In this document: in pieces, positions 1-64,000 of the stretch | How positions within the stretch are numbered: the first letter of the stretch is position 1 | Layout of the letters: every line of letters begins with the position of its first letter | Assembly (NCBI GenBank): GCA_965204035.1 | Contig: OZ241964.1 | Coordinates: forward strand, 1,438,726-1,502,725 | DNA length: 64,000 bases | Origin: Thermodesulfobacteriota bacterium | GTDB taxonomy: Bacteria; Desulfobacterota_D; UBA1144; Nemesobacterales; Nemesobacteraceae | Direction: 5' to 3' | The notes under the pieces: generated by a model | What the model was told of the DNA's origin: nothing | Database searches by the model: none | What the model saw: the letters and a program-made list of their open reading frames with translations, nothing else | Translations under genes and position numbers: made by a program

Positions 1-48
1 AGATCCGAGTCAGAGCCCATGATAACGCTCACTAAAACAGGTTTCATG
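1..48 (-). CDS. purE: PurE (N5-CAIR mutase), first 16 codons only; gene runs off the left edge
   Basis: Minus-strand ATG at 48 overlaps the purK stop (ATGA). Translation MKPVLVSVIMGSDSDL matches the conserved PurE N-terminus (IMGSxSD). Confidence 0.6.
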
Positions 49-1189
49 CTATCGCCCTCAGATTGTTCATTATGAATCTCGCCTTCTCAAGCGCGCCTGA
101 AATATCATCGTCAAGCACGGTGACATGCCCCATCTTTCTGTAAGGCTTGGTAAGGGTTTTACCGTATATGTGGAACTTGGCTCCTTCAACGCCCATGCAT
201 CCGCGAAGTCCCTCGTACCTTACCTCGCCCTCAAAACCCGGTTGCCCCAGGATGTTAATCATAACAGAAGGAGTTTTTATTTCAGTATCCCCCGGGGGAA
301 GATCAAGAATTGATCTAAGGCACTGCTCATACTGCGAGGTGTGAGCTGCGTCAATCGTGTGATGCCCGCTGTTATGGGGTCTCGGAGCGGATTCGTTTAT
401 GAGAATATCGCCTTTTTTGGAAACAAACATCTCAACCGCGAGTATCCCGCACATGTCAAAAGACCTTATCGTGCGCTCGGCAAGTTCACATGCCTGAGCG
501 GACATTGCATCGTCAAGCTCGCAGGGACTTATCAGGAATTCAACTATGTTTGCATTGCTGTTAAACAGCATTTCCACCGGGGGAAAACATTTCGTTTCTC
601 CGGTGGCGTTACGCGAGACTATAACGGAAATCTCCTTTTCCACGTCAACGAGGTCCTCAATGACGGACTCTCCTTCCAGAAGATCGTCGAGCTGTTCTTT
701 CTCCCTTACGACGTACACTCCCCTTCCGTCATAACCCGTCCTTGAAAGTTTCTGGACGAAAGGAACTTCTATCTCCCCGGACCCGACGGCCGCAGCTATG
801 GCCTCTCTCCCCGGAAAGACCGAAAAATCGGCTGTGGGGAGTCCCTTTGAGACATAGAACTCTTTCTGCTTCGCCTTGTCCTGTATGAGTTCAAGCGCGT
901 GGGGCTCAGGTCTTATTACAACTCCTTCTTCCCGCAGCCGGAAAAGCGCCTGCAGGTTCACGTGCTCAATCTCTATTGTCAGGATGTCAACATTTCTGCC
1001 AAACTTGTAGACATCCTCGTAATTCCTGAAATCTCCATGGGTAAACCCGGTGCACACGGAAGCCGCCGGACAATCAGCGGAAGGATCGAGCACATAAGTG
1101 CGGAGGTTCCAGTTGCTCGCAACCTGACAGAGCATTTTCCCGAGCTGACCGCCTCCGAGAATTCCCAGTTTTACATGTTCAAAATCCAT
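44..1189 (-). CDS. purK: N5-carboxyaminoimidazole ribonucleotide synthase PurK (ATP-grasp)
   Basis: ORF 44..1219. ILGGGQLGKM P-loop at the N-terminus and C-terminal HIYGK...RKMGHVT typical of PurK. Start placed at the internal ATG (MDFEHVKLGILGGGQLG) to clear the upstream gene. Confidence 0.9.
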   Translation of the reverse strand: MDFEHVKLGILGGGQLGKMLCQVASNWNLRTYVLDPSADCPAASVCTGFTHGDFRNYEDVYKFGRNVDILTIEIEHVNLQALFRLREEGVVIRPEPHALELIQDKAKQKEFYVSKGLPTADFSVFPGREAIAAAVGSGEIEVPFVQKLSRTGYDGRGVYVVREKEQLDDLLEGESVIEDLVDVEKEISVIVSRNATGETKCFPPVEMLFNSNANIVEFLISPCELDDAMSAQACELAERTIRSFDMCGILAVEMFVSKKGDILINESAPRPHNSGHHTIDAAHTSQYEQCLRSILDLPPGDTEIKTPSVMINILGQPGFEGEVRYEGLRGCMGVEGAKFHIYGKTLTKPYRKMGHVTVLDDDISGALEKARFIMNNLRAIA

Positions 1190-1208
1190 GGCTATCACGT
1201 GCCGGAAA

Positions 1209-1868
1209 CTACAAGTCAATAATCGAGAGCAGTTCCATAGGAGTCTCTATCAGATGTTCGGCTCCGTTTTCACGAAGCTCGTCTCCCGTTCGAAAACCCC
1301 AGAGAACTCCCACCGGAAGCATACCCGCCCCGACCGCGGTAAGCATGTCCACCCCCGAGTCTCCAAGGTAAACCATCTGTGACGAGTCAATCCCGAGTTC
1401 CCTCGATATCCGCAACGCTCCCGAGGGATCGGGTTTTCTTGGAATTTCATCCCTCTGACCTATGACCACTTCAAAATTCCAGTCAGCAAGCAGGTTCTCC
1501 ACGTATTTTTCGGTAAACACGTGCGGCTTGTTGGTAAGAATCGCCTTTTTCAGACCTCTTTCGGAAAGCTCGTTCAGAAGATCCGGTATGCCGTCATAAA
1601 GCGTGGTTTTTACGTTAAAGGCGCGACTGTAGATGCTGTTGAAATCGGCAAGGCACTTTTCAACGACAGCGTCATCGCTTCTTTTGTCCTCGGGGAGGGC
1701 TCTGGACACCATGACCTTTGGACCTTTTCCTATAAAGTACTTGTAGCACCCGGTCGCGCGCGGAGGAAATCCGTTTATTCCAAGCGCCTGGTTCACGGCA
1801 TCGGCAAGATCCTCAAGAGAGTCAATCAGGGTTCCGTCAAGGTCAAATACAACTGCTCCGTAGCTCAT
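1209..1868 (-). CDS. HAD-superfamily phosphatase, phosphoglycolate phosphatase-like
   Basis: N-terminal FDLDGTLIDS HAD motif I, TNK motif, C-terminal YLGDSGVDM motif. Confidence 0.8.
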   Translation of the reverse strand: MSYGAVVFDLDGTLIDSLEDLADAVNQALGINGFPPRATGCYKYFIGKGPKVMVSRALPEDKRSDDAVVEKCLADFNSIYSRAFNVKTTLYDGIPDLLNELSERGLKKAILTNKPHVFTEKYVENLLADWNFEVVIGQRDEIPRKPDPSGALRISRELGIDSSQMVYLGDSGVDMLTAVGAGMLPVGVLWGFRTGDELRENGAEHLIETPMELLSIIDL

Positions 1869-2088
1869 AATCTTGGGAAATTATATCTTATGTACGTTCT
1901 TGCTTCAAAAAGGACCACGGCAGATACAATGCCCCCTCAATCTGTTACAATACTGTTTTAAAAGTTACAGGAAAAAATCGAACCTGCCCGAGCCTTTCTA
2001 ACGGAAAAAACTTCTAGCACTCTAAAACCAAATTCGACCGGAGAAAACCAAAGATGTTACTCAAGATCAAGGACCGTGGTGTAAAAAG

Positions 2089-3413
2089 TTGTCAATAACA
2101 GTAATTGGCGCAGGACTCGCAGGGGTTGAAGCCGCAAACCAGATAACGAAGTTTGGAATAAGGGCTGCTCTCTATGAAATGAGGCCCCTCAGGAAAACCG
2201 CCGCGCACAGAACCTCGGATCTCGCGGAGCTTGTGTGCAGCAACTCCCTGAAATCGGCGTCCATGGAGAACGCCTCCGGAATACTCAAAGAGGAAATGAA
2301 GTCTCTAGGTTCGCTTGTCATCGAGGCGGCCGAGGCATCTAGGGTTCCGGCTGGGAAGGCCCTTGCGGTCGACAGAGAGATATTCTCGGATTACATAACA
2401 AAAAGAATTCAGGGTAACGAACTTATAGACCTAAAGAGGGAAGAGGTAACAAAAATACCCGGAGACGGGATCGTGATCGTGGCCACCGGTCCACTCACTT
2501 CGGATGCACTTTGCGCGGAGATCTCCTCGCTCACGGAATCCGAATACCTTTACTTCTACGACGCCATCTCGCCGATAATCGACGCGGATACAATCGACCG
2601 CTCGAAAATCTTCAGGGGATCAAGATACGACCACGGAGACTCAGAAGAGGGAGATTATCTCAACTGCCCACTCTCTGAGGATCAGTACTACGAACTTGTG
2701 GATGACCTGATTCGCGGAGAAAAAGTGGAGACCAGAGAGTTCGAGAAAGCAATCTACTTCCAAAGCTGCATGCCGGTTGAGGTCATGTGCGAGAGGGGGA
2801 GAGACACTCTTCGGTTCGGCCCCTTAAAACCCGTCGGCCTGATTGACCCGAGAACCGGCAAAACCCCCTTTGCCGTCCTGCAGCTAAGAACGGAGAACAG
2901 CGAGGAAACGATGTACAACATGGTGGGATTTCAGACAAAACTCAGGTACCCGCAGCAAAGAACCGTTTTCAGGAAGATCTCTGGGCTTGAAGGGGCGGAG
3001 TTCCTAAGATACGGAAGCGTCCACAGAAACACATACATAGATTCCCCCAGGCTCCTTGAGAAAGACCTTTCCCTGAGTTCCAGTCCAGACGTCTTCTTCG
3101 CCGGACAGATCACGGGAGTTGAAGGATACGTCGAGTCCGCCGCAACGGGAATTGTCTGCGGAATAAACGCCTCGAGAAAAGCGTCGGACTCGCATCTGCC
3201 CACGTCCCGAGGGAAACATCCATAGGTTCCCTGCTTGAGTACATCTCGACCCCCCGAAAAACCGGGTTTCAGCCGATGAACATAAACTTCGGCCTTTTCC
3301 CCAAGGTCGAAGCAAGGATGAGGAAAGAAAAAAAGCGTGAAATCATCGCTCAAAGAGCCATAGAAAGTATAGCTGCGTACGACTCTTCTTGCCGGGTATC
3401 CGTTTCTTGCTGA
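2089..3413 (+). pseudogene. trmFO: tRNA (uracil54-C5) methyltransferase TrmFO, reading frame broken once near 3177-3180
   Basis: ORF 2089..3225 (TTG start, VIGAGLAG FAD fold, FAGQITGVEGYVESAATG) ends prematurely. The conserved TrmFO C-terminus (VPRETSIGSLLEYISTPRKTGFQPMNINFGLFP...) continues in another frame, 3183..3413. One extra A in the A4 run at 3177-3180 would restore a ~441-aa protein. Confidence 0.8.
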
Positions 3414-3789
3414 AACTATAGCGCTTGGTCTATAGCTCAAAAACTGGCAGGAATATGGGCTATAGGAGGTGTTTTTATCGCTCATGGAATGAATATGGCA
3501 ACATTCTGATTGGCCGGACTTCACATTGGATCAGTCTGTTCTGATACCTTTCGAGGAGCGTTTTCTGCATGAGTCAGGGCGCACTAAACAGAACCGGACA
3601 GCGACGCCACACACGCTACTGGCTCAACTTGCCTCCCTTTGAGAAATCGGACCGTCATAAAACAACCGATCAACAAACAACCTCACAACAATCATGCCTG
3701 CAAATCATCGAAAGTACCCGCAGGTAAAGCCTTTACAAACATGTCAGCGTATTTGATTCTTCTATTTTAATGGTAGTATTTTGCCGGTC

Positions 3790-4677
3790 ATGACATATCA
3801 GGAACTTATTCTGGCTCTTCAGGATTACTGGTCATCCAAGGGATGCTTGGTGGTCCAGCCCTACGATATAGAAAAAGGCGCCGGGACTTTTCATCCGGCC
3901 ACTTTCCTGCGCTGCCTCGGTCCCGAGCCCTGGCACGTGGCGTATGTCGAACCCTCAAGGAGACCGACCGACGGAAGATACGGAGATAATCCCAACAGGC
4001 TTCAGCACTACTACCAGTTCCAAGTGATAATAAAGCCTTCTCCCGATGATATTCAGGAACTTTTCCTCGACAGCCTCAAGTCATTCGGAATAAATCCGCT
4101 TGAGCACGACATAAGGTTCGTTGAGGATGACTGGGAATCCCCGACACTCGGAGCTTGGGGCCTTGGGTGGGAGGTTTGGCTTGACGGTATGGAAATAACC
4201 CAGTTCACATATTTTCAGCAGGCGGGCGGAATAGACCTTGATCCGATATCGGCCGAGATAACGTACGGAACCGAAAGAATAGCTATGTACCTGCAGGAAG
4301 TCGAAAGCGTTTACGATCTTGAATGGACAAAGGGAATAACGTACGGAGAGATTCATCATCAGAGCGAAGTCCAGTTCTCAAAGTACAACTTCGAGGAATC
4401 CGATCCCGCGATGCTAAGCGACCTGTTTAACATGTACGAGCAGGAATGCAGGTCTCTTATCGAAAAGCAGCTTTCCCTCCCCGCTTACGAATACTGTCTT
4501 AAAAGTTCGCACACCTTCAACCTGCTTGACGCCAGAGGAGCGATAGGGGTAGCCGAGCGGGCCTCATACATAGCGAGGGTAAGGGCACTTGCGAACCTGT
4601 GCGCGACTTCGTATCTGCAGACCAGAGAAAACCTGGGATTCCCTCTTCTCAAAAACAACCCATGGAAAAAGAACTGA
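3790..4677 (+). CDS. glyQ: Glycine--tRNA ligase alpha subunit
   Basis: [19 protein letters not shown]..., [23 protein letters not shown] are hallmark GlyQ sequences. ATG at 3790 is preferred over the TTG at 3781. Confidence 0.95.
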
Positions 4678-6752
4678 TATTAGAAATCGGAACGGAGGAG
4701 ATACCTGCTCTATTCCTTGAAAAAGCCCGGGAGGATCTGGGCAACATCCTAAGCGGAGAACTCCGTGACAAAGGTGTTGAATTCGAGGAAATGGAAATCT
4801 TTTATACCCCGAGAAGGCTTTCGGCCAGGGTAAGCGGACTTCAGAGAAAGCAGAAAGACCGCACGACCGAGAACTTCGGACCGCCCAAGCGCATAGCGTT
4901 TGATGAAGACGGAAAGCCCACCAAGGCCGCTTTGGGCTTCGCCAGATCCCAGGGGGTCGATGTTGAGGAACTCGTCATCGCAAAAAGGGATAACGGGGAA
5001 TTCCTCTGCGTAAGGAAAACGGTAAAAGGAAAAAAAACTTCATCCGTTCTAAAAGAAATTCTTCCGGGAGTAATCTCATCGGTTCCCTTCCGGAAATCAA
5101 TGAGATGGGGCAACGGAAAACTGACCTTCGCAAGACCCATAAGGTGGATAGCGGCACTCTACGATGACAAGCCAGTAAAATTCAGCGTTGAAAACATCAA
5201 AAGTTCTGACCGAAGCTTCGGTCACAGGTTCACTTCCCCAAAACCGTTTCGAGTGACATTCTGGGGAAATTATCTGAAAACTCTTGAGAAAAAAAACGTA
5301 GTAGCGGACCCAGAGAAAAGAAAGGAAATAATAAGAAGGAACACAGAGACGGCGGCCAAAAAGATAGGCGGAATCATAAAGGAAGACCCTGAGCTGCTTG
5401 AAACTGTGGTGAACCTGGTGGAGCATCCAACGGTTCTGGTGGGAGAGTTCGAGGAAAAATACCTGCGGTTGCCCGAGGAAGTTCTTATAAGCGTGATGAA
5501 GAATCACCAGAAATATTTCCCTGTTTATTCTGAGAAGACCGGCAAGCTTCTTCCCCGTTTCATCTTTGTCTGCGGAACCCCGGTTAAGGATAAACGGGTA
5601 ATTATAAGGGGAAACGAGCGGGTAATAAGGGCAAGACTTAACGACGCCGAATTCTTTTTCTCCGAAGATACGAAGAAAAGCCTAAGCGCCTACACAGAAG
5701 ATCTTGAGAGCATGGTGTTTCTATCTGATATAGGAACTTACAGGGGAAAAGTCGAGCGTATGAGGATGCTTGCCGCCGACATCTTTGCCAGTCCCGATCT
5801 TGAAAGGGCCGCGGAACTCTCAAAGTCCGATCTCGCGACCCAGATGGTCTTTGAATTCGCCGAACTCCAGGGTGTCATGGGCAAGTATTACTCACTTACT
5901 TCCAAGGAGAAAAAAACCGTCGCGAACGCGATCGAGGAACAATACATGCCGCTTACTAGAACCGGTGAACTCCCGCGAACGAAAACCGGAGCGCTTCTGA
6001 GCATAGTGGACAAAACGGATAATATCTGCTCGTGCTTCATCGCGGATCTCGCACCCACCGGGTCTTCCGATCCCTATGCGCTGAGAAGACAGACCCTCGG
6101 AATAATAAGGATCGCCATAGAGAAGAAGCTTGATATTTCTCTCTCCACGCTCCTTGAACGCGGCATAAGGCTCGTGCTCGATTCCATGGACGCGCAAAAA
6201 GCTCGTGACGGCAAACTGTCCGAAGAAGAACTTAAAGTGAACATTCTCGCGTTTTTCTCCGAGAGGTTCCGCAACCTGATGACAGAGTCAGGTTACGAGA
6301 GAAATGTCGTCGAATCCGTAATCTCGGCAGGTTTTGACAATCCCCTTGACGCCTACCGCAGAATAAACGCGCTTGGGAAATTCGCAAAACGAAAGGATTT
6401 TGAGGCTCTGGCTACAGGCTTTAAGAGGGTTTTCAACATAGCGAAAACCAGACCGTCTTCACCGCTTGACAAGAAGTTGTTTAAGCAAAAAGAGGAGAGG
6501 GACCTCTATAGAGCTTTTACCAAGACGCAGACAGCGGTTTTAAAGAAACTGGCCGATTCTGAAAAAGCTGCCGGGCAAAGCGATTACCTCAAAGCGCTTG
6601 AATCCATAAAGACACTCTCCGCACCAATAGATCGTTTCTTTGACGCTGTAATGGTCATGGACAAAAACAAGAAGATCAGAGACAACCGTCTGGCTTTGCT
6701 CAATGAAATAAAAGATCTGTTTTTCATGATTGCCGATTTCTCGAAAATCTGA
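4662..6752 (+). CDS. glyS: Glycine--tRNA ligase beta subunit
   Basis: [15 protein letters not shown] start overlapping the glyQ end by 16 nt. Length and conserved blocks are typical of GlyS. Confidence 0.95.
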
Positions 6753-6804
6753 CCTGCGACCAGCCGACAGGCCCGGGCAGGCAATCCCGGTCAAAAGCAA
6801 CGAA

Positions 6805-8028
6805 TCAAAGTTGCGCGAATGGCAGAGCCACCGTGCCAAGGCCAAGAGGAAGTCTCATGTCGCCGGGGTGTACTACGTACCCGGACATCGCCACATCTCC
6901 CGTGTCTTTGCGAAACGCGTTTATGGACCTTGCCATGTGCCGACGCGGCGTCGCCGACAGTTTTACCTCCACCGGCACAAGTTTTCCTTCCGTTTCGATT
7001 ACGAAATCCACCTCGTTTCCGGCCATGGTTCTCCAGAAAAAGACTCTCGGGATTTCTCCGCGGTGAACCAGAGTCTTCACGATTTCAGAGAGCACGGCGG
7101 TCTCCATGATGGCACCTCCCATGGGACCTGCGGCTGCGTGCTGCGGGTCTTTCAGACCTGCAAGGTAACACAAAGTGCCCGTATCGGTGAAATAGACCTT
7201 CGGGGTTTTGACAAGCCGTTTTCCGACGTTGGAGAAATACGGCTGAAGCACAACCACCTGATAAGTGGCTTCCAGCACCGAGAGCCAAGCCTTGACGGTG
7301 TTAACCGAAATTCCAAGATCACGGGCCACATCGGCAAGATTCAGCAACTGTCCGCTTCTTGCCGCCAGGACCTGAAGGAATTTCCTGTAAAGGGCAAGGT
7401 CTCCTATATGACGCAGAGAACGGACGTCACGTTCAAGATAAGTCTGTATATAGCCGCCGTGCCAGAGAAACTCGTCTATTTCAGGTTGAGCGGCAGGTTC
7501 CGGGTATCCTCCCCTCAGGAACTCTTTCCATAACCTGTCAAAAGCCCGTGAGTTGTCAGGAGACGGCACGGCCCCCGATTCCCAAGGCAGGGAAAGCCCC
7601 GGCGCCGCATCCAGTTCCCGCCTGGAAAGCGGCAGCAGACAAAGCACGGCAATACGCCCGGCCAGAGACTCGGTCACTTTTTCCGTAAGCGCGAGGTTTT
7701 GAGAGCCCGTTAACAGGAACTGGCCTTTTTTACCTCGATCGGCGTCGATTTTTTCCTTTATGTAGAAAAACAGTTCCGGGGCATATTGAGCTTCATCAAG
7801 TATCACAGGGGGCGGATAGGTCTCAAGGAATGTGCGGGGATCCTGCAGCGCCAGCGCGCGGATGTCAGGCAACTCAAGAGAGACGTAACGGTAACTATCG
7901 CCGAACAATCGCAGCAGCAGGGTCGTTTTGCCGGACTGGCGCGGTCCGCTTACCAGTACGGCCGGAAACTGCGAAACAGCTTTTATGAGTACGGTCTCAA
8001 GCGATCTTTTTATATACGGAAGTTCCAT
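6805..8028 (-). CDS. AAA-type ATPase of the AAA_14/DUF4143 kind
   Basis: Walker A SGPRQSGKTTLL, Walker B ILDEAQ, TGSQ sensor block. Paralogue of 53601..54731. Confidence 0.8.
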   Translation of the reverse strand: MELPYIKRSLETVLIKAVSQFPAVLVSGPRQSGKTTLLLRLFGDSYRYVSLELPDIRALALQDPRTFLETYPPPVILDEAQYAPELFFYIKEKIDADRGKKGQFLLTGSQNLALTEKVTESLAGRIAVLCLLPLSRRELDAAPGLSLPWESGAVPSPDNSRAFDRLWKEFLRGGYPEPAAQPEIDEFLWHGGYIQTYLERDVRSLRHIGDLALYRKFLQVLAARSGQLLNLADVARDLGISVNTVKAWLSVLEATYQVVVLQPYFSNVGKRLVKTPKVYFTDTGTLCYLAGLKDPQHAAAGPMGGAIMETAVLSEIVKTLVHRGEIPRVFFWRTMAGNEVDFVIETEGKLVPVEVKLSATPRRHMARSINAFRKDTGDVAMSGYVVHPGDMRLPLGLGTVALPFAQL

Positions 8029-8206
8029 TGCCCGCTCTTTTAGTAGAAATTATGCATTTGAAATGCAAATTGTCAACTTCCCCTGCCCGTGCGAACCCGA
8101 TAACCGCCAATCCTCAAGCGTCATCTTTTTTTGTCCGTTCGGAATATTCGGCGTACGCCGACTGTCGAATCTTGCCAGAATCTGTACGCAGTCGTAAGCA
8201 TGTCAA

Positions 8207-9004
8207 TCAATAAATACCCGGTATCAGAGCCTTGCGGTGCGGCGGATAATCCCTGAAGGTTTCCACATACCATTGATGATTGCTGCGCGCCCTGGGGACG
8301 AGGTTGGCGGAGGTGAACAGCAAAAAGGCGAGGCCGCTTGTCGACCACGTCGCTAGCGCCCAGCCCGCCCATTCGAGGATTTCGCCCATATAATTCGGGC
8401 ACGAGACAAAGCGAAACCCGCCACCCCGCGGAACCACGTAGGAGGTCTCGCCTGGCCTGCGCAGACGAATGAGGATATTGTCGGCATGGAGGTTAATAGA
8501 AATCCCGACTAGGAAAATCCCGACGCCGATCAGGAAACGAGGATCGACAAGCCATCCAACTGTGTACTCGCCGAATTCGGAAATAAACCGGGCATTGACG
8601 TAGGCGTTAATCACATTGAAGAAAAAGCCCGACCCGACCACCAGCAACGGCGTCTTCCGCCCGCTTGCCCTGATCCGAAACGGGTAAATGAACGTCCGGT
8701 TGAGATAGTGGCTCTGCCACATGACCACAAAGAGCAGCGGCACGATGTTGAAAGCAGCCTTCCCGTTAAGATAGACGGCGAGGAAGACGACAACCGCCGG
8801 CAGCTCCATGATGATCCAGCCGAGCCTGCTGGAAATGTGCGGCCCCCATCCCGCACCTGCGTAATGACGGCCATAGGGTGCGGTTTTACGGAGCAGGTAA
8901 AAAAACGTCGGGACAGCCGCAGCAATGACTGCCCATACCATCACGCTGTGGAGCCGCTGCTCGGCCATCTCAACCATTCTCGCCGAGCATTCCCTGCTCG
9001 TCAA
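8207..9004 (-). CDS. Polytopic membrane protein, 3-oxo-5-alpha-steroid 4-dehydrogenase (SRD5A/DUF1295-like) family
   Basis: APYGRH near the N-terminus and C-terminal FRFVSCPNYMGEILEWAGWALA motif. Exact start uncertain. Confidence 0.7.
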   Translation of the reverse strand: MTSRECSARMVEMAEQRLHSVMVWAVIAAAVPTFFYLLRKTAPYGRHYAGAGWGPHISSRLGWIIMELPAVVVFLAVYLNGKAAFNIVPLLFVVMWQSHYLNRTFIYPFRIRASGRKTPLLVVGSGFFFNVINAYVNARFISEFGEYTVGWLVDPRFLIGVGIFLVGISINLHADNILIRLRRPGETSYVVPRGGGFRFVSCPNYMGEILEWAGWALATWSTSGLAFLLFTSANLVPRARSNHQWYVETFRDYPPHRKALIPGIY

Positions 9005-9152
9005 ACCATCGACAGGTGCCCCTCACCAATACGCCAGGGGGGACGCGACCTGAACCCGAGTTCCGCCTGCGCAGACGTAATATCGGTAAATTCAGAGTAT
9101 CATCCTGAAAATATTTGAGAAGCGGCAGTATTCGGGTATCATTCCCCTCAAT

Positions 9153-9332
9153 ATGTTCGGACAATTCGGCATATGGGAATTAATCCTGATACTGGCAATC
9201 CTGCTCATAATCTTCGGTCCGAGCAGGCTTGGAGATCTGGGGTCCTCGCTCGGCAAGGGAATAAGCGGGTTCAGAAAATCTCTGAAAGACGACGACTCAG
9301 ACAACAAGGAAGAGGGAAAAAGCGACACCTGA
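9153..9332 (+). CDS. tatA: Twin-arginine translocase subunit TatA/E (59 aa; below the ORF-track cutoff)
   Basis: Hand translation [48 protein letters not shown]... matches the TatA pattern (TM helix, FG-P hinge, amphipathic helix, acidic tail). Confidence 0.85.
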
Positions 9333-9347
9333 TCAGAAACCCTCTCC

Positions 9348-9770
9348 TCAGTCCTTTATCTTCTCCGCAAGTTCCACAAGCACTCCGTTCGTTGACTTGG
9401 GATGTATAAAGGCGACTTTACAGTTGTAAGATCCGGGTCTCGCATGTTCATCGATCAGCCTGACACCTTCTTTTTCGAGGGCCCGGAGAGAAGACTCTAT
9501 ATCGTCCACAAGGAAGCAGATGTGATGAACACCCTCCCCTCTTTTCTCCAGGAATTGCGAAATCGGAGAATTTTCGTCCAAAGGCTCGATAAGTTCTACC
9601 GCAGTGCCCTCTTCCGATTCGGAGCAAAGCATCGATGTTTTGACCCCATAGTTGACCACATCCTCTCTGTGGACAACCCGAAGCCCGAGCAGTTTGGAAT
9701 AAATATCCTCAGCCTTCTTGATATCCTTTACGGCGATTGCCACATGATAAAGAAATCCGTTCTTACTCAA
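9348..9770 (-). CDS. VOC/glyoxalase-fold protein, methylmalonyl-CoA epimerase-like
   Basis: HVAIAV...GEGVHHICFLVDDI...HPKSTNGVLVEL pattern typical of methylmalonyl-CoA epimerases. Confidence 0.75.
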   Translation of the reverse strand: MSKNGFLYHVAIAVKDIKKAEDIYSKLLGLRVVHREDVVNYGVKTSMLCSESEEGTAVELIEPLDENSPISQFLEKRGEGVHHICFLVDDIESSLRALEKEGVRLIDEHARPGSYNCKVAFIHPKSTNGVLVELAEKIKD

Positions 9771-9789
9771 CTTAGAGCCTTCCCTTCAA

Positions 9790-11283
9790 CTAACCAGAAT
9801 TCCCCTCTCTGGAAATGGTGTACTTTTCGAGAGGGTCTTCAACCGGTTTGAACTTTATCTTTACGCCCCTCTCCCGCTGGATTCTTCTCATGGACTTTCC
9901 TTCTATTTCTCTGAGCTTCGCTATGATTTTTCTGTTGGCCTGTACGACAAGAGGTCCTTCAGCGCTCTGCCTTGTCCATTGATCAATATCCCTCAGTATT
10001 TCGTAACAGGTGGTGTATATCGACTTTATCCGCCCGCTCCCCTCGCAGGTATCGCAGGGTTCGGTCAAGTCGGAAAGTATGCTTTCCCTGACCCTGCGTC
10101 TGGTAAGCTGGATTACGCTGAAAGACGATATCTCCTGGATCGTGCTCCTCGCCTTATCCTTTTTCATCTCATCTGTGAAAAGTGACTCTATCTTCTTTCT
10201 GGATCTGACGGGCTGCATGTCTATGAAATCGATAACTATGATTCCGACCAGATTACGAAGCCTTATCTGCCTTGCGGCTTCAACCGCGGCTTCTTCGTTC
10301 GTTTTCATTATTGTTTTTTTCTGAAATTCCTCTCCGACGAGTTTCCCGGAGTTAACGTCAATCACCGTGAGCCCCTCGGCCTCGTCTATGATCAAGTAAC
10401 CTCCTGACTTCATCCAGACCTTTTTTCTGTACATTTTTTCGATCTGGCTCTCGACTCCGTATCTGTCGAATATGGGTTCTTCTTTGTCGTACATATCGAC
10501 TTTAAACCCATCCTTCTTAATCTTGTCGGAAAAGTACCTGGTAATCCGGCCGTGAGCCTTAGGGGAGTCAACGACAATCTTCTTAAGTCCGTTTCCCATC
10601 AGGTCCCTTACAACCCTGATACAGCTATCGGCTTCCTGATGTATCATGCCCGGGTCTTCCGATTCTTCATATTTCTTCTTTATTCTTCTCCACTTTCTCA
10701 CAAGCGCCTTCATTTCGGTCTTGATATCCTTCTCATCCGCCCCCACGCATGCAGTTCTCACTATAAAACCCATGTCCTCGGGTTTATTCTGCATGATTTC
10801 GGAAAATCTTTTCCTGCTTTTTCTGTCCGTTATTTTGCGGGACACGTTAACCGAGTCTGCCCCGGGAAGCAGAACAAGATACTTGCCCGGTATCCCGACA
10901 TGGGATGTTAGCTTGGGGCCCTTGTTCCCGGTCGGTTCCTTTGTAACCTGAACCATTACTTCCTGGCCCTGGCGCAGCACCTTCTGTATCGGCTGGCGAT
11001 TCTTTCTGGATGTCTTTTTCGTCTCTTCCTCTTCAAGGAAAAGTTCGCTAAGCGATTCCTCATACACATCCTCGGCGGAGAGAAACCCGGACCTGCCGTC
11101 TCCCATGCCGACAAACGCCGCCTGAACTCCGGGGACTATCTTTTCGACTTTCCCCTTGTAGATGTTGCCCACCATTGAAGAACTGGATTTTCTCTCAATG
11201 AAAAGCTCGATCAGCCTGCTCTTCTCCAAGACCGCTATCCTCGTCTCGTTAAAAAGCGAGTTGATAATGAGTTGAGTGTTCAT
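9790..11283 (-). CDS. rng: Ribonuclease E/G family protein (RNase G-like)
   Basis: N-terminal S1 domain (GNIYKGKVEKIVPGVQAAFV), DNase-I-like and Zn-link (CxxC) regions. About 497 aa with no long C-terminal scaffold. Confidence 0.9.
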   Translation of the reverse strand: MNTQLIINSLFNETRIAVLEKSRLIELFIERKSSSSMVGNIYKGKVEKIVPGVQAAFVGMGDGRSGFLSAEDVYEESLSELFLEEEETKKTSRKNRQPIQKVLRQGQEVMVQVTKEPTGNKGPKLTSHVGIPGKYLVLLPGADSVNVSRKITDRKSRKRFSEIMQNKPEDMGFIVRTACVGADEKDIKTEMKALVRKWRRIKKKYEESEDPGMIHQEADSCIRVVRDLMGNGLKKIVVDSPKAHGRITRYFSDKIKKDGFKVDMYDKEEPIFDRYGVESQIEKMYRKKVWMKSGGYLIIDEAEGLTVIDVNSGKLVGEEFQKKTIMKTNEEAAVEAARQIRLRNLVGIIVIDFIDMQPVRSRKKIESLFTDEMKKDKARSTIQEISSFSVIQLTRRRVRESILSDLTEPCDTCEGSGRIKSIYTTCYEILRDIDQWTRQSAEGPLVVQANRKIIAKLREIEGKSMRRIQRERGVKIKFKPVEDPLEKYTISREGNSG

Positions 11284-11453
11284 AAGATGTTGAAATATAA
11301 GCCGATTATCCTAGCAAGTATAACCGCAAGTACTTAATGTGGAAAAAATTAAGCTTGTCAGACGGTTAAAATCTTTTCCCGGCGCTTCGCCGGAACGAAG
11401 CTAGCCCGGTGCTGTAGGCGGAAGCAGACGGTCTTTACGCGGTCTCGTGGAAA

Positions 11454-11867
11454 TCAGGCGCTTTTTCTTCCAAGCTCGACAATTATGTCGAAATGCCTCT
11501 TTTCAATCCGCATGACCGAAAGCCTGCTCTGTTTCACAAGAGCAATATCCTCAAGTCTTTCGTCGCTTTTTATCTGCTTGAGAGATACGGGGTTCTCCAG
11601 CGTTTCCAAGGGCTTCAGGTCAACCACGACCCATCTTTCGTCTTCCGTAGTGGGATCCTGGTAATATTCCCTTATGACCTCGGATATGCCTACCACTTCA
11701 AGTCCTTTATTGCTGTGGTAGAAAAGGACGAGATCTCCCTTTTTCATCCCCTTCAGGTTGTTTCTGGCCTGATAGTTTCTAACCCCGTCCCAGTATGTCC
11801 ATCCGTCGCTGAGAAATTCCTCCCACGAGTATTTAAACGGTTCTGATTTAACAAGCCAGTAGTTCAT
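11454..11867 (-). CDS. EVE (PUA-like) domain protein
   Basis: MNYWLVKSEP...WDGVRNYQARNNL...GDLVLFYHS signature of EVE domains. Confidence 0.85.
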   Translation of the reverse strand: MNYWLVKSEPFKYSWEEFLSDGWTYWDGVRNYQARNNLKGMKKGDLVLFYHSNKGLEVVGISEVIREYYQDPTTEDERWVVVDLKPLETLENPVSLKQIKSDERLEDIALVKQSRLSVMRIEKRHFDIIVELGRKSA

Positions 11868-11926
11868 AGTCAATTGTACGGGAAGCGGGAACCTGACCGC
11901 CGTTTAACAACATGTCCGGAACCAGG

Positions 11927-13633
11927 TCACCACCCCTTCAGCCCGCTTGCGGATAAATCGTTACTTTCTTCGCAATCATCACCGAGACTCTGGTTAGTTG
12001 TGTCAGCCGCATTCCAGAAATTATTGCGAACAGTCGATAGGCATTCTTGATCCTGTCCTACCTGCTGACCGAGAAACTTCTGAGTGATGACGCGGCGGTG
12101 CTCCGGCGAATCCGTGAAATAGCCCATGATTTCATCCTGACTCTCATCCTGATTGAAGTAGTGCTTTATATCAAGACCCCCTCGGAAGACAATAACGTTT
12201 TCCGCGTCTATATCGGAGGCATCCGGAAACTCGAGCCTGCCGGTCTGCTCGATCAAGTAGGGACACACGCTCAGAAAAGTCCTGTAACCGACCAGAAAGC
12301 CGTATCCGAACGCCTCCTTGGTTCCGCCGCTGTCTCCAGGCAGCGGTTCATTCTTTACCCTGTCGTAACGGGAAAGGCTGTCCGGATCGGTGGCCCGGTT
12401 TATGCCGAAAGAGCAGATCATGGCGGTCCGGTTAGTTATTCCGGGAAAGAAATCAAGCCCGAAGAACCTTTGAAAAAGAGCAGGCCAACCGCCACCGTCC
12501 AACGGTGGCAACCCATACGTCTCTCTAGGCTGTTCACCAGATAGACTTTCATATCCCCTCGGCCCGTACGTAGTTATCACGGTACTGCCGTCGGCATGCG
12601 CTTTCGCGATTTCACCAATATATCTTATGGCCTTACCTACACTATTTTCTTCCTCTATAATGTGCACAATCCTGTCGAAAACCCCGCCTGAGTAGACTCG
12701 CTCACCGTCAATTTCGGCCGCGGTGGAATGATGCGCGTCCATAAATTCGCGAAAATTCATACGCATCCCCGGATAGGCAGCATTGCAGGAAGCATCGTCT
12801 TCACAAGCGCTGAAAAGAATATCCATCATGCGCGCCGCGTTATTAAGACCATCCGATATGGGGTGTTCGTGCGGAACCGTAACCTGTTCAAAAAAGACAT
12901 TGTGAAGTTCGGGACTGTTCTCCTCGGCAAGCATGTGGCTCACGACGACACCTCCGAATGAACTGGTAAGCAGGTTCACCGGTGAGCGTATGGTTCCGGA
13001 AGGCACAAACTCCGATACTTTCATCACGTTCCCGTCAACGGTAATTTCCGCGTCACCGTCCGCGAGTAAACTTATTACGGAGTTAGCATCCTGCGCGTTG
13101 AGCTTAGGGTTGATTTTACTGAAAGTATCATGCTCTTTGAGACAGGAGATGAATTCCTCGCCCGGAAGACATTCCCACTCAGCGGTCAGGTTTGCGTGGC
13201 TTGACCCGCGGTAATTTATCGCGACCCAGAGAGTATGCACTCCTCCGTCCTCGCCGAGCAGGGAATCTATTCTGCTGCCCGTTCCGCCCTGAATTACGAC
13301 GCCCATGCGCTTAATTGTGCCGGTCTCTCGAACGGAGACCCACACGTCTATGGAAACGCCATCGGGCGCGGTGTAAGTTCCGGAATACAGTCTGCCCCAC
13401 GGATCACCTGCGTTCTCAGTGTTGAAAATCAATCCTCCGGCACCCGGCGGAGGCACATCCGGCGGAGGCACATCCGGCGGAGGCATATCCGGCGGAGGCA
13501 TATCCGGCGGAGAACCACTGTCGGCCGAACCGCATCCCCAGACCGCCGCTAAACATATCAGAAGAACGAAGAGCCCTTTAAGAACGCGACACGGATCCGT
13601 AAAGAGGCAGGACATGCTGTCTGTTGAAAACAT
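11927..13633 (-). CDS. Putative secreted lipoprotein with a Pro-rich linker and a possible alpha/beta-hydrolase core
   Basis: Signal peptide ending LAAVWGC, then PPDMPPPDMPPPDVPPPDVPPP. TSSFGG resembles a nucleophile elbow. Fold assignment is weak. Confidence 0.5.
   Translation of the reverse strand: MFSTDSMSCLFTDPCRVLKGLFVLLICLAAVWGCGSADSGSPPDMPPPDMPPPDVPPPDVPPPGAGGLIFNTENAGDPWGRLYSGTYTAPDGVSIDVWVSVRETGTIKRMGVVIQGGTGSRIDSLLGEDGGVHTLWVAINYRGSSHANLTAEWECLPGEEFISCLKEHDTFSKINPKLNAQDANSVISLLADGDAEITVDGNVMKVSEFVPSGTIRSPVNLLTSSFGGVVVSHMLAEENSPELHNVFFEQVTVPHEHPISDGLNNAARMMDILFSACEDDASCNAAYPGMRMNFREFMDAHHSTAAEIDGERVYSGGVFDRIVHIIEEENSVGKAIRYIGEIAKAHADGSTVITTYGPRGYESLSGEQPRETYGLPPLDGGGWPALFQRFFGLDFFPGITNRTAMICSFGINRATDPDSLSRYDRVKNEPLPGDSGGTKEAFGYGFLVGYRTFLSVCPYLIEQTGRLEFPDASDIDAENVIVFRGGLDIKHYFNQDESQDEIMGYFTDSPEHRRVITQKFLGQQVGQDQECLSTVRNNFWNAADTTNQSLGDDCEESNDLSASGLKGW
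13444..13512. repeat. 15-bp in-frame tandem repeat, about 4.6 units (CCGGCGGAGGCAYAT)
   Basis: Units at 13444, 13459, 13474 and 13489 plus a partial unit. Encodes the (PPDM/PPDV) linker of the lipoprotein on the minus strand. Confidence 0.9.
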
Positions 13634-13994
13634 CCTTAACCCTCCTTAAACCGAGATCGTGAAAACATCATTCAGCAGTGACGTCAGCATACCAAAACAG
13701 CCGTTTGACGGTGAAAAACGGTTTTAAATCAAACCTTCTTGAGGCATTCCCGGGCAACTTGGCGTCCGGCCGCGGCGCATATTCCCGATAGTTGGGCGCT
13801 CAGAGGCGCAAGCGGGAAATACAGGCGGCTCGCGGCCGAACAATGCGCGAATTCAATCTGATTTTCCGTTAAAGGCTGGAAATCAACGCCTCACTACCTC
13901 ACAATGTACAACAAACCGGAAACAGAATCAAACGGATTTGCTGAGATTCTTGCCTGACTTGAAAACCATAACGTTATAGTTTATAGTTTATTCC

Positions 13995-14984
13995 ATGAAA
14001 TACGAAAAATTGACCGCAAAAAAGAAACTGCTGGATAAATATGCACCGCTGCCCGGCGCCCTTCTAAGCAATCTGGACGATTGGTTTCGGGTTGAACTGA
14101 CCTACACGAGTAACGCAATTGAAGGAAATACTCTAGGTCGCCGTGAAACCGCGCTGGTGGTCGAAAAAGGTCTCACCATCGGGGGTAAATCACTTCTTGA
14201 GCACATGGAAGCCGTAAACCACGCCCGCGCTCTTGACTGGGTCAAAGAACAAGCGAAAGGCAGACCGCATCCGCTGACCGAAGAGGATATCCTGCATATC
14301 CACCGTCTTATCATGAAGAGTATCGATGATCACAACGCCGGTCGTTACCGCGTGACGCCAGTGCGAATCTCCGGTTCGGCGGTAGCGCTGCCGAACCCGC
14401 GCAAAGTGCCGGACCTGATGAACGGGTTAGCGAAATGGCTCAAGCTGGCAACCGGCCTGCACCCGGTAGAATTGGCCGCCGAAGCCCATTACCGGCTGGT
14501 TACCATTCACCCGTTTACCGACGGCAACGGCCGCACGGCGCGGCTTCTAATGAACATGGTCCTGCTCATGTCGGGTTACCCCGCAGCAATAATACGCAAA
14601 CGCGACCGGCTGGCTTATATCGACTCGCTTGAAAAAACGCAGCTGGGCGGCTCTAAAGACGCATACATGAAAATTGTCGCGCGGGCGGTTGGCCGTTCAC
14701 TTGATATATATCTCAAGGCGGCTGAAGGCAAAACGGATACAGGCGATGATAATGCCCCCCTGCTTAAAATCGGTGAACTGGCAAAACTGGTCAACCAGAG
14801 AAATTCCACCATACGCCACTGGACCAAGGAAGGTCTGCTCGAAGTCGCCGAGATTACCGACGCCGGGTATCAACTCTATGCACAGGAGATGGTTAAAAGA
14901 ATAAGGTTAATAAACAAGCTTAAATCACGCAGATTTACGCTCAGGGAAATCAGGGAGAAAATACCGCGTGATTCTCAGGACTGA
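13995..14984 (+). CDS. Fic-domain protein fused to a C-terminal MerR-type HTH
   Basis: Fic motif HPFTDGNGRTARL. N-terminal inhibitory-helix motif SNAIEG. C-terminus LKIGELAKLVNQRNSTIRHWTKEGLL...YQLY is a MerR-like HTH. Confidence 0.85.
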   Translation: MKYEKLTAKKKLLDKYAPLPGALLSNLDDWFRVELTYTSNAIEGNTLGRRETALVVEKGLTIGGKSLLEHMEAVNHARALDWVKEQAKGRPHPLTEEDILHIHRLIMKSIDDHNAGRYRVTPVRISGSAVALPNPRKVPDLMNGLAKWLKLATGLHPVELAAEAHYRLVTIHPFTDGNGRTARLLMNMVLLMSGYPAAIIRKRDRLAYIDSLEKTQLGGSKDAYMKIVARAVGRSLDIYLKAAEGKTDTGDDNAPLLKIGELAKLVNQRNSTIRHWTKEGLLEVAEITDAGYQLYAQEMVKRIRLINKLKSRRFTLREIREKIPRDSQD

Positions 14985-15087
14985 GTAGAATAGCGAATTT
15001 AAATCGGTATTTTTTCGAAATATCCTTATAATAACTTCCCCGCTTGTGTATTATTTCCCGTGGCTTTTAGTTCAATGAGGTTCTAAA

Positions 15088-15810
15088 TTGTTTATAATTC
15101 CCGCCATAGACCTAAAAGACGGAAACTGCGTGCGGCTTCTCAAGGGAGAAGAAGGCACGGAGACAGTCTTTTCAAACAGCCCTTCCGATACCGCGAAAAA
15201 GTGGGAGCGGTGCGGAGCCCGGTGGATTCACGTCGTGGATCTCGACGGAGCTTTTAAGGGTAATCCCAGGAATTTCGGCGCTGTAGAGGAAATAGTCCGT
15301 TCCGTCTCATCAAGCGTCCAGGTCGGAGGCGGGATAAGGAGCATCGCCACCGTCGAGAAGTACCTTGAAATCGGTATCGAGAGGGTGATAATAGGCACTT
15401 CGGCCTTTACCGACAGGGACTTTCTTGAGGATATCTGCGGGAGATTTCCCGGAAAAATAGCCGTCGGGGTAGATACAAAGGGAGGAAAAATAGCCCTGCG
15501 GGGATGGAAGGAAACTATAGACACGAACGTCGCTCAGACGATGCTTGAATTCCGCGACATAGGAGTATCGCTCGTTATTCACACAAATGTTGACAGGGAC
15601 GGAACCATGGAAGGAATAGACGCGGCATCGACAAAGAATTTTCTCTCCATGTGTCCTCTTCCGGTAATCGTTTCAGGCGGTATCGCGTCGCTTGGCGATC
15701 TGAGCGATATACAGTCCATCGCAGGTGACAATCTGTTCGGAGCGATACTCGGAAAATCCATCTACTCAGGTTCCATCGATCTTGAAGACAGCATACGAAG
15801 GTTTCAGTAA
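15088..15810 (+). CDS. hisA: ProFAR isomerase HisA
   Basis: [29 protein letters not shown] blocks. TTG start. Confidence 0.9.
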
Positions 15811-15812
15811 AC

Positions 15813-16574
15813 ATGGTTTCAAAAAGAATAATTCCATGTCTTGACGTAAAGGACGGGAGAGTGGTAAAAGGGGTTCGCTTCGTTAACCTAAGGGATGCCG
15901 GGGACCCCGTTGAGGTGGCGAAAAAGTACAGCGAAGAGGGCGCTGACGAGATAACGTTTCTCGATATCACCGCCTCGCATGAAAAGAGAAAAACTATGAT
16001 AGACGTGGTCGAGCGGACCGCGAGCGAGGTCTTCGTTCCCCTGACCGTCGGAGGGGGGCTTAGAACCGTGGAAGACGTAAGAGAGCTTCTGCTGGCCGGG
16101 GCGGACAAGGTTACGATCAACACGGCGGCCATAACAGATCCGGACTTCGTAAGACGGGCTTCTGACAGGTTCGGAAGCCAGTGCATAGTGGTAGCGATAG
16201 ACGCGAGGAGAAAAGACGGCGGCGGATGGGAGGTATTCACCCACGGCGGACGCAACCCGACCGGAATAGACGCCGTCGGGTGGGCCGCGAAGATGGAGGA
16301 TTTCGGAGCGGGCGAAATCCTTCTTACGAGCATGGACAGGGACGGCACGGAGGACGGGTACGATCTCGAGCTCACAAGAACCATCTCGGAGACCGTCGGC
16401 ATTCCCGTCATAGCTTCTGGAGGCGCGGGACGGCTTGAACATCTGGTTGAAGCGGTGGAAGCGGGACGGGCAGACGCCGTTTTGTGCGCCTCGATTTTTC
16501 ATTACGGCAAGTATTCAATAAACGAGGCGAAGGAATTCCTGTCGGAGAAAGGGGTACTTGTAAGACTGGTGTAA
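15813..16574 (+). CDS. hisF: Imidazole glycerol phosphate synthase cyclase subunit HisF
   Basis: [29 protein letters not shown] blocks. Immediately follows hisA. Confidence 0.95.
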
Positions 16575-16592
16575 AAAGAGGTTCAGGATATC

Positions 16593-17663
16593 TTGCTCAT
16601 ACGAAAGCAGACCGAAGAAAACGAAAAAAAACTGCTCAGTCCGATGGCGACTCTGAGCTGCGAATCCAAGGGAAGAGCAAACCCGGAGCCCGAATGCGGC
16701 ATAAGAACGTGCTTTCAGAGGGACCGGGACAGGGTAATTCACTCCAAGGCCTTCAGAAGACTCAAGCATAAAACTCAGGTATTCATCTCTCCGACCAACG
16801 ATCATTACCGCACAAGGCTGACTCATGTAATAGAAGTCTCCCAGATAGCCAGAACTATATCGAAAGCACTTATGCTTAACGAAGATCTGACCGAAGCCAT
16901 AGCGCTCGGTCACGACCTGGGCCACACCCCCTTCGGCCACTCCGGGGAGGAAGGGCTGAACGAAGTGTTCCCCGGCGGGTTCAGGCATGTTCACCAGAGC
17001 ATAAGGATCGTGGATGTGCTGGAACGCGATGGAGCGGGGCTCAACCTGACGCATGAAGTCAGGGATGGAATAGCCAAACATTCCAAGGGGTGGGGAAAGG
17101 AGGGAATAGAGACCGAGGAGAACAGGCCCCTTACCCTTGAAGGCCAGGTAACCAAGATCTCGGATCTTGTCGCTTACACGAATCACGATCTTGATGACGC
17201 AATCCGCTCGGGTATCATATCCCCCGGCGATGTTCCCGCGGAATATATCTCGATCCTCGGAGATACGGCTTCGCAAAGAGTAAACACGATGGTAGTGGAC
17301 ATCGTTGAGCAGACCATCGAAAGAGGCGGGATGAGAATTCTGATGAGCGAGGAAGTGTTCGAAGCACTCTTGGGACTCAGAACCTACCTCTACGAGAATG
17401 TCTATGTAAGTAAGCGACTGCTTTCGCTTCATAATAAATCCAAAAAAGTGGTGAAGGAGCTTTACTTGTATTTCTGCGAGAACGAGAAGATCTTCCGTGA
17501 GAGTTTCTGCAAGATGCCCGTACGAGATGATGAAACGCTGCAGAGGGCGGTATGCGACTTCATCGCCGGAATGTCCGACCTTTACGCGCTTTCGCTTTAC
17601 CAGAAGATATTTCTTCCGAGCAGGTGGACAAAAAGCCAGGAAATACAGGACGTTTACCTATGA
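16593..17663 (+). CDS. dgt: dGTPase-like HD-domain triphosphohydrolase
   Basis: FQRDRDRVIHSKAFRRL and THVIEVSQIAR...GHDLGHTPFGH motifs. TTG start. Confidence 0.85.
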   Translation: MLIRKQTEENEKKLLSPMATLSCESKGRANPEPECGIRTCFQRDRDRVIHSKAFRRLKHKTQVFISPTNDHYRTRLTHVIEVSQIARTISKALMLNEDLTEAIALGHDLGHTPFGHSGEEGLNEVFPGGFRHVHQSIRIVDVLERDGAGLNLTHEVRDGIAKHSKGWGKEGIETEENRPLTLEGQVTKISDLVAYTNHDLDDAIRSGIISPGDVPAEYISILGDTASQRVNTMVVDIVEQTIERGGMRILMSEEVFEALLGLRTYLYENVYVSKRLLSLHNKSKKVVKELYLYFCENEKIFRESFCKMPVRDDETLQRAVCDFIAGMSDLYALSLYQKIFLPSRWTKSQEIQDVYL

Positions 17664-18538
17664 GCGAAAAAAAGGGGAACCGGTCATTGATAAATCTCGG
17701 AGCAGCGCCTTTTCTTAACATGCAGCCACTCATTTATCCTCTGGAAAAAGGGGTTGTCGAGCACAGCTTTAATATAATGTATTTTGACCCTTTCCTTCTT
17801 TCCGACAATCTGTCGAAAGGAGTGGTTGATGTCGCCCCCATTCCCTCGGTTGAATTTCTAAGAGCCGACGACTACTGCATTCTGCCCGACATTTCCATAT
17901 CCTCTTTCGGAAAAGTCGACAGCGTCATACTCAAGGCACGAAAAGAAATAACGAAAATAAAAAGCGTGTCGGTTGACAGCAGGTCCAAGAGCTCAACGGC
18001 CCTGCTCAGAATCGTGCTGGAGCTCTTCCTCGGTCTTAAGCCCGAATACGTAAAAAGAGAACCCGTAAACGGTTTCCTTGAAGGAGTTGACGCCGGGATG
18101 CTTATCGGCAACGCGGGTCTTCAGGCCCGTCACCTCTCCGCGGAAAAATCCCCCTTCACGTACGACCTGGGGGAACTCTGGACGAGGGAAACCGCCCTTC
18201 CCTTCGTATACGCGGTTATGGCGATCAAAAAAGGGGACGACGCCACAGCCGAAGGCTGTAAATGTCTTGTTTCAACGAGAGAACAAGGAGTGGAATTCAT
18301 CCCGGAGATAGTGGACATCGAATCCCGAAAACTGGGCCTCAGCAGGGAGCATTGCACGACTTACCTTAAAGAAAGAATCAAGTATGACCTTGACGGCCCA
18401 AAAATTGACGGACTCATCAAGTATCGCGACCTTCTTTTCGAGCTTAACGAAATAGAGAAGAAAAACGAAATCGATTTCTACGCAGACCCTTCGGAGACGA
18501 AACCCGGAAGGAGAGGAGAATGGAAAAACGGATCATGA
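17660..18538 (+). CDS. mqnA: MqnA-like (chorismate dehydratase, futalosine pathway; VitK2_biosynth family)
   Basis: ATG overlaps the dgt stop (ATGA). INLGAAPFLNMQPLIYPL N-terminus is typical of MqnA-type periplasmic-binding-fold proteins. Confidence 0.7.
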   Translation: MSEKKGNRSLINLGAAPFLNMQPLIYPLEKGVVEHSFNIMYFDPFLLSDNLSKGVVDVAPIPSVEFLRADDYCILPDISISSFGKVDSVILKARKEITKIKSVSVDSRSKSSTALLRIVLELFLGLKPEYVKREPVNGFLEGVDAGMLIGNAGLQARHLSAEKSPFTYDLGELWTRETALPFVYAVMAIKKGDDATAEGCKCLVSTREQGVEFIPEIVDIESRKLGLSREHCTTYLKERIKYDLDGPKIDGLIKYRDLLFELNEIEKKNEIDFYADPSETKPGRRGEWKNGS

Positions 18539-19353
18539 AACTGGGCCACAGTCCCGACGCTGACGACGCGTTCATGTTCTACGCCATAGCGAGCGGAAAG
18601 GTGGCTTCCGAAAAGATAGATTTCGAGCATGTGATTGAAGACATACAGTCACTCAACAAGAGAGCCATGAAAGGAGAGCTCGAAGTAACGGCAATCTCCG
18701 CCCATGGATACCTAAGCGTGCAGGACCGCTACCGGATTCTCTCCTGCGGAGCCAGCATGGGAAAAGGGTACGGCCCCATAGTGGTTGCCAAGAAGAAAAT
18801 TTCTGACCTCAGGGGAAAAGCCGTCGCGGTACCCGGGAAGCTTACTACCGCATATCTTCTTCTGAGTCTCTACGCTGATGATTTCATCCCGGTTGAAGTG
18901 CCCTTTGACAAGATCATGGACAAGGTGCTCGGAGAAGAGGTAGACGCGGGTCTTCTTATACATGAAGGACAGCTTACCTATGAAGAGACGGGGCTTGATC
19001 TTCTGTTCGATCTTGGAGCAATGTGGGCCGAGGAGACCGATCTTCCGATGCCGCTTGGACTTAACGTGCTTCGAAGAGACATACCCCGGGGGCTTGATGC
19101 CGAAGTTCTTCGAGTACATAAAGAAAGCATAGAGTACGCCCTCTCGAACAAAAAAGAGGCTCTTGATTACGCGATGCGCTTTGGAAGGGGGATGAGCGAG
19201 GATACGGGAGAGAAGTTCGTGTTGATGTACGTAAACGAGTGGACCAGGGACCTTGGCGAAAGTGGAACCGGGGCGCTTGAGTATCTTTTTGAAAAAGCCC
19301 GCGCAAAGGGAATCATAGCCGAGAACCCAATGCTTGATATTCTCTGCGACTGA
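18520..19353 (+). CDS. mqnD: MqnD-like (1,4-dihydroxy-6-naphthoate synthase family)
   Basis: KLGHSPDADDAFMFYAI resembles the MqnD SPCPNDTF block. GGAGAGGAG RBS just upstream. Confidence 0.65.
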   Translation: MEKRIMKLGHSPDADDAFMFYAIASGKVASEKIDFEHVIEDIQSLNKRAMKGELEVTAISAHGYLSVQDRYRILSCGASMGKGYGPIVVAKKKISDLRGKAVAVPGKLTTAYLLLSLYADDFIPVEVPFDKIMDKVLGEEVDAGLLIHEGQLTYEETGLDLLFDLGAMWAEETDLPMPLGLNVLRRDIPRGLDAEVLRVHKESIEYALSNKKEALDYAMRFGRGMSEDTGEKFVLMYVNEWTRDLGESGTGALEYLFEKARAKGIIAENPMLDILCD

Positions 19354-19359
19354 TTTTTC
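19337..19359. repeat. Left copy of a perfect 23-bp direct repeat ATATTCTCTGCGACTGATTTTTC
   Basis: Covers the last codons, stop and 6 nt after mqnD. An identical string occurs at 21518..21540. Confidence 0.95.
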
Positions 19360-19519
19360 TTAGTTTATGGAAAACCTCAAACTGTCTAGCGTTTGTCAAA
19401 AACCTCCTACTCACTAAAACAACAATAAGTGGTTCATCTGGAAATATAGTACCTCAGAATAGGGTCGAGTTTGGAACTAAGAGGCAAAGTGATAACCAAG
19501 TTAAAGATGAAAAAGGAAG

Positions 19520-20137
19520 TTACCCGAACAGCTTCGAAAGCCAAGCCATAAATGATGAATTTAATTGTGTTTGAGTAGTCAGGTCCCCCGCACCGATGGT
19601 GGCTCCCATTCTATTAGGTTTCTTTCTGGTAGCCAACCAAGCATAGAATTTTGCCTTATTTGATTTGGTTGGCAAAAACTTTTTATCATCCTCCGGAATG
19701 CTATCGATATAAGATTGGGCTAACGGCCACACCGGGTCATCATCTTTAATCATCTCTATTACGAAATCTTCGAGTTCCCCGCTTGCACTGTTATTGGGCA
19801 TCAGCCAAACACCTACGGTAGGTCCGCTGTCACTGTTAATAATTATGCCACTCTGATCCAGGTTCTCCGGAGGTTCAAAATCTGCGTCAATAAGTTTTTC
19901 CCTGATATCTTTCCAACGTTGCTTCGGACAACTGTTGCTGTCCATAACAAAGCCGACAGATTTACGTCCAGCAACCTTTGTTTGCACACTGATCTGTTTT
20001 AAGATATTGGGGTATCCTTCACAATCTTTTATGTCAAACTCAAGATTCTGCAGACACCGGTCTCGGATTTGCTTGATAACGTGTTTATCATCCTGTCCTT
20101 CAACTACAAGAAGATATTCATTGCCAACCGAAGCCAT
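19520..20137 (-). CDS. Small Toprim-like protein (DUF3226/DUF4276/DUF4435-like by recollection), partner of the upstream ATPase
   Basis: N-terminal LLVVEGQDDKHVI (EGxxD, Toprim/OLD-like acidic motif) and later GELEDF acidic block. Starts 2 nt after the ATPase stop. Confidence 0.55.
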   Translation of the reverse strand: MASVGNEYLLVVEGQDDKHVIKQIRDRCLQNLEFDIKDCEGYPNILKQISVQTKVAGRKSVGFVMDSNSCPKQRWKDIREKLIDADFEPPENLDQSGIIINSDSGPTVGVWLMPNNSASGELEDFVIEMIKDDDPVWPLAQSYIDSIPEDDKKFLPTKSNKAKFYAWLATRKKPNRMGATIGAGDLTTQTQLNSSFMAWLSKLFG

Positions 20138-20139
20138 TT

Positions 20140-21267
20140 CTATCTTACCTCTATATTGTATTCGGTGGCGGATTCAAGCTCGTTTTCTGAATACCTAATG
20201 CATCTCGTCCGCCCCTCTTCTCGTTCAAGACGGATAAGGACGCCTGAAACATCTTCGGCCTCGGTTGCGGCCCGCGCAAAACCTCTCACACAGTCGAAAC
20301 TGTGGGTCGTCGCGAAAACCTGAATATTATTTTCTTGCGCCGTTCGAAGTATCATACTCCAGAACTTGTGTTGAGCAGTGTAGTGAATTCCATTTTCCGC
20401 TTCATCAATCAGAAGGAACCCGTTGCGACAGTTACCCATAGCAAGGGCAGTACTGAATAACCGGGTAGCTCCATCACCAAGACTTTTCAGTGAGACAGGG
20501 CCATGTTTTCCAAGCCTGACGACAGCTCGCCTGCCCCTCCAACGAGCTCGAACCCCTTCCTCTCCAATCATAGCTACGCGATCCACCGGATCATCAAGAA
20601 CGAGGTTCAGAGCATTAATCGCAAGATCCTCATCTTCAGTAAGTGTGACTTCATCCCAGAGTTCGGCAATCGCTCTGTTAGATAAAATTTGAGGGCCCAG
20701 CCACTGTGATTTCATCGTTGCTGGTTTCTCATCCCTGTCAATAACATGCTGGATTCTTCGTTTCATTCTCCAGTTATTTTCAAACGAACCGAGAATCAGC
20801 CATTTCTTACCCCGGAAAGTTGTCCTGAATACAGGAACATCTCTTCCCGGAAAATCGTCGGCTACTAGTTCACGAAAGCGGGAAAGGCTTTTATCATCGG
20901 GAGCGGTCAGTTTAATTTTCAGCTTTCCGGTTTTGCCCTCTGGGCCAATTTCTATCTGCGCGCCCGTGGATGGTTCTCGTCCATGGAAAAGTGCCTTGAA
21001 ATCTAGCAAATCTACTTTCTCGCCATCTTTATCAATGCCAGCAAGAAACTCTTCACGCCCTATGATTAACTCGGCCAGTACGGACTCATCTGCACGAGCC
21101 GCATAAACTTTTACCGCTTCAAGAATAGTAGTCTTTCCACAACCGTTTCTCCCCGTAAACAAGGTTACATGACCCAATTTTGGAATTGAGAGTTTGTCGA
21201 AACACCGAAACCCCTTTATTGATAAATCAGGGAGATGGAACCCTCTGTCATCTAGTTGTTTGGACAT
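20140..21267 (-). CDS. ABC/SMC-like ATPase (AAA_21-like)
   Basis: Walker A GRNGCGKTT, signature-like LKSLGDGATR, Walker B FLLIDEAENGIH, H-loop ATTHS. Start placed at MSKQLDD (ATG 21267, AAAGGA RBS). The 54-codon upstream extension in the ORF track looks non-coding. Confidence 0.75.
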   Translation of the reverse strand: MSKQLDDRGFHLPDLSIKGFRCFDKLSIPKLGHVTLFTGRNGCGKTTILEAVKVYAARADESVLAELIIGREEFLAGIDKDGEKVDLLDFKALFHGREPSTGAQIEIGPEGKTGKLKIKLTAPDDKSLSRFRELVADDFPGRDVPVFRTTFRGKKWLILGSFENNWRMKRRIQHVIDRDEKPATMKSQWLGPQILSNRAIAELWDEVTLTEDEDLAINALNLVLDDPVDRVAMIGEEGVRARWRGRRAVVRLGKHGPVSLKSLGDGATRLFSTALAMGNCRNGFLLIDEAENGIHYTAQHKFWSMILRTAQENNIQVFATTHSFDCVRGFARAATEAEDVSGVLIRLEREEGRTRCIRYSENELESATEYNIEVR

Positions 21268-21517
21268 GGTATAAAATCCTTTGACGCGGATCCTGTAGCA
21301 TGTTAACCGAGACTGGAAAGCAACGACAACCAGATTCGGACTTTCAAAACAGCCACGAAAAACGATACCGAGATATTTAAGGATTGCAAAGAAAAAATTC
21401 CATTGTGTAAGGCCGTGAAAAGCATGCATGGAATTGCAACCGTGGAAATATCATTTCAGAAACTTTCTTTGCAATTCTTCCAGCATCATTCTCCCTCCGC
21501 TTGAAAAATTAGTGTCA

Positions 21518-21540
21518 ATATTCTCTGCGACTGATTTTTC
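21518..21540. repeat. Right copy of the perfect 23-bp direct repeat
   Basis: Identical to 19337..19359. Lies just outside the stop of the convergent gene at 21564. Confidence 0.95.
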
Positions 21541-21563
21541 CCGGCCCCCGCAGATGCCGCACC

Positions 21564-22640
21564 CTACCCGCCCTGACCCGTTTTCTCCGAGACCACTTTT
21601 TCAACAAATCCGAGAATAAACCCTATGAGACGGCGAAACTCACCTTCCCGTCTCCACGGCATCCTGAGCCTGTCGCTTATCTCAACCTGGATTGCGGGAA
21701 CCGAAAACCGCTTCGCGGCGAACTTGGCCACGGTCATCTGCCTTGCGGCGGGGAATATATCGGCTCCTCCGGCCGCGATTTCATGTTCCTGCGCAGCAAG
21801 ATAGAACTTATCAAGAACATCAGGAGCAGAAAGAAGAAACTCTCTCCCCGTTCCCACTCCCGGAAACAGATCCTCGGGCCTCTCGTTTCCGGTGCCGTGT
21901 ATGTCCACAACCAGATCTATTTTCCTCTCGGACAGAACTCTCCCAAGCACAGCCTTAAACCCGCAGTCGTCATAGTAATTTGGGTCTGTTTCCTGTTCCC
22001 TGTTCGCGTAAAGACAGTGGCAGCCGAGAACTAGATGCAACACGGCTCCCAGAGCGGCTGTGTAGAATTCATGACGCTTCAGTTTCCCCATCCTGGTGTG
22101 AGCGGTCGAGTGCGGACAGGTAACCAGAACAGGGACCGTGCCTTCAAGAAAAATGTTTTCTTCAGAGCGACCGTCGGGACGCATCCTGTAATACTGTTTT
22201 TGGATATTCTCGAAACTGACGGCAAAAGAAAAAGGGTCCTCTCCGCAGAGGACGGGGTCCGAGAACCAGTTGCCGCTTTTTATTATGTCCGCATCGCTGA
22301 TCTGGCTTCTGAGCTGCGGGCCGGGTTCATAGGCATAAAAAGACTCTTCTTCCAAGCGGATAACGGATCTTGAAAAAAGCTTTTTATCCACGCCTTCGAG
22401 GCAGTCCACACTCGCGATAAAGAGTTCGGAATCCGGGGGAAGCTCATAAAGCTCTCCCCTGACAGCAAGCGGGGAAGTCTCATCAAACACGGCCGCCGGA
22501 TAACCAAAAGGCGTACGGTAAAGAATACCGGGAACTCTTATCATCCTGAGCAGCCTGCATCGCTCAAGGTGCCCGCTTCTTATCCCGCCCTTTCGCAGGG
22601 TTCCGTAGACAAAAAGCTTTTCGGGCTTCGATTCGGTCAT
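21564..22640 (-). CDS. Fusion protein: gamma-glutamylcyclotransferase/AIG2-like N-domain plus N-formylglutamate amidohydrolase-like C-domain
   Basis: LFVYGTLRKG...GELYEL (GGCT-like), then VLVTCPHST...DIHGTG (FGase-like His/Asp metal motifs). Confidence 0.6.
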   Translation of the reverse strand: MTESKPEKLFVYGTLRKGGIRSGHLERCRLLRMIRVPGILYRTPFGYPAAVFDETSPLAVRGELYELPPDSELFIASVDCLEGVDKKLFSRSVIRLEEESFYAYEPGPQLRSQISDADIIKSGNWFSDPVLCGEDPFSFAVSFENIQKQYYRMRPDGRSEENIFLEGTVPVLVTCPHSTAHTRMGKLKRHEFYTAALGAVLHLVLGCHCLYANREQETDPNYYDDCGFKAVLGRVLSERKIDLVVDIHGTGNERPEDLFPGVGTGREFLLSAPDVLDKFYLAAQEHEIAAGGADIFPAARQMTVAKFAAKRFSVPAIQVEISDRLRMPWRREGEFRRLIGFILGFVEKVVSEKTGQGG

Positions 22641-22657
22641 CGCAGATACCGAGGGAA

Positions 22658-23917
22658 CTAATGCTCACAAGGACCCCAAGGATCCTTTTTGTAGATTAAA
22701 CTCCCTCCTACCATTGAGAACTGGAGATCCTCCGGTTTTGAAGACACTATGGAGGAATAAGAATCGGGGGCAATTCCCCCTTTGCAGCCAATGCATATGA
22801 TGTCGGCACTTTTTCCGACCTCAAGACTCCCTGTCTCCTCCTCGATAAAAAGAGCCCTTGCTCCACCTAGGGTCGCAAAGTAGACCGCCAGACGGGCGCT
22901 TTGCCGTATTCCCTGCTCAACCATAATGTCATGCAGGAACCTGATTTCCCGAAAGAAATCAAGATCTGAGTTACTTGAAAGTCCGTCGGTCCCAAGCCCT
23001 ACCCTTTCATGATCAAGCATCCGGCGCAGGTTCGGTTTACCCACTCTTAGGAGAACATTGCTTCTTGGGCAGAGAATAATGCCGATATCGGCGCCTCGGA
23101 TTATTTCCATGTCTTCATCCATCACCTGGACCATGTGAACGGCGGAGAGTTTTACGTCCCCTCCGCGAAGAAATTCGTTTATGTAGCGTGTCGGAGTATC
23201 GGCCCGTGGCCTTTCGAAGGTTTCCTTTTTTATGAGCGGGAAGATTTTCCGTTCAAATTCATTGGGAAGGTTCTTCAGAAAATCGACTTCATCAGGGCTC
23301 TCGCCCAGGTGGATTCCCGTCGCGACCGCGTTTTCGCGCGCGCGGGAAAAGACCGCCTCCAGAAGCTCCGGACCACAGGAATAAGGCGCATGCGGGAAAG
23401 GTCTTTCCTCGTAGAGGTCTTCGCTTTGAAATTCAAGCGAGGAAAGTCTTGGTGAAATGCGGTCAAAAAGTTCGAGAAACGCGATAATTCTCATCCCCGA
23501 ACTTCTAAGTATCTCCCTCCCGCCGAAATCCAAGGAAGATATTTCCCCTACCGTAGTGACTCCACTTCCGATGACGTCGCGAATCCCCATCCTCATTGAA
23601 TCCTCCACAAAATCTTGATCAACCCCGTCGGCCTTAAGGGTGATCAAACGCTCAAGCCATCCGGTAAAATCTTCGAAACCCCTGATCTTCCCTTTTGTCC
23701 AACTGAGCTCAAGATGGGTGTGGGCGTTTACGAACCCGGGGAGTATTATCGAGTTCGGCTTTCTTATTTTCGGTAAGCCGGGATAGTCAGTCTCGATTCT
23801 ATCTGACGTTCCGATGTCAACGATACGTCCCCCGTCCACGACGACGGCTCCATTGCGAATAGGCTCAGAGCTTATCGGAATCACCACATTCGCCTTTAAA
23901 AGCAGTTTTTCCATCAA
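22658..23917 (-). CDS. Amidohydrolase-superfamily deaminase/chlorohydrolase-like enzyme
   Basis: PGFVNAHTHLELS metal-binding HxH block, later HLGES and TDG(L)SSN blocks. Confidence 0.75.
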   Translation of the reverse strand: MMEKLLLKANVVIPISSEPIRNGAVVVDGGRIVDIGTSDRIETDYPGLPKIRKPNSIILPGFVNAHTHLELSWTKGKIRGFEDFTGWLERLITLKADGVDQDFVEDSMRMGIRDVIGSGVTTVGEISSLDFGGREILRSSGMRIIAFLELFDRISPRLSSLEFQSEDLYEERPFPHAPYSCGPELLEAVFSRARENAVATGIHLGESPDEVDFLKNLPNEFERKIFPLIKKETFERPRADTPTRYINEFLRGGDVKLSAVHMVQVMDEDMEIIRGADIGIILCPRSNVLLRVGKPNLRRMLDHERVGLGTDGLSSNSDLDFFREIRFLHDIMVEQGIRQSARLAVYFATLGGARALFIEEETGSLEVGKSADIICIGCKGGIAPDSYSSIVSSKPEDLQFSMVGGSLIYKKDPWGPCEH

Positions 23918-23934
23918 AAAACGAATCGGTCGCT

Positions 23935-24813
23935 CTATAAGTTTATACTGGAAGGATTTCTCAGTTTGTAAAGAAGATCGTCGCTTAACATTCCCGAGAA
24001 AACTTCTTCCACCTCGCCGCGCATAGTGATTGCCCAGTCCTCACCGACGGTTATGTCCAGGTCTCCGCCAGGCATCAGCACCCTGAGCTTCCGATCCGTA
24101 AGACCGGACTTCACACACGCGGCGGCGACCGCGCAGGAGCTGCTGCCCGAGGCAAGAGTGTAGCCGGCCCCTCTTTCCCAGATCAGAATACGAACGCTGT
24201 CGCGCGAGATGACCTGGGCAAACTGGACATTAGTTCTGTTCGGAAAGACGGGGTGGTTCTCTATCTCGGGTCCGAGTTTTCTTATGAGATCTTCTCTTAG
24301 TTCTTCGAAGAAAATAACGCAGTGGGGGTTCCCCACCGAAACGGCGGTAAAATCAAACTCCGCCGCGCCGAGAGCCAGACGCTGCGCCACCACCTCTTTT
24401 TCTTCTATGTCTACCGGTATCTCGTCCGCCCTGAAAGTCGCCGTGCCCATCTCCACAGTGACGTGGTGAACCTTTCCGTCTTTCTCCTCAACTTCGGCAG
24501 TAACAAGACCACCGGGGGTATCTATGGAAAAAGTACTGCTCGAGGCGTTTTTTCTCTCGTAGAGGTACTTGGCGAAAATCCTGAGCCCGTTTCCGCTTTT
24601 TTCCGCCTCGCTTCCGTCAGGATTGAGAATCCTGAGCCCAAAATCCCCCCTTACGGGGGGGACCAGAAGCAATATGCCGTCAGAACCTATGCCGTAATTC
24701 CTGTGGCATATGAGTTCTATGGCGGACTTGCCGAGATCAAAGTCTATTTCGGCGCTGTCTAAGACGATATAGTCATTTCCCAACCCGTGTGATTTTACGA
24801 AACAGTTCATCAC
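23935..24813 (-). CDS. dapF: Diaminopimelate epimerase
   Basis: KSHGLGNDYIVLD, SVGNPHCVIF and C-terminal GSSSCA active-site Cys blocks. Confidence 0.9.
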   Translation of the reverse strand: MMNCFVKSHGLGNDYIVLDSAEIDFDLGKSAIELICHRNYGIGSDGILLLVPPVRGDFGLRILNPDGSEAEKSGNGLRIFAKYLYERKNASSSTFSIDTPGGLVTAEVEEKDGKVHHVTVEMGTATFRADEIPVDIEEKEVVAQRLALGAAEFDFTAVSVGNPHCVIFFEELREDLIRKLGPEIENHPVFPNRTNVQFAQVISRDSVRILIWERGAGYTLASGSSSCAVAAACVKSGLTDRKLRVLMPGGDLDITVGEDWAITMRGEVEEVFSGMLSDDLLYKLRNPSSINL

Positions 24814-24852
24814 GTCGTTTTCAGTTTTGGGAAAATATTCCGTAAGGAGATG

Positions 24853-25056
24853 TCAGTCCTCCAGAATGAAGGTGATCCTGACGTGGGAGCGGTACTCGGT
24901 AATCTTCCCATCCTCTATGTGGGCGTTCATTTTCGTTACCTCGATTCCGGTAAGACCCCTTATCGTCTTGTTCGCCCTGTCAAGAGCCTCTTGCACAGCG
25001 TCATCCCATGATTTCTCGGATGATCCTATAACCTCTGTCACTCTAGCTACAGCCAT
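24853..25056 (-). CDS. Dodecin-family small flavin-binding protein
   Basis: 67 aa. ...VIGSSEKSWDDAVQEALDRANKTIRGL...HIEDGKITEYRSHVRITF matches the dodecin pattern. Confidence 0.8.
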   Translation of the reverse strand: MAVARVTEVIGSSEKSWDDAVQEALDRANKTIRGLTGIEVTKMNAHIEDGKITEYRSHVRITFILED

Positions 25057-25291
25057 GGTAATCCTCCTTAAAACAGTTTTTTGCCGTAATTCGGGGCCTA
25101 TATTATAACGCTATTTCCAAATCTTTGTAAACCGTCCGCATCACTGAGGCGTGCGCGCTGTTGAGCACGCGCATATGTATCAAGTCCCCGAGTGCGAAAA
25201 AAAATTCTGCCCCGGGATTTCCTGTTTCTGTTCAGAGCTTGACCGGATGCGGGAATTCTGAGAGGCGCCCGAAAGACCTCGGGCAACCAAT

Positions 25292-25320
25292 TTGAATTTA
25301 TTCCCGCTTGCCGTTATACT
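25292..25320 (+). promoter_or_regulatory. Sigma70-type promoter: -35 TTGAAT, 17-bp spacer, -10 TATACT
   Basis: Conserved base-for-base in all three copies. Lies 24 nt upstream of the leader ATG (25345). GCCCGA-N6-TCGGGC hairpin immediately upstream. Confidence 0.7.
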
Positions 25321-25393
25321 GACGGTCGGAGGGTATACAGAAAGATGAGCAAAACAGAAAGAAATCCGTTACTGATGACTGAGAAAGGGGCTA

Positions 25394-25409
25394 CCCCCCC
25401 CCCCATTTT
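25394..25409 (+). repeat. Homopolymer tract C11-A-T4 inside the leader coding region (copy A)
   Basis: Counted directly. The leader ORF 25345..25428 terminates 19 nt after the tract because the downstream signal-peptide frame is offset by 1 nt. Confidence 0.95.
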
Positions 25410-25561
25410 GTCTCCCGCTAAGTTCTGATTCCCCCGGTTTTTCCCGCAAGTCCGCCCGGACGCTTTCCCTTCTCCTGTTCCTGCTGCTCGGCGCGTTCAG
25501 TCTGCCCGACGCGGCTTTTGCCCAGATTCTAAGGGTTGTTTATGCGGTAAAGGACCTAAGC

Positions 25562-27763
25562 GTGTCCGCGGTCGGCAACACGCTGCGAGTGTCGTGGGCT
25601 AACGACACTGATAACGGCTTTGACGCTCCTACTCATCACCTTGTGCACTACACCACCTCGGCCACCTTGAGAAGCGATTTAAGCAATGTAGGCTCAAACG
25701 TAGCCACCCAGTGGGTGGACGCGGGCCACAGCGGCACGACGACCTCGCACACGATCTCCGGTCTGAGCTACGGCACGACCTATCGGGTGCGCGTACAGAA
25801 CCAATATGTAGGGAGTGATAGTCAAAATTCCAACAGCCTTTGGACAACCAGTAGCGCTACGACCGGGGCTGCCCCCACGACCCCCACGACTCCTGCGCAG
25901 ACCGCCGAGCTTGGGGCTATCACGCCTGGCGCCGAGGGCGGAGTTCCGTCCATCTCGGTTTCCTACCGCCCCGTCACCTCCTCCTATATACAGATCGTAA
26001 AGAGCGATCAGCCCGCGTTCGGACCCGGGGACACCTGGCCGGAGCGCTACCGAGAGTGCCCCGGAAGAACCCTGCCCGGCGGCGTCGCCGCGGTGAGAAC
26101 GGAGGACACGTTTACCCCCGGAGTCAAGCGAGTCATTTTCAAGGGGTTTGATAAGGATACCACTTACCTGGTGCGGACTTGCAAAGGTTCAGTCATCTCT
26201 CCCCAGCTTTCCGTCACCACCTGGACCGTTCCCGGACCGCCGAAGGACGAGAAGGTGGTTGGCAGCAACAAGGACGGGATCTGCGTCAGATGGGCTCCTC
26301 CCGACAACAATGGCGGCGAGGGGGCGAGCATAACCGGCTACGATCTCCAGTTCAGGGAGTCTGGTGCGTGGAATAGCGAAGAGGCAAGCCACCCAAGAGA
26401 CGGATGGGTGACGGTTCCCGTCTTCGGAACCAGCACCAGCAAGGATATTCTCCGCCGCAGGGTGGATAACGGCAATGTGCTCTACACGGTGCCCGAAGGT
26501 CTGTACGATGTCCGGGTGCGGGCGAAAAACGGTATTGATCCCGGGAGCAAGTGGGTTACCAAAGAACTGGTGCAGGTGTCCGACCAGGGAACGGGTACCT
26601 GCGCCGCGGGAACATCCGTTCCCGCGCAGACTCCCCCCGCGCAGACTCCCCCCGCACAGACTCCAACGACGGGAGGCGGCGGCACCCCGGGCGGCGGCGG
26701 CACCCCGGGCGGCGGGGGTGGTACTCCTTCCGGCGGCGGTGAACCGCAACTGTCTTCAGACGCTTCCCTGAGCGGACTCCGCGTCTCTGAAGGAGACCTG
26801 ATGTTCAGCCCCGGGACGCGGGACTACGAAGTGACGGTGGGTCTTGAGGTGAGCGAACTCTCACTCACCCCAGAGGCCGGTCACCCCGACGCGGAAATAG
26901 AGATAAACGGCGTCTCCGCGCAAAGCGGAGAGGAAACGCGGATTGATCTCGGGGAGGACGAAACCGTCTCGATAACGATAACGGTCACCGCTCCCGACGG
27001 AGAGACCGCGATAACCTACACGGTAAGAGTTGCACGGGGGGAGGAGTGCGGGATAAACGACAAGGAAGCCCTCACAAGGTTCTACCGGGCCACGGGGGGA
27101 GACGAGTGGACAATGAAAGACAACTGGAACACCGAAAATCCTCTTGGGGAGTGGTACGGAGTAAGTACCGATGAAAACGAAAAAGCAATATCCCTTCTTC
27201 TGGCTGACAACAACCTTGAGGGAAAGATTCCCAGGGAGTTTCTGTGCCTCGCGGAACTCAAGGAACTCGCCCTCTGGGGCAACGAGGGGCTTTCGGGGCA
27301 TGTACCCGAAAACCATACGCTGGCGACAGAGAGGGCCGCGCTTCTTTACATTGCGCGCGCGCTTTCGCTCAACGCCGAGTGGTTCGATACTTACGAAGCC
27401 CCCTATTACGACTTCCCGGAGTGGCATGACGGGGTTACGACGGATGACGGAAGGGTAACGGAACTTTCCTTCTCGGGGGAAGACATAAGCGGAGTGATTC
27501 CCGTAATTCTCTTAACACAGCTAGAAGAGCTTGAGACTCTTGACCTTGAGTGCTCGGGCATCACCCTTGGCGGAGACGCGCCCGCGGGGGTTGAGGTAAA
27601 GGAGGGCTGCGATGAGGAAGAGGAGGAACGGCCGGACGGCGGGGGAGGCTGCGCTCTCGGAGACCAGGGGAGCGGGGGAGCGCCAGGCATCCTGCTTCTG
27701 CTGCTTGTGGCTGCCGTGTACTGGAGAGGGGCTTTTCTGAAAGTCCTCGGACGACCAGTTTGA
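25562..27763 (+). CDS. Family member 1: FN3 repeats, Pro/Thr/Gly linker, cadherin-like beta-sandwich, LRR, GGC tail; disconnected from its start codon and signal peptide (apparent phase-OFF)
   Basis: The frame is open from 25379 and encodes FCLPLSSDSPGFSRKSARTLSLLLFLLLGAFSLPDAAFAQ (signal peptide) with no ATG/GTG/TTG before 25562. FN3-like blocks (LRVSWA..YRVRVQN; VRWAPPDNNGG..YDVRVRAKN). LSGLRVSEGDL..YEVTV cadherin-like. LADNNLEGKIP LRR. Tail GGGGCALGDQGSGGAPGILLLLLVAAVYWRG. Confidence 0.75.
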   Translation: MSAVGNTLRVSWANDTDNGFDAPTHHLVHYTTSATLRSDLSNVGSNVATQWVDAGHSGTTTSHTISGLSYGTTYRVRVQNQYVGSDSQNSNSLWTTSSATTGAAPTTPTTPAQTAELGAITPGAEGGVPSISVSYRPVTSSYIQIVKSDQPAFGPGDTWPERYRECPGRTLPGGVAAVRTEDTFTPGVKRVIFKGFDKDTTYLVRTCKGSVISPQLSVTTWTVPGPPKDEKVVGSNKDGICVRWAPPDNNGGEGASITGYDLQFRESGAWNSEEASHPRDGWVTVPVFGTSTSKDILRRRVDNGNVLYTVPEGLYDVRVRAKNGIDPGSKWVTKELVQVSDQGTGTCAAGTSVPAQTPPAQTPPAQTPTTGGGGTPGGGGTPGGGGGTPSGGGEPQLSSDASLSGLRVSEGDLMFSPGTRDYEVTVGLEVSELSLTPEAGHPDAEIEINGVSAQSGEETRIDLGEDETVSITITVTAPDGETAITYTVRVARGEECGINDKEALTRFYRATGGDEWTMKDNWNTENPLGEWYGVSTDENEKAISLLLADNNLEGKIPREFLCLAELKELALWGNEGLSGHVPENHTLATERAALLYIARALSLNAEWFDTYEAPYYDFPEWHDGVTTDDGRVTELSFSGEDISGVIPVILLTQLEELETLDLECSGITLGGDAPAGVEVKEGCDEEEEERPDGGGGCALGDQGSGGAPGILLLLLVAAVYWRGAFLKVLGRPV
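26621..26665 (+). repeat. 15-bp in-frame tandem repeat x3 (CCCGCGCAGACTCCC), followed by a Gly-rich imperfect repeat
   Basis: Encodes PAQTPPAQTPPAQTP; followed by GGGGTPGGGGTPGGGGGTP. Confidence 0.9.
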
Positions 27764-27788
27764 ATTTATTCCCGCTTGCCGTTATACT
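27760..27788 (+). promoter_or_regulatory. Sigma70-type promoter copy B: TTGAAT-17-TATACT
   Basis: Same sequence as copies A and C. The member-1 stop codon TGA (27761-27763) sits inside the -35 hexamer. Confidence 0.7.
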
Positions 27789-27874
27789 GACACTCCAGTG
27801 TCAGGTAAGGAGGTAGTACAGAAAGATGAGTAAAGCAGAAAGAAATCCGTTACTGATGACTGAGAAAGGGGCTA

Positions 27875-27890
27875 CCCCCCCCCCCATTTT
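27875..27890 (+). repeat. Homopolymer tract C11-A-T4 (copy B)
   Basis: Counted directly. Leader ORF 27826..27909 stops shortly after the tract. The main frame is offset by 1 nt. Confidence 0.95.
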
Positions 27891-28060
27891 GTCTCCCGCT
27901 AAGTTCTGATTCCCCCGGTTTTTCCCGCAAGAGCACTAAAGCAATTTCCCTTCTTCCCGGACTGACCGGCGGCCATGGCGCCGCTCCGGCGGTCTCGCGC
28001 CGGGCCGCGTCCGCGTGGCGCCGCCCCGCCCTCCTCCCCGTCCTCGCGCTGCTGCTCGGC

Positions 28061-30538
28061 GTGTTCGGCCTGTTCGAGGCCGCGCCCGCCGCGGCGCAGA
28101 CCCCCGTCTGGTCGTCGGTGCTGACGGTTAATGCGGAAGGCGCAGGCCTAGGCTGCGGCGTTGTAGCCGGCTGTGGGTCTCGGTTAACGGACAATAGCTT
28201 TACGGTGGGCGGCACGGACTTTGTTATTGCTTTATTGCAGGACTACAACAGTGGCACTTATAGCGGTCAACTGAGGTTCCAGTTAGATGAGAATCCGAAT
28301 GATGCTCTGAAGGCCATGAAACTTTGTGTCGGGTCGACCTCATTTTCGCTGTCGAGCCCTTTTGGCAATCTGTACGCTTTCACCAACGCCAACCTGCCCT
28401 GGTCGGCCGGCGCCAAGGTGCCCCTGAGCATCATGGGCAGCGGCGCGTCCTGCCCGACGCCCCCGGTCTCGCTGGGCCGCGCCGGCAGCATGTCCGTCGA
28501 CGGGTTCCACCCAATGGGACCCGGACGCATGAAGATCGCCGAGGGCACATCGATCACCTACGGCATCGTGATCCACCAGCCGCCCACCGCGGATCTGACC
28601 ATCACGCCGCGACACCACAACGTCCGACCGGACGGCAGCGACTACCCCAACGTCGACACCAGTCTGCTCACGATCCACAACGCGGTCACCTGGAAAGCCG
28701 CCCCGCACCCCAACTACCTGAGCGGGGACTGGCAGCAGGCCAAATCGGTCGGGCTCACCGCCGTGGACGACAACGAGTGCAAGTCTCCGCCCGGCACCCG
28801 GTACTGGATCAGGCACCACGGCAGCGGCGGCGGTCCCGACTGGGGCGGGTGGGACCGGCAGGACCGGCACCATGGCCTGGTGATCTCGATCGAAATCATC
28901 GACGACGACTGCAAATATCTGGCCGCTTCCCCGGGCCAGGTGTATCCGGAGGAGGGCGCCAGCGCGACCTACACCGTGCGCCTGAAGACGCCGCTCGAGG
29001 ACGCCGCGTACATTTCCCCGCGCATCAGCGTCCCCGGCGACAGCGACCCCGGCGCGATCACGGTCTCTCCCGAGCGGATCCGGGTCGAAGCGGGAGACAC
29101 GAGCCCGAAGACGTTCACGGTCAGCGCCGGAAGGGACGCGAACTCCCGTAACGAGGTCCTGATCGTCGACCACAGCGTCGACTCGCCGGGGATCCCGGCG
29201 GATTACCTGGGCGCCCAGGTGACCGTCATTGTCCAGGACGAACAGAACGCGGCGAGGACGCAGGAGCGCGACGCGCTGAGCGTGACCGGGCTCGCGCTCA
29301 CGGCCGGTTCGGAGGCGGTGGCGCTGAGCCCGGCCTTCTCGACGGATGTGCTGTCCTACCGGGCGCAGGTCCCGGCGGGGACGGCGGGCGTGACGCTGGC
29401 GCCGCACTGGAGCGGCGGGGCGAGCGTGTTCGCGGGCTCGCGCCGGGGCGATACGACCTTCACGCGCCCGGCGCGGGTGCGGCCCTCGGGGACGGCGGTC
29501 GCGCTGGCGCTGGCGCCGGACGGCGGCGCGACCGAGCTGTGGGTGATGGCGAGCGACGGTTCGAGCGGCATGACGACCTACCGCATCGAGGTGACCGAGG
29601 CGCAGACGCAGGCGCAGGCTCTGACGACGGGCGGAGGAGGCACCCCGGGCGGCGGTGGCGGTTCTCCTTCCGGTGACGGAGGAGGCGGTGGAGCCCCTCC
29701 CACTGGCGGAGACAGTCCTTCGCCCGAAGAACCCCAAGAGCCTGAACAGACTGATGAGTGCGGAGATAACGACAGGGAAAACCTTGTGAGACTCTACGAC
29801 GCTACGGGCGGAGACAACTGGGATGAGGAAAAGAAGACAAACTGGAACTCCCCCGAACCTCTCGATCAGTGGTATGGAGTGGATACAGATGAAGACGGAG
29901 AGGTTGTATCCCTTCGTCTTGCGGATAACAATCTCTCCGGACAGATGCCGACAAAAGAACTTCTGTGTCTTAATGAAGACACGGAACTCAAGGAACTTGC
30001 CCTCTGGGATAACGACGGTCTCTCGGGAGAAGAGCCGGATGAACTTGTGCTTGCCGTCGAGAGAGCCGTGCTGAGAGACATAGCGGAAACGATTGACCTT
30101 AACCCCGAGTGGTTTGATGATTACGAGGAGCCCTTTGACTTCGAGAGCTGGCACTCAGGAGTTACGACGGATGAGGATGGAAGGGTGACGGGGCTTGATT
30201 TCACCGGGGAAGACATAGAGGGAGTGATTCCGGGGAGTGTTTTTGAGCTTGAAAACCTCACAGTCATAAGGAAGGGATGCGAAGTCACCCTTGAAGTCGA
30301 AGAGCCAGAGGGAGTGAATGTGATGATGGCTGAAGACTGCCCGGAGGAGACGGCACCTGAAGACATGGAAGAAATGGAGGAAGAGGAAACGGCAGCGTCC
30401 GGAGACGGGGGATGCGCCCTGGGTCAAGGGGATTCTTCTGTATCCGGCTTCGGCTTGTTCCTCGTGACTATTCTTGTCTTCGCGGCGCTTGTGAGAAAAA
30501 GGGTGCTGGTTTCCCGTCTGGCTGGGAACAGGCGGTAA
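28061..30538 (+). CDS. Family member 2: high-GC N-terminal adhesin-like region, Gly-rich linker, LRR, GGC tail; also disconnected from its leader ATG (apparent phase-OFF)
   Basis: The frame is open upstream through FCLPLSSDSPGFSRKS...RRPALLPVLALLLGVFGLFEAAPAAAQ. The only in-frame start is a GTG in the middle of the signal-peptide h-region. Cadherin-like block LSPAFSTDVLSYRAQV. LRR block LADNNLSGQMP. Tail DGGCALGQGDSSVSGFGLFLVTILVFAALVRKR. Confidence 0.75.
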   Translation: MFGLFEAAPAAAQTPVWSSVLTVNAEGAGLGCGVVAGCGSRLTDNSFTVGGTDFVIALLQDYNSGTYSGQLRFQLDENPNDALKAMKLCVGSTSFSLSSPFGNLYAFTNANLPWSAGAKVPLSIMGSGASCPTPPVSLGRAGSMSVDGFHPMGPGRMKIAEGTSITYGIVIHQPPTADLTITPRHHNVRPDGSDYPNVDTSLLTIHNAVTWKAAPHPNYLSGDWQQAKSVGLTAVDDNECKSPPGTRYWIRHHGSGGGPDWGGWDRQDRHHGLVISIEIIDDDCKYLAASPGQVYPEEGASATYTVRLKTPLEDAAYISPRISVPGDSDPGAITVSPERIRVEAGDTSPKTFTVSAGRDANSRNEVLIVDHSVDSPGIPADYLGAQVTVIVQDEQNAARTQERDALSVTGLALTAGSEAVALSPAFSTDVLSYRAQVPAGTAGVTLAPHWSGGASVFAGSRRGDTTFTRPARVRPSGTAVALALAPDGGATELWVMASDGSSGMTTYRIEVTEAQTQAQALTTGGGGTPGGGGGSPSGDGGGGGAPPTGGDSPSPEEPQEPEQTDECGDNDRENLVRLYDATGGDNWDEEKKTNWNSPEPLDQWYGVDTDEDGEVVSLRLADNNLSGQMPTKELLCLNEDTELKELALWDNDGLSGEEPDELVLAVERAVLRDIAETIDLNPEWFDDYEEPFDFESWHSGVTTDEDGRVTGLDFTGEDIEGVIPGSVFELENLTVIRKGCEVTLEVEEPEGVNVMMAEDCPEETAPEDMEEMEEEETAASGDGGCALGQGDSSVSGFGLFLVTILVFAALVRKRVLVSRLAGNRR

Positions 30539-30585
30539 AAGCTTTTTGCGTTGCACGATGCGATACGGCGCATCTCCTTAATCCC

Positions 30586-30783
30586 GGAGAGGCGCCCGCG
30601 GGGGTTGAGGTAAAAGAGGGCTGCGATGAGGAAGAGGAGGAACGGCCGGACGGCGGAGGGGGAGGCTGCGCTCTCGGAGACCAGGGGAGCGGGGGAGCGC
30701 AAGACATCCTGCTTCTGCTGCTTGTGGCTGTCGCGTACGGGAGAGGGGCTTTTCTGAGGGGGCGGCGCGGAAGAAACCTCTGA
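30586..30783 (+). pseudogene. Orphan 3' fragment of a family member (tail only, no start)
   Basis: Encodes ...APAGVEVKEGCDEEEEERPDGGGGGCALGDQGSGGAQDILLLLLVAVAYGRGAFLRGRRGRNL*, near-identical to the last ~65 codons of members 1 and 3. Lies 48 nt after the member-2 stop. Confidence 0.8.
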
Positions 30784-31024
30784 GAAGAGAGAATTCATCC
30801 GACAGGTAATCCGGGGATGTCGGGAAGCGGATTCGTTGCGGCGAAGCGCCAGGATTTTAACTGGCCGGCAAGTTTGAGGCGTGCGCGCTGTTGAGCACGC
30901 GCATATGTATCAAGGGTTTCCCCGGGTGCGAAAAAACTTCTGCCCCGGGATTTTCTGTTTCTGTTCAGAGCTTGACCGGATGCGGGAATTCTGAGAGGCG
31001 CCCGAAAGTCCTCGGGCGACCAAT

Positions 31025-31053
31025 TTGAATTTATTCCCGCTTGCCGTTATACT
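31025..31053 (+). promoter_or_regulatory. Sigma70-type promoter copy C: TTGAAT-17-TATACT
   Basis: Identical hexamers and spacer. Lies 24 nt upstream of ATG 31078. Confidence 0.7.
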
Positions 31054-31077
31054 GACGGTCGGGAGTTAGACAGAAAG

Positions 31078-34000
31078 ATGAGTAAAGCAGACAAAGATCC
31101 GTTGCTGATGACTGAGAAAGGGGCTACCCCCCCCCCCATTTTTTGTCTCCCGCTAAGATCTGATCCCCCCGGTTTTTCCCGCAAGTCCGCCCGGACGCTT
31201 TCCCTTCTCCCGTTCCTGCTGCTCGGGTTTCTGTGCCTGATGAACGCCACACCCGCTGCGGCGCAGACATCCATCTGGTCTGCGACGCTGACGACGAGGC
31301 CGACAGATAACGGTAACCGGTTCACCGGCTGCCGGAATGCCAGAAGTGGAAACACCAAATGCAGCGATACCTCCACGTTGACGGACGATGATCTTACGGT
31401 CAGTGGCACGGATTATCAGATAATATCGATTTATGCGGAGAAGAGTCGTTCCAATTCCACTCTGGTGATGCAATGGGACCAGGACGTGAGAACCGCACTG
31501 GACAGCTACAAGCTCTGCGCCGGCACGAAGCAGTATGCGTTCGCGGACGCAACGCACGCTGCCAATGATTATACCCAGTGGCAGGCCTCAGCCCTCTGGT
31601 CTGACGGCGATATGATTTCCCTGAGCATCGGCACGTCCTGCCCGAGCTATGTCCCTCCCCCCACGGTATTGCTCTCGGCCACTCCGAACCCCGTGAAAGA
31701 GGGGCATCCGGTGACGCTGACGGCCACCCTGTCTGAGGCCCTTACGATCGATGTCAACATTCCGCTTAAGTTTATCAGGGGCACGACGGGCTCGTGGGAC
31801 TACGGTGCTACGCCGCACATCTCGATCCCAAGCGGGCAGACTACCGGCACGGTCACGATCCCGACGCGGCCGGACCATGACCACGACGACGAGATCTTCA
31901 CGGTGGAAATTTTCAAGCCAAACCTGACCGCGTTGCTGACTGCGGGCAGCATGACCTCCGTTATGGTGACGATCCGTGACACGCCGCCGTCGGAGCACCC
32001 GGCCGCCCCCACGGCGACGAGAAATGCCGGCCTGAGTCGTATCACTCTGCTGACAGACACCGCCAGTACCAATGCTGCTACGGGGAACATCCAGAAGCGC
32101 GTGGAAGACAGTCTCAGCCCGTCCTTCCATTCCGACATCCTCAACTACGCGGTGCGCGTGGACGCCGGGGTGAAGAGAATACAAGTGGGTGTCACACCCC
32201 AATACCCTAACTCTATAGCTTACCTCATCATCTACAGCCAGCCGGCAATCCGCTCCGCCCCCTACACCCGTTGGGTGGAACTGGACACGGACGTCAAGCG
32301 TATACGGATCTTGGTGGATACCCCGGGAGCTGCACAAAGGCGGATCTACGAGCTGACGGTGCTTCGGGGCGGTGTCGTGGATCCGTACGCGGAGGATCAG
32401 ACCACAGTCTGGTCATCGACCCTGACGGCGAAGGAACTCTCATCAAGCTTGAGAGGTTGCGATGACTCTGATCAACTGGCTGCAAACAAGTGCTTGGAGG
32501 CCCTTACGGAAAATGAGTTCTCGTATTCGGGTACGCGCTATGGTGTCAGGTTGCTCTCACTCGGCTTCGTTAGCGGCGATTCCAACTTCCTTTTCGGACT
32601 CAACAAGGCCATCCCCAGCGCCATGAAGAACCTCTTGACGCTACACGTCGGAAAAGAACGGGCGCTCCCGCTTAGTTCCAGCACCTTTTCTTCCCAGAGC
32701 GGCAATACCCTCCAATGGTTAAGGTATGTCGTGGGAGGATGGGGAGTGGGCGGTACCGTTCTGCTGAAGCTGACGGGACCGACCTCGCCGGTCATCCCCG
32801 CGGTCTCGCTCTTGGCCACTCCGAACCCCGTGAAAGAGGGACATTCGGTGACGCTGACGGCCACTCTGTCTGCGGCGCTTCCGGTGAATACCTTCATTCC
32901 GCTTAAGTTTATTAGGAGCACGGCGGACTCGTTGGACTACGGTGCTACGCCGCACATCTCGATCCCAAGCGGGCAGACTACCGGCACGGTCACGCTGAAG
33001 ACGAAAGTGAACGTGTACGACGACGACGACGAGACGTTCACGGTGGCGATTGACGAGGACAATCTGTCCTCGAGGTTGACTGCGGGAAGCCTGTCCTCCG
33101 TCACGGTGACGATTGAGGACTACCTGCCGCCCGTCCTGCGGGAGCTCTCCCTTTTCGCCGTGGACAACAGACCCTACGCGAGACGCCTGGGTTTTGTGGA
33201 AGATGATCTTGAACCGACTTTCCACGAAGACACCCTCAACTACACGGTGCGCGTAGACGACTGGGTGCGGTATATAAGGGTGGGTGCCGAAGCCCGATAC
33301 AGTAACCCTGAAGACCCGACGAAGGTACTCGTCAACGGCGAGCCGAAGAAACCTTTCTCCAGTTTTTGGGTGGAACTGAAGGATGTCACGCCGATCGAAA
33401 TCGTGGTGAGGACTCCGCTCGGGGAGTCGCGGACCTACGCGGTGAGAGTGCTTCGGGGCAATGCCGAGACTCCGCCCGATCAGACTCCGCCCGATCAGAC
33501 TCCCCCCGATCAGACTCCCCCCGATCAGACTCCAACGACGGGCGGAGGCGGCGGTCCTCCTTCCGGCGGCGGTGAACCGCAACTGTCTTCAGACGCTTCC
33601 CTGAGCGGACTCCACGTCTCTGAAGGAGACCTGATGTTCAGCCCCGGGACGCGGGACTACAAAGTGACGGTGGGTCTTGAGGTGAGCGAATTCTCACTCA
33701 CCCCAGAGGCCGGTCACCCCGACGCGGAAATAGAGATAAACGGCGTCTCCGCGCAAAGCGGAGAGGAAACGCGGATTGATCTCGGGGAGGACGAAGAAAC
33801 CGTCTCGATAACGATAACGGTCACCGCTCCCGACGGAGAGACCGCGATAACCTACACGGTAAGAGTTGCACGGGGGGAGGAGTGCGGGATAAACGACAAG
33901 GAAGCCCTCACAAGGTTCTACCGGGCCACGGGGGGAGACGAGTGGACAATGAAAGACAACTGGAACACCGAAAATCCTCTTGGGGAGTGGTACGGAGTAA

Positions 34001-34602
34001 GTACCGATGAAAACGAAAAAGCAATATCCCTTCTTCTGGCTGACAACAACCTTGAGGGAAAGATTCCCAGGGAGTTTCTGTGCCTCGCGGAACTCAAGGA
34101 ACTCGCCCTCTGGGGCAACGAGGGGCTTTCGGGGCATGTACCCGAAAACCATACGCTGGCGACAGAGAGGGCCGCGCTTCTTTACATTGCGCGCGCGCTT
34201 TCGCTCAACGCCGAGTGGTTCGATACTTACGAAGACCCCTATTACGACTTCCCGGAGTGGCATGACGGCGTTGCGACGGATGACGGAAGGGTGACGGGGC
34301 TTTCCTTCTCTGGGGAAGACATAAGCGGAGTGATTCCCGTAATTCTCTTAAGACAGCTTGAGCGCCTTGAGACCCTTGACCTTGAGTGCTCGGACATCAC
34401 CCTTGGCGGAGACGCGCCCGCGGGGGTTGAGGTAAAAGAGGGCTGCGATGAGGAAGAGGACCTGCCGGGCGACGGAGGGGGAGGCTGCGCTCTCGGAGAC
34501 CAGGGGAGCGGGGGAGCGCCAGGCATCCTGCTTCTGCTGCTTTTGGCTGTGGCGTACGGGAGAGGGGCTTTTCTGAAGGGGCGGCGCGGAAGAAACCTCT
34601 GA
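31078..34602 (+). CDS. Family member 3 (1174 aa, intact, apparent phase-ON): 2 x [novel N-module + Calx-beta-like + cadherin-like], linker, cadherin-like, LRR, GGC tail
   Basis: Leader MSKADKDPLLMTEKGATPPPIFCLPL... joins signal peptide LLPFLLLGFLCLMNATPAAAQ. Calx-beta-like blocks (ATPNPVKEGH.VTLTATLS...DDE.FTV). Cadherin-like blocks (LSPSFHSDILNYAVRV; LEPTFHEDTLNYTVRV; FSPGTRDYKVTV). LRR. Tail GGGGCALGDQGSGGAPGILLLLLLAVAYGRGAFLKGRRGRNL. Confidence 0.85.
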   Translation: MSKADKDPLLMTEKGATPPPIFCLPLRSDPPGFSRKSARTLSLLPFLLLGFLCLMNATPAAAQTSIWSATLTTRPTDNGNRFTGCRNARSGNTKCSDTSTLTDDDLTVSGTDYQIISIYAEKSRSNSTLVMQWDQDVRTALDSYKLCAGTKQYAFADATHAANDYTQWQASALWSDGDMISLSIGTSCPSYVPPPTVLLSATPNPVKEGHPVTLTATLSEALTIDVNIPLKFIRGTTGSWDYGATPHISIPSGQTTGTVTIPTRPDHDHDDEIFTVEIFKPNLTALLTAGSMTSVMVTIRDTPPSEHPAAPTATRNAGLSRITLLTDTASTNAATGNIQKRVEDSLSPSFHSDILNYAVRVDAGVKRIQVGVTPQYPNSIAYLIIYSQPAIRSAPYTRWVELDTDVKRIRILVDTPGAAQRRIYELTVLRGGVVDPYAEDQTTVWSSTLTAKELSSSLRGCDDSDQLAANKCLEALTENEFSYSGTRYGVRLLSLGFVSGDSNFLFGLNKAIPSAMKNLLTLHVGKERALPLSSSTFSSQSGNTLQWLRYVVGGWGVGGTVLLKLTGPTSPVIPAVSLLATPNPVKEGHSVTLTATLSAALPVNTFIPLKFIRSTADSLDYGATPHISIPSGQTTGTVTLKTKVNVYDDDDETFTVAIDEDNLSSRLTAGSLSSVTVTIEDYLPPVLRELSLFAVDNRPYARRLGFVEDDLEPTFHEDTLNYTVRVDDWVRYIRVGAEARYSNPEDPTKVLVNGEPKKPFSSFWVELKDVTPIEIVVRTPLGESRTYAVRVLRGNAETPPDQTPPDQTPPDQTPPDQTPTTGGGGGPPSGGGEPQLSSDASLSGLHVSEGDLMFSPGTRDYKVTVGLEVSEFSLTPEAGHPDAEIEINGVSAQSGEETRIDLGEDEETVSITITVTAPDGETAITYTVRVARGEECGINDKEALTRFYRATGGDEWTMKDNWNTENPLGEWYGVSTDENEKAISLLLADNNLEGKIPREFLCLAELKELALWGNEGLSGHVPENHTLATERAALLYIARALSLNAEWFDTYEDPYYDFPEWHDGVATDDGRVTGLSFSGEDISGVIPVILLRQLERLETLDLECSDITLGGDAPAGVEVKEGCDEEEDLPGDGGGGCALGDQGSGGAPGILLLLLLAVAYGRGAFLKGRRGRNL
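31127..31144 (+). repeat. Homopolymer tract C11-A-T6 (copy C, in frame)
   Basis: Two more T than copies A and B. Reads ACC CCC CCC CCC ATT TTT TGT = TPPPIFC and continues into the signal peptide. Confidence 0.95.
33466..33540 (+). repeat. 15-bp in-frame tandem repeat x5 (CAGACTCCSCCCGAT)
   Basis: Encodes (E/D)QTPP repeated: ETPPDQTPPDQTPPDQTPPDQTPTT. Confidence 0.9.
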
Positions 34603-34958
34603 GAAGAGATCCCGACCGTGATATCATCCGCGCTCCTGAGCGGATGCGGGGTAAAGCCGCGACGATACCCGGCGCGCGCGTGGAAACGTCATAGAACACA
34701 TAAACTCAAGGACAGTTCAGGTCCGAAAGGCGCTTTATCAGGGGCGAGGGAGGAGATGACCGCACGGGCGGGTGTAGCGTTGGCGGGGATGATGGCGCTT
34801 GTTTCGGGATGCCGGGCCAGGGTCGGATAGCGGTTCTCCGTTTGTTCAGGCAGAAAATTTAAAAGCAGGATTGTCCCAATAGCGGCTGACGTCGTGGCGG
34901 TGAAGTTCTGGCTGCGGAAATCCGAAGCCCGAAAATCGTTACGGCGGAAAAGGCCTCA

Positions 34959-35762
34959 TCACTCAAATCTGTGCTGCCCCGGGAAAATATATCCCACAAC
35001 GAACGTCGCCACCACGATGCAGAATCCGATCACGGCTCCAAGCGCCGCCCTTCTGCCCCTCCATCCGAGGGAAAGTCGTCCGTTTATCAAAAAAGCGTAA
35101 AGAAGCCACGTAACGGTAGACCACGTTTCCTTGGCTCCCCACGTCCATCCCTCGCTCCATATTTCTTTTGCAAGTACGAAACCGATCACGAGACTCACGG
35201 TGAGAAGCGGGAACCCGAGCAGGAGACTCAGGTGGTTTATCTTGTCGAGCGTTATTAGGGAAGGGAGTTTTTTCAGGTTGCTTCCGATTCTTTTCGATTT
35301 CAACTGGTTTTCCTGGAATATGTAGATCGCGCCCGCGAGACAGGATATCGCGAAAAACGCCTCTCCAAGGAAAATGGACAGTATGTGTGCCAGCACCCAT
35401 GGGTTTTCAAGCGTCGGGTCCTGGGTAATCATCCCATCCGGAATGATCACGTAGGGCAGAGTTCCAAGGAAAGCCACGGGGAGCACGAACGCACCGAGCA
35501 CGGGGGTCCTGAACCTTAACTGCGAAACTAAAAAGACAAGAGTTATAAGCCACGAGAAAATAAAAAGGGGCCTTGAAGTGCTTCCGGCCAGCACGTCGCC
35601 GCGCATGAGGAAAACAACGAGCAGCGCGGTATGAGTAAGCACCCCCGCAACAGCGAAATAAATGCCCGCCCGGGAGATTTTTCTTTTCTGCGACCAGAGG
35701 TAAGTGCCGTAAAGAAGGGAAGAAAGCAGGTAAAGGGCGGAAATCAGATATATGGCATTCAT
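34959..35762 (-). CDS. CcsA/YpjD-type cytochrome c assembly family membrane protein
   Basis: Eight-helix-type hydrophobic profile with a Trp-rich WSEGWTWGAKETWS block resembling the WWD heme-handling motif. Confidence 0.65.
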   Translation of the reverse strand: MNAIYLISALYLLSSLLYGTYLWSQKRKISRAGIYFAVAGVLTHTALLVVFLMRGDVLAGSTSRPLFIFSWLITLVFLVSQLRFRTPVLGAFVLPVAFLGTLPYVIIPDGMITQDPTLENPWVLAHILSIFLGEAFFAISCLAGAIYIFQENQLKSKRIGSNLKKLPSLITLDKINHLSLLLGFPLLTVSLVIGFVLAKEIWSEGWTWGAKETWSTVTWLLYAFLINGRLSLGWRGRRAALGAVIGFCIVVATFVVGYIFPGQHRFE

Positions 35763-35813
35763 TGAAAGTATATTCTATTGCTTGGCCCGGCAAATACAAA
35801 TCGGGAAAAGTCC

Positions 35814-36902
35814 TCAGCCCTCTGACAGATTCTTAAGGCTTTCGGCCTGAAAATGAGCCGCGAGAGGTTCCAGGAGAGGATCAAGATCTCCTCCAAGCAC
35901 TGATTCCATCTTATGGAGAGTGAAACCTATCCTGTGGTCGGTTATTCTCCCCTGAGGGAAGTTGTAGGTTCTTATTTTTTCGCTTCTGTCTCCGCTTCCG
36001 ACCTGGGTTTTTCTGGCGCGCGAGATCTCGCTTGCGCGCTTTCGCTCCTCAATCTCGTAAAGCTTCGCGCGCAGCATGCTCATCGCATGAACCCTGTTTT
36101 TCTGCTGCGAGCGATCGTCCTGGCACTGCACGACGATTCCCGTTGGAAGATGGGTTATCCTTATCGCGGAATCCGTCTTGTTGACGTGCTGGCCCCCGGG
36201 CCCCGAAGACCTGAAAGTATCTACCTTGAGTTCCTTCTCCTCCACTTCCACGTCAACATCGTCGGCCTCCGGAAGCACGGCGACTGTCGCCGTTGACGTA
36301 TGTATTCTCCCGCCGGCCTCTGTCGAAGGTATTCGCTGAACCCTGTGAACCCCGCTTTCATACCTGAGCTTGCCGTAAACCTCCCGTCCTTCGATCTTTA
36401 CCACAAGTTCCTTTATTCCGCCGATCCCGGTTTCGTTAAGCGTTATGGTTTCTACCTTCCAGCGGTGGTTCTCGCAGTACCTCGAGTACATTCTGAGGAG
36501 ATCGGCCGCGAAAAGAGCCGCCTCCTCCCCTCCGGCTCCGGCCCTTATCTCAAGGAACACGTTTTTCCCGAGATTCGGATCTTTGGGCAAAAGGAGCTTT
36601 CTGAGTTTCGCTTCGAGCTCGCTTCTCTCCTCGGAAAGCTCTTCGAGCTCTTCACGGGCAAGAGGAGCAAGCTCCGCGTCATCAAGCAATTTGCGGTTCT
36701 CCTCAGCAGTCTCCGCGACTTCCTTTAGCCGCGAGTAGACAGATACCACGTCCTCAAGCTCCGCACGCTCCTTTGAACACTTGATTCTCTGCTGAGCGGA
36801 AATGTCAGGATCGCCGAGCGCCCTCTCAAGCTCAACAAACCTCCGCTCAATCTGCTCAAGTTTCTCAAACAGCTTCTCATCTTCAACAGGACTTGTCTGC
36901 AT
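35814..36902 (-). CDS. prfA: Peptide chain release factor 1
   Basis: GGQ motif (SSGPGGQHVNKTDSA) and RF1-type PST tripeptide (RIPSTEAGGRIHTS). Start set at MQTSPVEDEKLFEKLEQIE. The 96-codon upstream extension in the ORF track is low-complexity and overlaps the divergent zapB-like gene. Confidence 0.93.
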   Translation of the reverse strand: MQTSPVEDEKLFEKLEQIERRFVELERALGDPDISAQQRIKCSKERAELEDVVSVYSRLKEVAETAEENRKLLDDAELAPLAREELEELSEERSELEAKLRKLLLPKDPNLGKNVFLEIRAGAGGEEAALFAADLLRMYSRYCENHRWKVETITLNETGIGGIKELVVKIEGREVYGKLRYESGVHRVQRIPSTEAGGRIHTSTATVAVLPEADDVDVEVEEKELKVDTFRSSGPGGQHVNKTDSAIRITHLPTGIVVQCQDDRSQQKNRVHAMSMLRAKLYEIEERKRASEISRARKTQVGSGDRSEKIRTYNFPQGRITDHRIGFTLHKMESVLGGDLDPLLEPLAAHFQAESLKNLSEG

Positions 36903-37023
36903 GGCAGGAATTATAGACAAAAAGTCCCAAAAACGTAAAAAATTCTCCTTGCGGCCCTGATAAATACGCTTGAGGCGCGATTCTTGTAATAATGTCACCA
37001 TAGTGATACAATTCATTTTAATT

Positions 37024-37233
37024 ATGGAATCATTGGAGATTCTTGAGAGAAAAATCAGAGAGTTTGTAGACAAAAACGCCAGGACTGCTGAAGAACACAA
37101 CAAATTGCTTGAAGAAATTAAGGTGCTCAGAGAGAATGTCGCTTCGCTTGAAGCCGAAAAGGAGCGCCTCGGAACACGCGTTGACAACATGATAAGGGTA
37201 ATTGAGCAGCACCTTGGCGAAGAATCGGTATGA
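37024..37233 (+). CDS. Small coiled-coil protein, ZapB-like
   Basis: 69 aa with heptad-rich sequence (LEILERKIREFV...LEAEKERL). Its stop overlaps the zapA start (ATGA). Confidence 0.5.
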   Translation: MESLEILERKIREFVDKNARTAEEHNKLLEEIKVLRENVASLEAEKERLGTRVDNMIRVIEQHLGEESV

Positions 37234-37577
37234 AAGACAGGATAAAAGTAGTTTTCTTTGGCAAGGAATATTCAGTCCTTACAGATGCTGAAAAGAGTTA
37301 CCTTATGAAAATTGTAGAGTACCTTGAACAAAGAATTGTCAAGGCAGCTGAAGACAACGCATCTATAACTGTCCCAACTCCCGTCTTTCTGGCTTCTCTT
37401 GAGATCGTCGATGATTTCTTCGCATTGCAGAGGGAATTTGATGAGTTCAAGAGAACCGCAGAAAGAAAAACAGAAAAACTGGTCGGACTGCTCGAATCAC
37501 CCGGAAGCCAAAAAGGACCCGTCCTTATTGAAGAAAGCCCCGAAGACCCTTTCAGATCAAGAGGAAACAGCTTCTGA
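37230..37577 (+). CDS. zapA: Cell division protein ZapA
   Basis: KVVFFGKEYSVLTDAEKSYLMKIVEYLEQRI matches the ZapA N-terminal pattern, followed by 5-FCL as in many bacteria. Confidence 0.75.
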   Translation: MKDRIKVVFFGKEYSVLTDAEKSYLMKIVEYLEQRIVKAAEDNASITVPTPVFLASLEIVDDFFALQREFDEFKRTAERKTEKLVGLLESPGSQKGPVLIEESPEDPFRSRGNSF

Positions 37578-38214
37578 GACCCGCTCCGGTTCCACATACG
37601 TAAACGGTTCCCGGGAAACCAGCCCGCAGGGTCCCGTCCTTGAGGAAAAAGACAGGCTGAGAAGAGGCCTTCTTGAGAAAAGAAGGAATCTTCCCCAGTC
37701 TCTGCGCCGGGAGAAATCCGCCCTGATTCTCAAGATTCTTCTCTCCGAGAAGGTTTTCTCCGATGCATCCAGCGTCGCTCTTTATTTCCCCGTAAACGGC
37801 GAAGTCGACACACGCGAAATATTCAAAAAATGCGTTGATCTTGAAAAAAAGGTTTTCTTTCCGAAAACCCTAGGCTCCGATCTTGTTTTCCTGAGAACGA
37901 AAAATATTGAGGAACTCACCCCGGGGGCCTTCGCCATCCCGGAACCCCCGGCGGAAGCCGAACGCGCCTGCGGCGACGAGCTTGACCTCGTACTGGTACC
38001 TGGAGTGGCTTTTGATTTCTCCGGAAACAGAATCGGTTATGGAAAAGGTTTTTACGACAGGTTTTTAAAAGATATACCCAGACAGATACGCTTCGGGCTG
38101 GCCTACCGGTTCCAAGTGCTGGAAAGCGTCCCTTCGGATAAAACCGACGTTAAGACGGGTCGCATAATCACAGAAGACGGAGCTATTGACTGTCTGGCAA
38201 AACAAGGAGACTGA
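37441..38214 (+). CDS. 5-formyltetrahydrofolate cyclo-ligase; start codon uncertain
   Basis: Conserved region begins near 37634 (EEKDRLRRGLLEKRRNL...GVAFDFSGNRIGYGKGFYDRFL). There is no ATG/GTG/TTG in frame between 37441 and 37634. Confidence 0.7.
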   Translation: MSSREPQKEKQKNWSDCSNHPEAKKDPSLLKKAPKTLSDQEETASETRSGSTYVNGSRETSPQGPVLEEKDRLRRGLLEKRRNLPQSLRREKSALILKILLSEKVFSDASSVALYFPVNGEVDTREIFKKCVDLEKKVFFPKTLGSDLVFLRTKNIEELTPGAFAIPEPPAEAERACGDELDLVLVPGVAFDFSGNRIGYGKGFYDRFLKDIPRQIRFGLAYRFQVLESVPSDKTDVKTGRIITEDGAIDCLAKQGD

Positions 38215-38215
38215 A

Positions 38216-39772
38216 ATGCAAGCAAAATCAATACTGCTGTTTTTGGTACTCTTCGGACTTGGATTCGCTGCCCATCTGATTTACAAGATGATCATGGAGA
38301 AAAACGGAATCAGCAAAAGCCAAAAACAGGCACAGAGCATAATCCAAAAAGCGGAAAAACAGGCGGAAGAGATAAAAAACAGGGCGGAGAACAGAGCGAA
38401 AAAACTCGTTAAGGACAAAAACTCTCAGATGCAGAGAATGTCAAGCGAAAAGCGCAAGGAATTTTCCGCCACGGAAAAAAAGCTAAAGGGAAGGGAAGAG
38501 AAACTGGGCAAAGAATATAGCGAAATTGACAGAAAGAAGACGGAAATTGAGAAAACGCAGGCGGAACTAGAGAGCAAAGACCTGGCTCTTGAGGAGAAGC
38601 AGAGAACTCTTGATGAGAACATTGAAGAGATAAAGGGAAAAATAGAAGAGGTGTCAGGTCTTACCCGCGAGGCGGCGAAAGCCGAACTTGTAAGACTGGT
38701 TGAGGACGAGGCAAGACACGAGGCGGCGAAAAGACTCAAGCAGATAGAGGAAGAATGCAGTTCCTCGGCCGAGCGGAAGGCAAAGGACATAATATCCCTT
38801 GCCATCCAGAGATACTCCGGAAGCTACACGAGCGAGAAAACGGTGTCGGTCGTCAATCTTCCAAGCGACGACGTAAAGGGAAGAATTATCGGGCGCGAAG
38901 GACGGAACATCCGCTCCATAGAGCTTCGTACCGGGGTGGACATCATTATCGACGACACGCCTGAGACGGTCGTGATTTCGTGCTTTAATCCCATAAGGCG
39001 GGAAGTGGCGAAAATTTCGCTTGAGCGGCTGATAGCGGACGGGAGAATTCACCCCGCAAGAATCGAGGAAGTGGTGACCGAGGTTGAAAAGGAAATAGAA
39101 AGGGAGATACAGAAAGAGGGGGAACAGGCGCTTTTTGATCTCGGCATAAGCGGCATGCATCCGGAACTTATAAACAAGCTTGGGATGCTTAAATACAGAA
39201 CGAGCTACTCGCAGAACATACTCAATCACTCGATTGAGGTAGGGTTCATCTGCGGAATGCTCGCTTCCGAAATCGGTTACAACGAGAAACTTGCCAAAAG
39301 AGCCGGACTGCTCCACGACATAGGAAAAGCGGTCGATCACGAGGTTGAAGGCTCCCATGTGGACATAGGAACGAACATCGTCAAAAAATACGGCGAACCC
39401 CCCGAAATTGTTGACACGCTTGAAAAAACCCATGACCCCCAACCCCAGGGAATCCTGCCGCTTCTCGTACAGGCGGCCGACGCCATTTCGGCCGCCCGCC
39501 CAGGCGCCAGAAGGGAAACGTATGAGAACTACGTAAAAAGAATCGAGAGCATAGAAGGCGTGGCGAGTTCTTTCCCGGGCGTTGAGAGATGTTACGCGAT
39601 CCAGGCGGGAAGAGAGGTAAGGGTGATAGTGGAAAGCGACCAGGTAAGCGACGAGGAGGGAGCTATCCTTTCGCATGAGATAGCCAAGAAGATAGAAAAA
39701 GAGGTCGTTTATCCGGGACAGATAAAAATTATGGTCATAAGGGAAAGCAGGGCGACGGCATATGCCTCATAG
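38216..39772 (+). CDS. rny: Ribonuclease Y
   Basis: N-terminal TM helix, long Lys/Glu coiled coil, KH domain (GRIIGREGRNIR), HD domain (LLHDIGKAVDHE). AAGGAGA RBS. Confidence 0.93.
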   Translation: MQAKSILLFLVLFGLGFAAHLIYKMIMEKNGISKSQKQAQSIIQKAEKQAEEIKNRAENRAKKLVKDKNSQMQRMSSEKRKEFSATEKKLKGREEKLGKEYSEIDRKKTEIEKTQAELESKDLALEEKQRTLDENIEEIKGKIEEVSGLTREAAKAELVRLVEDEARHEAAKRLKQIEEECSSSAERKAKDIISLAIQRYSGSYTSEKTVSVVNLPSDDVKGRIIGREGRNIRSIELRTGVDIIIDDTPETVVISCFNPIRREVAKISLERLIADGRIHPARIEEVVTEVEKEIEREIQKEGEQALFDLGISGMHPELINKLGMLKYRTSYSQNILNHSIEVGFICGMLASEIGYNEKLAKRAGLLHDIGKAVDHEVEGSHVDIGTNIVKKYGEPPEIVDTLEKTHDPQPQGILPLLVQAADAISAARPGARRETYENYVKRIESIEGVASSFPGVERCYAIQAGREVRVIVESDQVSDEEGAILSHEIAKKIEKEVVYPGQIKIMVIRESRATAYAS

Positions 39773-39860
39773 CAAACACGCCAAACGCGGGATCTTTGTG
39801 GTATATTACACCGGCACTTAAAAACAGGCCGCAAAGCGGGAACCGTTTAAGGAGGAAGAA

Positions 39861-40316
39861 ATGCGAGAACCACGAGACAAGGAAAATCCGGAAAAAACAC
39901 TTGAGCGCTTCAACAAGGAAGCGCTTGATTTCATGATTGAGAACCAGAGCAGAATCGCCTGCGCAATCGTTTACGCCCTGTCTCATCTGAACCAGCCGCT
40001 AATCGCCGGATATCAGCGCTATTTCAACAACAACGTAATACTGAAATACGATTCAAAAGCCGTATTCGCCCATAACTCTGACCTTCCGGATTTTCTGTGC
40101 GCGTATTTCATTTTGGTGAGAAAACCGGACAAGGCCGACAAAAAGGAAATCATTGAAGACTCTAAGATATACGTCAACAATTTCCTGGAGTTTAACATGG
40201 AGATACTTTCCGGAATATCCTGCTTCATCTTTGACATAGAAAACGGCGAGATAATCGAAAGATTCGACCGAGGGAAAAAAGAAAGCATGGAATCCGTTGA
40301 GTTTCTGAATATCTGA
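39861..40316 (+). CDS. Hypothetical protein (151 aa), AT-rich gene
   Basis: Clean ORF with no motif I recognise. Confidence 0.4.
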   Translation: MREPRDKENPEKTLERFNKEALDFMIENQSRIACAIVYALSHLNQPLIAGYQRYFNNNVILKYDSKAVFAHNSDLPDFLCAYFILVRKPDKADKKEIIEDSKIYVNNFLEFNMEILSGISCFIFDIENGEIIERFDRGKKESMESVEFLNI

Positions 40317-40577
40317 ATGCTCCGCTTATTGTTTCGACCCGCGCGGTGACCGGAAGGCAGAAACACTAACCTCAAGTTCAATATCCGTGTCGAGTTTGGG
40401 GGAGAACCCGCTCCAGACCCCGAGTCGGCGAGCCGGTTAAAAAGATCAATGAACTGCTCTCTTACGTATCCGACAAGCTGAAACTGAACTAGCTGGAACT
40501 TTATTTACCAATACAGGAAAACCACAAAAGATTGCAAACATACTGAACCCGAAAATACATGCAATGGAGATAATTTC

Positions 40578-41960
40578 ATGACTCCTGAACAAATAAAAGC
40601 ACTGGTAGCAAAAGGCGAATCCGAAACGCTTGAGTTCAAGCTCTCTACGGGAAGGCGCAGTGACGCAATGAAAACCGTGTGCGCCATGCTCAATCAACGC
40701 GGCGGGCACGTGCTGTTCGGCGTATCTCCGGAAGGAAAAATAGAAGGCCAGCAGGTGTCTGACCGGACCATTGAGCAGTTAAGCTCCGAAATCCGGAATA
40801 TTGAATCTCAGGTTTTTCCCTCAATTGAGCGGGTACGCGTAAAAGGAGACCTCGAAGTGGTGGTAATAAGCGTGAAACCCGGCAATTCCAAGCCGTATGC
40901 TTACAAACGCAAAGAGTATCGCAGGGTCGGAAACACCACCGTAGAAATGTCGCGCTGGGATGTCACGCAGATGCTTATCGAGGAAGTGCACGAAAAATAT
41001 CGATGGGAAAAACTGCCCGCCGAGGAGTGGTCGATTGAAGACCTTGACGCGGACGAGATTCGGATCACGGTGCAGGAGGCAATCAGGCAAAAACGCCTGA
41101 AAGCCCCGGTAAGCATGGAATTGACTGATTTGCTGCGCGGTCTGGAACTTCTTGGACAAGACGACGAACTGCTTCAGGCGGCGGTCGTGCTGTTCGGCAA
41201 GGAGGAACTCATCGCCCGCAGAATGCCGCAGTGCCTGCTGTGCGTCGCCCGCTTCCGAGGTTTTGATAAAATGGAGTTTCTGGACAATCGGCAGTTCAAG
41301 GGCAACGCTTTCAAGCTTCTTGAGGATGCGGAACGATTTCTGCGCGAGACCCTGCCCATCGCCGGACGGTTTGAACCGGGCCGCTTCGCGCGGATTGACG
41401 AACCGCTCTACCCACACGAAGCAACACGGGAAGCGATTATAAACGCGTTATGTCATCGTGACTACATCATTGCCGGCAGTTCCGTGGACTTGGCGGTCTA
41501 TGATGACCGTATGGAGGTGGTCTCTCCAGGTCCGCTGCACTTCGGACTGACTGCTGAGAAACTGTTCGCATCACACCAATCCCAGCCGTGGAATCCTCTG
41601 ATCGCCAGTACGTTCTACCGTCGAGGAATTATCGAGAAGTGGGGAACAGGAACTATCAAGATGGCGGAAATAATGGAGTCCGCGCATCTTCCGCGCCCCG
41701 AGATTGAGGATAATGGAAGAGATGTAACAGTATGTTTCCGACGCAACTTAATTGATTCGATTGAACGGCAGGAAGTAATTATCTTTTTGATCGACCGCCA
41801 AGCCGATGGACTTACCCTAAGCGACATTCACGCACAGATGCCTCCATATGTAAGTAAACGTCAAGTAAAAAGAGACTTAACCGTCTTGAAAGAGCGTGGT
41901 CTAATAGTATCTACAAAACCAGGTCGCTGGGGACGGTGGATTCGCACAAGAAACTCATAG
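40578..41960 (+). CDS. AlbA_2 (Schlafen-like) + HATPase_c_4-like + C-terminal wHTH putative regulator (often annotated RecG-like)
   Basis: N-terminus GESETLEFKLS...MLNQRGGHVLFGV is the typical AlbA_2/divergent-AAA opening. Middle NALCHRDY block. C-terminal helix-turn-helix-like region. Confidence 0.7.
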   Translation: MTPEQIKALVAKGESETLEFKLSTGRRSDAMKTVCAMLNQRGGHVLFGVSPEGKIEGQQVSDRTIEQLSSEIRNIESQVFPSIERVRVKGDLEVVVISVKPGNSKPYAYKRKEYRRVGNTTVEMSRWDVTQMLIEEVHEKYRWEKLPAEEWSIEDLDADEIRITVQEAIRQKRLKAPVSMELTDLLRGLELLGQDDELLQAAVVLFGKEELIARRMPQCLLCVARFRGFDKMEFLDNRQFKGNAFKLLEDAERFLRETLPIAGRFEPGRFARIDEPLYPHEATREAIINALCHRDYIIAGSSVDLAVYDDRMEVVSPGPLHFGLTAEKLFASHQSQPWNPLIASTFYRRGIIEKWGTGTIKMAEIMESAHLPRPEIEDNGRDVTVCFRRNLIDSIERQEVIIFLIDRQADGLTLSDIHAQMPPYVSKRQVKRDLTVLKERGLIVSTKPGRWGRWIRTRNS

Positions 41961-41990
41961 ACTTGTCATGCATATCCAAGATTCAATTCT

Positions 41991-42096
41991 ATCAATAGGG
42001 CTGTTAAGGGGGACTATTGATACTTAACTACCTGTCAATTAAGAGTTTTTTAAGGTCTGCCAGATTTTCCAGGGGTCTGTTGAGGGGTCTATTGAA
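41991..42096. repeat. Cluster of ~5 degenerate 11-12-bp motifs (GGGTCTATTGA-like)
   Basis: AGGGCTGTTAA, GGGACTATTGA, AGGTCTGCCAG, GGGGTCTGTTGA, GGGGTCTATTGA. The last two are adjacent. Confidence 0.7.
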
Positions 42097-42583
42097 CCTT
42101 TTCCCATCCTGACTTCAGCACATTTTCCTGGAATAGGCACTTAGCCTGTGCATTTCTCACAGAGGGGTATGGGAACGTCTGTATCTCTCAAGATTTTCTG
42201 ATTCTTTTTTTCTTGCCCCTTCCTCGGTCATCCGTCGTGAAGTCTTTACTAGCGGATAGTGCTCGGAATTTTTTGCAAATTTAAGTTTTTGGCATTTCTT
42301 CAGTTTCCCTACCTCAATTCCATCCTTCCCGTCCATCTCCCTCAGCAAATCCATGTCCAGATATCTCCTTGCTTTCCCACTTCGTCCCGGAGATATGCCT
42401 CAGCTTGGCCGCGCACAACATAATTTTCTTTATAATCCTTTCCTTCGGATTGTTCGTCCGTATCCCCCGCCAGCGCAACAACGGGGACCGCTATCTCCTC
42501 AACGCAGTTCTCCAAGTACCTTACCGATGAAGGCAATTGATAATCAGGCTCCCATGATATATTGTCTTGGCAGGAGAAGTAGC

Positions 42584-42808
42584 ATGACGGACAAATTAAT
42601 TGACAGAAATCCGGGTATTCTGGGCGGAACTCCGGTGTTTTCCGGAACAAGGGTTCCCGTACGCATCCTGATGGAACATTTGGAAGCGGGAGACCGCCTT
42701 GACGAGTTTCTGGAAGATTACCCAACGGTAACACGCGATCAGGCAGTTGCCGTACTTGAACGGGCAAAAGCGATGCTCGTGGATAAAGTGGATGAAGCTA
42801 CTGCTTGA
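42584..42808 (+). CDS. DUF433-type antitoxin-like protein
   Basis: IDRNPGILGGTPVFSGTRVPVRILMEHLEAGDRLDEFLEDYP is the DUF433 signature. AGGAGAAG RBS. Confidence 0.8.
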   Translation: MTDKLIDRNPGILGGTPVFSGTRVPVRILMEHLEAGDRLDEFLEDYPTVTRDQAVAVLERAKAMLVDKVDEATA

Positions 42809-43079
42809 TGAATCCGTTCCAAAGAGGCTCGGTTCGTTTTTCCCCAGTGAGTTAAAAGTGCACACGGTCCAGCAGATGGGATGGGCCGGAAGCAGCAACG
42901 GCGATTTGTTGCGCCTTGCCTCCGCCCATGGATTTGACGCTCTGGTCACTGTGGACAAAGGTATTGAGCATCAGCAGCACCTTGGAAAAACTAAGAGACG
43001 ATGGTCCGGTAATGTGCACGGGAACAGGCCCTCTAGCAATGTGGAAACGCACACAAAACAAATAAGCCTTTACCTTTAA
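42792..43079 (+). CDS. DUF5615 (PIN-like/Mut7-C-like) toxin partner, C-terminus possibly degenerate
   Basis: MKLLLDESVPKRL...VHTVQQMGWAGSSNGDLLRLA...DALVTVDKGIEHQQHL matches the family up to about residue 73. The remainder does not look like the usual C-terminal strand region. Confidence 0.6.
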   Translation: MKLLLDESVPKRLGSFFPSELKVHTVQQMGWAGSSNGDLLRLASAHGFDALVTVDKGIEHQQHLGKTKRRWSGNVHGNRPSSNVETHTKQISLYL

Positions 43080-43205
43080 GGAAATGGGTAAGACAGGGGG
43101 CGGATTAGCCTCTATCAGTCTTATATCCTTTACATATTTAAGTTCGCTAAAAATTCTCAACGGGTAAAACAGGGGGTAAAACTAAAATCAAGCGGGGGAT
43201 CCAAC

Positions 43206-43251
43206 AGAGGTCTATCAGGGGTCTAACAAGGGCCTATTAAGGGTCTATTTG
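43206..43251. repeat. Four tandem 11-12-bp motifs of the same family as 41991..42096
   Basis: GAGGTCTATCA GGGGTCTAACA AGGGCCTATTAA GGGTCTATTTG, head to tail. Confidence 0.75.
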
Positions 43252-43266
43252 TAGCCCTGTACCAAA

Positions 43267-44661
43267 CTAAACATGCTTAAGCGAATCTATAAGCGCCCCA
43301 AGCGGCCTGTCCGATCCGGGGAACCTGTCCTTGAAAGTCCCCCCGTTCTCAAGCTTGAGCACGCCCCTGGGACAAACGGCCGCGCACACCCCGCATCCTA
43401 CGCACGACGCTCTCACTATATTCTCGCCCTTCTGTGCGTAAGCCCTGACGTCTATGCCCATCTCGCAGTAAGTGGAGCAGTTCCCGCACGACATGCACTG
43501 GTCGCCGTTTGTGGTAATCCTGAATCTTGAAAGATACCTCTGGAAAATTCCGAGAACAGCCGCCATGGGACAACCGAACCGACACCACACCCTGCTTCCC
43601 ATTATGGGGTAAAAACCCACGCCTATGACCCCGGAAAAAATAGCGCCTATGTAGAACCCGTACCATTTCTTAAGGGACATCGAGGATTCTCCGAACACCG
43701 ACCCGGATGTTGCGGAGTTAACCCAGAGAAGAACCGTCGTAACGACGATAAACACAAGCACGGAATGCACGATCCAGCGCTCCATACGCCACGCCTTTTT
43801 TGATTTGTCGGAAAGCTGCCTCCACGGGTCTCCCATGGTTTCCGCAAGCCCTCCGCAGCCGCACACCCAGGAACAGTACCACCTCTTGCCGAAATAGTAG
43901 GTAAGAAGCGGAGTGGCTATGAAGGTCATCACGGCTCCCCAGAAAATGAGGAACATCCCAAGTCCGCCGGGATGGTTCACGAAGTAGCTTAAAGTGCCCG
44001 GGAACAAGTATTCAGGTTTAAGCGGCCAGAAGTAACTCAGGTAGAACTCAGGCTGGTTAAACAGCATAAGTATGTTGGGGATAAGAAAGGCGAACCCAAG
44101 CTGGAAAAACATCACCGAAGCCGTTCTGATCTTCTGGTAGCGGTTATGCCTGTATTTCATGAACATCCTTACTCCGAAGACGAAAACAGCTACGGTGTAG
44201 AGAAAACCGTAGAAAAACCAGTTGTTGGCCGGAGAACCTGAGAGGGCCAGAGAAAGCGGGTTTACGATCTTTATTCCACCCGCCAGGTATTCGGGAAACC
44301 AGTAGAGGGATATGTAGAAACCGGTGAATACAATGCCGATAAGCCAGCCGAGAACCCCTTTGTTGGTCAGCCCCCTGAAGTAGATGTTATCATGCTTTAT
44401 TCCCGCAACGGTGCCCTTGAAGTTAAGGTAAAAGTAAAACGCCGTGCCGAAAAAAACGGGGAGGAATACCAGAAGAAATCCGGCCCATGTGCCGCCCGGA
44501 GGCATGCCCATGGACTGAAGGGCAAACATCAGTATTCCTAAGCCCAAAACGGCAAGAGAAATCCTTTCTCCGGTTCCAAGCGGATTGTCAGGGGCCTTCT
44601 CCGGTTCCTCAAAACCAAGGGTTTCTTCGTCAAAATCGTAATCTGTAATGTTTTCTTCCAT
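43267..44661 (-). CDS. Polytopic membrane 4Fe-4S protein, NapH/MauN-like
   Basis: Membrane-embedded Cys motifs (YCSWVCGCGG; WCRFGCP) and two C-terminal ferredoxin motifs (CMSCGNCSTYC; CVGCGVCAAVCP). ATG at 44661 overlaps the upstream stop by 1 nt. Confidence 0.75.
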   Translation of the reverse strand: MEENITDYDFDEETLGFEEPEKAPDNPLGTGERISLAVLGLGILMFALQSMGMPPGGTWAGFLLVFLPVFFGTAFYFYLNFKGTVAGIKHDNIYFRGLTNKGVLGWLIGIVFTGFYISLYWFPEYLAGGIKIVNPLSLALSGSPANNWFFYGFLYTVAVFVFGVRMFMKYRHNRYQKIRTASVMFFQLGFAFLIPNILMLFNQPEFYLSYFWPLKPEYLFPGTLSYFVNHPGGLGMFLIFWGAVMTFIATPLLTYYFGKRWYCSWVCGCGGLAETMGDPWRQLSDKSKKAWRMERWIVHSVLVFIVVTTVLLWVNSATSGSVFGESSMSLKKWYGFYIGAIFSGVIGVGFYPIMGSRVWCRFGCPMAAVLGIFQRYLSRFRITTNGDQCMSCGNCSTYCEMGIDVRAYAQKGENIVRASCVGCGVCAAVCPRGVLKLENGGTFKDRFPGSDRPLGALIDSLKHV

Positions 44662-45935
44662 CAGGCAGCCTGTTTCCTTATCTCCTTTATTATTTCCGCT
44701 TCGCATTTTTCGTAGAATTCCGGATCGAAATTGGCATCCCCCAGATGATCGAGCACATAGTCAAGAGATCTCTTCTCCGCCACCCAGCTCTCGCAAACCC
44801 TGTGGCTGTAGCGAAGGCCCATAACGTTTATGCCGCAGACGGCCCCGTCCTTCGTAACGATTCTTATCGAACGGCCGTGATCGGGATGCTCCCAGTACAA
44901 ATTGTCCTCCCCCTGGGCGGGAACGTTTCTCACGGTACCGTAAGTCTGGTACTCAAGATCGAAGAATTTGGCCGAGTTATACCATATCCCGGGGTCATAC
45001 ACGCTCTTTAGGCCGGCTATCACCTCTCCCGCCGCTTTTCCCTGGTTCTTGCCCGTGTACCAGACCTGCTGAATAAGGTTCCTGCCCTCCCCCTCGGTGA
45101 TTATCTCGGCGCAGTCCCCGGCGGCAAACACGTCCGGGGTATCTGTCCTGAAGCTCCAGTCAACCAGAATCCCTCTCCCCGTATTTATCCCGCTTGCCTT
45201 GGCGAGGGCGATGTTGGGACTTACCCCCGCGGTGAGACCGACGATCTGGCATTCGATGAATTCGTCCTTGTTGGTTACAACTCCCCGCACTCTTCCCGAG
45301 TCGTTCCCTACTATTTCCTTAAGTTCCGTGGTGAGCCTGAGGTCGATTCCCTGCTCCAGAATCACGCGGTTTATCATCCGCGATTCCTCGATCGGAAGGA
45401 CGTTAGTCCAGTAGGACTCTTCTCTCACCAGGAAGGTGACGTGGATATTGCGAGAATGGAGCATCTCCGCGAGTTCGATCCCGATCAGGCCCCCTCCGAC
45501 GATAACGGCACTTCGAGCTCCCTTTACGTTCTCGTAAAGAAGCCTGAGATCCATAAGGCTGTAGAGCCCCTGTACTCCCCCAAGATCCTGGCCGGGCCAC
45601 CCGAACTTGTTTGACCTGGACCCCGTGGCGATAAGCAGCTTATCGAACGAAACGGGATCTTTTTCGTGCATGATGAGCTTTTTCCCGCCGGCATCGATTT
45701 CGGTAACCCAGCCCCGCAGGAGATCAATGCGGTTTTTTCTCCAGAGACTGTCCTCGTAGGGCTTGGTGTCCTTGTAGCTCATGTGGCCCATGAATATGTA
45801 CATGAGCGCCGGGCGGGAATAGTGAAAAGAGGACTCCCCCGAGATCATGACGATCTCCCAGTCGGGCTGGAGCCTCCGTATGCTCAGGGCGGCCGCAACA
45901 CCCGTTACTCCATTTCCGATGATAGCCACGCGCAT
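44661..45935 (-). CDS. FAD/NAD(P)-dependent pyridine nucleotide-disulfide-type oxidoreductase
   Basis: VAIIGNGVTG and VIVGGGLIGIE dinucleotide folds, AAGDCA block. Confidence 0.8.
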   Translation of the reverse strand: MRVAIIGNGVTGVAAALSIRRLQPDWEIVMISGESSFHYSRPALMYIFMGHMSYKDTKPYEDSLWRKNRIDLLRGWVTEIDAGGKKLIMHEKDPVSFDKLLIATGSRSNKFGWPGQDLGGVQGLYSLMDLRLLYENVKGARSAVIVGGGLIGIELAEMLHSRNIHVTFLVREESYWTNVLPIEESRMINRVILEQGIDLRLTTELKEIVGNDSGRVRGVVTNKDEFIECQIVGLTAGVSPNIALAKASGINTGRGILVDWSFRTDTPDVFAAGDCAEIITEGEGRNLIQQVWYTGKNQGKAAGEVIAGLKSVYDPGIWYNSAKFFDLEYQTYGTVRNVPAQGEDNLYWEHPDHGRSIRIVTKDGAVCGINVMGLRYSHRVCESWVAEKRSLDYVLDHLGDANFDPEFYEKCEAEIIKEIRKQAA

Positions 45936-45990
45936 GGCTTGTTCTCTCTCCTACCAAAAACCGAGTTAAACTCTACGCACAGGGCAGATG

Positions 45991-47325
45991 CTATTTCTCG
46001 AACCGCTCTCTCTGGTCCGGATTGTTCTCGAGAAAAGCTTGCAGATGCCTGTCCGAATAGGAACCCTTCGGGTAATACTGGTCATAGAAGTCCACGTCTA
46101 TGTGCATCGCCTGAAAAACTAATCTCATGTACATGGGATCGATAAACGCGGGAAATCTGCCGTAAGTGTCATAAATGTAGTTCGCAACATCCCTTACAAT
46201 CTGCATGGTAGTCTCCGTCGGTCTTGGGGCCTTCATGAGATGCCTGTCAGGCTCTGTGTACGGAAAAGGCTTGTCGGATTCCCACGCTTTCCACTTGTGG
46301 GCCAAGAAGTGATCGATCGCATCATCCATATTCTCATAGTAGGGCGGACAGTAGGCTTCAAAGACCCCGTCCTTTCCTACGGGAACGGTGGTGGGAGGAT
46401 CGATCGTACCTTTCTTCGGCTGGACGAAACGGAATCCGAGCCCTTTGAACAGGTTCGGGGCAGCTCCCATGGCGAATCTCGGTATGAAGCCCGTAAACGC
46501 CCATCCGGCAAGTCCCAGAGGCTGGAGAGCAAGGGCCATGTTCTGCGTAATAAACGCCTGCTCAACGTTAAGTCCCGTTAGGATTCTTACCTCAAGGTCA
46601 AACAGAGAAAGTTTGATTTCACCCTTGAGTCTGCCACTCTCCACCCACTTCTCAACGCCCGCGGGCTTCCCGGTAAGATCGTCGATAATCGTGAATCCGT
46701 AGCTGTGAGCACAGTAAAGGGTAAGAAGATTCAGATATTCCTCGGTAACGTCGGTGACCGGAACAAAAAGCGTGGAGCCGGGCTTGTTTGCATTCCACTG
46801 GTTAAACTCGAAAAGCCCCGGCATCTTGTCGGGCATGTCCGCCCTTCCGTCCTCAAGCTTGTTAAGGCTTTCCCTGTAAAGTTCCAGGACTCTCGCGACT
46901 TTCTCCTCGCGGGAGAGCTTGAAAAACAGATCGATCTCATGCTCCTTGGGAAGCATGTTCTTCACGTCCACGTGGTAGAGGCCGTTGTCGTTTGTGAAAA
47001 AAAGCTCGGTCCCGTGGTTGTTGCACGCAGAAGGCCAGGTTCTTCCCGTCCACTGGCAGAGAAGGTCTATCCCGTTCTCAGGCGGCAGGTCGGCCAGGCA
47101 AAGCCCGGTGAGCCCCGTTCCGGCCCACACCAGGAGTGCTTCCTCCACCTCGGTAAGGGGCACGGGATCGTATTTCGACTTGAACTCAAGGGTGCTGTCC
47201 TTAAGCTCCATTCCAAGGCCGAATCTCCTTGAGCGCCTGTTGAATATGGAATCGAAAAGCGGGTACTTAAGCGCTTCCTCAATTCTCTCGTTCAGAACCG
47301 TTTTGTCGAGTTTGCCGTTTTTCAT
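45991..47325 (-). CDS. Conserved hypothetical protein (about 444 aa), weak nitroreductase-like N-terminal motif
   Basis: FNRRSRRFG resembles the RRSxRxF opening of nitroreductase-fold proteins; nothing else recognised. AAGGAG RBS before ATG 47325. Confidence 0.45.
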   Translation of the reverse strand: MKNGKLDKTVLNERIEEALKYPLFDSIFNRRSRRFGLGMELKDSTLEFKSKYDPVPLTEVEEALLVWAGTGLTGLCLADLPPENGIDLLCQWTGRTWPSACNNHGTELFFTNDNGLYHVDVKNMLPKEHEIDLFFKLSREEKVARVLELYRESLNKLEDGRADMPDKMPGLFEFNQWNANKPGSTLFVPVTDVTEEYLNLLTLYCAHSYGFTIIDDLTGKPAGVEKWVESGRLKGEIKLSLFDLEVRILTGLNVEQAFITQNMALALQPLGLAGWAFTGFIPRFAMGAAPNLFKGLGFRFVQPKKGTIDPPTTVPVGKDGVFEAYCPPYYENMDDAIDHFLAHKWKAWESDKPFPYTEPDRHLMKAPRPTETTMQIVRDVANYIYDTYGRFPAFIDPMYMRLVFQAMHIDVDFYDQYYPKGSYSDRHLQAFLENNPDQRERFEK

Positions 47326-47376
47326 CGTTTGAATCTCCTTGAGTCTGGCTGAATAGTAAAGAGAGTATACCAAAAA

Positions 47377-47766
47377 TCAGGCGGTTTTTCCCCTCTTGAA
47401 ATCCCTTGCCCATGATTTGAGGGTTTCAAGGGCGAGGCGACTGCACTTCGGGCGGGTTACCATGATGTCCTTGCCGAGAAGTTCCCTGAGGTAGTCGGAA
47501 TCAAGCTCTCCGAGCTGCTCCACGGTCTTTCCCTTTAAAAATTCCGTAAGAAGGGAAGCCGCGGCCTGGCTTATCGTGCAACCCTCCCCGTCAAAACTTA
47601 TATCTTCTATAACTCCCCCATCGCCTGTGCGAATATAGATATTCAGCGTGTCTCCGCAATTCGGGTTACCGCCCCTGAGCGTCACCGTGGGGTTCTCAAG
47701 CGGGCCGAAGTTTCTCGGATTCTCGTAATGATCCATGATCATTTTCATTCTTTCTTCTTCAATCAC
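47377..47766 (-). CDS. sufU: SufU/IscU-like Fe-S scaffold or sulfur acceptor
   Basis: GNPNCGD, GEGCTISQAAAS and RPKC Cys ligand blocks. Confidence 0.8.
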   Translation of the reverse strand: MIEEERMKMIMDHYENPRNFGPLENPTVTLRGGNPNCGDTLNIYIRTGDGGVIEDISFDGEGCTISQAAASLLTEFLKGKTVEQLGELDSDYLRELLGKDIMVTRPKCSRLALETLKSWARDFKRGKTA

Positions 47767-48188
47767 ATGACCGCTCCGTGTCTTTTTACCTCGCTTTTTA
47801 TCCTCGCGTAAACCGCGCTTAGACCCCTTACCCTTCTTATACCAAGTTTTTGGGCCAGTCCGAGCTGGGAGATAAAGTCCACCGGCGCGGATTCGATCTC
47901 CTCAGGACTCAGGCCGTCAAAGGCGCTCACGAGAATCGACACAAGCCCCCTTACCGTCGGAAACGGTTCCGGGACATCGGCGAATATGCGCACCTTGCCG
48001 CCTTCCATCTCGACCCAGATAAAGACCGGAGTTTCGCACTCGTGTACTTGGTGGAGGTCTCTGTCCACCCGCTCGGCGAACCTGCTTGGAATCTCGGGAA
48101 GGTCTTCCGAATAATCTATCAGGAGCTCTATCATCCCCTGACGGTCCGCCTCCTGGAATTCCCTGACTATTTCCTCTACGCTGGCCAT
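47763..48188 (-). CDS. sufE: SufE-family sulfur acceptor
   Basis: Length and the HECETPVF active-site Cys block, plus C-terminal RVRGLSAV motif. Confidence 0.75.
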   Translation of the reverse strand: MASVEEIVREFQEADRQGMIELLIDYSEDLPEIPSRFAERVDRDLHQVHECETPVFIWVEMEGGKVRIFADVPEPFPTVRGLVSILVSAFDGLSPEEIESAPVDFISQLGLAQKLGIRRVRGLSAVYARIKSEVKRHGAVM

Positions 48189-48202
48189 CTTCCCGCAGTT
48201 TC

Positions 48203-48247
48203 AAAAAAAAAAAAAGGATGCGAACCCGCAAGACCGCATCCTTTTTT
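48203..48247. terminator. Bidirectional rho-independent terminator
   Basis: A13, GGATGCG, 12-nt loop, CGCATCC, T6. On the minus strand this gives a hairpin followed by T13, directly after the rhodanese gene. Confidence 0.8.
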
Positions 48248-48272
48248 ATTTCCTCAAAAAATTCTTCTCCTC

Positions 48273-49115
48273 TTATCTCTCTATCGGAGCCCTTACAAGG
48301 TTTCCCCACTCGGTCCACGAACCGTCGTAATTCCTTACGTTTTCAAATCCGAGAAGATAGGTCAGGACAAACCAGGTGTGAGAAGAGCGCTCCCCTATCC
48401 TGCAGTAGGCAATCACGTCCTGATCCTTGCTTAGCCCCTGCCCCTTTTCGTATATCTCCACAAGTTCATCGGCCGAGCGGAAAGTTCCGTCCTCATTCGC
48501 GGCCGTAGCCCAGGGAACGTTTGCCGCACCCGGAATATGTCCTCCGCGAAGCGCGCCTTCCTGGGGGTAAGCCTCCATGTGAAGCAGCTCTCCCGAATAT
48601 TCTTTGGGGGAACGGACATCGACAAGCGGCCTGCCCGAGCTGATGTGTTCAACGACATCACCGCGAAAAGCCCTTATCGACTCATCAACCACCGATACCT
48701 TGTAATCGGTTTTCGGCCTTTCGGGAACCTCTTTTACAAGATCTCTTCCCTCGTCAACCCATTTCTGCCTGCCTCCATCCATTATGAGGCATTTTTCATG
48801 TCCGAGCACCTTGAAGGTCCAGAACGCGTAGCAGGCCCACCAGTTGCTCCTGTCCCCGTAGAAAACCACCGCGTGGTCGTTTGAAATACCCCTTTGCGAA
48901 AGCAGTGCCTCGAAATTCTCCCTGCTCACGTAGTCCCTTATAAGCTGATCCTGAAGCTCGGTCTGCCAGTCGAATTTTACCGAATTTCTTATGTGTCCTA
49001 TTTCATAAAGCAGTATGTCCTCATCCGATTCTACTATAACAATATCGGGATCGTCGATATGCTCCTGTACCCAGTCCGTGCTCACCAGAACGTCAGGGTT
49101 TGCGTAATCCGCCAT
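48273..49115 (-). CDS. Tandem-rhodanese thiosulfate/3-mercaptopyruvate sulfurtransferase
   Basis: Two rhodanese domains. Active-site loop [10 protein letters not shown]-terminal YDGSWTEWG. Confidence 0.85.
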
Positions 49116-49296
49116 TTCTGAAACCTCCGTTTGACCGCATAGCTTTGCGACCTTCTACAATATTCTGGTAAGTATAAATACACGGGACCGGGTTTTCAAG
49201 AAAACCCGCAAGGGCTGCCGACCCTGCGGGAAACTTGATTTTCAGGGAGGGTTGCGTGATAATTTCTTCGTACGCGCAGTCTCAGGAAACCTTAAA

Positions 49297-49506
49297 ATGG
49301 CGGAAGCAGAAGAGCAGAAAACAGAAGAAATGGCGGAGCAGGAAACCGAGGCGCCGGATGAGAACGAATCGCCCCCAATAATCTGGTCCCAGAAGAGGGT
49401 TCCGAACATAGAAAAGGGATATAACCCAAGCGTGCCTTTTTACATGATGGGAATCTTCATCGCGCTCATAATCCTGAGCGTGATTTTCGCCAAGATCACG
49501 TCCTGA
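49297..49506 (+). CDS. Small acidic protein with a C-terminal TM helix (69 aa)
   Basis: MAEAEEQKTEEMAEQE... then FYMMGIFIALIILSVIFA. No family recognised. Confidence 0.4.
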   Translation: MAEAEEQKTEEMAEQETEAPDENESPPIIWSQKRVPNIEKGYNPSVPFYMMGIFIALIILSVIFAKITS

Positions 49507-49618
49507 GAAATCCTTCAGCAAGTAAGTTCATATTCCTAACCAATAGAAAAGAAATCCTTAGATTTGAGTTGCTTAGTTAATTTGTTGGGACAAACTTCGG
49601 AAAACTGAAATATATAGC

Positions 49619-50455
49619 ATGAGTTCAACAAACATAAACCAGATTAATAGACTTATGAAGGAGATTGCGGACCTTCGTAAATCGGAAGCTAGAGAATCCC
49701 GCAAGGAAGGTGACCTTTACCAGAAAATTAATCGTGCCACAAAAACGGTTAACAATACGAAAAACATTTCAACATTTCAGAGCAAGTTGAGAGAAATCGA
49801 GCGCGCAAATAAAGACCTTGCTACAGTACATAAGAAACGTGCGGACATAGCAAGTAAAATCGCCGACAAGTCTAAGAATCTGCACAGGTATCAGGAGAAC
49901 CAAAAACGTGATGAGGATCGGGCGCGGAAAAAAATCGCAGAAGAACAAAAGCGACTAATCAGAGAACAGAAGGCACACCAACGACGGATTCAAACCAAAA
50001 TTCTTGACCAAGCAAACCGGATGTATAACACAATTGATAGTCCCGAGATATCTTATGATTTCTTTATCTCACATGCAAGCGAAGATAAAGAGGAATTCGT
50101 TCGCGAGTTGGCTCAAGCATTGGAAGCGAAAGGCGCAAAAGTTTGGTACGACGAATTTATGCTAAAAGTCGGAGATAGTCTGCGTCGCAGTATTGACCAA
50201 GGATTGAAAAGTTCTCGTTTTGGTATTGTGGTGTTGTCAGAACACTTCTTCAAAAAAGAATGGCCCAACAAAGAATTGGACGGGCTGTTTCAGCTTGAAG
50301 CTAAAGGGGAAAAACGTATTTTGCCGATCTGGCATAAAGTTTCAAAGGATGAAATTATCAATTACAGCCCACTTATTGCTGACAAAGTTGCACTAAATTC
50401 ATTGATGAGTAGCATTGAAGAGATTGCAGAAAAACTATGTGCTCTTCTCAAATGA
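49619..50455 (+). CDS. Coiled-coil + TIR domain protein of the BtpA/TcpB/PdTLP type
   Basis: C-terminal YDFFISHASEDKEEFV...VWYDEFMLKVGDSLRRSIDQGLKSSRFGIVVLSEHFFKKEWPNKELDGL...ILPIWHKVS closely resembles my recollection of the Brucella BtpA/TcpB TIR domain. The N-terminal 140 aa are Lys/Arg/Glu-rich coiled coil. Confidence 0.85.
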   Translation: MSSTNINQINRLMKEIADLRKSEARESRKEGDLYQKINRATKTVNNTKNISTFQSKLREIERANKDLATVHKKRADIASKIADKSKNLHRYQENQKRDEDRARKKIAEEQKRLIREQKAHQRRIQTKILDQANRMYNTIDSPEISYDFFISHASEDKEEFVRELAQALEAKGAKVWYDEFMLKVGDSLRRSIDQGLKSSRFGIVVLSEHFFKKEWPNKELDGLFQLEAKGEKRILPIWHKVSKDEIINYSPLIADKVALNSLMSSIEEIAEKLCALLK

Positions 50456-50552
50456 ATTTTGAGAAAATAAGATTAAGATTAGAGTCTACGGGGAAACATA
50501 ATTCCTGAGGATGTGTATTCCTCGAAACGAAAAACTCCTCTCATTGGAAGCC

Positions 50553-51047
50553 ATGGACGCAAAAAACCGCGCCCCATCCGTCGCAAAGAACCAGAGCGCC
50601 CTGAAAATAGTCTGGTCTGCCCTGCTGCTTGCCATGTTCGCCTATACCGCGGTGGTTTTCGTTTTCAAATCGCCCGAGGCGCCAGACGTCAGAGAAAACG
50701 TAAAGGCAGCTTTTCTTCTGGGAGGAGCGGTGCTCGGAGTAATTTCCCTTCTTATATACAGGTTTACGCTTTCTGAGAAATCGCTTCGCAAGAAATTTCT
50801 CTCAACCCAAGGCCAGGAGCCGGCAAAAAGGCTTGAGGAACTCTCAAACCGTCTACTGCTCCCGCACGTGGTTCCCTGGGGAATAAACGAGACCGTCGTG
50901 CTGCTTGGATTCGTGCTCGCGTTTCTGAGCAAAAATCCCCAGGATATGATTCCTTTCTCGGTAATAGGAATCATCCTGCATATCTACATGTATCCCAGGG
51001 TGGAGCAGCTTGTCGAGAGGACAAAAGATTCGGTTCAGGACGCGTGA
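50553..51047 (+). CDS. Hypothetical membrane protein (about 4 TM helices)
   Basis: Hydrophobic segments only. Confidence 0.45.
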   Translation: MDAKNRAPSVAKNQSALKIVWSALLLAMFAYTAVVFVFKSPEAPDVRENVKAAFLLGGAVLGVISLLIYRFTLSEKSLRKKFLSTQGQEPAKRLEELSNRLLLPHVVPWGINETVVLLGFVLAFLSKNPQDMIPFSVIGIILHIYMYPRVEQLVERTKDSVQDA

Positions 51048-51665
51048 TCACTCAAAAAAGCGCCTTATCTCCATCTGGGTCTCCTCGATGGAACCGGAAG
51101 CTTCTATTACCTTGATCCTCGGGATCTCTTTTTCAATCAGCTGTCTGTAACCCTCATCCACCCGGCTATGGAACTCAAACGGTTCCTCGTCCATCCTGTT
51201 TCTCTCTTTGCCGCGGTCCTTGAGCCTCAAAAGCGCCTGCTCAACCGGTATCGAAAGAAAGAACGTGATGTCGGGTTCAACCCCGAGGCTTGATGCCGCG
51301 GCCATGCGGAAAACCAGGTCGGGATCGAGCATCCTTCCCGAGCCCTGGTAAGCAAGGGTCGAATCGTAGTACCTGTCGCAGATGACCGTGCAGCCGTCTT
51401 TGAGCTTCGGCAGTATAAGCTCCCTTACGTGCTGAGCCCTGTCCGCGCAGAAGAGACAGAGCTCGGCGTAGGGCTCGATATCGATGTCCCTTCGGTCGAG
51501 AATCTCGCTTCTGACCGCTTGGCCGAGCTTGCCCTCGCCCGGTTCCTTGGTGAAAAACACCTTGGTTCCCTTACTGGAGAGGTAATCGGCAAGAAGCCTC
51601 GCCTGGGTTGACTTGCCGCTTCCGTCTATTCCCTCAAACGTGATAAATCTGCTCACGCACACCAT
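51048..51665 (-). CDS. tmk: Thymidylate kinase
   Basis: FITFEGIDGSGKSTQ P-loop and DRY motif (CDRYYDST). Confidence 0.92.
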   Translation of the reverse strand: MVCVSRFITFEGIDGSGKSTQARLLADYLSSKGTKVFFTKEPGEGKLGQAVRSEILDRRDIDIEPYAELCLFCADRAQHVRELILPKLKDGCTVICDRYYDSTLAYQGSGRMLDPDLVFRMAAASSLGVEPDITFFLSIPVEQALLRLKDRGKERNRMDEEPFEFHSRVDEGYRQLIEKEIPRIKVIEASGSIEETQMEIRRFFE

Positions 51666-51803
51666 CCCGGCGTTTCGCCTTCATTGCGTAAAAAAAGCCC
51701 CGCCATTTCCCCGGTCTCTCGGCTCCCCGAAAACTCCGGCCGCTCCTCACTTGCCTTCGCAAGCATGCCGCATCTGACGCGGGAATCATATCGAGATGAT
51801 CTT

Positions 51804-52211
51804 CTATTGATCATCGTCCGCTTCTGGAGGGTCCGCAAGCATGCCCCGCACATGTTCCGTTAACGCTTCCAGGTCCTTTACGGCCTTACCGCGGTCAATC
51901 GGGCTGACGTTGGGGGCAGCTATGTAACGAAATTGAACAGCGTAGGGATTGTAATCAATCAAAACCTTAAAACGCACCGCATTCGTATCGCACCGTATTA
52001 ACATCTTCAGCAACCGTATCAAATCGTGAGTTGCGGGGTAATACTCACCCAGAAAAGCCAGCCAAGCCTTGAAGCTTTTCTCGGCCGCCTGCTGCGCGTG
52101 AAAACCGAAAATTTCATCGGTAAAGTCAGACTTGTCCCCCATTGCCCGCAGGGCTGAAAGATCCCTCTCGGCTGCATCCAGAAGTGCCGCAACCTGTTCA
52201 GGATCTCTCAT
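51804..52211 (-). CDS. HEPN-domain toxin-like protein
   Basis: HAQQAAEKSFKA and the surrounding helices are typical of HEPN partners of minimal nucleotidyltransferases. Start set at MRDPEQV, overlapping the MNT gene by 14 nt. Confidence 0.7.
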   Translation of the reverse strand: MRDPEQVAALLDAAERDLSALRAMGDKSDFTDEIFGFHAQQAAEKSFKAWLAFLGEYYPATHDLIRLLKMLIRCDTNAVRFKVLIDYNPYAVQFRYIAAPNVSPIDRGKAVKDLEALTEHVRGMLADPPEADDDQ

Positions 52212-52539
52212 AGAGAACCTTCCCCTCGCGAAGCGCACGAGCAAGAACATTGTTGATGGAGTTTCGCCAATATTCGACCTCGTCGCTGCTGTAAACCAAG
52301 ATATCCTTAGGGACGGCGAAATCCGCCAACGCCCAAGAAAGACGGACAATCTCGGCACGCCGGTCTCTGTTCTGATCGAACGGGTCGGATTCAACGACCA
52401 CCAGATCCACATCCGAGCCGGCCGACGCGTCGCCTCGCGCGTGCGAACCGAAAAGTATCACCTGTTCCGGGTCCGCTTCGTCGACTATAACCTTTACCAT
52501 CTGCTGGAGAAGCGCTTCCGTAACCTCAACCTGTTTCAT
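52198..52539 (-). CDS. Minimal nucleotidyltransferase (MNT) antitoxin-like protein
   Basis: LFGSHARGDA...SDVDLVVV is the NTase GS-X9-DxD signature. Confidence 0.8.
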   Translation of the reverse strand: MKQVEVTEALLQQMVKVIVDEADPEQVILFGSHARGDASAGSDVDLVVVESDPFDQNRDRRAEIVRLSWALADFAVPKDILVYSSDEVEYWRNSINNVLARALREGKVLYERS

Positions 52540-52840
52540 ACCGTCACCTCGCAGGCTAAAACAGCCCGTTTGTCATGTTCAGGAACATCCCAAAGGGAAT
52601 CAACAGAACAACCCTTTTCCCTGTAAAACGGCCTCCCTGATATTCCGCAGTTCCAATTGCTCCTTGCCACTACCTCCGCCGCCGCTTGGCAATACAGCGC
52701 GCGGAACATTTACCGGTAATTATGCTACATGAATCAAACTCTCAAGGGCAAGTTAGGAGTTCCGCTCCCTCGCCCTTGAAGGTGCCGGGGAATCTGACCC
52801 CGGGTTACGTTCAAGGCGTTTTTGAACCAAGCAAGCATGC

Positions 52841-53596
52841 TCATCGGTCATCGACCGTATTTTCATCCGTACCGCGGGACAGAAGCCCCGTCATCTTCCT
52901 AAGGCTCCTTAGTTCTCCTGGGCCAAGATCACGCCACTTTCCCCTCTCGAGTTCACCGAGACGCACGTTTCCGCACGAAATTCTCTTAAGCTTCGTAACC
53001 CTAAGGCCGAAGGCTTCGAAGTACTTTTTCACGAGATGCTTTCTCCCCTCGTGAAATGAAATGCTTGCCCGCGCGCGCGCTGCGGACACCTGAAGAACGC
53101 TCACTGAATCCGGTTTCGTAAACCGTTCCTCAATTTCCGTTCCTTCACCAAGTACCGTTTCGAGATCACCTGGCACCTCTCCCGAAATCTCGGCCAGATA
53201 AGTCTTTACCACCTTGTACCTGGGGTGATGTATCCTGTTCGCGAGCTCCCCGTCGTTTGTGAGAATCAGGAGTCCCTCAGAGTCGTAATCAAGCCTGCCG
53301 ACCGGATAAACCCTCTGCTCTATGCCTCCCAGAAAGGACGTTATCGTTTTCTTCCCGCCTTCCATGGACTTAAGGGAAGTGAGGTAAAAAGGGGGCTTGT
53401 TAAGCATCACGTATCTTTTCCTCTCCTTATGAACGGGTTTTCCGTCAAGCGCCACCTTGTCGGAAGTCTCGTCCACAACGGAACCGAGAGTACGGACAAT
53501 CTCCCCGTTTACGGTTATCCGTCCCGCCTTTATAAGGTTATCCGCTTTTCTTCTTGATGTTATTCCGCACTCGGAAAGAAATCTGTTAAGCCTCAT
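52841..53596 (-). CDS. RsuA/RluB-family pseudouridine synthase
   Basis: S4 domain (MRLNRFLSECGITSRRKADNLI) and catalytic PVGRLDYDSEGLLILTNDG. Confidence 0.88.
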   Translation of the reverse strand: MRLNRFLSECGITSRRKADNLIKAGRITVNGEIVRTLGSVVDETSDKVALDGKPVHKERKRYVMLNKPPFYLTSLKSMEGGKKTITSFLGGIEQRVYPVGRLDYDSEGLLILTNDGELANRIHHPRYKVVKTYLAEISGEVPGDLETVLGEGTEIEERFTKPDSVSVLQVSAARARASISFHEGRKHLVKKYFEAFGLRVTKLKRISCGNVRLGELERGKWRDLGPGELRSLRKMTGLLSRGTDENTVDDR

Positions 53597-53600
53597 ATGA

Positions 53601-54731
53601 TCAAACGCTCCAGAAAGGCAGGCATTCGTGCCCGTACCGTTTTGTTTTTTCACGACCCGTATAGATCAGAACCGATTTCCTGTTGTCGGGATTAAGTCTC
53701 TTATAGAAATTAAGTCCCTTGAAAAGCCCTGAGCTAAGGGTCTGGGTCGTTTTTATTTCATAGGAAAGAAGATCGACGCCATCCTGCTCCAGGAGATCAA
53801 CCTCGTTGCCCGTGTTGTCTCTGAAGAAATACAGAGACGGAGATTCAACGTTGTTAAGTTTCCGCTTGACCTTTTCCATTACGACCAGATTTTCAAAAAG
53901 CATCCCTTTAAGCGGATGCGACTTCACGTGCTCAACTGTGCTGATTCCAAGCAGATAGGAAGCAAGTCCCACGTCGCAGAAGTAAAGCTTCGGCGTTTTC
54001 ACGATCCGTTTCCTGAAATTTCTGTGGTGCGGAGGGAGGAGATAAATAATATAGCTTGCCTCAAGAACCGAGATCCACGCGTCTACAGTTTTGCCGTCAA
54101 TCCCTATGTCATTGGCCATACGGGTCTTGTTGAGCATCTGCCCGACATTCGAGGCACACAATCTCAGAAAGCTCTCGAACTGTCTTAAATTCCTGATCTC
54201 CCTTATATCTCTTAGGTCTCTCTGTATATAGGTGTTGGTATAAAACGAAAGCGCCTCGGTAGGGTTCAGGCTCCTGTCAATTATTGCCGGATAGAATCCC
54301 CGAAAGATCAGACTTTCATACGAAGACTTTTCCCCCAGTTCCTCAAGCGAGAAAGGAAGCAGGTTTACAAGCGCCGTCCTTCCGGCAAGCGACTGGGAGA
54401 CAATGTCCGTGAGGCTGAACTGATGACTTCCGGTCAGAATGAACTGTCCGGCCTGACCGCCGCGGTCCACGATCCCCTGAATATAAGAGACCAGATCGGG
54501 AACATGCTGGACCTCGTCTATAATCGTTCTTTCCGATTGGGCGAGGAATCCTCTCGGGTCTTTCCGAGCATGCTCCCGCACATCCGGATCTTCCAGGCTG
54601 AGATAGAGATGCTCTGGAAAACATTTCACCGAGACGGTCGTTTTTCCTGACTGGCGAGGTCCCGTAATTGTTATAACGGGGTACTGACGGGCCAGGCTGA
54701 GAAGCTTTCTTTCTATTGTACGGCTTATCAT
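53601..54731 (-). CDS. AAA-type ATPase of the AAA_14/DUF4143 kind (second copy)
   Basis: TGPRQSGKTT, IIDEVQ, TGSHQ blocks. Start set at MISRTIERKLL. Confidence 0.8.
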   Translation of the reverse strand: MISRTIERKLLSLARQYPVITITGPRQSGKTTVSVKCFPEHLYLSLEDPDVREHARKDPRGFLAQSERTIIDEVQHVPDLVSYIQGIVDRGGQAGQFILTGSHQFSLTDIVSQSLAGRTALVNLLPFSLEELGEKSSYESLIFRGFYPAIIDRSLNPTEALSFYTNTYIQRDLRDIREIRNLRQFESFLRLCASNVGQMLNKTRMANDIGIDGKTVDAWISVLEASYIIYLLPPHHRNFRKRIVKTPKLYFCDVGLASYLLGISTVEHVKSHPLKGMLFENLVVMEKVKRKLNNVESPSLYFFRDNTGNEVDLLEQDGVDLLSYEIKTTQTLSSGLFKGLNFYKRLNPDNRKSVLIYTGREKTKRYGHECLPFWSV

Positions 54732-54734
54732 ATT

Positions 54735-54771
54735 CTTTACAATTATGGAATATAATTCCGAATTTGTAAAG
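54735..54771. repeat. 37-bp imperfect palindromic element, copy 1 (CTTTACAATTATGGAATATAATTCCGAATTTGTAAAG), followed by T6
   Basis: Outer arms CTTTACAA/TTGTAAAG and inner arms GGAAT/ATTCC. A second copy with the same architecture is at 57893..57929. Confidence 0.8.
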
Positions 54772-54898
54772 TTTTTTGCGTTCAGGCGGCACCAGTCTCT
54801 TTGTTTTTTCGTTGGAATCCATATAATGATACCGAACGGGCACATTTTGCACAAAGAAATACCAAAAATGTCTTTTGTGTTCGATCGGTATCAATTTG

Positions 54899-54940
54899 TT
54901 GATTTTTGGATTGAAACCAATATAATGATACCGAACGGTA
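54899..54940 (+). promoter_or_regulatory. Putative hipBA promoter (-35 TTGATT, 16-bp spacer, -10 TATAAT) with an overlapping palindromic operator TACCG-AA-CGGTA
   Basis: Perfect TATAAT at 54921-54926, 22 nt before the hipB ATG. The 19-bp string ATATAATGATACCGAACGG is repeated at 54821..54839, and an inverted half-site (CGATCGGTATC) lies between the copies. Confidence 0.55.
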
Positions 54941-54947
54941 ACTAGAA

Positions 54948-55169
54948 ATGAATGCTTGGATAAAGAACACTGAAGACTTGGGCAGAATTGTACGAAACGC
55001 GCGGAAGCTTCAAAAGCTGAGTCAGGATGACCTGGCAGGAATGGCCGGCACGGGGCGAAGGTTCATCATCGACCTTGAAAAAGGCAAGCAGACAGTACAA
55101 CTCGGCAAAGTTCTGCGGGTACTTCGTACGCTCGGAGTATCCCTTTCCTCCGGAAGAAAATGGTATTGA
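54948..55169 (+). CDS. hipB: XRE-family HTH antitoxin, HipB-like
   Basis: LGRIVRNARKLQKLSQDDLAGMAG... HTH. Overlaps the hipA start. Confidence 0.8.
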   Translation: MNAWIKNTEDLGRIVRNARKLQKLSQDDLAGMAGTGRRFIIDLEKGKQTVQLGKVLRVLRTLGVSLSSGRKWY

Positions 55170-56461
55170 CCGATATGGAGGATCATTCAAGAAAAGAGAT
55201 TCTGGACGTATATTTCCACGGCCAGCTTGCAGGCAGACTTTATTCCGATAACGCAACGCTCAGCTTCAACTACGACACGAAATATCTGGACAATCAGGAC
55301 GCATCGAAGCTGTCGGCGTCGTTGCCTCTTGGCAGTACCGTCTTTGACCATCATGTGACATCTGCTTTTTTCTCTGCACTCCTTCCGGAGGAGGGTGTCC
55401 GCGCGCAGCTGGCAAAATGCCTGGGCATATCAGAAAGAAATACCTTTGCTCTGCTAAAAAAGATCGGCGGGGAATGTGCCGGTGCCGTTTCCGTTTATCC
55501 GCAAGGTGTTTCGCCCGAAGCGGATGACGAGCCAACTTATCGAGTGTTTGAGAATGACGAAGCGGATAATGTCCTAACCTCGCTTGACACAAGACCATTT
55601 CTTGCCGGAGAGGAGGATATCAGAATATCTGGTGCCGGCGCGCAGGACAAACTGATAATTGCCTTTGTTGACGGCAAGGTCGCCGTTCCAACCGGCAATA
55701 CACCTTCAACGTATATCATCAAACCCCCGATCAAGGGTCTTGAAGAAACCGTACACAATGAGTTTTTCTGTATGAAGCTCGCAGATGCCGTTGGTCTAAA
55801 AGTTCCGAAAGTAGAAATCTTCTGGTTAAAGGAAAAACCCTATTATCTGGTAGAGCGCTATGACCGAAAACAGGATGAAAGCGGAATCATCAAACGTCTG
55901 CACCAAGAAGATTTTTGCCAAGCCATGCGTATTTCACCTGAAATTAAGTACCAAAGTGAAGGCGGCCCTACTCTGGAACAGTGCTTTGCACTGCTTGATG
56001 AGCGAATCGCGTCAGGTTATATGTCCGGCAGGAACAGGCTGTCCCTTTTTCACGGTGTCGTTTTTAACTTTCTAATCGGCAACGGGGACGCTCACGGCAA
56101 AAATTTTTCCATTCTTTACAAAGAAGGAGAAACAGAATCTCTTTCCCCGTTTTATGACCTGATGTGCACGGTTGTTTATTCAAACGGTTACAAAGCCAAA
56201 ATGGCAATGAAACTGGGAGGAAAATACAAGTTCAAGGATGTTGCCGCACGGCATTGGGAAAAACTGGGCAGTGCGCTTGGGTTTCGACCGGACTTCGTAA
56301 GACGTCAAGTTCTAACCATGAACGACAGAATTGTCGAAGCGGCCGTGGTTTTGTCCGATGAACTGAACAAGAACCCTGAAACTGCATCTCCTATCTATAA
56401 GAAAATTGTTTCTGTGATAAACTCAAGTCAACCACAGATGAGAAACTTAAGGCAGAGTTAG
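55160..56461 (+). CDS. hipA: HipA-family Ser/Thr kinase toxin
   Basis: ISGAGAQDKL (P-loop-like), YIIKPP, and catalytic GNGDAHGKNFS blocks. Confidence 0.88.
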   Translation: MVLTDMEDHSRKEILDVYFHGQLAGRLYSDNATLSFNYDTKYLDNQDASKLSASLPLGSTVFDHHVTSAFFSALLPEEGVRAQLAKCLGISERNTFALLKKIGGECAGAVSVYPQGVSPEADDEPTYRVFENDEADNVLTSLDTRPFLAGEEDIRISGAGAQDKLIIAFVDGKVAVPTGNTPSTYIIKPPIKGLEETVHNEFFCMKLADAVGLKVPKVEIFWLKEKPYYLVERYDRKQDESGIIKRLHQEDFCQAMRISPEIKYQSEGGPTLEQCFALLDERIASGYMSGRNRLSLFHGVVFNFLIGNGDAHGKNFSILYKEGETESLSPFYDLMCTVVYSNGYKAKMAMKLGGKYKFKDVAARHWEKLGSALGFRPDFVRRQVLTMNDRIVEAAVVLSDELNKNPETASPIYKKIVSVINSSQPQMRNLRQS

Positions 56462-56522
56462 CATGCTGATACATAAGTCCCAAACATTTCATCTAGTCCC
56501 CGACGCCGGAAGTTCTTTCCTC

Positions 56523-57788
56523 TTACTTTTCCGGAAACAGTCCCGGCAACCAGCGGGAGGCGAATTCGGCCGGAAAGGCGAGTCGCAACGGAGCGCGGGT
56601 GCTCCGTGAAACCAGAATTCCACGTTTCAGCAGAACAGACGTGACGCGACGGGCATGGCGAGGGCTTGAGCCGAGAAGGCGAGTGACTTCCCCTCTTGGA
56701 ATCTCCCCGCGATAAAGAACATCTCTCATGATAATTCTGGATTGGGGAGGAAGTTTGCCGGCGTGGATTTCCTCTTCCGTCCAGAGCAGAATTCTGTTTA
56801 GCAGACGATCCGGCATCATGAGCTTCTCCATGAAATCCACCTGGTCAATGCAGGTGGTCAAGAAAAAACGCGTGAAATCCGCCAAGGCCTCCTCGCTCAG
56901 AGGACCCCGGCCGTCGAGATCATTGCGACGTCCCATGTCGCACGCCATCAGACGGTTCTTATACGCCTCCTCGTTCCGCGCCAGCCCCCTTGAGACCGAC
57001 CATATGCGGACCGCGTCCAAGGCTTCCGATAACATGGCGTCGGACATGAGGCGGGCAACGCACCCGTTTCCGTCCAGAAAAGGATGTATCCAGAGCAGTC
57101 TGTGGTGAGCCGTTGCGGAAGCCAGGATAATGTTGGTTTTGCCAAGGCTTCCGTAGACACTTTCAAACCGCTCCATAAAACGGGGCACCGCCCCGGGACT
57201 GACGGGAACATGGCGTCCTACGCGGACATCGCGACTGCGCAGTTCGCCAGGAACAACGTTGACAACCTCCCCGGTATCCGGATTTTCCACCCGGAGCAGT
57301 TCCTGGGGAAGCAGTTCCCCGAACCGGCAGTGGATTTCCTGCAGGCTGGCAACAGCGGTCGCGGAGCACTTGAGGCCTCCTTCATCGATCCATTTCTGAA
57401 CAGCTATATGGGCCCTGGCTTCAAGTTGAAGGTTGCGCTTTTCGATATCGGCGCTGTAGTCGTCTTTCAGCGCCTTCTCGATATCGGTCAGAGGGGTGTC
57501 ATGACCCTCGATAAGATTGCTGTAGTAGCAGTTCATCGCTCTTACGAGCCCGGAAAGAGACTCAGTTATACCTTCCGGCAAACCACGGCGAAGACCCGCT
57601 GCGCGTTGCACCAGCTCAACAGCCAGATCCGTCAGTTCGCCGCGGTGTCCTGAAGTTTCGCTTATCAGAAGCGGCTCCATCCGGTTAACCGTCTCGCCCC
57701 GATCCTCCGTGGCGTATCCTATGGCCGGATTAATGTCCGGTTTTTTGTCCGGTTTTATACCATCCATGACATAAGCAATATCAGGCAA
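56523..57788 (-). CDS. Fic-domain protein with a variant active-site motif and C-terminal wHTH
   Basis: HPFLDGNGCVARL (Cys where the canonical motif has the first Arg). Inhibitory-helix-type SNLIEG upstream. The start may be ATG 57767 rather than TTG 57788. Confidence 0.75.
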   Translation of the reverse strand: MPDIAYVMDGIKPDKKPDINPAIGYATEDRGETVNRMEPLLISETSGHRGELTDLAVELVQRAAGLRRGLPEGITESLSGLVRAMNCYYSNLIEGHDTPLTDIEKALKDDYSADIEKRNLQLEARAHIAVQKWIDEGGLKCSATAVASLQEIHCRFGELLPQELLRVENPDTGEVVNVVPGELRSRDVRVGRHVPVSPGAVPRFMERFESVYGSLGKTNIILASATAHHRLLWIHPFLDGNGCVARLMSDAMLSEALDAVRIWSVSRGLARNEEAYKNRLMACDMGRRNDLDGRGPLSEEALADFTRFFLTTCIDQVDFMEKLMMPDRLLNRILLWTEEEIHAGKLPPQSRIIMRDVLYRGEIPRGEVTRLLGSSPRHARRVTSVLLKRGILVSRSTRAPLRLAFPAEFASRWLPGLFPEK

Positions 57789-57892
57789 TTAGATCTGTTT
57801 CAACTGCTTTTTCAGTATTTATTTTGTCCGCTTTCGAGTCCGCTTTGAATATGGATTTAAAATAGAGATATCTCAGAAAGTCCCACCATGCT

Positions 57893-57929
57893 CCTTACAA
57901 TTACGGAACGCAATTCCAGATTTGTAAAG
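57893..57929. repeat. 37-bp imperfect palindromic element, copy 2 (CCTTACAATTACGGAACGCAATTCCAGATTTGTAAAG), followed by T5
   Basis: Aligns along its full length with 54735..54771, with a handful of substitutions. Confidence 0.8.
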
Positions 57930-57989
57930 TTTTTATTACCTTCCCTCAGCCGCCAGCATGAAGGCCAAGATATCGGAACATTGGAAGGT

Positions 57990-59939
<1,950 letters not shown>

Positions 59940-60252
59940 GAATTTCCTCCTGACTAATAAACTTCCATTGTGATTATCCCGAGTTTTAAAACCGCCATGC
60001 TTGTACGGAAACTCCAAGGGACAAAACAGCTAAATCTTGGGGAACCGCAGAGGTAGTCATTTAATATTCAAGGGCTTTACATATCAAGCAGTTACGCTCG
60101 ATCCCAGGCTTCAAGATGCTGAGTCGTATTGTAACTCCCGTGCTTTGAATTGACAATGTCTGAACTGATTTATTCAAACGGAACTATACCAATAACCAGA
60201 TAAAAGAGGTCTCCCCTCCCAAAACCAATCCTGTTCCGCGCGGCCGGGCATC

Positions 60253-61572
60253 CTACCGGAATTCAAATTCCTCGTTGTGAACGCTCCTCCGGGACACGCC
60301 CTGCTTTCTCAATCCCCCGGAGACGGCCTCAACCATCGGCTTCGGACCGCAGAGGTAGTAGCTCCATTCCCCGAACGCCCCGCCGAGGTCGGCTCCTATC
60401 GCGTCTGTGTCGATCCGCGCTCCGGCGTCGGAGTCAAACAGCGTGACGGTCACGTCGCCAAGTTCAGCGGCCTGCGCCCGAATTTCGCTTAAAAACAGAG
60501 CTTCCCTTGCCGCACGCACGCAGTAGTAGAGCCGGACGGTCTTGCCGTGTCCCGATTCCATAGTGCGCAGCACGGAGAGAAACGGCGTGATCCCGATTCC
60601 CCCGGCAACCCATACCTGCTTCTCGGAACCCCCAAGGGGACTGAACCGCCCATAAGGACCCTCGACGGCGACATCGGCGCCCACCGTCAGACTTTCGCGC
60701 ACCCTGCGGGTGTAGTCCCCGAGCACCTTGATCGTGAAGCGCAGCCTCTCCTCCTTCGCCCCCGAGGAGATGGTAAAGGGATGGGCTTCCCTGAACCCGT
60801 CGGCGTCAACCGTGATAAAGGCGAACTGCCCGGCCTCAAAGGAGAACATTTCGTCATTCGGCCGCAGCACAAGTTCGGTCGCGCGCTCGAGGCTGTTCAC
60901 CTCGGCCAGAGTGAAGCGGTGCTTTTCTTTCCTCGGATAGAGAAACCGCCTGTAGAAACCGCCCGCCAGTCCCGCTAGCATCACAAGCGCGAGAAAAATG
61001 CCCGGAGCGGATAAAAACGGGATATCCTCGCCGTCGTAAAGCACCATGGAGACATGGATGCCGGCAACAGCGAAGAACACTCCCATGAACCGATGGGTCG
61101 CGATCCAGCGGTGATAGGGAATCTTGCGGTTAAGCGTGATAACGATCAGCAGCGTGAAACCGACCATCGCGATCATGCCGAAGAGGTCGATGGGCAGTTC
61201 CTCCTCTTCTTCTCCCGGAGGCTCCGCGGGCACCGCCTCGGCTTCAACGGACACGGCGGCGGTTGCCTCGACATCCTCATCCGGACCGCCCGGGACGGTG
61301 GCGTAGTGCGCGATGAAAAGCGCCATGGCGGCGATGCCGAGATACTTGTGCAGCTTGTACATCCGGTCAAGACCGCCAAACGACGTCTCCACCGCGCGCG
61401 GGCGCGCCGAGAGCAGCAGCCCAAGCGCCATGCAGATCACCGAGCAGGAAGCGACGAAATAGGAAAACTGCGCGCCAGGCGGCATTGCCGCCGTAATCAC
61501 ATGATGCCAGTACAGCGCGGCGTATACGGCAAACAGAGCCACAACGGCCCACACACCCTTTCGCAAATTCAT
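60253..61572 (-). CDS. Ferric-reductase-type TM domain fused to an FNR-like FAD/NAD(P) domain (bacterial NOX/FRE-like)
   Basis: Six-helix N-terminal domain with His pairs (HKYLG..., HYAT..., HRWIATH..., HVS...). HPFTISS FAD motif. GGIGITP NAD(P) motif. C-terminal EEFEF. Confidence 0.75.
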   Translation of the reverse strand: MNLRKGVWAVVALFAVYAALYWHHVITAAMPPGAQFSYFVASCSVICMALGLLLSARPRAVETSFGGLDRMYKLHKYLGIAAMALFIAHYATVPGGPDEDVEATAAVSVEAEAVPAEPPGEEEEELPIDLFGMIAMVGFTLLIVITLNRKIPYHRWIATHRFMGVFFAVAGIHVSMVLYDGEDIPFLSAPGIFLALVMLAGLAGGFYRRFLYPRKEKHRFTLAEVNSLERATELVLRPNDEMFSFEAGQFAFITVDADGFREAHPFTISSGAKEERLRFTIKVLGDYTRRVRESLTVGADVAVEGPYGRFSPLGGSEKQVWVAGGIGITPFLSVLRTMESGHGKTVRLYYCVRAAREALFLSEIRAQAAELGDVTVTLFDSDAGARIDTDAIGADLGGAFGEWSYYLCGPKPMVEAVSGGLRKQGVSRRSVHNEEFEFR

Positions 61573-62023
61573 GTCTTCACCTTGAGTCTCTTATTTGCCG
61601 CCGGATTCTCCCGTGGCGAAGCGGCAGAGTCGCCAGGAACCGCCGAGGCAATCCGCCAGCCGGCCCGGCAGTCCCGGGCGCCGCAGTTCGAGAGCCGCGG
61701 CGAGGAAAAGGAAAAACCATCTGGCGGAGGAAGTCAAGACTTCTTCCGAAAAACCGGGTCTACGGAATAAACCGGGGGAGGGAACAGAAATAAACCCCCA
61801 TTGAGTCGGTTTATTTCTATGGGCTGAATTTTTCATGGGAAGCACTTCCCCTCTGATTGCAGAATTGCCATACTTAGGAATGTCCGGTTAATTTAATTAC
61901 ACATGGCGTAAACTGTCAAATCGTGCAAAGCAGTGAATCCGATATTGACAGGTGGAGCCATATAAGCGCAAACGCTTCGTATCGGTGTTTTTCAGGGCAG
62001 ATAGAATGGAAGGGAACCAAAAC

Positions 62024-62422
62024 ATGTCTTGGCAGAAAATAAGCAGGTTCATTCTCTGCCTCTTGCTCCTGTCCGTAGCAGCATGCGGACAAGGGGGTGA
62101 CCAGACGAATGACACGGACGATCGCGGCCCGTTTGAGGGATCGGTCTTAATCGACGACGATGTGGACGAAGCACTCAGGGCAAGCGACCCGTATCAACTC
62201 GGAATAGATGGCGACAATGAGCCGGTCATCGAAGACGACACGCTGACCCTCACAATATCGTACAGCGGCGGCTGCGCATCACACGATTTCACCCTCGTCA
62301 CGAACGGCACCTTCATGGAATCAGACCCCGTCCAGCTCGTTGTCGCCCTGACACATGACGACAACAACGACCCGTGCGAGGCGTTTCCGACAAAACCCTA
62401 TGTCTTTACCTGGAGCCCATAA
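62024..62422 (+). CDS. Small lipoprotein, probably frameshifted near 62408 (the coding sequence seems to continue to 62556)
   Basis: Signal peptide with lipobox LLLSVAAC. After KPYVF the natural-looking continuation LEPIKRLYQDAYGTAEGESEIRLHL... lies in a second reading frame (offset by 1 nt), 62410..62556. Confidence 0.55.
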   Translation: MSWQKISRFILCLLLLSVAACGQGGDQTNDTDDRGPFEGSVLIDDDVDEALRASDPYQLGIDGDNEPVIEDDTLTLTISYSGGCASHDFTLVTNGTFMESDPVQLVVALTHDDNNDPCEAFPTKPYVFTWSP

Positions 62423-62750
62423 AAAGGCTGTACCAGGACGCCTACGGGACTGCCGAAGGTGAAAGTGAAATCAGGCTGCATCTGCGGTACTTGCTGTATC
62501 CGCAGGAGCCGGGCGGGCAAGGCGTTTTCCAACTCCACTACACTTTTGCGCCGTGATTTTGATAAAGCCGCTACCCCGGCGCTTAACGGCAACGAACCTC
62601 TTACGAGCATCCCCGGTCGATTAAATCCGCCGCCAACGCCTCCGATTACCACATCCAGGCATGGCTATTGCCGTTACCCGTAACTCTCGGGTCCGGATGC
62701 GGTGGATCAAGAGCTTTCACAAAATTCCCCGGCAGCACAGCAAGGCATCA

Positions 62751-64000
62751 TTAAAGGTTTTTCCAGAGCCAGGCCACCTGTTCTGACGACCGGATATGGT
62801 GGGAGAACTTTTTCCCCTCTCCTAAACGCGTACTGTTCTCCACCGAGTGCCTTTTAAGCAAGACCGTCAGAAGCAGCGCTAACGTCACCAGAAGCAGGCT
62901 GAGCACTCCGCCGCTACTGCTTCCTCCAACAGCGCAGCCTCCGCCACCGCTGCCACCGCCGCCGCCGTCACCACTCTCGTCGGGCTGTTCCATCTCCTCT
63001 ACCGCAGGGTACCCTGAACCCACGATGTATACGCGGCCGTCTCCCTCATCCAAGGGAACTTCCACCCTTATGGCGTAACCCCTAATGAGCAGATCGCCCT
63101 CTCTATACTCAACAATCCCTTCGCCCGCCTCACTTATAAGATCTTCTACATGCCGCTTTGCGGATTCGTCCTTCTGCTCCCTTTCCCTGTCCTCACCGTC
63201 AAATATCACTCTCCCACTCTCATGCATAATGTAAACATGGACGTCCCCTTCTCTCCACGGTCCTTCCCGCCTCAGAATCCCCCGAAGCTCCACGGGGTCA
63301 ATATCAGGATCCTCAACTGCTTCCAAAAGCACTCTTCCCGCATCATCCACGAATTCCCTTAACTCTTCGTCTGTGTCCACATCCCCTGCTTCTGTTGACG
63401 GTCCGCCAACCTCTCCCGTGAAAGACTCTCCTTCCGGGATTTCATCAAAACCGCCCAGAAGAACGAACTTCTCCTCGCCGTGCGCCAGAGGAACATACGA
63501 AGCTGAGAGCGGATGCGCGTAACCATTTCTCTCTTCACCGTACTCAATGAAGCATCCCTCTTGCGTGGCAAGCACGGATCCTCCCCCTTCGCAGAAAAGA
63601 ACCCCGGACCAGTCAAGATCTTCAACTTCCCTGTCATTGGCGTGAAAGTACACCCCGCCTCTTTTAGTGAGAAGAACAAGGTACATGGAACCGTTATTCC
63701 AGCCTCTCTCGCTGTCCCTGAACTCCTCTAGGAGGCGAAGGGTTTCCTCAAAGGTGTCCGATGTTTCAATTCTCTCCGCCGCATCCTCCACGAATTCCCT
63801 TAATTCATCGTCGGTATCTACCTCCTCAGCTTCCATCATCGGGGGGGGGGGTGGAGGCGGAGGTGGAGGTGGGGGTGGAGGCGGAGGCGGAGGTGGTGCA
63901 ACAACTTTACTTCCAGCCCCAGACCACGGGCCGTCCCCGTCAGAGTTTATTGCCAGAACTCGCGCCTGGTGTTGGGCACTAGAGTCGGAAACCGGAATCG
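62751..64000 (-). CDS. Family member 4 (partial; N-terminus beyond the right edge): FN3-like end, Pro19 linker, two PDC/Cache-like acidic modules, GGC tail
   Basis: The frame stays open upstream of the ORF-track ATG (63839) to the window edge: ...RVLAINSDGDGPWSGAGSKVVA-P19-MMEAEEV. Two internal repeats (DTD(D/E)ELREFV(E/D)DA...). Tail GGGGCAVGGSSSGGVLSLLLVTLALLLTVLLKR. Confidence 0.7.
   Translation of the reverse strand, partial: IPVSDSSAQHQARVLAINSDGDGPWSGAGSKVVAPPPPPPPPPPPPPPPPPPPMMEAEEVDTDDELREFVEDAAERIETSDTFEETLRLLEEFRDSERGWNNGSMYLVLLTKRGGVYFHANDREVEDLDWSGVLFCEGGGSVLATQEGCFIEYGEERNGYAHPLSASYVPLAHGEEKFVLLGGFDEIPEGESFTGEVGGPSTEAGDVDTDEELREFVDDAGRVLLEAVEDPDIDPVELRGILRREGPWREGDVHVYIMHESGRVIFDGEDREREQKDESAKRHVEDLISEAGEGIVEYREGDLLIRGYAIRVEVPLDEGDGRVYIVGSGYPAVEEMEQPDESGDGGGGGSGGGGCAVGGSSSGGVLSLLLVTLALLLTVLLKRHSVENSTRLGEGKKFSHHIRSSEQVAWLWKNL
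63841..63851 (-). repeat. G11 on the plus strand = C11 on the coding strand, inside the poly-Pro linker of member 4
   Basis: Counted directly. Encodes PPPP in the current frame. Confidence 0.95.

Follow-up and report, generated by a model that had tools for sequence, protein, structure and literature searches.

We analysed a 64-kb stretch of DNA, referred to here as the window, from a Candidatus Dadabacteria genome of ~2 Mb (complete 2.0-Mb chromosome). A small cassette lies between the mqnD gene and its convergent GGACT neighbour, and it is flanked by two exact copies of a 23-mer, ATATTCTCTGCGACTGATTTTTC. The features of the locus are as follows.

18520..19353, plus strand: mqnD, the target gene, of the 1,4-dihydroxy-6-naphthoate synthase family (Pfam VitK2_biosynth, 2.3e-76)
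19337..19359, plus strand: left 23-bp direct repeat, attL-like, made up of the mqnD end, the TGA stop and 6 nt beyond
19360..19519, minus strand: left non-coding cassette end, on the 3' side of the operon
19520..20137, minus strand: gene of the DUF3226 protein, 205 aa (Pfam DUF3226, 1.8e-46)
20140..21267, minus strand: gene of an ABC-type AAA_15/AAA_21 ATPase, 375 aa (AAA_15, 4e-19; AAA_21, 7.5e-15)
21268..21517, minus strand: right non-coding cassette end, upstream of the operon
21518..21540, plus strand: right 23-bp direct repeat, attR-like, non-coding, with the same letters as the left copy
21541..21563, unstranded: spacer of the occupied haplotype, 52% identical to that of the relative L086 and different from the conspecific empty site
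21564..22640, minus strand: convergent GGACT (gamma-glutamyl cyclotransferase-like) gene, 358 aa (Pfam GGACT, 7e-11)

The left repeat takes in the final 17 nt of mqnD, and the right repeat ends 23 nt short of the stop of the GGACT gene. These positions reproduce the coordinates of an earlier sequence-only reading, which had noticed the duplication. No third site was found in the window, even with up to 3 mismatches permitted, and the expectation from 100 shuffles was 0. Aligning 200 nt on either side of both copies locally, we obtained chance-level similarity and no longer cryptic duplication. The 2158 bp between the repeats have a GC content of 0.443 compared with 0.514 and 0.516 in the flanks, in agreement with the claim of an AT-rich cassette, and carry a single two-gene operon on the minus strand. 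We call it an operon because the ATPase stop lies just 2 nt from the DUF3226 start.

As the earlier reading had also noticed, nothing in the cassette would move it. Neither gene encodes a recombinase, there are no terminal inverted repeats, and no integrase, transposase or relaxase was found in the cassette or among the 52 largest ORFs of the window. The 23-mer itself contains no recognisable core-type inverted repeats. The left non-coding end has no Rfam match, and its fold is insignificant (z-score 0.72). We rejected an integron gene cassette, since the ends have no inverted repeats and the fold of the left end gives no sign of an attC hairpin. Exact-protein look-ups of the window's proteins returned no match on record. 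The cassette is a new occurrence of a familiar type, a recombinase-less islet with att-like ends.

Comparing related contigs, we found 26 empty sites (12 related species, L001-L012, and 14 further contigs, L169-L182). Each has a single copy of the sequence, common to both convergent genes, in the order mqnD, a spacer of ~30-35 bp (84 bp in L005) and the GGACT gene, as had been predicted for the uninserted state. The synteny of the GGACT gene is kept in all relatives, and the window's MqnD is 98% identical to that of L001 and 99% to P0245 of L181. The site is occupied in three contigs: the window, L081 and L086. Measured against all its close relatives, the cassette is a true insertion, and its repeat regenerates the mqnD 3' end, as the earlier reading had proposed. 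L081 is a second, independent assembly with 99.5% identity to the window, and as it has the same insertion with both repeats, the insertion is not an assembly artefact. L086 is a single occupied contig from another species, and the empty L007 is 98% identical to it. The conspecific empty contigs L181 and L182 have flanks 98-100% identical to the window. Thus, the insertion is a presence/absence polymorphism with a rare occupied allele.

Homology between the window and L181 stops at 19348 and resumes at 21559. The window's terminus departs from the single copy of the conspecific empty sites from repeat position 13 onward, and the flanks turn species-specific within ~50 nt of the cassette. In the occupied haplotype, the mqnD terminus, the spacer and the tail of the GGACT gene have all diverged, and the empty sites of L181 and L182 are therefore not excision products of it. 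Comparison with L001 had hinted at a foreign import of the cassette together with ~800 bp of the GGACT gene; we dropped this idea, as L181 shows the right flank to be native from ~50 nt outside the repeat. A mqnD hotspot with alternative cargo was rejected as well. L015, L017, L020 and L021 have a ~5 kb mqnD-GGACT interval holding an aldehyde dehydrogenase-like gene, a gene for a 217-aa conserved protein and what we take, from reading the ORFs, to be a gene for a large FAD-type oxidase. These are housekeeping-type genes, so the interval reflects a different synteny and not mobile cargo.

We used L086 to date the insertion. It is colinear with the window across 7.9 kb, both non-coding cassette ends included. 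The two cassette genes have dS values of 0.45 and 0.74, and seven core genes in the flanks have values of 0.47-0.81. The cassettes of L086 and the window are orthologous and have diverged as much as the core genes, from which it follows that the insertion is old, older than the separation of two Dadabacteria species groups at dS ~0.5. The dN/dS values of 0.18-0.22 indicate purifying selection on both cassette genes.

Conservation along the non-coding cassette ends is uneven. At the left end, the first ~27 nt inside the repeat are unalignable with L086 (39% identity), and a conserved block spans ~19383-19451. At the right end, the block 21311-21402, probably the promoter/5' region, is 87-96% identical to L086 in three of four 23-nt bins and 78% in the fourth, while the outer 115 nt are only 52-65% identical. 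Such poor conservation next to the repeats (~27 nt on the left, ~115 nt on the right) is unlike recombinase arm sites and speaks against an att reading. The right repeat stands out from these surroundings. It matches the right copy of L086 at 22 of 22 positions, plus one T-run indel, within the same repeat boundaries, whereas identity is 52-65% across the five upstream 23-nt bins and 52% in the one downstream. A binomial estimate for this conservation gives P ~1e-5 at p=0.6 and ~1e-3 at p=0.74, from one comparison between two independent occupied lineages only. The pattern suggests that the right repeat is under constraint and may still matter as a recombination site.

The cassette genes have paralogues at other loci, with which they share the coding region and the promoter, and not the ends. 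Homology to the paralogous cassette in L082-L084 breaks off at 21426, and no flanking repeats were found around the paralogous AAA_15-DUF3226 cassettes (L082-L085, L087, L088). Two other variable islets near the locus likewise have no flanking repeats, and a 9.8-kb cadherin block has a 7-bp repeat only. We therefore rejected a genome-wide repeat-generating mechanism.

We also searched for a donor. In viral contigs, neither the exact 23-mer nor a degenerate 21-mer had a match, and JGI metagenome contigs had 0 matches to the exact 23-mer. No relatives of the ATPase were found in viral contigs, and the JGI metagenomes held no close Dadabacteria relatives (top MqnD 76% identical). Viral contigs, JGI metagenomes and 182 related loci yielded no integrase, parent element, attP-bearing contig or circular junction, and no integrase-bearing element was seen at the mqnD site among 29 contigs of close relatives. 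Excision, if it occurs, would give the circular junction ...AAATTAGTGTCA-ATATTCTCTGCGACTGATTTTTC-TTAGTTTATGG... and the empty junction ...AATGCTTG-ATATTCTCTGCGACTGATTTTTC-CCGGCCCCC....

The cargo resembles anti-phage systems. In PADLOC, the ATPase matches PDC-M38A (8.3e-80), AbiLi (6.8e-48) and AriA (9e-19); it also matches GajA, and its sequence matches in the PDB are the OLD nuclease 6p74 and PtuA. Its length of 375 aa is in line with homologues (365-379 aa). The DUF3226 protein matches PDC-M38B (7.7e-43). Both PDC-M38 matches are full length and the genes are adjacent (2 nt), which makes the pair a PADLOC candidate PDC-M38 system. The AlphaFold2 model of the DUF3226 protein (pLDDT 94) has as its top PDB folds the OLD nuclease C-terminal regions 6njv, 6njx and 6nk8, with a probability of 0.99-1.0 at a TM of only ~0.5, and a much weaker match to 8v46_D, a chain of the AriA-AriB (PARIS) complex. 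Its invariant residues E12, D65 and E122 fit a metal site. No Toprim or DUF4435 match was found for it at the sequence level, and no PADLOC match to AriB or AbiLii. We predict that the DUF3226 protein is a Toprim-like nuclease partner, the effector, and that the ATPase is the sensor/regulatory subunit. From homology and fold, the cargo appears to be a split OLD-family anti-phage system of the AbiL, PARIS or PADLOC PDC-M38 type, in which the ATPase would keep the nuclease inactive until a phage trigger frees it.

PARIS combines an ABC ATPase with a Toprim nuclease (PMC11464382). The cassette shares with PARIS (AriA + AriB; PMC11464382, PMC12409363), AbiL and the OLD family a two-gene operon in which an N-terminal P-loop ABC-type ATPase is paired with a (here predicted) Toprim-fold partner. 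However, the partner here is Pfam DUF3226 and neither the DUF4435 of AriB nor an AbiLii-type protein, and the proteins are smaller (375 + 205 aa, versus ~55 kDa for AriA and ~35 kDa for AriB). Unlike PARIS and AbiL, the closest match, PDC-M38, is a candidate system only. Searching the literature on DUF3226 and PDC-M38, we found nothing.

Taken together, we favour, at a probability of roughly 0.5, an old two-gene anti-phage islet behind mqnD that originated by attP x attB exchange and is now a rare polymorphism with little mobility. From the anatomy of the junctions, the incoming DNA would have brought a mqnD terminus of its own. Campbell-type exchange (attP x attB) with the chromosomal terminus would leave mqnD intact and shift the second copy to the opposite end, which would account for the 23-bp direct repeats. 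The catalyst would most likely have been a tyrosine-type integrase whose linkage has since been lost, and the cassette may be a stripped-down remnant or a CIME-like element. The occupied allele has since been kept as a rare presence/absence polymorphism. Its present gain and loss probably come about when the core genes on either side recombine homologously, or when the repeats delete what lies between them.

The departure of the window's gene-proximal copy from the native terminus at position 13 is as expected if an element-borne copy replaced the mqnD end. In L086, the left copy has an extra A and runs into CTTGAGCTTG, with a 33-nt match to the native site of L169/L012-type genomes, and the right copy has no extra A and runs into an L007/L008-type spacer. 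As in islands of tyrosine integrases, an element-borne end replaces the native one (window versus L181) and the repeat copies differ in origin (L086); the trait of an integrase gene next to either repeat is missing (52 largest ORFs). The chimeric repeat pair of L086 could also stem from homologous recombination between two occupied haplotypes, which would weaken the att reading. Outside the right repeat, the spacer is that of the old occupied haplotype and does not resemble the conspecific one, a further point against an att reading: nothing points to a recent re-integration, and it is hard to see why an unused att site would be under selection.

The strongest rival, which we nevertheless consider rather doubtful, is a one-off ancient insertion by an illegitimate or short-homology event that duplicated 23-33 bp. 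The repeats would then be passive relics, and the cassette would move only by homologous recombination of mqnD-GGACT alleles. An old linked haplotype predicts the diverged terminus, spacer and GGACT tail, and the equal dS of cassette and core genes and the species-specific flanks within ~50 nt agree with it, as does the lack of a recombinase among the 52 largest ORFs of the window. The repeat-free variable islets nearby show, moreover, that strains swap islets without repeats. However, ~6-9 substitutions would be expected in the 23 nt of the right repeat and none is seen, while its neighbours are 52-65% identical. The two copies within a genome are still identical (window) or one indel apart (L086), and the origin of the 23-33-bp duplication is left unexplained.

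A less probable reading takes the opposite direction, with the 23-bp sequence as a live site for a recombinase encoded elsewhere, in the host or another element, that exchanges recombinase-free defence cassettes at mqnD. If true, this would be a single-site, integron-like or IMEX-like cassette exchange at a protein-coding gene, and selection for exchangeability would explain a perfect non-coding copy over dS ~0.5. The sequence-only reading had gone in this direction, proposing a minimal, possibly trans-mobilised cassette, and on this point it found no support. The cassette dS equals that of the flanking core genes and the conspecific empty sites are not excision products; the paralogous cassettes share no ends and have no flanking repeats, and no parent element, attP contig or recombinase was found. 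Active transposition of the cassette today is unlikely.

It is quite improbable that the 23-mer was duplicated because both convergent genes need a copy in cis, mqnD for its codons and stop, and GGACT or the cassette operon as a 3' end or regulatory element. The right copy is indeed a conservation island 23 nt downstream of the GGACT stop, and the single copy of the empty sites is common to both genes. However, positions 12-23 vary freely between the empty-site species (GATAATCTTAT, AAGTAATTTTAT, GCTGATTTTTT), and RNAalifold on 12 species found no conserved structure (-3.6 kcal/mol, no covariation). We also rejected a shared terminator or structured RNA in the repeat, which has no terminator-like site, no Rfam match and no significant fold.

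A target-site duplication by a trans-acting transposase- or casposase-like enzyme that cuts a preferred target with a 23-bp stagger is largely refuted. It would account for the target being repeated perfectly and in direct orientation, with the same boundaries in two lineages, and for the missing recombinase in cis. However, there are no terminal inverted repeats, the cassette ends are 39-65% identical between the occupied lineages, and related cassettes sit at other loci without flanking duplications. The L086 copies differ by an indel and run into two spacer alleles, so they were not copied from one target. Target-site duplications are usually 2-15 bp long, and 23 bp is far longer. An att-type origin thus fits better, given the L086 copies from different target alleles and a right copy conserved above its surroundings, and here the earlier preference for att-like cores over a transposase duplication was well placed. 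Least probable of all is a Xer-dependent (IMEX-like) element that uses host XerC/D at a dif-like site, which would explain the missing recombinase and to which the direct repeats around a recombinase-less element and a local GC-skew sign change at ~19.4 kb might point, since the skew change tracks gene orientation with no chromosome-scale switch, every relative has a coding gene ending at this site, and the 23-mer, judged against dif consensus sequences, has neither a dif-like dyad symmetry nor an ATTATGT-type arm.

Among known elements, the islet we favour, of att-type origin, is closest to CIMEs and decayed islands with attL/attR and no integrase (PMC5704250; ICEberg 2.0, PMC6323972). Both have small cargo between direct repeats of the target 3' end, no integrase, relaxase or transposase inside, and a gene-proximal copy that restores the gene. 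In contrast to CIMEs, the mqnD site has no known cognate ICE, IME or integrase, there is no tandem accretion with a complete element, and the islet is an old one that diverged along with its host. The ssrA-targeted vcr islands of Dehalococcoides (PMC3146451) likewise have a ~20 bp direct repeat of the target 3' end as boundary, presence/absence variation among close relatives and adaptive cargo. They differ in spanning many kb with their own site-specific recombinase, whereas the islet here has 2.2 kb and no recombinase, and its target is the protein-coding gene mqnD.

The cassette places DUF3226 and PDC-M38 in a genomic context for the first time and, from the fold, offers a hypothesis on their function, a Toprim/OLD-like nuclease with an ABC ATPase partner. 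It is a rare allele at a fixed address, older than the species that carry it, with att-like repeats and no linked recombinase. If the right repeat is active, the locus would suggest that single defence cassettes are mobilised in trans outside integrons; otherwise, it would be an ordinary decayed islet. For the host organisms, which are uncultured and probably live with sponges, the locus is a clean natural case of a minimal defence system kept in a streamlined ~2 Mb genome.

In the 64-kb window, the 23-mer ATATTCTCTGCGACTGATTTTTC occurs at exactly two sites, 19337-19359 and 21518-21540. Even with three mismatches allowed, the window shows no third site, and chance alone would produce none. The features of the locus are as follows.

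18520-19353, mqnD (Pfam VitK2_biosynth, 2e-76)
19337-19359, left 23-bp copy: mqnD end, TGA stop and six further bases
19520-20137, minus strand, DUF3226 protein, downstream cassette gene, 205 aa (Pfam DUF3226, 2e-46; PADLOC PDC-M38B, 8e-43)
20140-21267, minus strand, ABC-type ATPase, upstream cassette gene, 375 aa (Pfam AAA_15 and AAA_21)
21518-21540, right 23-bp copy, ending 23 nt from the stop of the GGACT-domain gene
21564-22640, GGACT-domain gene, convergent to mqnD

The 2158 bp between the copies have a GC content of 0.443, compared to 0.514 and 0.516 in the flanks. The cassette ends carry no terminal inverted repeats, and neither the cassette nor the 52 largest ORFs of the window include an integrase, a transposase or any other recombinase. 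L081, an independent low-coverage assembly (99.5% identical), likewise has the insertion and both repeats. The insertion with its repeats is genuine, and the sequence-only reading had described it accurately: two exact copies, lower GC and no recombinase inside.

The cassette is a single minus-strand operon with 2 nt from the stop of one gene to the start of the next. The ATPase matched PDC-M38A (8e-80), AbiLi (7e-48), and also AriA and GajA in PADLOC; its N-terminal P-loop region resembles a solved OLD nuclease and PtuA in the PDB. The DUF3226 protein had no PDB match by sequence. Its AlphaFold2 model is confident (pLDDT 94; 58 homologues in the input), and among solved structures it fits best to OLD nucleases, in their C-terminal regions that contain the Toprim domain (probability 0.99-1.0, TM about 0.5); next, and much weaker, comes a chain from the PARIS complex AriA-AriB. 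The invariant acidic residues E12, D65 and E122 fit a predicted metal-dependent nuclease site. Because of these family matches, fold matches and residues, we interpret the two genes as a split defence system of the OLD family, AbiL/PARIS-like, made up of an ATPase and a putative Toprim nuclease. If it works as PARIS does (PMC11464382), the ATPase would keep the nuclease sequestered until freed by a phage trigger. A literature search for DUF3226 or PDC-M38 returned no paper.

Paralogous AAA_15-DUF3226 cassettes in other Dadabacteria are found amid IS elements, adjoining type III CRISPR-Cas genes or within other defence islands. Their similarity to the window's cassette is confined to the coding region plus some 160 bp upstream and does not extend to the ends, and no flanking repeats surround them. 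One pair, 77% identical (L082 1-13300, ENA ERZ26694896 ctg117895), sits within an IS-element cluster (rve, DDE_3, Transposase_mut) on a Dadabacteria chromosome of 1.92 Mb. Another, 70% identical (L085), comes immediately after a type III CRISPR-Cas module that includes a Cas02710 gene.

MqnD-based retrieval groups the window's host with Candidatus Dadabacteria, which several records file under Thermodesulfobacteriota. The mqnD-GGACT gene order is the same in 12 related species (L001-L012), with a gap of about 30-35 bp (84 bp in L005), and the cassette is missing from all 12. Retrieval through exact MqnD variants gave 14 further contigs, all empty, including two conspecific with the window (L181 and L182, flanks 98-100% identical). 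The empty junction anticipated in relatives thus exists. Homology between the window and L181 ends at window position 19348 and restarts at 21559, and the single copy in the conspecific empty sites is ATATTCTCTGCGGATAATCTTAT. The 84-bp spacer of L005 (10831-10915, vs about 35 bp) holds a second partial TGATATTC and may be what is left of an insertion that was lost or internally deleted.

The closest ATPase homologues led us to a second occupied lineage: L086, a 32-kb contig belonging to another Dadabacteria species group, has this cassette at the corresponding position. Its flanks are 85.7% identical to the window, and the two loci are colinear across 7.9 kb (84% identity), both non-coding cassette ends included. 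The L086 flanks are also 98% identical to the empty contig L007, and both alignments to L007 join exactly at the repeat. At least two species are therefore polymorphic for the islet.

In the comparison of the window with L086, the synonymous divergence of the DUF3226 gene is 0.45 and that of the ATPase gene 0.74, against 0.47-0.81 for seven flanking core genes; the cassette genes are as diverged as the core genes. Their dN/dS of 0.18-0.22 shows purifying selection on both. The cassette has co-diverged with its hosts and is a long-standing resident of the mqnD address rather than a recent arrival. From repeat position 13 on, the mqnD terminus of the occupied haplotype is a version of its own, as are the 23-nt spacer and the last GGACT codons, and the flanks turn conspecific-like only about 50 nt beyond the right repeat. 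These junctions agree with old residence; they also mean that excision of this cassette did not produce the conspecific empty sites.

The main rival holds that the cassette is a passive relic swapped by homologous recombination, which accounts for both its age and its haplotype structure. It leaves unexplained the origin of the duplication and the intact right copy, which is non-coding, identical to the window's left copy and matched at 22/22 positions by the L086 right copy (plus one T-run indel). In comparison, the five upstream 23-nt bins are 52-65% identical and the downstream bin 52%; our own binomial estimate puts the probability of such conservation at about 1e-5 if the match rate is 0.6 and about 1e-3 if it is 0.74. 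The repeat also starts and ends at the same positions in both occupied lineages. The two L086 copies differ in origin. The left one has an extra A (CTCTAGCGAC) followed by CTTGAGCTTG, an exact 33-nt match to the native site of L169/L012-type genomes, whereas the right one is without the A and continues into an L007/L008-type spacer. That an empty site assembled at 573x also has the extra A shows this to be a real allele. Together, right-copy conservation, shared boundaries and copies of two origins go beyond what a passive relic predicts.

A staggered-cut target duplication yields copies of one target molecule, whereas recombination of a chromosomal attB with an element-borne attP yields two copies of different origin; an element-borne copy of the target end is the standard means by which integrative elements keep the invaded gene intact. 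Just inside the left cassette end, the first ~27 nt cannot be aligned between the window and L086 (39%), which would fit arms that the element had picked up from different earlier hosts. Transposition is contradicted by the absent inverted repeats and the two-allele repeat pair. A common terminator or regulatory RNA finds no support, and the matching positions moreover vary freely among empty sites. Nor is a Xer/dif site supported, the skew change being local and the sequence not dif-like.

The one-base insertion in CTCTAGCGAC (L086 11904-11926; L169 around 6818-6850) creates an earlier TAG stop and a MqnD of 275 instead of 277 aa. This allele occurs in occupied L086 and in empty L169 and L170, so the last two MqnD residues are dispensable.

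Other loci in the window vary as well. A 9.8-kb high-GC block (25146-34953, GC 0.57-0.63) with three giant cadherin-like/LapA-like ORFs (25562-27763, 28061-30538 and 31078-34602) is missing from L181 and L182, where ccsA directly follows the dodecin gene; its junctions have in common only the 7-bp repeat CATCACT. Two more variable islets lie near the cassette (11927-13633 and 13995-14984). A 568-aa ORF lacking a Pfam match, adjoining an EVE-domain gene, is missing in L001 and L004, and a Fic-MerR fusion gene in L003-L005; no direct repeats flank either. Many single defence- or toxin-like genes (6805-8028, 40578-41960, 42353-42808, 49619-50455, 51804-52412, 53601-54854, 55160-56461 and 56523-57788) are dispersed among housekeeping genes and comprise two AAA_14-DUF4143 genes, SLFN/AlbA_2 with HATPase_c_4, DUF433, a TIR-domain protein, HEPN, HipA and Fic, with no recombinase among them.

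Several results count against active mobility, among them the missing recombinase and the paralogous cassettes that have neither these ends nor flanking repeats. Viral contigs contained neither the 23-mer, a degenerate 21-mer nor ATPase relatives, and JGI metagenome contigs lacked the exact 23-mer. The outermost inner cassette sequences are poorly conserved, and there is no sign of recent re-integration because the spacer beyond the right repeat is specific to the haplotype and not native. The earlier structural interpretation was largely right: the cassette is an att-flanked, recombinase-less islet that restores its target gene, but the suggested trans-mobilisation was not demonstrable. The description that suits it best is an old remnant, rarely retained and like a cis-mobilizable element (CIME), with a PDC-M38/OLD-family putative defence operon. 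A trans-acting cassette-exchange mechanism at the mqnD site is an unlikely prospect, kept alive because the non-coding repeat is selectively maintained, and that maintained repeat is the one feature of the cassette that merits further attention.

Follow-up and report, generated by a model that had tools for sequence, protein, structure and literature searches.

Does the closely spaced pair of genes at positions 19520–21267 of the window (the whole 64,000-nucleotide stretch of Thermodesulfobacteriota DNA analysed here) encode a defence system and, if so, of what kind? The initial annotation had described a coupled pair with a 2-nt gap, made up of an ABC-type ATPase and a small Toprim-like protein in a mobile, AT-rich setting, and had compared its logic with that of PARIS and OLD. 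We found the pair on the minus strand, arranged as described:

20140–21267, minus strand: ATPase gene, 375 amino acids, start at 21267 (MSKQLDD)
20138–20139, minus strand: intergenic spacer of 2 nt, from the ATPase stop to the start of the small gene
19520–20137, minus strand: small-protein gene, 205 amino acids, downstream of the ATPase gene

Read from the sequence, the ATPase stop codon (TAG) ends at 20140 and the ATG of the small gene begins at 20137. The two genes form an operon and are probably translationally coupled. The longest open reading frame for the ATPase is larger (20140–21429; 429 amino acids), and the ATPase called as this 429-residue frame led to another assembly that contains the locus, whereas the contig index had no record of the window's small protein. 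This longer reading was rejected because a related locus (L003) carries an in-frame stop in the extension and because homologues, mostly 365–390 amino acids in length and alignable from residue 1, favour the 375-residue start.

The 375-residue protein is an ABC ATPase of the SMC/Rad50-head type with all four motifs intact, and every motif quoted in the initial annotation could be located, i.e. Walker A (GRNGCGKTT, residues 39–47), a signature-like ABC motif (LKSLGDGATR, residues 260–269), Walker B with the D-loop (FLLIDEAENGIH, residues 284–295) and the H-loop (ATTHS, residues 319–323). Residues G39, N41, G44, K45, T46, S262, G264, D265, D288 and E289 were invariant among 31 homologues, and H322 was retained in at least 90% of them. 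The ABC-type identity was also apparent from Pfam matches to AAA_15 (4e-19) and AAA_21 (7.5e-15) and from the fold, the AF2 model (pLDDT 83) giving Foldseek matches to SMC, Rad50, PtuA, OLD and GajA with E-values down to 1.8e-13. We predict this protein to be the sensor and regulator of the pair.

Its 205-residue partner belongs to the Pfam family DUF3226 (PF11536; E-value 1.8e-46, residues 8–204, profile positions 2–207 of 208), scoring 159 bits against a gathering cut-off of 27. The acidic opening (LLVVEGQDDKHVI, residues 9–21) and the later acidic blocks noticed in the initial annotation (MDSN, residues 65–68; GELEDF, residues 120–125) are all present. Across 32 homologues E13, G14, D16, D17, D66, E123 and K158 were invariant, while E121 and D124 were retained in at least 90%; E13, which forms part of VEGxDD, comes just after a predicted strand (residues 8–12). 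This set contains conserved acidic residues (E13, D16, D17, D66 and E123) of the kind whose absence had been proposed as an argument against a nuclease.

The four highest-ranking PDB matches of the small-protein AF2 model (pLDDT 88, pTM 0.84) in Foldseek were Toprim regions from the C terminus of class-2 OLD proteins (6nk8_B, 6njx, 6njv and 6njw), with probabilities of 0.96–1.00, modest TM-scores of 0.43–0.49 and a best E-value of 2e-3; AriB came only 11th (probability 0.28). When the small protein was compared with PDB chains by sequence and by profile, only noise came back, so that the connection with OLD is one of compared folds. As modelled, the protein has a Toprim fold nearest to that of the OLD nucleases.

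The catalytic residues of BpOLD are E400, E404, D455, D457, T506/E508 and K562 (PMC6755086). Aligned by order and spacing, residues E13, D17, D66, N/D68, E121/E123 and K158 of the small protein match these in order, at intervals of 53 versus 55 and of 53–55 versus 51 residues. D17, S119/E121/E123 and K158 are thereby candidates for the counterparts of the BpOLD metal-B ligands and catalytic lysine (E404, T506, E508 and K562). Within the DxD motif D66 is invariant, and the second position is N68 here, N in most members and N or D family-wide; an Asn could substitute at this position since the second Asp of BpOLD merely hydrogen-bonds metal-bound waters. In their sequence positions the conserved residues are ordered and spaced like those of the OLD two-metal site, and we predict the small protein to be an OLD-type Toprim metal-dependent nuclease and the effector of the pair. 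The Toprim/OLD-type likeness put forward at the outset is consistent with both the fold matches and the conserved acidic residues.

Both proteins matched models of one PADLOC candidate system, the ATPase PDC-M38A (PDLC04611; 8.3e-80, residues 13–375, profile positions 3–383 of 383) and the small protein PDC-M38B (PDLC04624; 7.7e-43, residues 7–204, profile positions 13–218 of 220), and the two genes are adjacent and on the same strand, as in the PDC-M38 arrangement. PDC-M38 is one of 145 PADLOC candidate systems and is defined by its embedding in BREX, DISARM or type I RM loci (Payne et al., bioRxiv 10.1101/2024.01.29.577857). The name is a label for a candidate family, not a characterised system. 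In the literature searched, DUF3226, PF11536 and PDC-M38 were absent from main texts, and PDC-M38 occurred in one supplementary table only. The DUF3226 family itself comprises ~4,300 clusters (50% identity, E ≤ 0.001) from many phyla.

The operon lies among the following features:

19337–19359, plus strand: left copy of a 23-nt direct repeat (ATATTCTCTGCGACTGATTTTTC), covering the final codons of the MqnD-like gene together with its stop codon
19360–21517, no strand assigned: inserted segment of 2,158 bp, carrying the operon and no recombinase gene
19386–19434, minus strand: conserved non-coding block of ~49 nt downstream of the small gene, common to L086 only
21268–21420, minus strand: 5′ leader and probable promoter region, conserved and travelling with the pair
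21518–21540, plus strand: right copy of the repeat, in the spacer ahead of a convergent GGACT-family gene (21564–22640)

The insert sits behind an MqnD-like (vitamin-K2) gene (18520–19353). Its flanking 23-nt repeat is perfect, with none expected by chance, and the GC content is 44.3% inside the repeats versus 50.5–51.7% outside. Six close relatives (L087, L088, L089, L092, L093 and L094) have an empty site with the flanks joined; one congener, likewise with an empty site, has the pair elsewhere, as the last part of a type III CRISPR-Cas operon, and one sister species has the pair at the same position. In L086 the right-hand repeat is retained despite the divergence of the spacer around it. 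The pair in this lineage is an insertion, present or absent among close relatives, and the cassette-like, mobile and AT-rich context noted in the initial annotation can be recognized in the repeat, the lower GC content and the empty sites. Between the window and L086 the dS values of the pair (0.45 and 0.74) fall in the range of the flanking genes (0.47–0.81); one ancient insertion with later losses is no less likely than independent insertions in the two.

The leader is in frame with the ATPase in this window, giving rise to the 429-residue frame mentioned above. It shares 81–83% nucleotide identity with its counterparts in L086 and in L003/L083-85, the latter in an unrelated, IS-flanked context. 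Given the in-frame TGA in L003, the leader probably lies outside the ATPase. A small upstream open reading frame within it was considered and rejected, as the similarity runs on past the L003 stop, and the conservation is therefore at the DNA level. The non-coding sequence around the ~49-nt block has diverged between the window and L086, and the block itself matched no Rfam family and contained no terminator-like site. Scans of the insert as a whole detected no RNA family (Rfam) and no terminator-like site, with promoter-like sites not above those in shuffled sequences, and the tRNA scan found none anywhere in the window.

Across the related loci, the two genes are always adjacent and nearly always 2–6 nt apart: the ATPase gene was directly upstream on the same strand in 81 of the 81 related loci checked, and the stop-to-start gap was 2–6 nt in 69 of 84. 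Its genomic surroundings are unrelated from place to place, which shows a pair on the move: none of six neighbour genes in the window recurred in any of the 81 loci. Housekeeping synteny conserved across relatives, which the initial annotation had set against a defence role, was not what we observed, since the position is common to one sister species, six contigs that are comparably close or closer lack the pair there and no neighbour is shared by any of the 81 loci. Purifying selection acts on the pair (dN/dS 0.18–0.22), yet the pair evolves faster than its neighbours. No conserved third gene or partner was detected among 142 flanking ORFs of 37 loci; the flanking genes in these sampled loci were mostly metabolic, defence genes being merely scattered among them. 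The phage collection contained no homologue of the pair.

In individual loci the pair was found closing type III CRISPR-Cas operons at their 3′ end (L095, L001 and L002), among IS elements (L083-85), beside replication genes on small Acinetobacter plasmids (9.7–14 kb) and adjoining P2-like tail genes on a Plesiomonas plasmid. We interpret the locus as a self-contained, horizontally mobile operon of an ABC ATPase and an OLD-type Toprim nuclease that most likely acts against phages or other mobile elements in an abortive-infection-like manner, a reading to which we assign a probability of about 0.65. By analogy with PARIS (AriA/AriB) and OLD, an oligomer of the ATPase would keep the small nuclease inactive and sense infection. 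A trigger from the phage would bind and, in concert with the binding or hydrolysis of ATP, would then release or activate the nuclease, which would cleave nucleic acids through Mg2+-dependent two-metal catalysis. Candidate substrates are tRNA, the target of AriB, and DNA, the target of OLD and GajA, and cleavage would lead to arrest of the infected cell or destruction of the invader.

An addiction-type selfish module, i.e. a toxin–antitoxin pair with the nuclease as toxin and the ATPase as antitoxin whose main effect is to stabilise its carrier DNA (plasmids, islands) rather than to give phage protection, is an unlikely explanation, but the one that survives best after defence. It would fit the position beside plasmid replication genes in Acinetobacter and the spread of the pair as a minimal unit into unrelated contexts, and PARIS behaves as a type II toxin–antitoxin pair (PMC13064643); the two roles are not exclusive, as PARIS is both. 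The embedding of the pair in CRISPR-Cas operons and, by PADLOC definition, in BREX, DISARM or RM loci points to defence, however, and here the pair is chromosomal, while close relatives do without it, whether through loss or original absence, at no obvious cost.

The three type III loci could also suggest that the pair is an accessory type III CRISPR-Cas effector, working via a CARF protein/cyclic oligoadenylate, and that the window copy is a stray parted from its CRISPR locus. The L095 locus has Cas10, Csm2 and RAMP genes followed by a Cas02710 (CARF-family) gene, whose end shares 8 nt with the ATPase gene; L001 and L002 are arranged alike, and these copies are among the closest homologues (~70% identity). 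The arrangement was seen, however, in only 3 of ~85 loci, most of which have no cas genes beside the pair, neither protein contains a recognisable CARF or SAVED domain, and the ~5 kb to each side of the pair in the window contain no cas gene, making this role appreciably more improbable than that of an addiction module. RecF is an SMC-like ABC ATPase of ~370 amino acids and RecR a Toprim protein of roughly 200, so that a housekeeping DNA-repair or recombination module of the RecF/RecR kind is mirrored in sizes and domain classes and in a weak hit of NCBIfam recF confined to the P-loop (34.8 bits), but we considered and rejected it as highly improbable, that score being far under the cut-off of 172, no RecR family matching the small protein, and the pair being present or absent between near-identical relatives, without conserved synteny across the 81 loci, lower in GC and flanked by a direct repeat.

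Two bolder propositions, unlikely when taken together, are that DUF3226 proteins are the smallest stand-alone OLD-type Toprim effectors and that the 2.2-kb unit is a site-specifically inserting 'defence cassette'. DUF3226 proteins may have a substrate or activation mode that differs from those of AriB (tRNA-Lys) and OLD/GajA (DNA). The 2.2-kb unit (leader and two genes, without a recombinase) may be moved in trans via a 21–23-nt attachment sequence located at the mqnD-like gene's 3′ end, and within one genus the module may switch between this site and a place closing a type III CRISPR-Cas operon.

Bacterial immunity makes repeated use of ATPase-plus-Toprim pairs (OLD, Gabija, PARIS, AbiL and retron effectors), for which the mechanism of sensing and release has been worked out in PARIS only. 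Being unusually small (205 amino acids), the DUF3226 effector offers a convenient minimal model for the control of a Toprim nuclease by an ABC ATPase. The locus is moreover a clean natural experiment, in which near-identical genomes occur with and without the insert and a congener has the module at a CRISPR-Cas locus. Taken singly, the finding adds merely one further member to a candidate family that is already catalogued.

That family is PDC-M38, which falls in the same ATPase-plus-Toprim class as PARIS, AbiL and OLD. Structurally the pair does not differ from PDC-M38, but it lies outside any BREX, DISARM or type I RM locus. The ABC-ATPase and Toprim logic of PARIS and OLD recognized in the initial annotation is borne out by the family and fold of the ATPase and by the fold of its partner. 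HEC-01 (ATPase plus TOPRIM, embedded in Hachiman-type loci) has the two-gene architecture in common with the pair; the matches were weak and partial (HEC-01A, 1.2e-11; HEC-01B, 0.0055, spanning the E-motif to the DxD region), so HEC-01 is a different family, and it conferred no protection in the one published assay.

[quoted passage not shown] In OLD and GajA, however, both parts are joined in one polypeptide, whereas here they are encoded by two genes; no ATPase–DUF3226 fusion was found among the best 150 family representatives, and no GajB-like helicase gene adjoins the pair.

[quoted passage not shown] The AbiLi model (PDLC02336) fits the ATPase well over its length (6.8e-48, residues 14–375, profile positions 4–340 of 340). 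AbiLii has been placed in the OLD fold by structure prediction (PMC13064643), but AbiLii models gave no match to the small protein at E ≤ 1, which assigns the small effector (DUF3226) to another sequence family.

AriB of PARIS is a DUF4435 protein of 35 kDa (PMC11464382), whereas the small protein is a DUF3226 protein of ~23 kDa, and AriA has 53–55 kDa with coiled-coil insertions, compared with the 375 amino acids of the ATPase here. The suggestion that the shorter nuclease might be a distinct variant thus held as regards its family (DUF3226, 205 amino acids, against DUF4435) and failed as regards novelty, the system being catalogued as PDC-M38. Among the profiles that the initial annotation had proposed for checking, AAA_15, AAA_21 and DUF3226 matched; DUF4435, like the AriB models, gave no match to the small protein at E ≤ 1. 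Matches of the ATPase to AriA models were partial only (1e-18 to 1e-19), to models sized like Pfam AAA_15/AAA_21, and the PDC-M38A and AbiLi models suit it far better. The logic is nevertheless shared, PARIS likewise having adjacent genes for an ABC ATPase sensor and a separate Toprim nuclease effector, and by analogy PARIS is the best mechanistic model for the pair.

The two genes form the tightly coupled pair that the initial annotation had described: 2 nt separate the end of the ATPase stop (20140) from the ATG of the small gene (20137).

Features of the pair and its surroundings (window coordinates)
19337-19359 and 21518-21540: perfect 23-nt direct repeat (0 expected by chance)
19386-19434: conserved non-coding block of 49 nt downstream of the small gene, common to the window and the sister-species locus L086 only
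19520-20137, minus strand: small gene, 205 aa
20140-21267, minus strand: ATPase gene, 375 aa, start at 21267 (MSKQLDD)
21268-21420, minus strand: leader of ~150 nt upstream of the ATPase gene, moving along with the pair

The longest ATPase reading (429 aa, from 21429) was rejected in favour of the 375-aa start because homologues are mostly 365-390 aa long and aligned from residue 1, and because the extension carries an in-frame stop in a related locus. The leader is in frame with the ATPase in the window, where gene callers give the 429-aa protein (P0121), and is called as a separate 58-aa ORF in L084/85. Its identity of 81-83% in L086 and the IS-flanked loci L003/L083-85 equals coding-sequence conservation, and it is probably a regulatory region. 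Searches of the 49-nt block gave neither an Rfam match nor a terminator-like site.

Every ATPase motif quoted in the initial annotation was located in the 375-aa protein, i.e. Walker A (GRNGCGKTT, residues 39-47), a signature-like motif (LKSLGDGATR, 260-269), Walker B/D-loop (FLLIDEAENGIH, 284-295) and H-loop (ATTHS, 319-323), with no variation of core residues in 31 homologues. The Pfam and PADLOC searches it had proposed matched AAA_15 and AAA_21 and, as best full-length PADLOC hits, PDC-M38A (8.3e-80) and AbiLi (6.8e-48); the AriA, GajA and PtuA models gave weak, partial PADLOC matches. The AlphaFold model (pLDDT 83, pTM 0.86) structurally matched SMC and Rad50 heads, PtuA, Ts OLD and GajA, and together these matches identify it as a compact SMC/Rad50-head-type ABC ATPase.

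The small protein belongs to DUF3226 over its full length (Pfam, 1.8e-46) and matched the PDC-M38B model (PADLOC, 7.7e-43), with a weak match to HEC-01B (0.0055). No AbiLii, AriB, DUF4435 or other Toprim model matched at E <= 1, in keeping with the suggestion that the partner is distinct from AriB. PDB sequence and profile searches returned noise only. The four top PDB matches of its structural model (pLDDT 88, pTM 0.84) were C-terminal Toprim regions of Burkholderia and Xanthomonas class-2 OLD nucleases (probability 0.96-1.00, TM 0.43-0.49, best E-value 2e-3), as the proposed Toprim/OLD likeness would predict. The opening LLVVEGQDDKHVI (residues 9-21) is followed by MDSN (65-68) and GELEDF (120-125), the later acidic blocks noticed earlier. 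E13, G14, D16, D17, D66, E123 and K158 are invariant among 32 DUF3226-family members, and at least 90% of these also have E121 and D124. By their same order and very similar spacing, we infer from sequence that these conserved residues are counterparts of the BpOLD two-metal site (E400, E404, D455, D457, T506, E508 and K562; Schiltz et al., PMC6755086).

Putative counterparts of the BpOLD site in the small protein
E400: E13
E404: D17 (both +4 from the Toprim Glu)
D455: D66 (53 residues from E13 vs 55 in BpOLD)
D457: N68 (N or D across the family)
T506 / E508: S119 / E121 / E123 (53-55 residues from N68 vs 51)
K562: K158

A one-genome-per-species scan found 459 relatives, of which 80 loci from many phyla were kept. 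An ATPase homologue lay directly upstream of the small gene on the same strand in 81/81 loci, and the stop-to-start gap was 2-6 nt in 69 of 84. A housekeeping module with conserved synteny, which the initial annotation had named as one refuting case, is not what we found, since 0/81 loci share any of the six window neighbours sought and empty sites exist. The 142 flanking ORFs examined in 37 loci included no conserved third gene; neighbours were metabolic genes mixed with scattered defence genes (MADS, pAgo, Csm4/Csx1, AbiEi, type II RM, PIN and Schlafen-like). A DUF3226-protein profile search of 1.84 billion representatives gave 4,297 clusters at E <= 1e-3, of which the best 150 were all stand-alone proteins (~130-275 aa) with no ATPase-DUF3226 fusion. 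The pairing persists in distant members (24% identity) on Acinetobacter plasmids of 9.7-14 kb, and a search for homologues in a phage collection found none. On a Plesiomonas plasmid (NZ_CP027853.1; L091, 4856-6600), P2-like tail genes (tail protein X and a gpD-like VgrG/Pvc8-family gene) are followed a few kb downstream by a distant pair, a position reminiscent of the P2 defence hotspots that Rousset et al. reportedly described in 2022.

In the window, the pair is surrounded by housekeeping genes (hisA, hisF, an HD protein, two MqnA/MqnD-family genes, a GGACT-family gene, an amidohydrolase and dapF), and names of MqnD homologues point to Candidatus Dadabacteria/Thermodesulfobacteriota. The mobile, AT-rich context proposed for the pair is borne out by the direct repeat, by the 44.3% GC of the 2,158 bp it brackets (vs 50.5-51.7% in the flanks) and by empty sites in relatives. 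The left repeat copy spans the end of the MqnD-like coding sequence (last codons plus stop), and no recombinase gene lies within the insert.

State of the site in related loci (identity vs the window)
L087: flanks 97% nt, empty
L088, L089: flanks 91-94% nt, empty
L092: MqnD-like protein 93%, empty
L093, L094: MqnD-like protein 91%, empty
L086: flanks 85-87% nt, occupied, same repeat

At empty sites, the MqnD-like gene and the convergent GGACT gene are 30-46 nt apart, and the gap contains a single repeat-like copy, which in closer relatives is the variant ATATTCTCTGCGAGTAATTTTAT or ...GGATAATTTTAC. The right, non-coding copy is perfect between the window and L086 (9731-9751) in a strongly diverged spacer, which suggests either constraint on an attachment site or gene conversion of one copy by the other. 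Between these two loci, dS of the pair (0.45 and 0.74) is in line with the range of flanking genes (0.47-0.81), and dN/dS is 0.18-0.22 vs 0.04-0.16 for neighbours; the pair is thus under purifying selection yet evolving faster than its neighbours. Two histories are possible: a single old insertion that some relatives later lost precisely, or more than one insertion at this site. Elsewhere on its contig, the genome with the empty site L092 has a pair of 70% identity, and L083-85 hold a 77%-identical pair amid IS elements.

Several other observations concern this neighbourhood. In this lineage, hisA is closely preceded by a gene for a Fic plus MerR-type HTH protein (window 13995-14984, plus strand; L082 8665-9639; L087 2461-3450) and, near it, by an EVE-domain gene; the former is missing in L088 and L089 and therefore marks a second variable spot near the insert. 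L082, a low-coverage (4.85x) second assembly of the window locus, is 99.83% identical over 2,351 nt, and its 1009-2085 (window 21564-22640) splits the 358-aa GGACT-family gene into calls of 127 and 158 aa, probably an assembly frameshift, not biology. A 733-aa ORF (25562-27763, plus strand) has low-complexity PAQTPPAQTP and GGGTPGGGG tracts, repeat-like modules and a hydrophobic C-terminal tail, within a block (~26000-35000) of 57-67% GC vs ~50% in the rest of the window; its L086 counterpart neighbourhood encodes cadherin- and fn3-like surface proteins.

Domain identities, motif integrity, strict pairing, mobility and purifying selection are established for the pair, a candidate system with defence as its likely role. 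By analogy with PARIS and OLD, an ATPase oligomer would sequester the nuclease and act as sensor; a phage trigger and ATP would release the Toprim nuclease, which would cut tRNA or DNA by two-metal catalysis, so that the infection aborts or the invader is destroyed. The pair might instead be a purely selfish toxin-antitoxin. It might also be a type III CRISPR accessory: in the congener with the empty site L092 (L095, 596-13343), the 70%-identical pair closes a type III CRISPR-Cas operon at its 3' end, after GSU0053/GSU0054, Cas10, Csm2, RAMP and Cas02710 (CARF). Its start overlaps the Cas02710/CARF gene by 8 nt, an SNF2 helicase gene comes next, and L001 and L002 share this arrangement. The arrangement may connect the pair functionally with type III immunity; the accessory reading fits only 3 of ~85 loci. 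A RecF/RecR-like repair role was ruled out by the presence/absence pattern and sub-threshold scores.

Defence is likely and not established, because HEC-01, a related candidate, did not protect in the one published assay. The ATPase plus Toprim logic of PARIS and OLD noted in the initial annotation holds as an analogy, and extends to AbiL, yet the pair is a member of none of these systems: its effector is of neither the AriB type of PARIS nor the AbiLii type of AbiL, and its ATPase and nuclease are not fused as in OLD. By sequence it fits PDC-M38 in every respect, one of 145 candidate systems found through 'guilt by embedding' (Payne et al., bioRxiv 10.1101/2024.01.29.577857), and it belongs to an already catalogued candidate family, to which the locus adds a clean insertion polymorphism and a very small Toprim effector.

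Follow-up and report, generated by a model that had tools for sequence, protein, structure and literature searches.

A strain-variable island of modular genes for putative phase-variable surface proteins in a sponge-associated bacterium

Three consecutive genes (m1, m2, and m3) of a sponge-associated member of the Dadabacteria/Thermodesulfobacteriota, whose relatives all come from sponge metagenomes, probably form a strain-variable island of contingency genes. The preferred reading is that slipped-strand mispairing phase-varies a set of modular surface proteins sorted by their C-termini. It draws on the frame states of the genes, a design conserved among homologues, out-of-frame copies that do not appear to be decaying, ortholog comparison, and switch polymorphism, together with the lack of a frameshift RNA structure, the features of a C-terminal tail, and tract lengths that fit known phase variation. 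Positions refer to the window, the whole 64,000-nt stretch of DNA that was analysed.

Island, insertion site, and shared modules

The genes occupy a segment with a G+C content of 0.602, compared with 0.497 in the flanks. In related strains whose CcsA-like and dodecin proteins are identical to these, the two corresponding genes lie ~85 nt apart with no island between them. Alignment to this empty site gives clean island junctions with a 7-bp direct repeat at both ends. The island is missing from most strains of the species and present in one related strain (L043).

25139..25145 (no strand): left copy of the 7-bp direct repeat CATCACT, flanking the island
25146..34963 (no strand): strain-specific island, 9,818 bp with one repeat copy, between dodecin and a ccsA-like gene
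34957..34963 (no strand): right copy of CATCACT, overlapping the ccsA-like stop codon 34959-34961 (minus strand)
25145..25491 (+): m1 5' module, with 40-nt block 25145-25184, promoter-like TTGAAT-17-TATACT 25292-25320, leader ATG 25345, tract, and signal-peptide coding
25379..27763 (+): m1 body frame, with signal peptide, fn3, Gly/Pro/Thr linker, cadherin-like domain, LRR, and tail
26706..27741 (+): m1 3' module, ending in a fusion with the m2 5' module (upstream part)
27760..27788 (+): m2 promoter-like site, starting within the m1 stop codon
27860..30538 (+): m2 body frame, with module signal-peptide remnant, second n/h/c region, ~125-aa N-terminal domain unmatched in Pfam, G+C-rich block, cadherin-like domain, diverged LRR, acidic stretch, and tail
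30585..30790 (+): orphan tail fragment, with acidic stretch, GGC motif, membrane helix, and basic end, without a gene body
30875..31226 (+): m3 5' module, with 40-nt block 30875-30914, promoter-like site 31025-31053, leader, tract, and signal peptide
31078..34602 (+): m3 intact ORF of 1174 aa, with leader, signal peptide, two copies of an N-terminal domain unmatched in Pfam, each with a LapA-type repeat and then a cadherin-like domain behind it, then PDQTP linker, cadherin-like domain, LRR, and tail
33539..34577 (+): m3 3' module, common to m1

A preliminary description had proposed a common 5' module of promoter, leader, C11 run, and signal peptide, which exact triple copies and self-BLAST bear out. 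The 32-nt promoter block TTGAATTTATTCCCGCTTGCCGTTATACTGAC occurs in three exact copies (25292, 27760, and 31025; chance expectation 0), as does the leader/poly-C block CTGATGACTGAGAAAGGGGCTACCCCCCCC in three copies (25372, 27853, and 31105). By self-BLAST the m1 module (25145-25491) is 92.9% identical to that of m3 (30875-31226) over 353 nt, and the m2 copy (27739-27931) is 88-90% identical. A sigma-70-type promoter would stand ahead of each gene, that of m2 being fused into the preceding stop (TTGA at 27760), as had been described. The suggested 5' hairpin was not recovered: the 40-nt block is identical in m1 and m3 and folds no better than shuffled sequence (z = -0.69).

The 3' module of cadherin-like domain, plant-type LRR, and Cys-containing tail is common to all three genes by self-BLAST, Pfam, and profile comparison, in agreement with the earlier account. 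The m1 (26706-27741) and m3 (33539-34577) copies are 96.4% identical over 1041 nt by self-BLAST, and that of m2 is 72-74% identical in DNA and ~49% in protein. Owing to the fusion of its 3' end to the m2 5' module, m1 ends in KVLGRPV-stop and not KGRRGRNL-stop. The previously noted orphan tail fragment is present and is 93.7% identical to the m3 tail.

Pfam detects Cadherin-like domains in m1, m2, and m3, fn3 in m1, and LapA (Calx-beta-like adhesin repeat) twice in m3. A different cargo had been claimed for each gene; the fn3 of m1 and the G+C-rich block of m2 (0.66) stand, but the cargoes of m2 and m3 both open with the ~125-aa unmatched domain (twice in m3; 32% identity, E = 4e-15). Of the Calx-beta plus cadherin-like repeats reported for m3, Cadherin-like and LapA are confirmed, while Calx-beta itself has no match at E <= 0.01 in the Pfam domain search. 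The LRR of the window proteins scores below Pfam gathering cut-offs. A profile of the 3' module nevertheless matches plant LRR-receptor ectodomains, aligning the N-cap and two LRRs to residues 9-92 of FLS2 (4mn8, E = 1.7e-37). The likeness to plant ectodomains with an LRRNT_2 cap (FLS2, BRI1, and SERK) lies in the cap xALxxFYxxTxGxxWxxxxNWxxxxPLxxWxGV and the LxxNxLSGxIP repeats. Unlike those proteins, the bacterial module has about two repeats per unit, two tandem cap-plus-repeat units, and no kinase; its AlphaFold model is of low confidence.

The suggestion that the locus recombines is supported. Near-identical ends of m1 and m3 flank unrelated middles, and the orphan tail, the tail-to-promoter junction, and double signal peptides (m2, P0001, and L033) are of the same kind. 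Comparison with a related genome reveals swapped modules: in L043 an m2-type 5' UTR precedes m3, and the first gene has a 3' module like that of m2. At a sponge-metagenome locus, L008 and L010/L011 are 100% identical over 1,372 + 7,674 nt and differ solely by the presence or absence of a 103-nt segment holding the Shine-Dalgarno site, leader, and part of the run. Such comparisons show cargoes reshuffled by homologous recombination, or by gene conversion, across the shared 5' and 3' modules, with orphan tails, fused junctions, and double signal peptides left behind.

Switch tracts and a proposed mechanism

As assembled, m3 is on, whereas a single base puts m1 and m2 each in the off state.

25345..25428 (+): m1 leader ORF as assembled, MSKTERNPLLMTEKGATPPPILSPAKF then stop, 27 codons, TGA 25426-25428
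25394..25409 (+): m1 switch tract C11-A-T4, body in the +1 frame; minus one C gives an intact 805 aa
27826..27909 (+): m2 leader ORF, MSKAERNPLLMTEKGATPPPILSPAKF then stop, 27 codons
27875..27890 (+): m2 switch tract C11-A-T4, out of frame; minus one C gives an intact 903 aa
31127..31144 (+): m3 switch tract C11-A-T6, in frame; the L043 ortholog is C15-A-T5, also in frame

In m1 and m2, the +1 frame relative to the 27-codon leader encodes the signal peptide and body. The body frames contain no ATG, GTG, or TTG upstream of the signal-peptide hydrophobic core, and the first 60 codons of the m1 body frame contain none. C runs of at least 9 number 12 in the window against 1.2 expected and are nearly restricted to these modules, as they are in the fetched homologue loci. 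The tract and ~60 nt downstream show no frameshift-stimulating RNA structure (folding z ~0). The genes had been called individually switchable, which agrees with the promoter-like site and C11 run that each has between start codon and signal peptide, with the frame fixed by that run, and with the recurrence of the C7-C11 design in other genomes. The frame states at the tracts, absent from the preliminary description, are the main point of the locus.

The proposed mechanism runs as follows. Each gene would be transcribed from its own sigma-70-type promoter. The sequence shows translation beginning at the short leader ATG and passing through 16 codons into the homopolymeric C tract. It also shows that only one of three tract-length classes leads the ribosome to the signal peptide, that a stop follows within ~10 codons in either of the other frames, and that the body lacks a start codon. 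Slipped-strand mispairing in replication, at the C run and adjacent T run, would add or remove bases, a step proposed because tract lengths differ between orthologs and paralogs. In a fraction of cells, each gene would then change its on/off state independently of the others. In the on state, the product would probably be exported by Sec and its signal peptide cut at an AxA-Q site. Variable N-terminal domains (fn3, the unmatched ~125-aa domain, LapA/Calx-like, and cadherin-like) would sit atop a conserved base of cadherin-like domain and plant-type LRR. The tail, with its invariant GGCA(L/V), membrane helix, and basic end, most likely acts like MYXO-CTERM or JDVT-CTERM, which by analogy would entail inner-membrane retention, intramembrane-protease cleavage, perhaps Cys modification, and then surface display.

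Homologues, strain comparison, and alternative explanations

Homologues occur in sponge-metagenome Dadabacteria, and searching with the 3' module gave 29 metagenome and 4 genome loci. Their design is a Shine-Dalgarno site, an ATG, 16-17 codons, a poly-C run, and the signal peptide, with stops in two of three frames after the run. The leader sequences have diverged, and copies with the same flank have runs of C7, C8, C9, C10, or C11. Eleven of 12 distinct switch-bearing genes are out of frame; a count of one or fewer on, with one third expected, has a probability of about 0.05. The modal tract state looks stable, because the same out-of-frame run recurs in 3-5 independent assemblies at each of three sponge loci (C9, C9, and C10) and C11-A-T4 is found at m2 in both strains. 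Four copies (L033, L036, L001, and L005) have their own Shine-Dalgarno site and ATG/GTG 3' of the run, so the switch is unneeded there. Three others (L009, L021, and L035) have no leader, only C3, and no visible start. The stable modal state, the single gene on, and the bypass-start and leaderless copies count against phase variation, as do a high pN/pS, the lack of a sorting protease in the window, and tail scores under cut-offs.

An independent assembly of the locus is provided by L043, which reproduces the gene order from inside m2 via m3 to the flank at 97% identity. The flank is near-identical (0 differences in prfA). All 14 indel events fall within the island and none in 5.7 kb of flank, and all nine coding indels are multiples of 3. 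The number of PDQTP repeats also differs. The pN/pS between strains is high (0.6-0.85 in m2), and substitutions thus give no sign of purifying selection on the out-of-frame m2.

With one gene in 12 on, expression could come from slippage in transcription or translation instead of DNA switching. Under such recoding, the genome state is meant to be out of frame, and either RNA polymerase slipping on C9-C15 or tRNA-Pro slipping on CCC-C in a Pro-Pro-Pro stall restores the frame in some transcripts or ribosomes, giving low, tunable expression of all copies. CCC-C sites readily allow +1 slips and long homopolymers readily allow slippage in transcription, and the leader frame does read the run as Pro-Pro-Pro; the predominance of out-of-frame genes and the recurrence of identical out-of-frame lengths also fit. 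However, the needed shift is +1 C in six genes and -1 C in five, which misfits a single programmed direction; downstream RNA structure is not conserved, and run length and the base after the run differ among copies. C/G runs are classic sites of replication slippage and poorer than A/T runs for transcriptional slippage. In the m3 orthologs, moreover, two separate tract changes add up to a net +3 nt and leave the gene on, which implies selection on the DNA-encoded frame. Recoding in its two forms together is considered unlikely.

Phase variation is also weighed against decay or archiving, in which most copies are inactivated at their runs, because homopolymers are where frameshifts come first, or serve as silent donor cassettes for recombination into a few expressed copies. 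The leaderless copies, a degenerate module with ATG changed to ATA (L019), orphan modules and orphan tails among the homologues, pN/pS near 1 in the m2 cargo, and the absence of the island from most strains accord with this. Against it, the ~7,560 codons downstream in the out-of-frame genes contain no further stop or frameshift, and six of six indels between the m2 alleles are multiples of 3 (chance about (1/3)^6). The run, the leader start, and the two-frame stops are kept across genomes whose GlyQ is only ~80% identical, and without selection homopolymers of 9-15 should erode. Decay or archiving is quite improbable. Ordinary in-frame genes disguised by a collapsed or chimeric contig or by homopolymer error are hardly credible. 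The family does break short-read assemblies, with many homologues at contig ends; homopolymers of at least 11 are error-prone on several platforms, and the L043 contig comes from long reads at low coverage (4.85x in its name). Nonetheless, L043 gives the same gene order independently, and its indel-free flank indicates sound homopolymer calling. Illumina, hybrid, and long-read assemblies all show out-of-frame runs at homologous genes, the three window modules are separated by substitutions and so are not a collapsed repeat, and the island junctions are clean.

The C-terminal tail and relation to known systems

Translational phase variation of Neisseria Opa and PilC depends on a repeat in the signal-peptide or leader coding region (PMC5953494). 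The island resembles these systems in having a multi-copy surface-protein family, a promoter per copy, a slippage-prone repeat just past the start codon that sets the frame, most copies off at any time, and mosaic alleles from recombination between copies. For Neisseria, the accepted length of phase-variable genic G/C runs is 9-20 (PMC5953494), and the pilC repeat is such a homopolymer. Unlike Opa and PilC, the island proteins are an unrelated family of modular fn3/cadherin-like/LRR proteins, not a beta-barrel or pilus tip, and the bacterium belongs to a different phylum (Dadabacteria/Thermodesulfobacteriota) and is a sponge symbiont, not a human pathogen. The run lies in a separate 16-codon leader upstream of the signal peptide, some copies have a bypass start or have lost the leader, and the switching is putative.

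A surface location for the m1-m3 products is suggested by the signal peptide and the tripartite Cys-containing tail.

34480..34602 (+): m3 C-terminal tail, GGCALGDQGSGGAPGILLLLLLAVAYGRGAFLKGRRGRNL; equivalents are m1 27644-27763 and m2 30407-30538
62751..64000 (-): fourth protein bearing a tail of this kind (GGGGCAVGG...), its gene continuing beyond the window

All 16 aligned tails have GGCA without variation. The tail profile matched only 75 clusters among 1.84 billion representative proteins; in nearly all, the match is at the C-terminus or a few residues from it, on fn3/cadherin/LRR proteins. Its best matches to curated models are weak (MYXO-CTERM in 12 of 16 and JDVT-CTERM in 10 of 16) and under every model's cut-off. 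Members of that class have an invariant Cys and are cut by CPBP-type myxosortases (bioRxiv 10.1101/2023.06.07.544157; PMC11980579). The tail shares their position at the extreme C-terminus, a Gly/Cys signature with invariant Cys, membrane helix, and basic cluster, and occurrence on several different secreted proteins per genome. It differs in its GGCA(L/V) signature and ~8-residue spacer (often xPKDDSSAF), and the lineage is outside those described for the class; a sorting protease gene was not found within the window.

The system had been assigned to no familiar family. This holds for the protein family, as no curated model exists for tail or module, but not for its components, each of which is of a known kind: a contingency switch built on a homopolymer, a sorting tail like MYXO/JDVT-CTERM, and the eukaryote-like repeat domains of sponge symbionts. 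On the best reading, the switch is of a known kind in a new lineage and protein family, and the tail is a new variant of the MYXO/JDVT-CTERM type. Eukaryote-like proteins with LRR, fibronectin III, cadherin, and ankyrin domains are a symbiosis feature of sponge symbionts (PMC5649159, PMC8163846), which the fn3, cadherin-like, and plant-type LRR content and the sponge origin of all relatives match. A literature search found no description of such proteins as phase-variable, with a shared 5' switch module, or with a Cys-type sorting tail. The locus resembles the on/off surface-protein systems of pathogens, here in an animal symbiont, and would most likely serve to vary which eukaryote-like adhesion domains are displayed to the host, or to phages. 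The fourth protein also has a C11 run (63841-63851), which lies in frame within a poly-Pro linker.

Modular genes and their frame states

Three consecutive forward-strand genes (m1, m2 and m3), each encoding a mosaic secreted protein, lie between the dodecin and ccsA-like genes. ORF reading and self-BLAST confirm the preliminary description of 5′ and 3′ modules common to all three, of an orphan tail and of a tail fused to a promoter, and the self-comparison delineates the limits of the shared modules.

Features of the locus
24853-25056, reverse strand: dodecin gene
25146-34963: island insert, from empty-site alignment
both island ends: 7-bp direct repeat CATCACT, the right copy overlapping the ccsA stop codon
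between the dodecin and ccsA-like genes, forward strand: m1, m2 and m3, from ORF listing and direct reading
26621-26683 and 33475-33552: 15-nt tandem repeat, linker PAQTP/PDQTP
28091-28460 (m2), 31264-31650 and ~32410-32800 (m3): ~125-aa N-terminal domain, no Pfam family
30585-30790: orphan tail, 93.7% identity with the m3 tail (self-BLAST)
34959-35762, reverse strand: ccsA-like gene

The 5′ module supplies a promoter, a leader, a C run and a signal peptide. A 32-nt block with TTGAAT-17-TATACT occurs exactly three times in the window (at 25292, 27760 and 31025), and each copy is followed ~25 nt downstream by a leader ATG (25345, 27826 and 31078). The leaders, MSK(T/A)(E/D)(R/K)(N/D)PLLMTEKGAT, are near-identical and lead into a run of eleven cytosines, C11, 16 codons past the start in all three genes (25394 in m1, 27875 in m2, and 31127 in m3). 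By self-BLAST, the 5′ modules of m1 (25145-25491) and m3 (30875-31226) are 92.9% identical, and the shorter one of m2 (27739-27931) shows 88-90% identity. The 3′ modules of m1 (26706-27741) and m3 (33539-34577) share 96.4% over 1041 nt, with that of m2 far more diverged than this pair. The m1 tail continues directly into upstream sequence of the following 5′ module, so that m1 ends KVLGRPV-stop and the m2 promoter begins within the m1 stop codon. What had been called a hairpin in the 5′ module is a conserved 40-nt block that is not notably stable (fold z = −0.69 versus shuffles); it was rejected as a terminator or structured element, the terminator scan also giving no match, and it has no occurrence outside the island.

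Pfam detects Cadherin-like domains in all three proteins and the fn3 cargo proposed for m1. The Calx-beta repeats proposed for m3 are undetected as such; two LapA-type repeats are found there, along with three cadherin-like domains. Cargo does differ, with fn3 detected by Pfam in m1 only, but it is not wholly unrelated from gene to gene, as m2 and m3 share the ~125-aa domain (32% identity, E = 4e-15). This domain, with the pattern QT.(I/V)WSATLT ... GC ... C ... LTDDDF.Y.G..Y, opens many homologues, is also found in the homologous loci L007, L009, L010, L015, L023, L035 and L036, and alternates with fn3 as first mature domain in the family. Inside the G+C-rich part of m2 are two further ORFs, 28340-30154 (reverse, 604 aa) and 28324-29151 (forward, 275 aa), which are most likely antisense and alternative-frame artefacts of composition, not genes.

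The LRR was described as plant-type, and this assignment holds at the level of profiles, though Pfam scores are weak: LRR_4 and LRR_8 reach 17.9 and 17.4 against a gathering threshold of 27, and LRR_1 16.2 against 20.6. The module profile matches plant LRR ectodomains (FLS2 at E = 1.7e-37, with BRI1, SERK and others), its positions 9-92 corresponding to FLS2 residues 9-92, N-terminal cap included. The AlphaFold model of the LRR/tail module, run with 12 sequences, has a mean pLDDT of 54.5, with the first 87 residues below 50.

In the assembly m1 and m2 are off and m3 is on, and homopolymer length is the sole difference separating the states. The tract in m1 and m2 is C11-A-T4; the frame from the ATG stops after 27 codons (ending ATPPPILSPAKF), and the signal peptide and whole body lie in the +1 frame relative to the leader. 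No ATG, GTG or TTG is present in that body frame ahead of the hydrophobic core of the signal peptide, and CTG or ATT starts were rejected, as no SD stands at usable spacing. Removing one C in silico yields uninterrupted products of 805 aa (m1) and 903 aa (m2). In m3 the tract is C11-A-T6 and the gene is open throughout (1174 aa); any gain or loss of one nucleotide truncates it in silico after 24-28 codons. The genes have two of the properties of phase-variable genes, a mutable tract (about at least 9 for G/C) in the reading frame and, in silico, a change of tract that toggles between full-length and truncated product. Accepted as mutable in Neisseria are genic G/C runs of 9-20 (PMC5953494).

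The island and its counterpart in a related strain

About 20 contigs of related strains were found by exact look-up of the CcsA-like and dodecin proteins. With a single exception, these contigs place the two genes ~85 nt apart and lack the three-gene locus. The island has a G+C content of 0.60 versus 0.50 in its flanks, and contains only the three genes (ORF listing, Pfam). A strong promoter-like site of the dodecin gene, TTTACA-18-TATAAT (11/12; 25131-25102, reverse strand), lies 8 bp outside the left end, so insertion between this promoter and the ccsA stop disturbed neither.

The sole other carrier is the related strain L043, collinear from inside m2 past RNase Y at 97% identity. All 14 indels between window and L043 fall within the island, with none in 5.7 kb of flank and prfA identical; each of the nine in coding sequence is a multiple of 3. 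Substitutions are concentrated in the shared modules, and the m3 cargo is 99.5% identical. Comparison of the locus among related genomes, proposed in the preliminary description, indicates that modules have been exchanged: the m3 5′ UTR of L043 is of m2 type, and at the m1 position the gene has a 3′ module resembling that of m2. The m2 tract is C11-A-T4 in both strains, and so off in both. The m3 tract is C15-A-T5 in L043 versus C11-A-T6 in the window, two tract changes that sum to a net +3 nt and leave m3 on in both; the called L043 product of 1178 aa is accounted for as 1174 + 1 + 10 − 7. The L043 ortholog of m3 also has two more PDQTP copies and a Gly run 21 nt shorter, so linker length is strain-variable as well. 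Of all the observations, this comparison argues most directly that tract length changes, that the frame encoded in the DNA through the leader matters, and that modules are exchanged.

Homologous loci and the proposed switch

Homologues of the 3′ module, at 41-57% identity, come from sponge metagenomes, and the named ones are Candidatus Dadabacteria MAGs. Slaby et al. produced the Aplysina aerophoba assembly MKWU01, and one of the loci is on their SBR1093 bin, MPMH01 (PMC5649159). Proteins on 1.5-2.0-Mb contigs match the window GlyQ at 96-99% identity, and those of named Dadabacteria/Thermodesulfobacteriota MAGs at ~80%. The leader DNA has no exact match in genome contigs of GTDB representatives, and neither the m1, m2 and m3 bodies nor the 60253-61572 gene has an exact-sequence database record. 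Module alignment retrieved 29 metagenome and 4 genome loci, scanned by script, which fall into three arrangements: common, bypass start and leaderless.

In the common arrangement a good SD precedes an ATG, and 16-17 codons lead up to a C run of 9-11; then comes a conserved stretch in which stops close two of the three frames, and after it the signal peptide. Leaders differ from those of the window (MKNSA.RNNPLQLEFSS, MKTFTRNKKL.RYEFSS), and copies with identical flanks vary in run length and in the base after the run; runs across homologues are C7-C11, with one C15. Eleven of the 12 distinct common-arrangement genes are out of frame, six needing one more C and five one fewer, and the ~7,560 codons 3′ of the tract in these 11 contain no further lesion. 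Bypass-start copies carry an SD and ATG/GTG of their own past the run (L033 ~5005-5080 and L036 ~4662-4720, both on a complete 1.54-Mb chromosome; L001 60-80; L005 ~217-270). In L036 a stop in one leader frame overlaps the bypass ATG (ATGA), so the run in such copies may tune rather than gate translation. Leaderless copies (L006, L008, L009, L021 and L035) retain C3-C8. Among these, L008 is 100% identical to L010/L011 over flanking stretches of 1,372 and 7,674 nt (L008 and L010 being from A. aerophoba metagenomes), while a 103-nt segment of L010 (4797-4899) with SD, leader ATG and C10 is represented in L008 by AGT (1373-1375) followed by C7. This is not a simple deletion, because AGT replaces the segment, as in the leaderless ..tagGAAGTCCC copies. 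In the SBR1093 bin (MPMH01000062.1; L020/L057-L060) the fn3 part and the cadherin-LRR-tail part are separate ORFs 12 nt apart: the fn3 ORF (489 aa) lies behind a C9 switch, C9 in all five assemblies, and the homologous protein P0009 (cadherin-LRR-tail) has its own signal peptide.

Translational phase variation is the best-supported reading of these sequences. Translation of each gene would be toggled separately by slipped-strand mispairing in the poly-C run and the T run next to it, a mode of action likened to the tract-length translational switching of Neisseria opa and pilC. The products would be secreted, C-terminally sorted mosaic proteins whose common ends permit recombination. Tract length differs at one and the same locus in m3 and between leaderless L008 and L010, and is unchanged in m2 and at three sponge loci across 3-5 assemblies; the equal out-of-frame length at these three counts against rapid switching.

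Such stability, together with the excess of out-of-frame consensus states, favors the main rival, recoding through transcriptional or ribosomal slippage. However, the shift required goes in mixed directions, run lengths are variable, the m3 tract change preserved frame, and folding finds no frameshift-stimulating RNA structure 3′ of the tract (z ~0 to 0.9). Low on-fractions are normal in multi-copy phase-variable families. The leaderless C3 copies and the orphans are in line with decay or a silent archive, but long frames left intact and indels that are in-frame only do not fit it. In the off gene, pN/pS is 0.85 on 31 changes, a value uninformative as to purifying selection. An assembly artefact as the source of the repeats, raised at the outset, is unlikely: L043 was assembled independently, and the island junctions are clean.

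Beyond translational phase variation, it is possible, though rather improbable, that the whole 5′ unit, from promoter and SD through the 16-codon leader, poly-C run and stop trap to a partial signal peptide, acts as a portable cassette for switching, copied before complete secreted-protein genes and excisable, which may be mobile and may be joined with slippage-based leaky expression of off copies. Double signal peptides and the 103-nt leader segment, present or absent, would then be its traces. If so, the lineage could place any surface protein under stochastic control. The island with its three genes may likewise be mobile as a whole, in view of its 7-bp flanking repeat and of the 40-nt block that stands at its end and again at a module boundary inside it. 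The island does not show the hallmarks of a mobile element or integron cassette (recombinase or transposase gene, terminal inverted repeats or attC): with only the three genes between its 7-bp direct repeats, ORF listing and Pfam give no recombinase. Portable cassette and mobile island together, if real, would amount to a mobile phase-variation module of a new kind, carried by an animal symbiont.

The C-terminal tail and the setting of the family

All modules end in GGCA(L/V), a spacer of ~8 residues, a hydrophobic helix and a basic end, as aligned across 12 3′ modules and 16 tails; G-G-C-A is invariant in 16/16 and 12/12. Among 1.84 billion representative proteins the tail profile matches only 75 clusters, nearly always at the very C-terminus or a few residues from it, and the 10 matches scanned carry fn3, cadherin-like or LRR domains. 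In the window the tail is borne by m1, m2, m3, the orphan and one unrelated protein. A non-LRR protein in the homologous locus L013 also has a GGCA-type tail.

Fourth tailed protein
62751-64000, reverse strand: GGGGCAVGG..LLVTLALLLTVLLKRH; no Pfam match; gene exceeds the window end

The long poly-Pro linker of this protein contains a C11 (63841-63851), in frame as assembled, where a slip would remove the C-terminal domain and anchor.

Curated tail models (MYXO-, JDVT-, GlyGly-, PEP- and VPDSG-CTERM) were rejected, all scoring below cut-off; the weak NCBIfam matches are mainly to the first two. MYXO-CTERM (TIGR03901) reaches at best 16.0 against 20, with a weak match in 12/16 tails, and JDVT-CTERM (NF033191) 15.3 against 27, in 10/16; given these scores the tail is filed under neither family, only as the same kind. 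Both families belong to the Cys-containing tripartite sorting signals, which are cleaved by CPBP-type myxosortases before surface display (bioRxiv 10.1101/2023.06.07.544157), with cleavage shown experimentally for TraA/MrtX (PMC11980579). Neither source, as searched, names Dadabacteria. The tail is therefore treated as a putative new variant of this kind, not as a named-family member, and the locus points to an undescribed Dadabacteria member of the Cys-type class. Pfam finds no CPBP-family protease among the ~40 window genes, only housekeeping and defence genes, and a CPBP motif scan of all fetched loci gave no match.

While the switch is of a known kind and the tail a variant of one, neither the curated nor the paper libraries show a precedent for the protein family, its lineage, its setting in a symbiont or the portable 5′ module, in keeping with the initial failure to place the proteins in any family. 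Literature searches on phase variation in sponge symbionts or eukaryote-like proteins returned nothing relevant. Eukaryote-like adhesion domains are a known trait of sponge symbionts, with a presumed role in host recognition or in evading phagocytosis. The organisms themselves are uncultured. A family of this type would make symbiont populations mixtures of surface types, a bet-hedging strategy known from mucosal pathogens; the frame-setting poly-C of each gene, the strain-variable island and cargo reshuffling via shared ends support this reading. The locus would provide a concrete, testable case of a sponge symbiont varying eukaryote-like surface proteins as mucosal pathogens do, with the tract-length distribution per gene as a prediction for existing metagenome reads. 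Because such genes are truncated or missed by gene callers and interrupt short-read assemblies, surveys of symbiont MAGs under-count the family.

Defence or toxin-type genes are also densely represented in the window (two Fic, AAA_15 with DUF3226, Schlafen/AlbA_2, TIR, HEPN, DUF4143 ATPase and HipA), at 13995-14984, 19520-21429, 40578-41960, 49619-50455, 51804-52412, 53601-54854, 55160-56461 and 56523-57788. Related strains lack a counterpart of the AAA_15/DUF3226 pair (19520-21429) and also differ among themselves in the region beside the Fic-MerR gene, which suggests further strain-variable islands.

Follow-up and report, generated by a model that had tools for sequence, protein, structure and literature searches.

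The first gene (member 1) of a three-gene tandem family is OFF in the assembly consensus, its body lying in the +1 frame relative to its own start codon across a C11-A-T4 tract, and this arrangement is probably best read as phase variation, by slipped-strand mispairing, of secreted surface proteins with cadherin-like and fn3 domains. The gene lies in a 64,000-nt window (the whole stretch of DNA that was analysed) from a Candidatus Dadabacteria sponge symbiont. Slipped-strand mispairing at replication would let the C run gain or lose bases; one C length in three would join leader to body, the other two would meet an early stop, and the short T run would determine which C length is ON. We infer that such tract mutation is fast and reversible in the living population. 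A repeat at the frameshift, together with a surface protein, is what published criteria ask of a phase-variation frame transition (PMC3711429), and the layout agrees with them. Member 1 has a 5′ G/C repeat whose length toggles the product in silico, and the gene is intact and selected while OFF.

Anatomy and frame arithmetic of the leader cassette

Members 1–3 are best explained as a tandem family of secreted, adhesin-like proteins, whose surface exposure we infer. Family domains include cadherin-like, fn3, and LapA-like modules and a C-terminal anchor-like tail, and a hydrophobic core preceded by an extended N-terminus is normal for this protein family. The features on which the analysis rests are as follows.

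25292..25320, + strand: promoter-like site of member 1, TTGAAT-17 nt-TATACT, sigma-70-like
25328..25333, + strand: Shine-Dalgarno-like GGAGGG of member 1, 12 nt 5′ of the ATG, read from the sequence
25345..25428, + strand: member 1 leader ORF in its present (OFF) phase, 27 codons and then TGA
25379..27763, + strand: body frame of member 1, offset by +1 from its ATG, 794 codons without internal stops
25394..25409, + strand: member 1 composite tract, C11 (25394-25404), A (25405), T4 (25406-25409), the proposed slipped-strand switch
25442..25522, + strand: signal-peptide-like segment SRKSARTLSLLLFLLLGAFSLPDAAFA, followed by Q, in the member 1 body frame, from translation and judged by eye
25562..25564, + strand: GTG, first possible start in the member 1 body frame, 3′ of the signal peptide
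27760..27788, + strand: promoter-like site of member 2, its −35 hexamer overlapping the member 1 stop codon
27826..27909, + strand: member 2 leader ORF (OFF), ATG at 27826, C11 (27875-27885), A, T4 (27887-27890)
27860..30538, + strand: member 2 body frame, open for 892 codons
31025..31053, + strand: promoter-like site of member 3, the same site as in members 1 and 2
31078..34602, + strand: member 3, in frame (ON) from ATG 31078, C11 (31127-31137), A, T6 (31139-31144), 1174 aa

Translation from the member 1 start codon (25345-47) yields MSKTERNPLLMTEKGATPPPILSPAKF and ends at TGA (25426-28); the C run begins 49 nt after the ATG. The body frame, closed by a stop codon at 27761-63, encodes fn3 and cadherin-like beta-sandwich domains and a hydrophobic anchor-like C-terminal tail, whose sorting-signal match scores below the cut-off. 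By eye, the signal-peptide-like segment has a basic n-region, a hydrophobic core, and an AxA site. The earlier note had placed the ATG at 25345, a stop ending at 25428, and the C11-A-T4 tract in this leader, and had described the +1 frame as open from 25379 with no ATG, GTG, or TTG before 25562, beyond the signal peptide; the sequence agrees on each element. That first GTG lies 13 codons past the predicted cleavage site between AFA and Q, and a search of the body frame for another start gave only a CTG at 25379, which has no SD. The annotation pipeline calls truncated products, for example 733 aa from GTG 25562.

Changes in repeat number toggled the member 1 product between full-length and truncated forms across an in silico series from C8 to C15. 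As the earlier note had proposed, loss of one C (C10) fused leader and body, here into an 805-aa product; C13 gave an 806-aa fusion, and C8, C9, C11, C12, C14, and C15 gave peptides of 24-28 aa, both OFF frames terminating 5-8 codons beyond the tract. The predicted junction peptide is GATPPPFCLPLSSDSPGFSR for C10 in DNA or RNA, and GATPPPPFCLPL, with four prolines, for C13 or for a +1 shift on C11. Beyond that note, member 2 proved to be OFF in exactly the same way as member 1, with the same C11-A-T4. With T4 (members 1 and 2) the ON lengths are C10 or C13, and with T6 (member 3) they are C8, C11, or C14; with the C11 common to all three in the consensus, only member 3 is ON and the other two are OFF. 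The second suggested route to fusion, a change from T4 to T6, is borne out by member 3, which is in frame with C11-A-T6.

Members 1–3 have in common a cassette of ~250 nt, which runs from the promoter through the SD, a 16-codon leader, and the C(n)-A-T(n) tract to the segment for the basic and hydrophobic portion of an extended signal peptide. An identical promoter-like site precedes all three members and all four members of a second strain, L001; the long 5′UTR type, found in other members, carries AAGGAGGT. The window holds four C11 runs against 0.08 expected from shuffles (0 of 100 shuffles reached four), and three of the four sit at the same position of the repeated cassette, which together are more than chance would give. 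The fourth C11, at 63841-51, is in frame. Every other window homopolymer of at least 7 bases in coding DNA lies within an intact frame, so the assembly is not generally indel-ridden. An Rfam scan of the leader found no element, and an inverted repeat 5′ of the promoters was apparent but unsupported.

Comparison with a second strain and other Dadabacteria

Strain L001, whose flanks are ~97-98% identical to those of the window, has four members compared with three in the window strain. Three of the L001 members carry C11-A-T4 (OFF), and the member-3 orthologue carries C15-A-T5 (ON). Member 3 is thus in frame in both of the strains compared, with C11-A-T6 in one and C15-A-T5 in the other. Members 1 and 2 keep C11-A-T4 in both strains, as does the extra L001 copy. 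Six of the seven tracts in the two strains have a C run of 11, less variation than a hypermutable site would lead one to expect, which counts against a switch.

Judged from their sequences, the OFF genes are intact, not decaying, and clearly under selection. Their bodies contain no stops in 776-962 codons, indels between orthologues are all multiples of three, and dN/dS between strains is ~0.65 at dS 0.2-0.3; member 1 and its L001 orthologue are 69-72% identical in amino acids, and the member 1 frame is broken once, exactly at the tract. Substitutions are of the coding type both 5′ and 3′ of the tract. Among seven leader copies, five of the eight variable sites fall at codon position 3 and four are synonymous; in the post-tract body frame of OFF copies, Ser is kept through TCC↔AGC exchanges and changes include R→K. 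This comparative evidence favors a putative switch over a dead gene, and the intact OFF bodies, together with a promoter and SD for each member, lend support to the contingency-gene layout that the earlier note had recognized.

The seven cassettes of the two strains are nearly identical, and their variants (5′UTR type, GAG/GAA, AGT/AGA, and a TCCGCC/AGCAC block) are distributed as a mosaic that does not follow orthology. C-terminal blocks common to members are 88-91% identical. A different Dadabacteria species, represented by locus L016, has GCTA-C10-A-T5-GT within the 5′ end of the gene for a large, unrelated surface protein. With L016 included, all six OFF tracts share one phase, with the body in +1 and none in the other OFF phase, a further point against a switch; the cases are largely non-independent.

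The cassette was absent from the dapF-anchored loci of 26 related Dadabacteria genomes. In the closest species dapF directly adjoins ccsB/prfA, which marks the surface-gene cluster as a lineage-specific island. The large multidomain bodies are partly acquired by horizontal transfer. The cassette also seems reusable: proteins of symbionts from other lineages (GC 62-74%) match the member 2 body at 75-92% identity, and this body retains their N-terminal signal region, placed behind the Dadabacteria leader.

Searches farther afield gave no relatives of the leader: an exact-pattern scan had no match in GTDB representative genomes or JGI metagenomes, and a protein search with the leader peptide gave no homologues. 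A metagenome scan for GCTA-C9+-ATTTT-GT returned 73 loci, of which the 15 pure matches lie in unrelated intergenic or 3′-end contexts (soil, gut, others); their common core was imposed by the search pattern, and this line was a dead end. Locus L159 (P0066), an IS-truncated homologue from a GC-69% organism, was set aside as irrelevant.

Alternative explanations for the out-of-frame tract

Since the member 1 tract is the same in both strains, low-level +1 recoding, homopolymer consensus error, and silent-cassette recombination stay as rivals to slipped-strand switching. Under recoding, which we regard as unlikely, C11-A-T4 would be the functional allele: the DNA would stay unchanged and part of the expression would move to the +1 frame at the C run, either because tRNA-Pro slips on CCC-C while the ribosome stalls at poly-proline or because RNA polymerase omits one C. 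Constitutive, low-level expression of the OFF members beside a fully expressed member 3 would follow. The identity of C11-A-T4 in five copies from two strains, the same phase in L016, a body always in +1 and never −1, and the clear selection on OFF genes all suit this account, although gene conversion explains the copy identity equally well. As in prfB +1 frameshifting, the body is +1 to its start; an SD-like, G-rich AAAGGGG, present in 7/7 cassette copies and reminiscent of the prfB stimulator, stands 3 nt 5′ of the slippery run, which encodes PPP on CCC codons with a C following each. Unlike prfB, the shift site has no stop and no rare or slow codon: in frame 0 the run gives way to AUU, a common codon, the stop comes 7 codons 3′, and CCC, at 29-46% of Pro codons, is no rare codon. 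The upstream element is missing in L016, and a stable or unusual structure was not found in the leader RNA fold (z = +1.2). In-frame versions exist within the family, and the in-frame state of member 3 and its L001 orthologue means that a shift is not obligatory. For the transcriptional route, the run is C11 and not the ~9 or more A or T that realignment calls for; documented bacterial transcriptional slippage occurs at A/T runs (PMC1088944, PMC3711429, PMC5084427).

It is quite unlikely, though conceivable, that C11-A-T4 is a selected “leaky-OFF” allele giving a steady trickle of full-length protein. Poly-proline stalling on CCC-C or RNA polymerase slippage on the C run would then explain why the +1 phase has been kept in five copies from two strains and in another species. 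If so, any surface gene acquired horizontally and placed behind the cassette would have three expression levels (full, trickle, and none) instead of two.

A homopolymer miscall would place the true length of members 1 and 2 at C10 (or C13), with the genes in frame and the consensus off by one. The window and L001 assemblies are probably PacBio HiFi/metaMDBG consensus (presumed for the window). In HiFi metagenome assemblies long G/C homopolymers are the main residual error, and polishing yields a majority consensus (PMC11392814). L001 coverage is 4.85x, which leaves room for such an error. We nonetheless hold a miscall to be improbable: the same C11-A-T4 occurs at five loci on two independent contigs, and frames are unbroken at the other window homopolymers. 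Member 3 is also C11 yet in frame, its short and reliably callable T run being 2 nt longer, so that no single C length would bring members 1 and 2 and also member 3 into frame.

Members 1 and 2 might instead be stably OFF archives whose expression depends not on tract slippage but on recombination or gene conversion that brings an in-frame tract (or the body of member 1 or 2) into an ON context. The invariant OFF tract, the mosaic cassette variants, the copy number of three versus four between strains, and the 88-91% identical C-terminal blocks would all fit such a silent-cassette system. We find it very improbable, as each copy has an intact promoter, SD, and start codon that a pure donor would not need, a C run of 11-15 nt is by nature prone to slip, and the length of one tract has changed from strain to strain; the two processes are not mutually exclusive. 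That members 1 and 2 are pseudogenes, inactivated recently and now without any role, is a view already disfavored and scarcely credible despite a frameshift near the 5′ end and truncated products in the annotation, given stop-free bodies with in-frame indels only at dS 0.2-0.3, a conserved promoter and leader, and the same state in two strains.

Known systems and meaning for sponge symbionts

Slipped-strand phase variation is a familiar design that is not known to have been described in this lineage, and the main interest here is the host lineage and the modular cassette. In Neisseria pilC, a poly-G run in the signal-peptide-coding region switches expression ON and OFF by slipped-strand mispairing. 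The proposed Dadabacteria switch likewise has a G/C homopolymer between the start codon and the signal peptide end of a surface/adhesion protein, with one length in three ON. It differs from pilC in phylum, in its unrelated protein, and in its composite C(n)-A-T(n) tract, which lies within a leader extension, 5′ of the signal peptide core. In Neisseria opa, CTCTT repeats in the leader-peptide-coding region of ~11 paralogues let each switch independently. The Dadabacteria family resembles opa as a surface-protein multigene family in which a promoter and leader repeat for each gene would give combinatorial expression, and in its conserved 5′ regions and variable recombining bodies; opa has pentamer repeats in scattered genes, whereas the Dadabacteria genes are tandem, carry homopolymers, and encode large multidomain proteins that are partly horizontally acquired.

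Transcriptional slippage at poly(A) tracts rescues frameshifted genes in insect endosymbionts. There, as here, a symbiont genome holds intact genes interrupted only at a homopolymer, but the Dadabacteria run is poly(C) and belongs to a repeated regulatory cassette before surface proteins, not to scattered housekeeping genes. Poly-G/C contingency genes of Campylobacter and Helicobacter (e.g., H. canadensis, PMC2823697) and those surveyed in Neisseria meningitidis (PMC5084427) offer a further comparison. Like all of these, the Dadabacteria genes have G/C homopolymers of ~8-13 nt in surface-related coding regions, with narrow modal lengths and G/C runs otherwise rare in the genome. Those bacteria are host-associated pathogens or commensals in which switching has been measured, whereas the Dadabacteria sponge symbiont is uncultured and known from assemblies only.

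No paper in the literature searched connects SSR phase variation with sponge symbionts. These bacteria have to survive amid phages and the phagocytic cells of the host, and their genomes are rich in eukaryote-like adhesion domains. Because no more than 5.8 kb holds all three tracts, joint ON/OFF states can be scored per cell on individual HiFi reads of sponge metagenomes already at hand, which makes the switch idea testable without cultivation. If the switch is real, clonal Candidatus Dadabacteria populations would be heterogeneous in host- or phage-facing proteins.

Leader, tract and body in the member genes

An earlier note had claimed that member 1, the first of three tandem surface-protein genes, is out of frame with its own start codon. 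As it had described, the frame from the ATG at 25345 reads MSKTERNPLLMTEKGATPPPILSPAKF and ends at a TGA (25426–25428), and the body lies in the next frame, open from 25379 to 27763. In this body frame, ...PPPPFCLPLSSDSPGFSRKSARTLSLLLFLLLGAFSLPDAAFAQ... forms a signal-peptide-like stretch, basic and hydrophobic, and the first ATG, GTG or TTG is indeed the GTG at 25562, downstream of the predicted cleavage site. Between leader and signal peptide lies a C(n)-A-T(n) tract, read from the sequence in each member:

25345, + strand: ATG of member 1
25394–25404, + strand: C11 of member 1, followed by A (25405) and T4 (25406–25409)
27826, + strand: ATG of member 2
27875–27885, + strand: C11 of member 2, followed by A and T4; body open 27860–30538, out of frame (OFF) exactly like member 1
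31078, + strand: ATG of member 3
31127–31137, + strand: C11 of member 3, followed by A and T6; in frame (ON), 1174 aa

Loss of one nucleotide joins leader and body of member 1, as anticipated: edited in silico, C10 yields 805 aa and C13 an 806-aa product, and the remaining lengths in the C8–C15 series yield 24–28 aa, both wrong frames stopping 5–8 codons past the tract. C11 runs number four in the 64-kb window against 0.08 expected, a count reached by none of 100 shuffles. The fourth (63841–63851, − strand) sits in frame within a poly-proline-coding stretch of ~18 residues, in a − strand ORF that extends from 62751 beyond 64000, past the window edge, and has no Pfam match; it could be another length-variable site.

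Members 1–3 have in common a promoter-like TTGAAT-17-TATACT, a Shine–Dalgarno sequence (SD), a 16-codon leader, the tract and the first part of the signal peptide. No Rfam family matches this cassette region, and the leader RNA folds into no more structure than shuffles (z = +1.2). Pfam domains in the members are cadherin-like beta-sandwich, fn3 and LapA. The C-termini comprise a Gly/Cys-rich motif, a hydrophobic helix and a basic tail; those of members 1 and 3 (27554–27760 and 34393–34599) weakly resemble GlyGly-, MYXO- and JDVT-CTERM sorting signals, with scores below the curated cut-offs. The member 1 stop codon (27761–27763) falls inside the −35 hexamer of the member 2 promoter (27760–27765). 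The final codons of member 1 look like the non-coding sequence that precedes the other promoters, a likeness that hints at array growth by tandem duplication.

The cluster in a second strain

A gene more than 90% identical to member 3 led us, via its product, to a second strain, represented by a 52-kb contig (L001; 4.85x coverage; ENA assembly ERZ25068511) whose flanks are ~97–98% identical to the window, with ccsB and prfA identical. It carries four members, three with C11-A-T4 (OFF) and the last with C15-A-T5 (in frame). The latter is the orthologue of member 3 (96% amino acid identity); relative to the window its tract has four more C and one fewer T, with the frame kept, and the tracts of the member 1 and 2 orthologues are unchanged. 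Copy number in this hypervariable cluster is three in the window strain versus four in L001. Elsewhere, ~2.9 kb of the window (40318–43266) without a counterpart in L001 (19253–19499) appears to be a strain-specific insertion or deletion.

The OFF genes are evidently alive. Against their L001 orthologues, member 1 has dS 0.32 and dN 0.21, and member 2 dS 0.20 and dN 0.13; across 776–962 codons the OFF bodies contain no stop codon, where a rough estimate for neutral decay at that divergence is ~20 per gene, and every indel length is divisible by three. Five of eight variable leader sites are at third codon positions, four of them synonymous, and the others are conservative changes; downstream of the tract, the body frame of OFF copies keeps Ser through TCC<->AGC exchanges and shows R->K changes. 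Because of these patterns, leader frame and body frame both count as coding, and only at the tract can they join.

Genomic setting and relatives

The cluster has dapF/dodecin on one side and ccsB/prfA on the other. Its flanking dapF shares 85–97% identity with dapF of numerous Candidatus Dadabacteria MAGs (Thermodesulfobacteriota in newer NCBI records). Many of the MAGs are chromosome-level and carry UUID names, a naming style matching the Sanger sponge genome notes, which used PacBio HiFi reads and metaMDBG (PMC12648040; PMC11392814). We infer that the window came from the same pipeline. Since dapF directly adjoins ccsB/prfA in the closest other species and the cassette was found in none of 26 related loci, the cluster is a lineage-specific island. 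Within the window, between two genes, an A13 run (48203–48215) followed by a hairpin (ggatgcg...cgcatcc) and then a T run looks like a bidirectional intrinsic terminator.

Along ~45–65% of its length, the member 2 body shares 75–92% amino acid identity with proteins encoded on numerous other large contigs (0.8–9.4 Mb; P0044–P0100, L157, L158); those fetched all belong to one sponge assembly, with GC 62–74%. These homologues have in common an extended N-terminus (MRCARREAGPPEP...GGHGAAPAVSRRAASPWRRPALLPVLALLLGALGLFAAAPAQAQ). Member 2 retains part of it, ...LLPGLTGGHGAAPAVSRRAASAWRRPALLPVLALLLG, behind the Dadabacteria leader. Its body therefore probably arrived by horizontal transfer between symbiont lineages, with a swap to the local 5' cassette.

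In another Dadabacteria species (OZ240231.1), locus L016 has a comparable tract, GCTA-C10-A-T5-GT (L016 coordinates 7165–7174, − strand). It comes after an ATG leader (MLDF...CATPPPFL*) and shares the +1 OFF phase; the gene (L016 1859–7258) encodes a 1799-aa Big_9/cadherin/fn3 protein unrelated to the members. Its ON/OFF state is ambiguous, since the body frame also contains a TTG before the tract.

Other repeats lie near 5' ends. In a GC-62% symbiont, G12 (contig L083, 5987–5998) stops 2 nt short of the ATG called for a 1987-aa homologue (P0005), and a leader ORF with an SD and an ATG, starting upstream, runs through it one base behind, placing the body again at +1. A family member in a 6.0-Mb symbiont genome has a perfect (AGCGCCG)x6.6 array (L158, 5955–6000) running right up to its ATG, possibly a different kind of repeat switch. 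A generic pattern scan also returned GCTA-C9-ATTTTGT in conserved intergenic context in soil metagenome contigs of one lineage (L097, L104, L108, L118, L131, L145, L146, L155); this is an unrelated, polymorphic tract (C13 in one sample).

A candidate slipped-strand switch and its alternatives

A slipped-strand contingency switch at members 1–3 is the best account, supported but not proven: the OFF phase from which the earlier note proposed it is confirmed, and the mechanism stays a supported reading. The C run would be the mutable element, with the register fixed by the short T run: the ON lengths are C10 and C13 for T4 copies, C8, C11 and C14 for the T6 copy, and C9, C12 and C15 for the T5 copy. 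With C11, the usual length in the consensus, member 3 is ON and the others are OFF. The closest textbook parallels are pilC, with a poly-G run in its signal-peptide region, and the opa family, with repeats in the leader region. With a repeat at the shift and a surface protein, the layout agrees with the criteria published for phase-variation frame transitions (PMC3711429); it is also in keeping with Neisseria, where G/C runs predominate among the strong phase-variable candidates (PMC5084427).

Recoding without DNA change, in which a +1 shift at the C run yields the body of OFF genes, is unlikely, although it comes closest. The body is at +1 in all six OFF tracts seen, including that of the other Dadabacteria species, the run is translated as PPP on CCC-C, and 3 nt upstream lies an SD-like AAAGGGG reminiscent of prfB. 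However, in-frame members exist, the run is followed by neither a stop nor a rare codon, CCC is common, the G-rich element is absent from the other species, RNA structure is lacking, known bacterial transcriptional slippage involves A/T runs (PMC1088944), and the OFF cases are mostly non-independent. A consensus off by one at members 1 and 2, plausible in principle for HiFi, is somewhat less probable still, given the identical call at five loci in two contigs. Moreover, members 1 and 2 share C11 with member 3 but differ from it by two bases in the short, reliably called T run, so no single C length puts all three in frame; other coding homopolymers of at least 7 bases in the window lie inside intact frames, so its assembly is not generally indel-prone.

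Cassette variants (5'UTR type, GAG/GAA, AGT/AGA, TCCGCC/AGCAC block) are mosaic against orthology. This, together with the copy-number difference, speaks for silent cassettes that recombination would activate. Yet every copy has its promoter, SD and ATG complete, leaving that account improbable on its own; it may coexist with slippage. Near-identity of the tract in six of seven copies can be explained by a shared mutational mode or by gene conversion among cassettes. Pseudogenes, the remotest reading, are rejected on the evidence for selection on the OFF genes.

Homopolymer contingency genes are a known kind of system, and the slipped-strand reading would place one in an uncultured sponge-symbiont lineage. 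Of some interest here are the reusable promoter–leader–tract cassette, the staggering of register by the T run and the strikingly uniform +1 OFF state.
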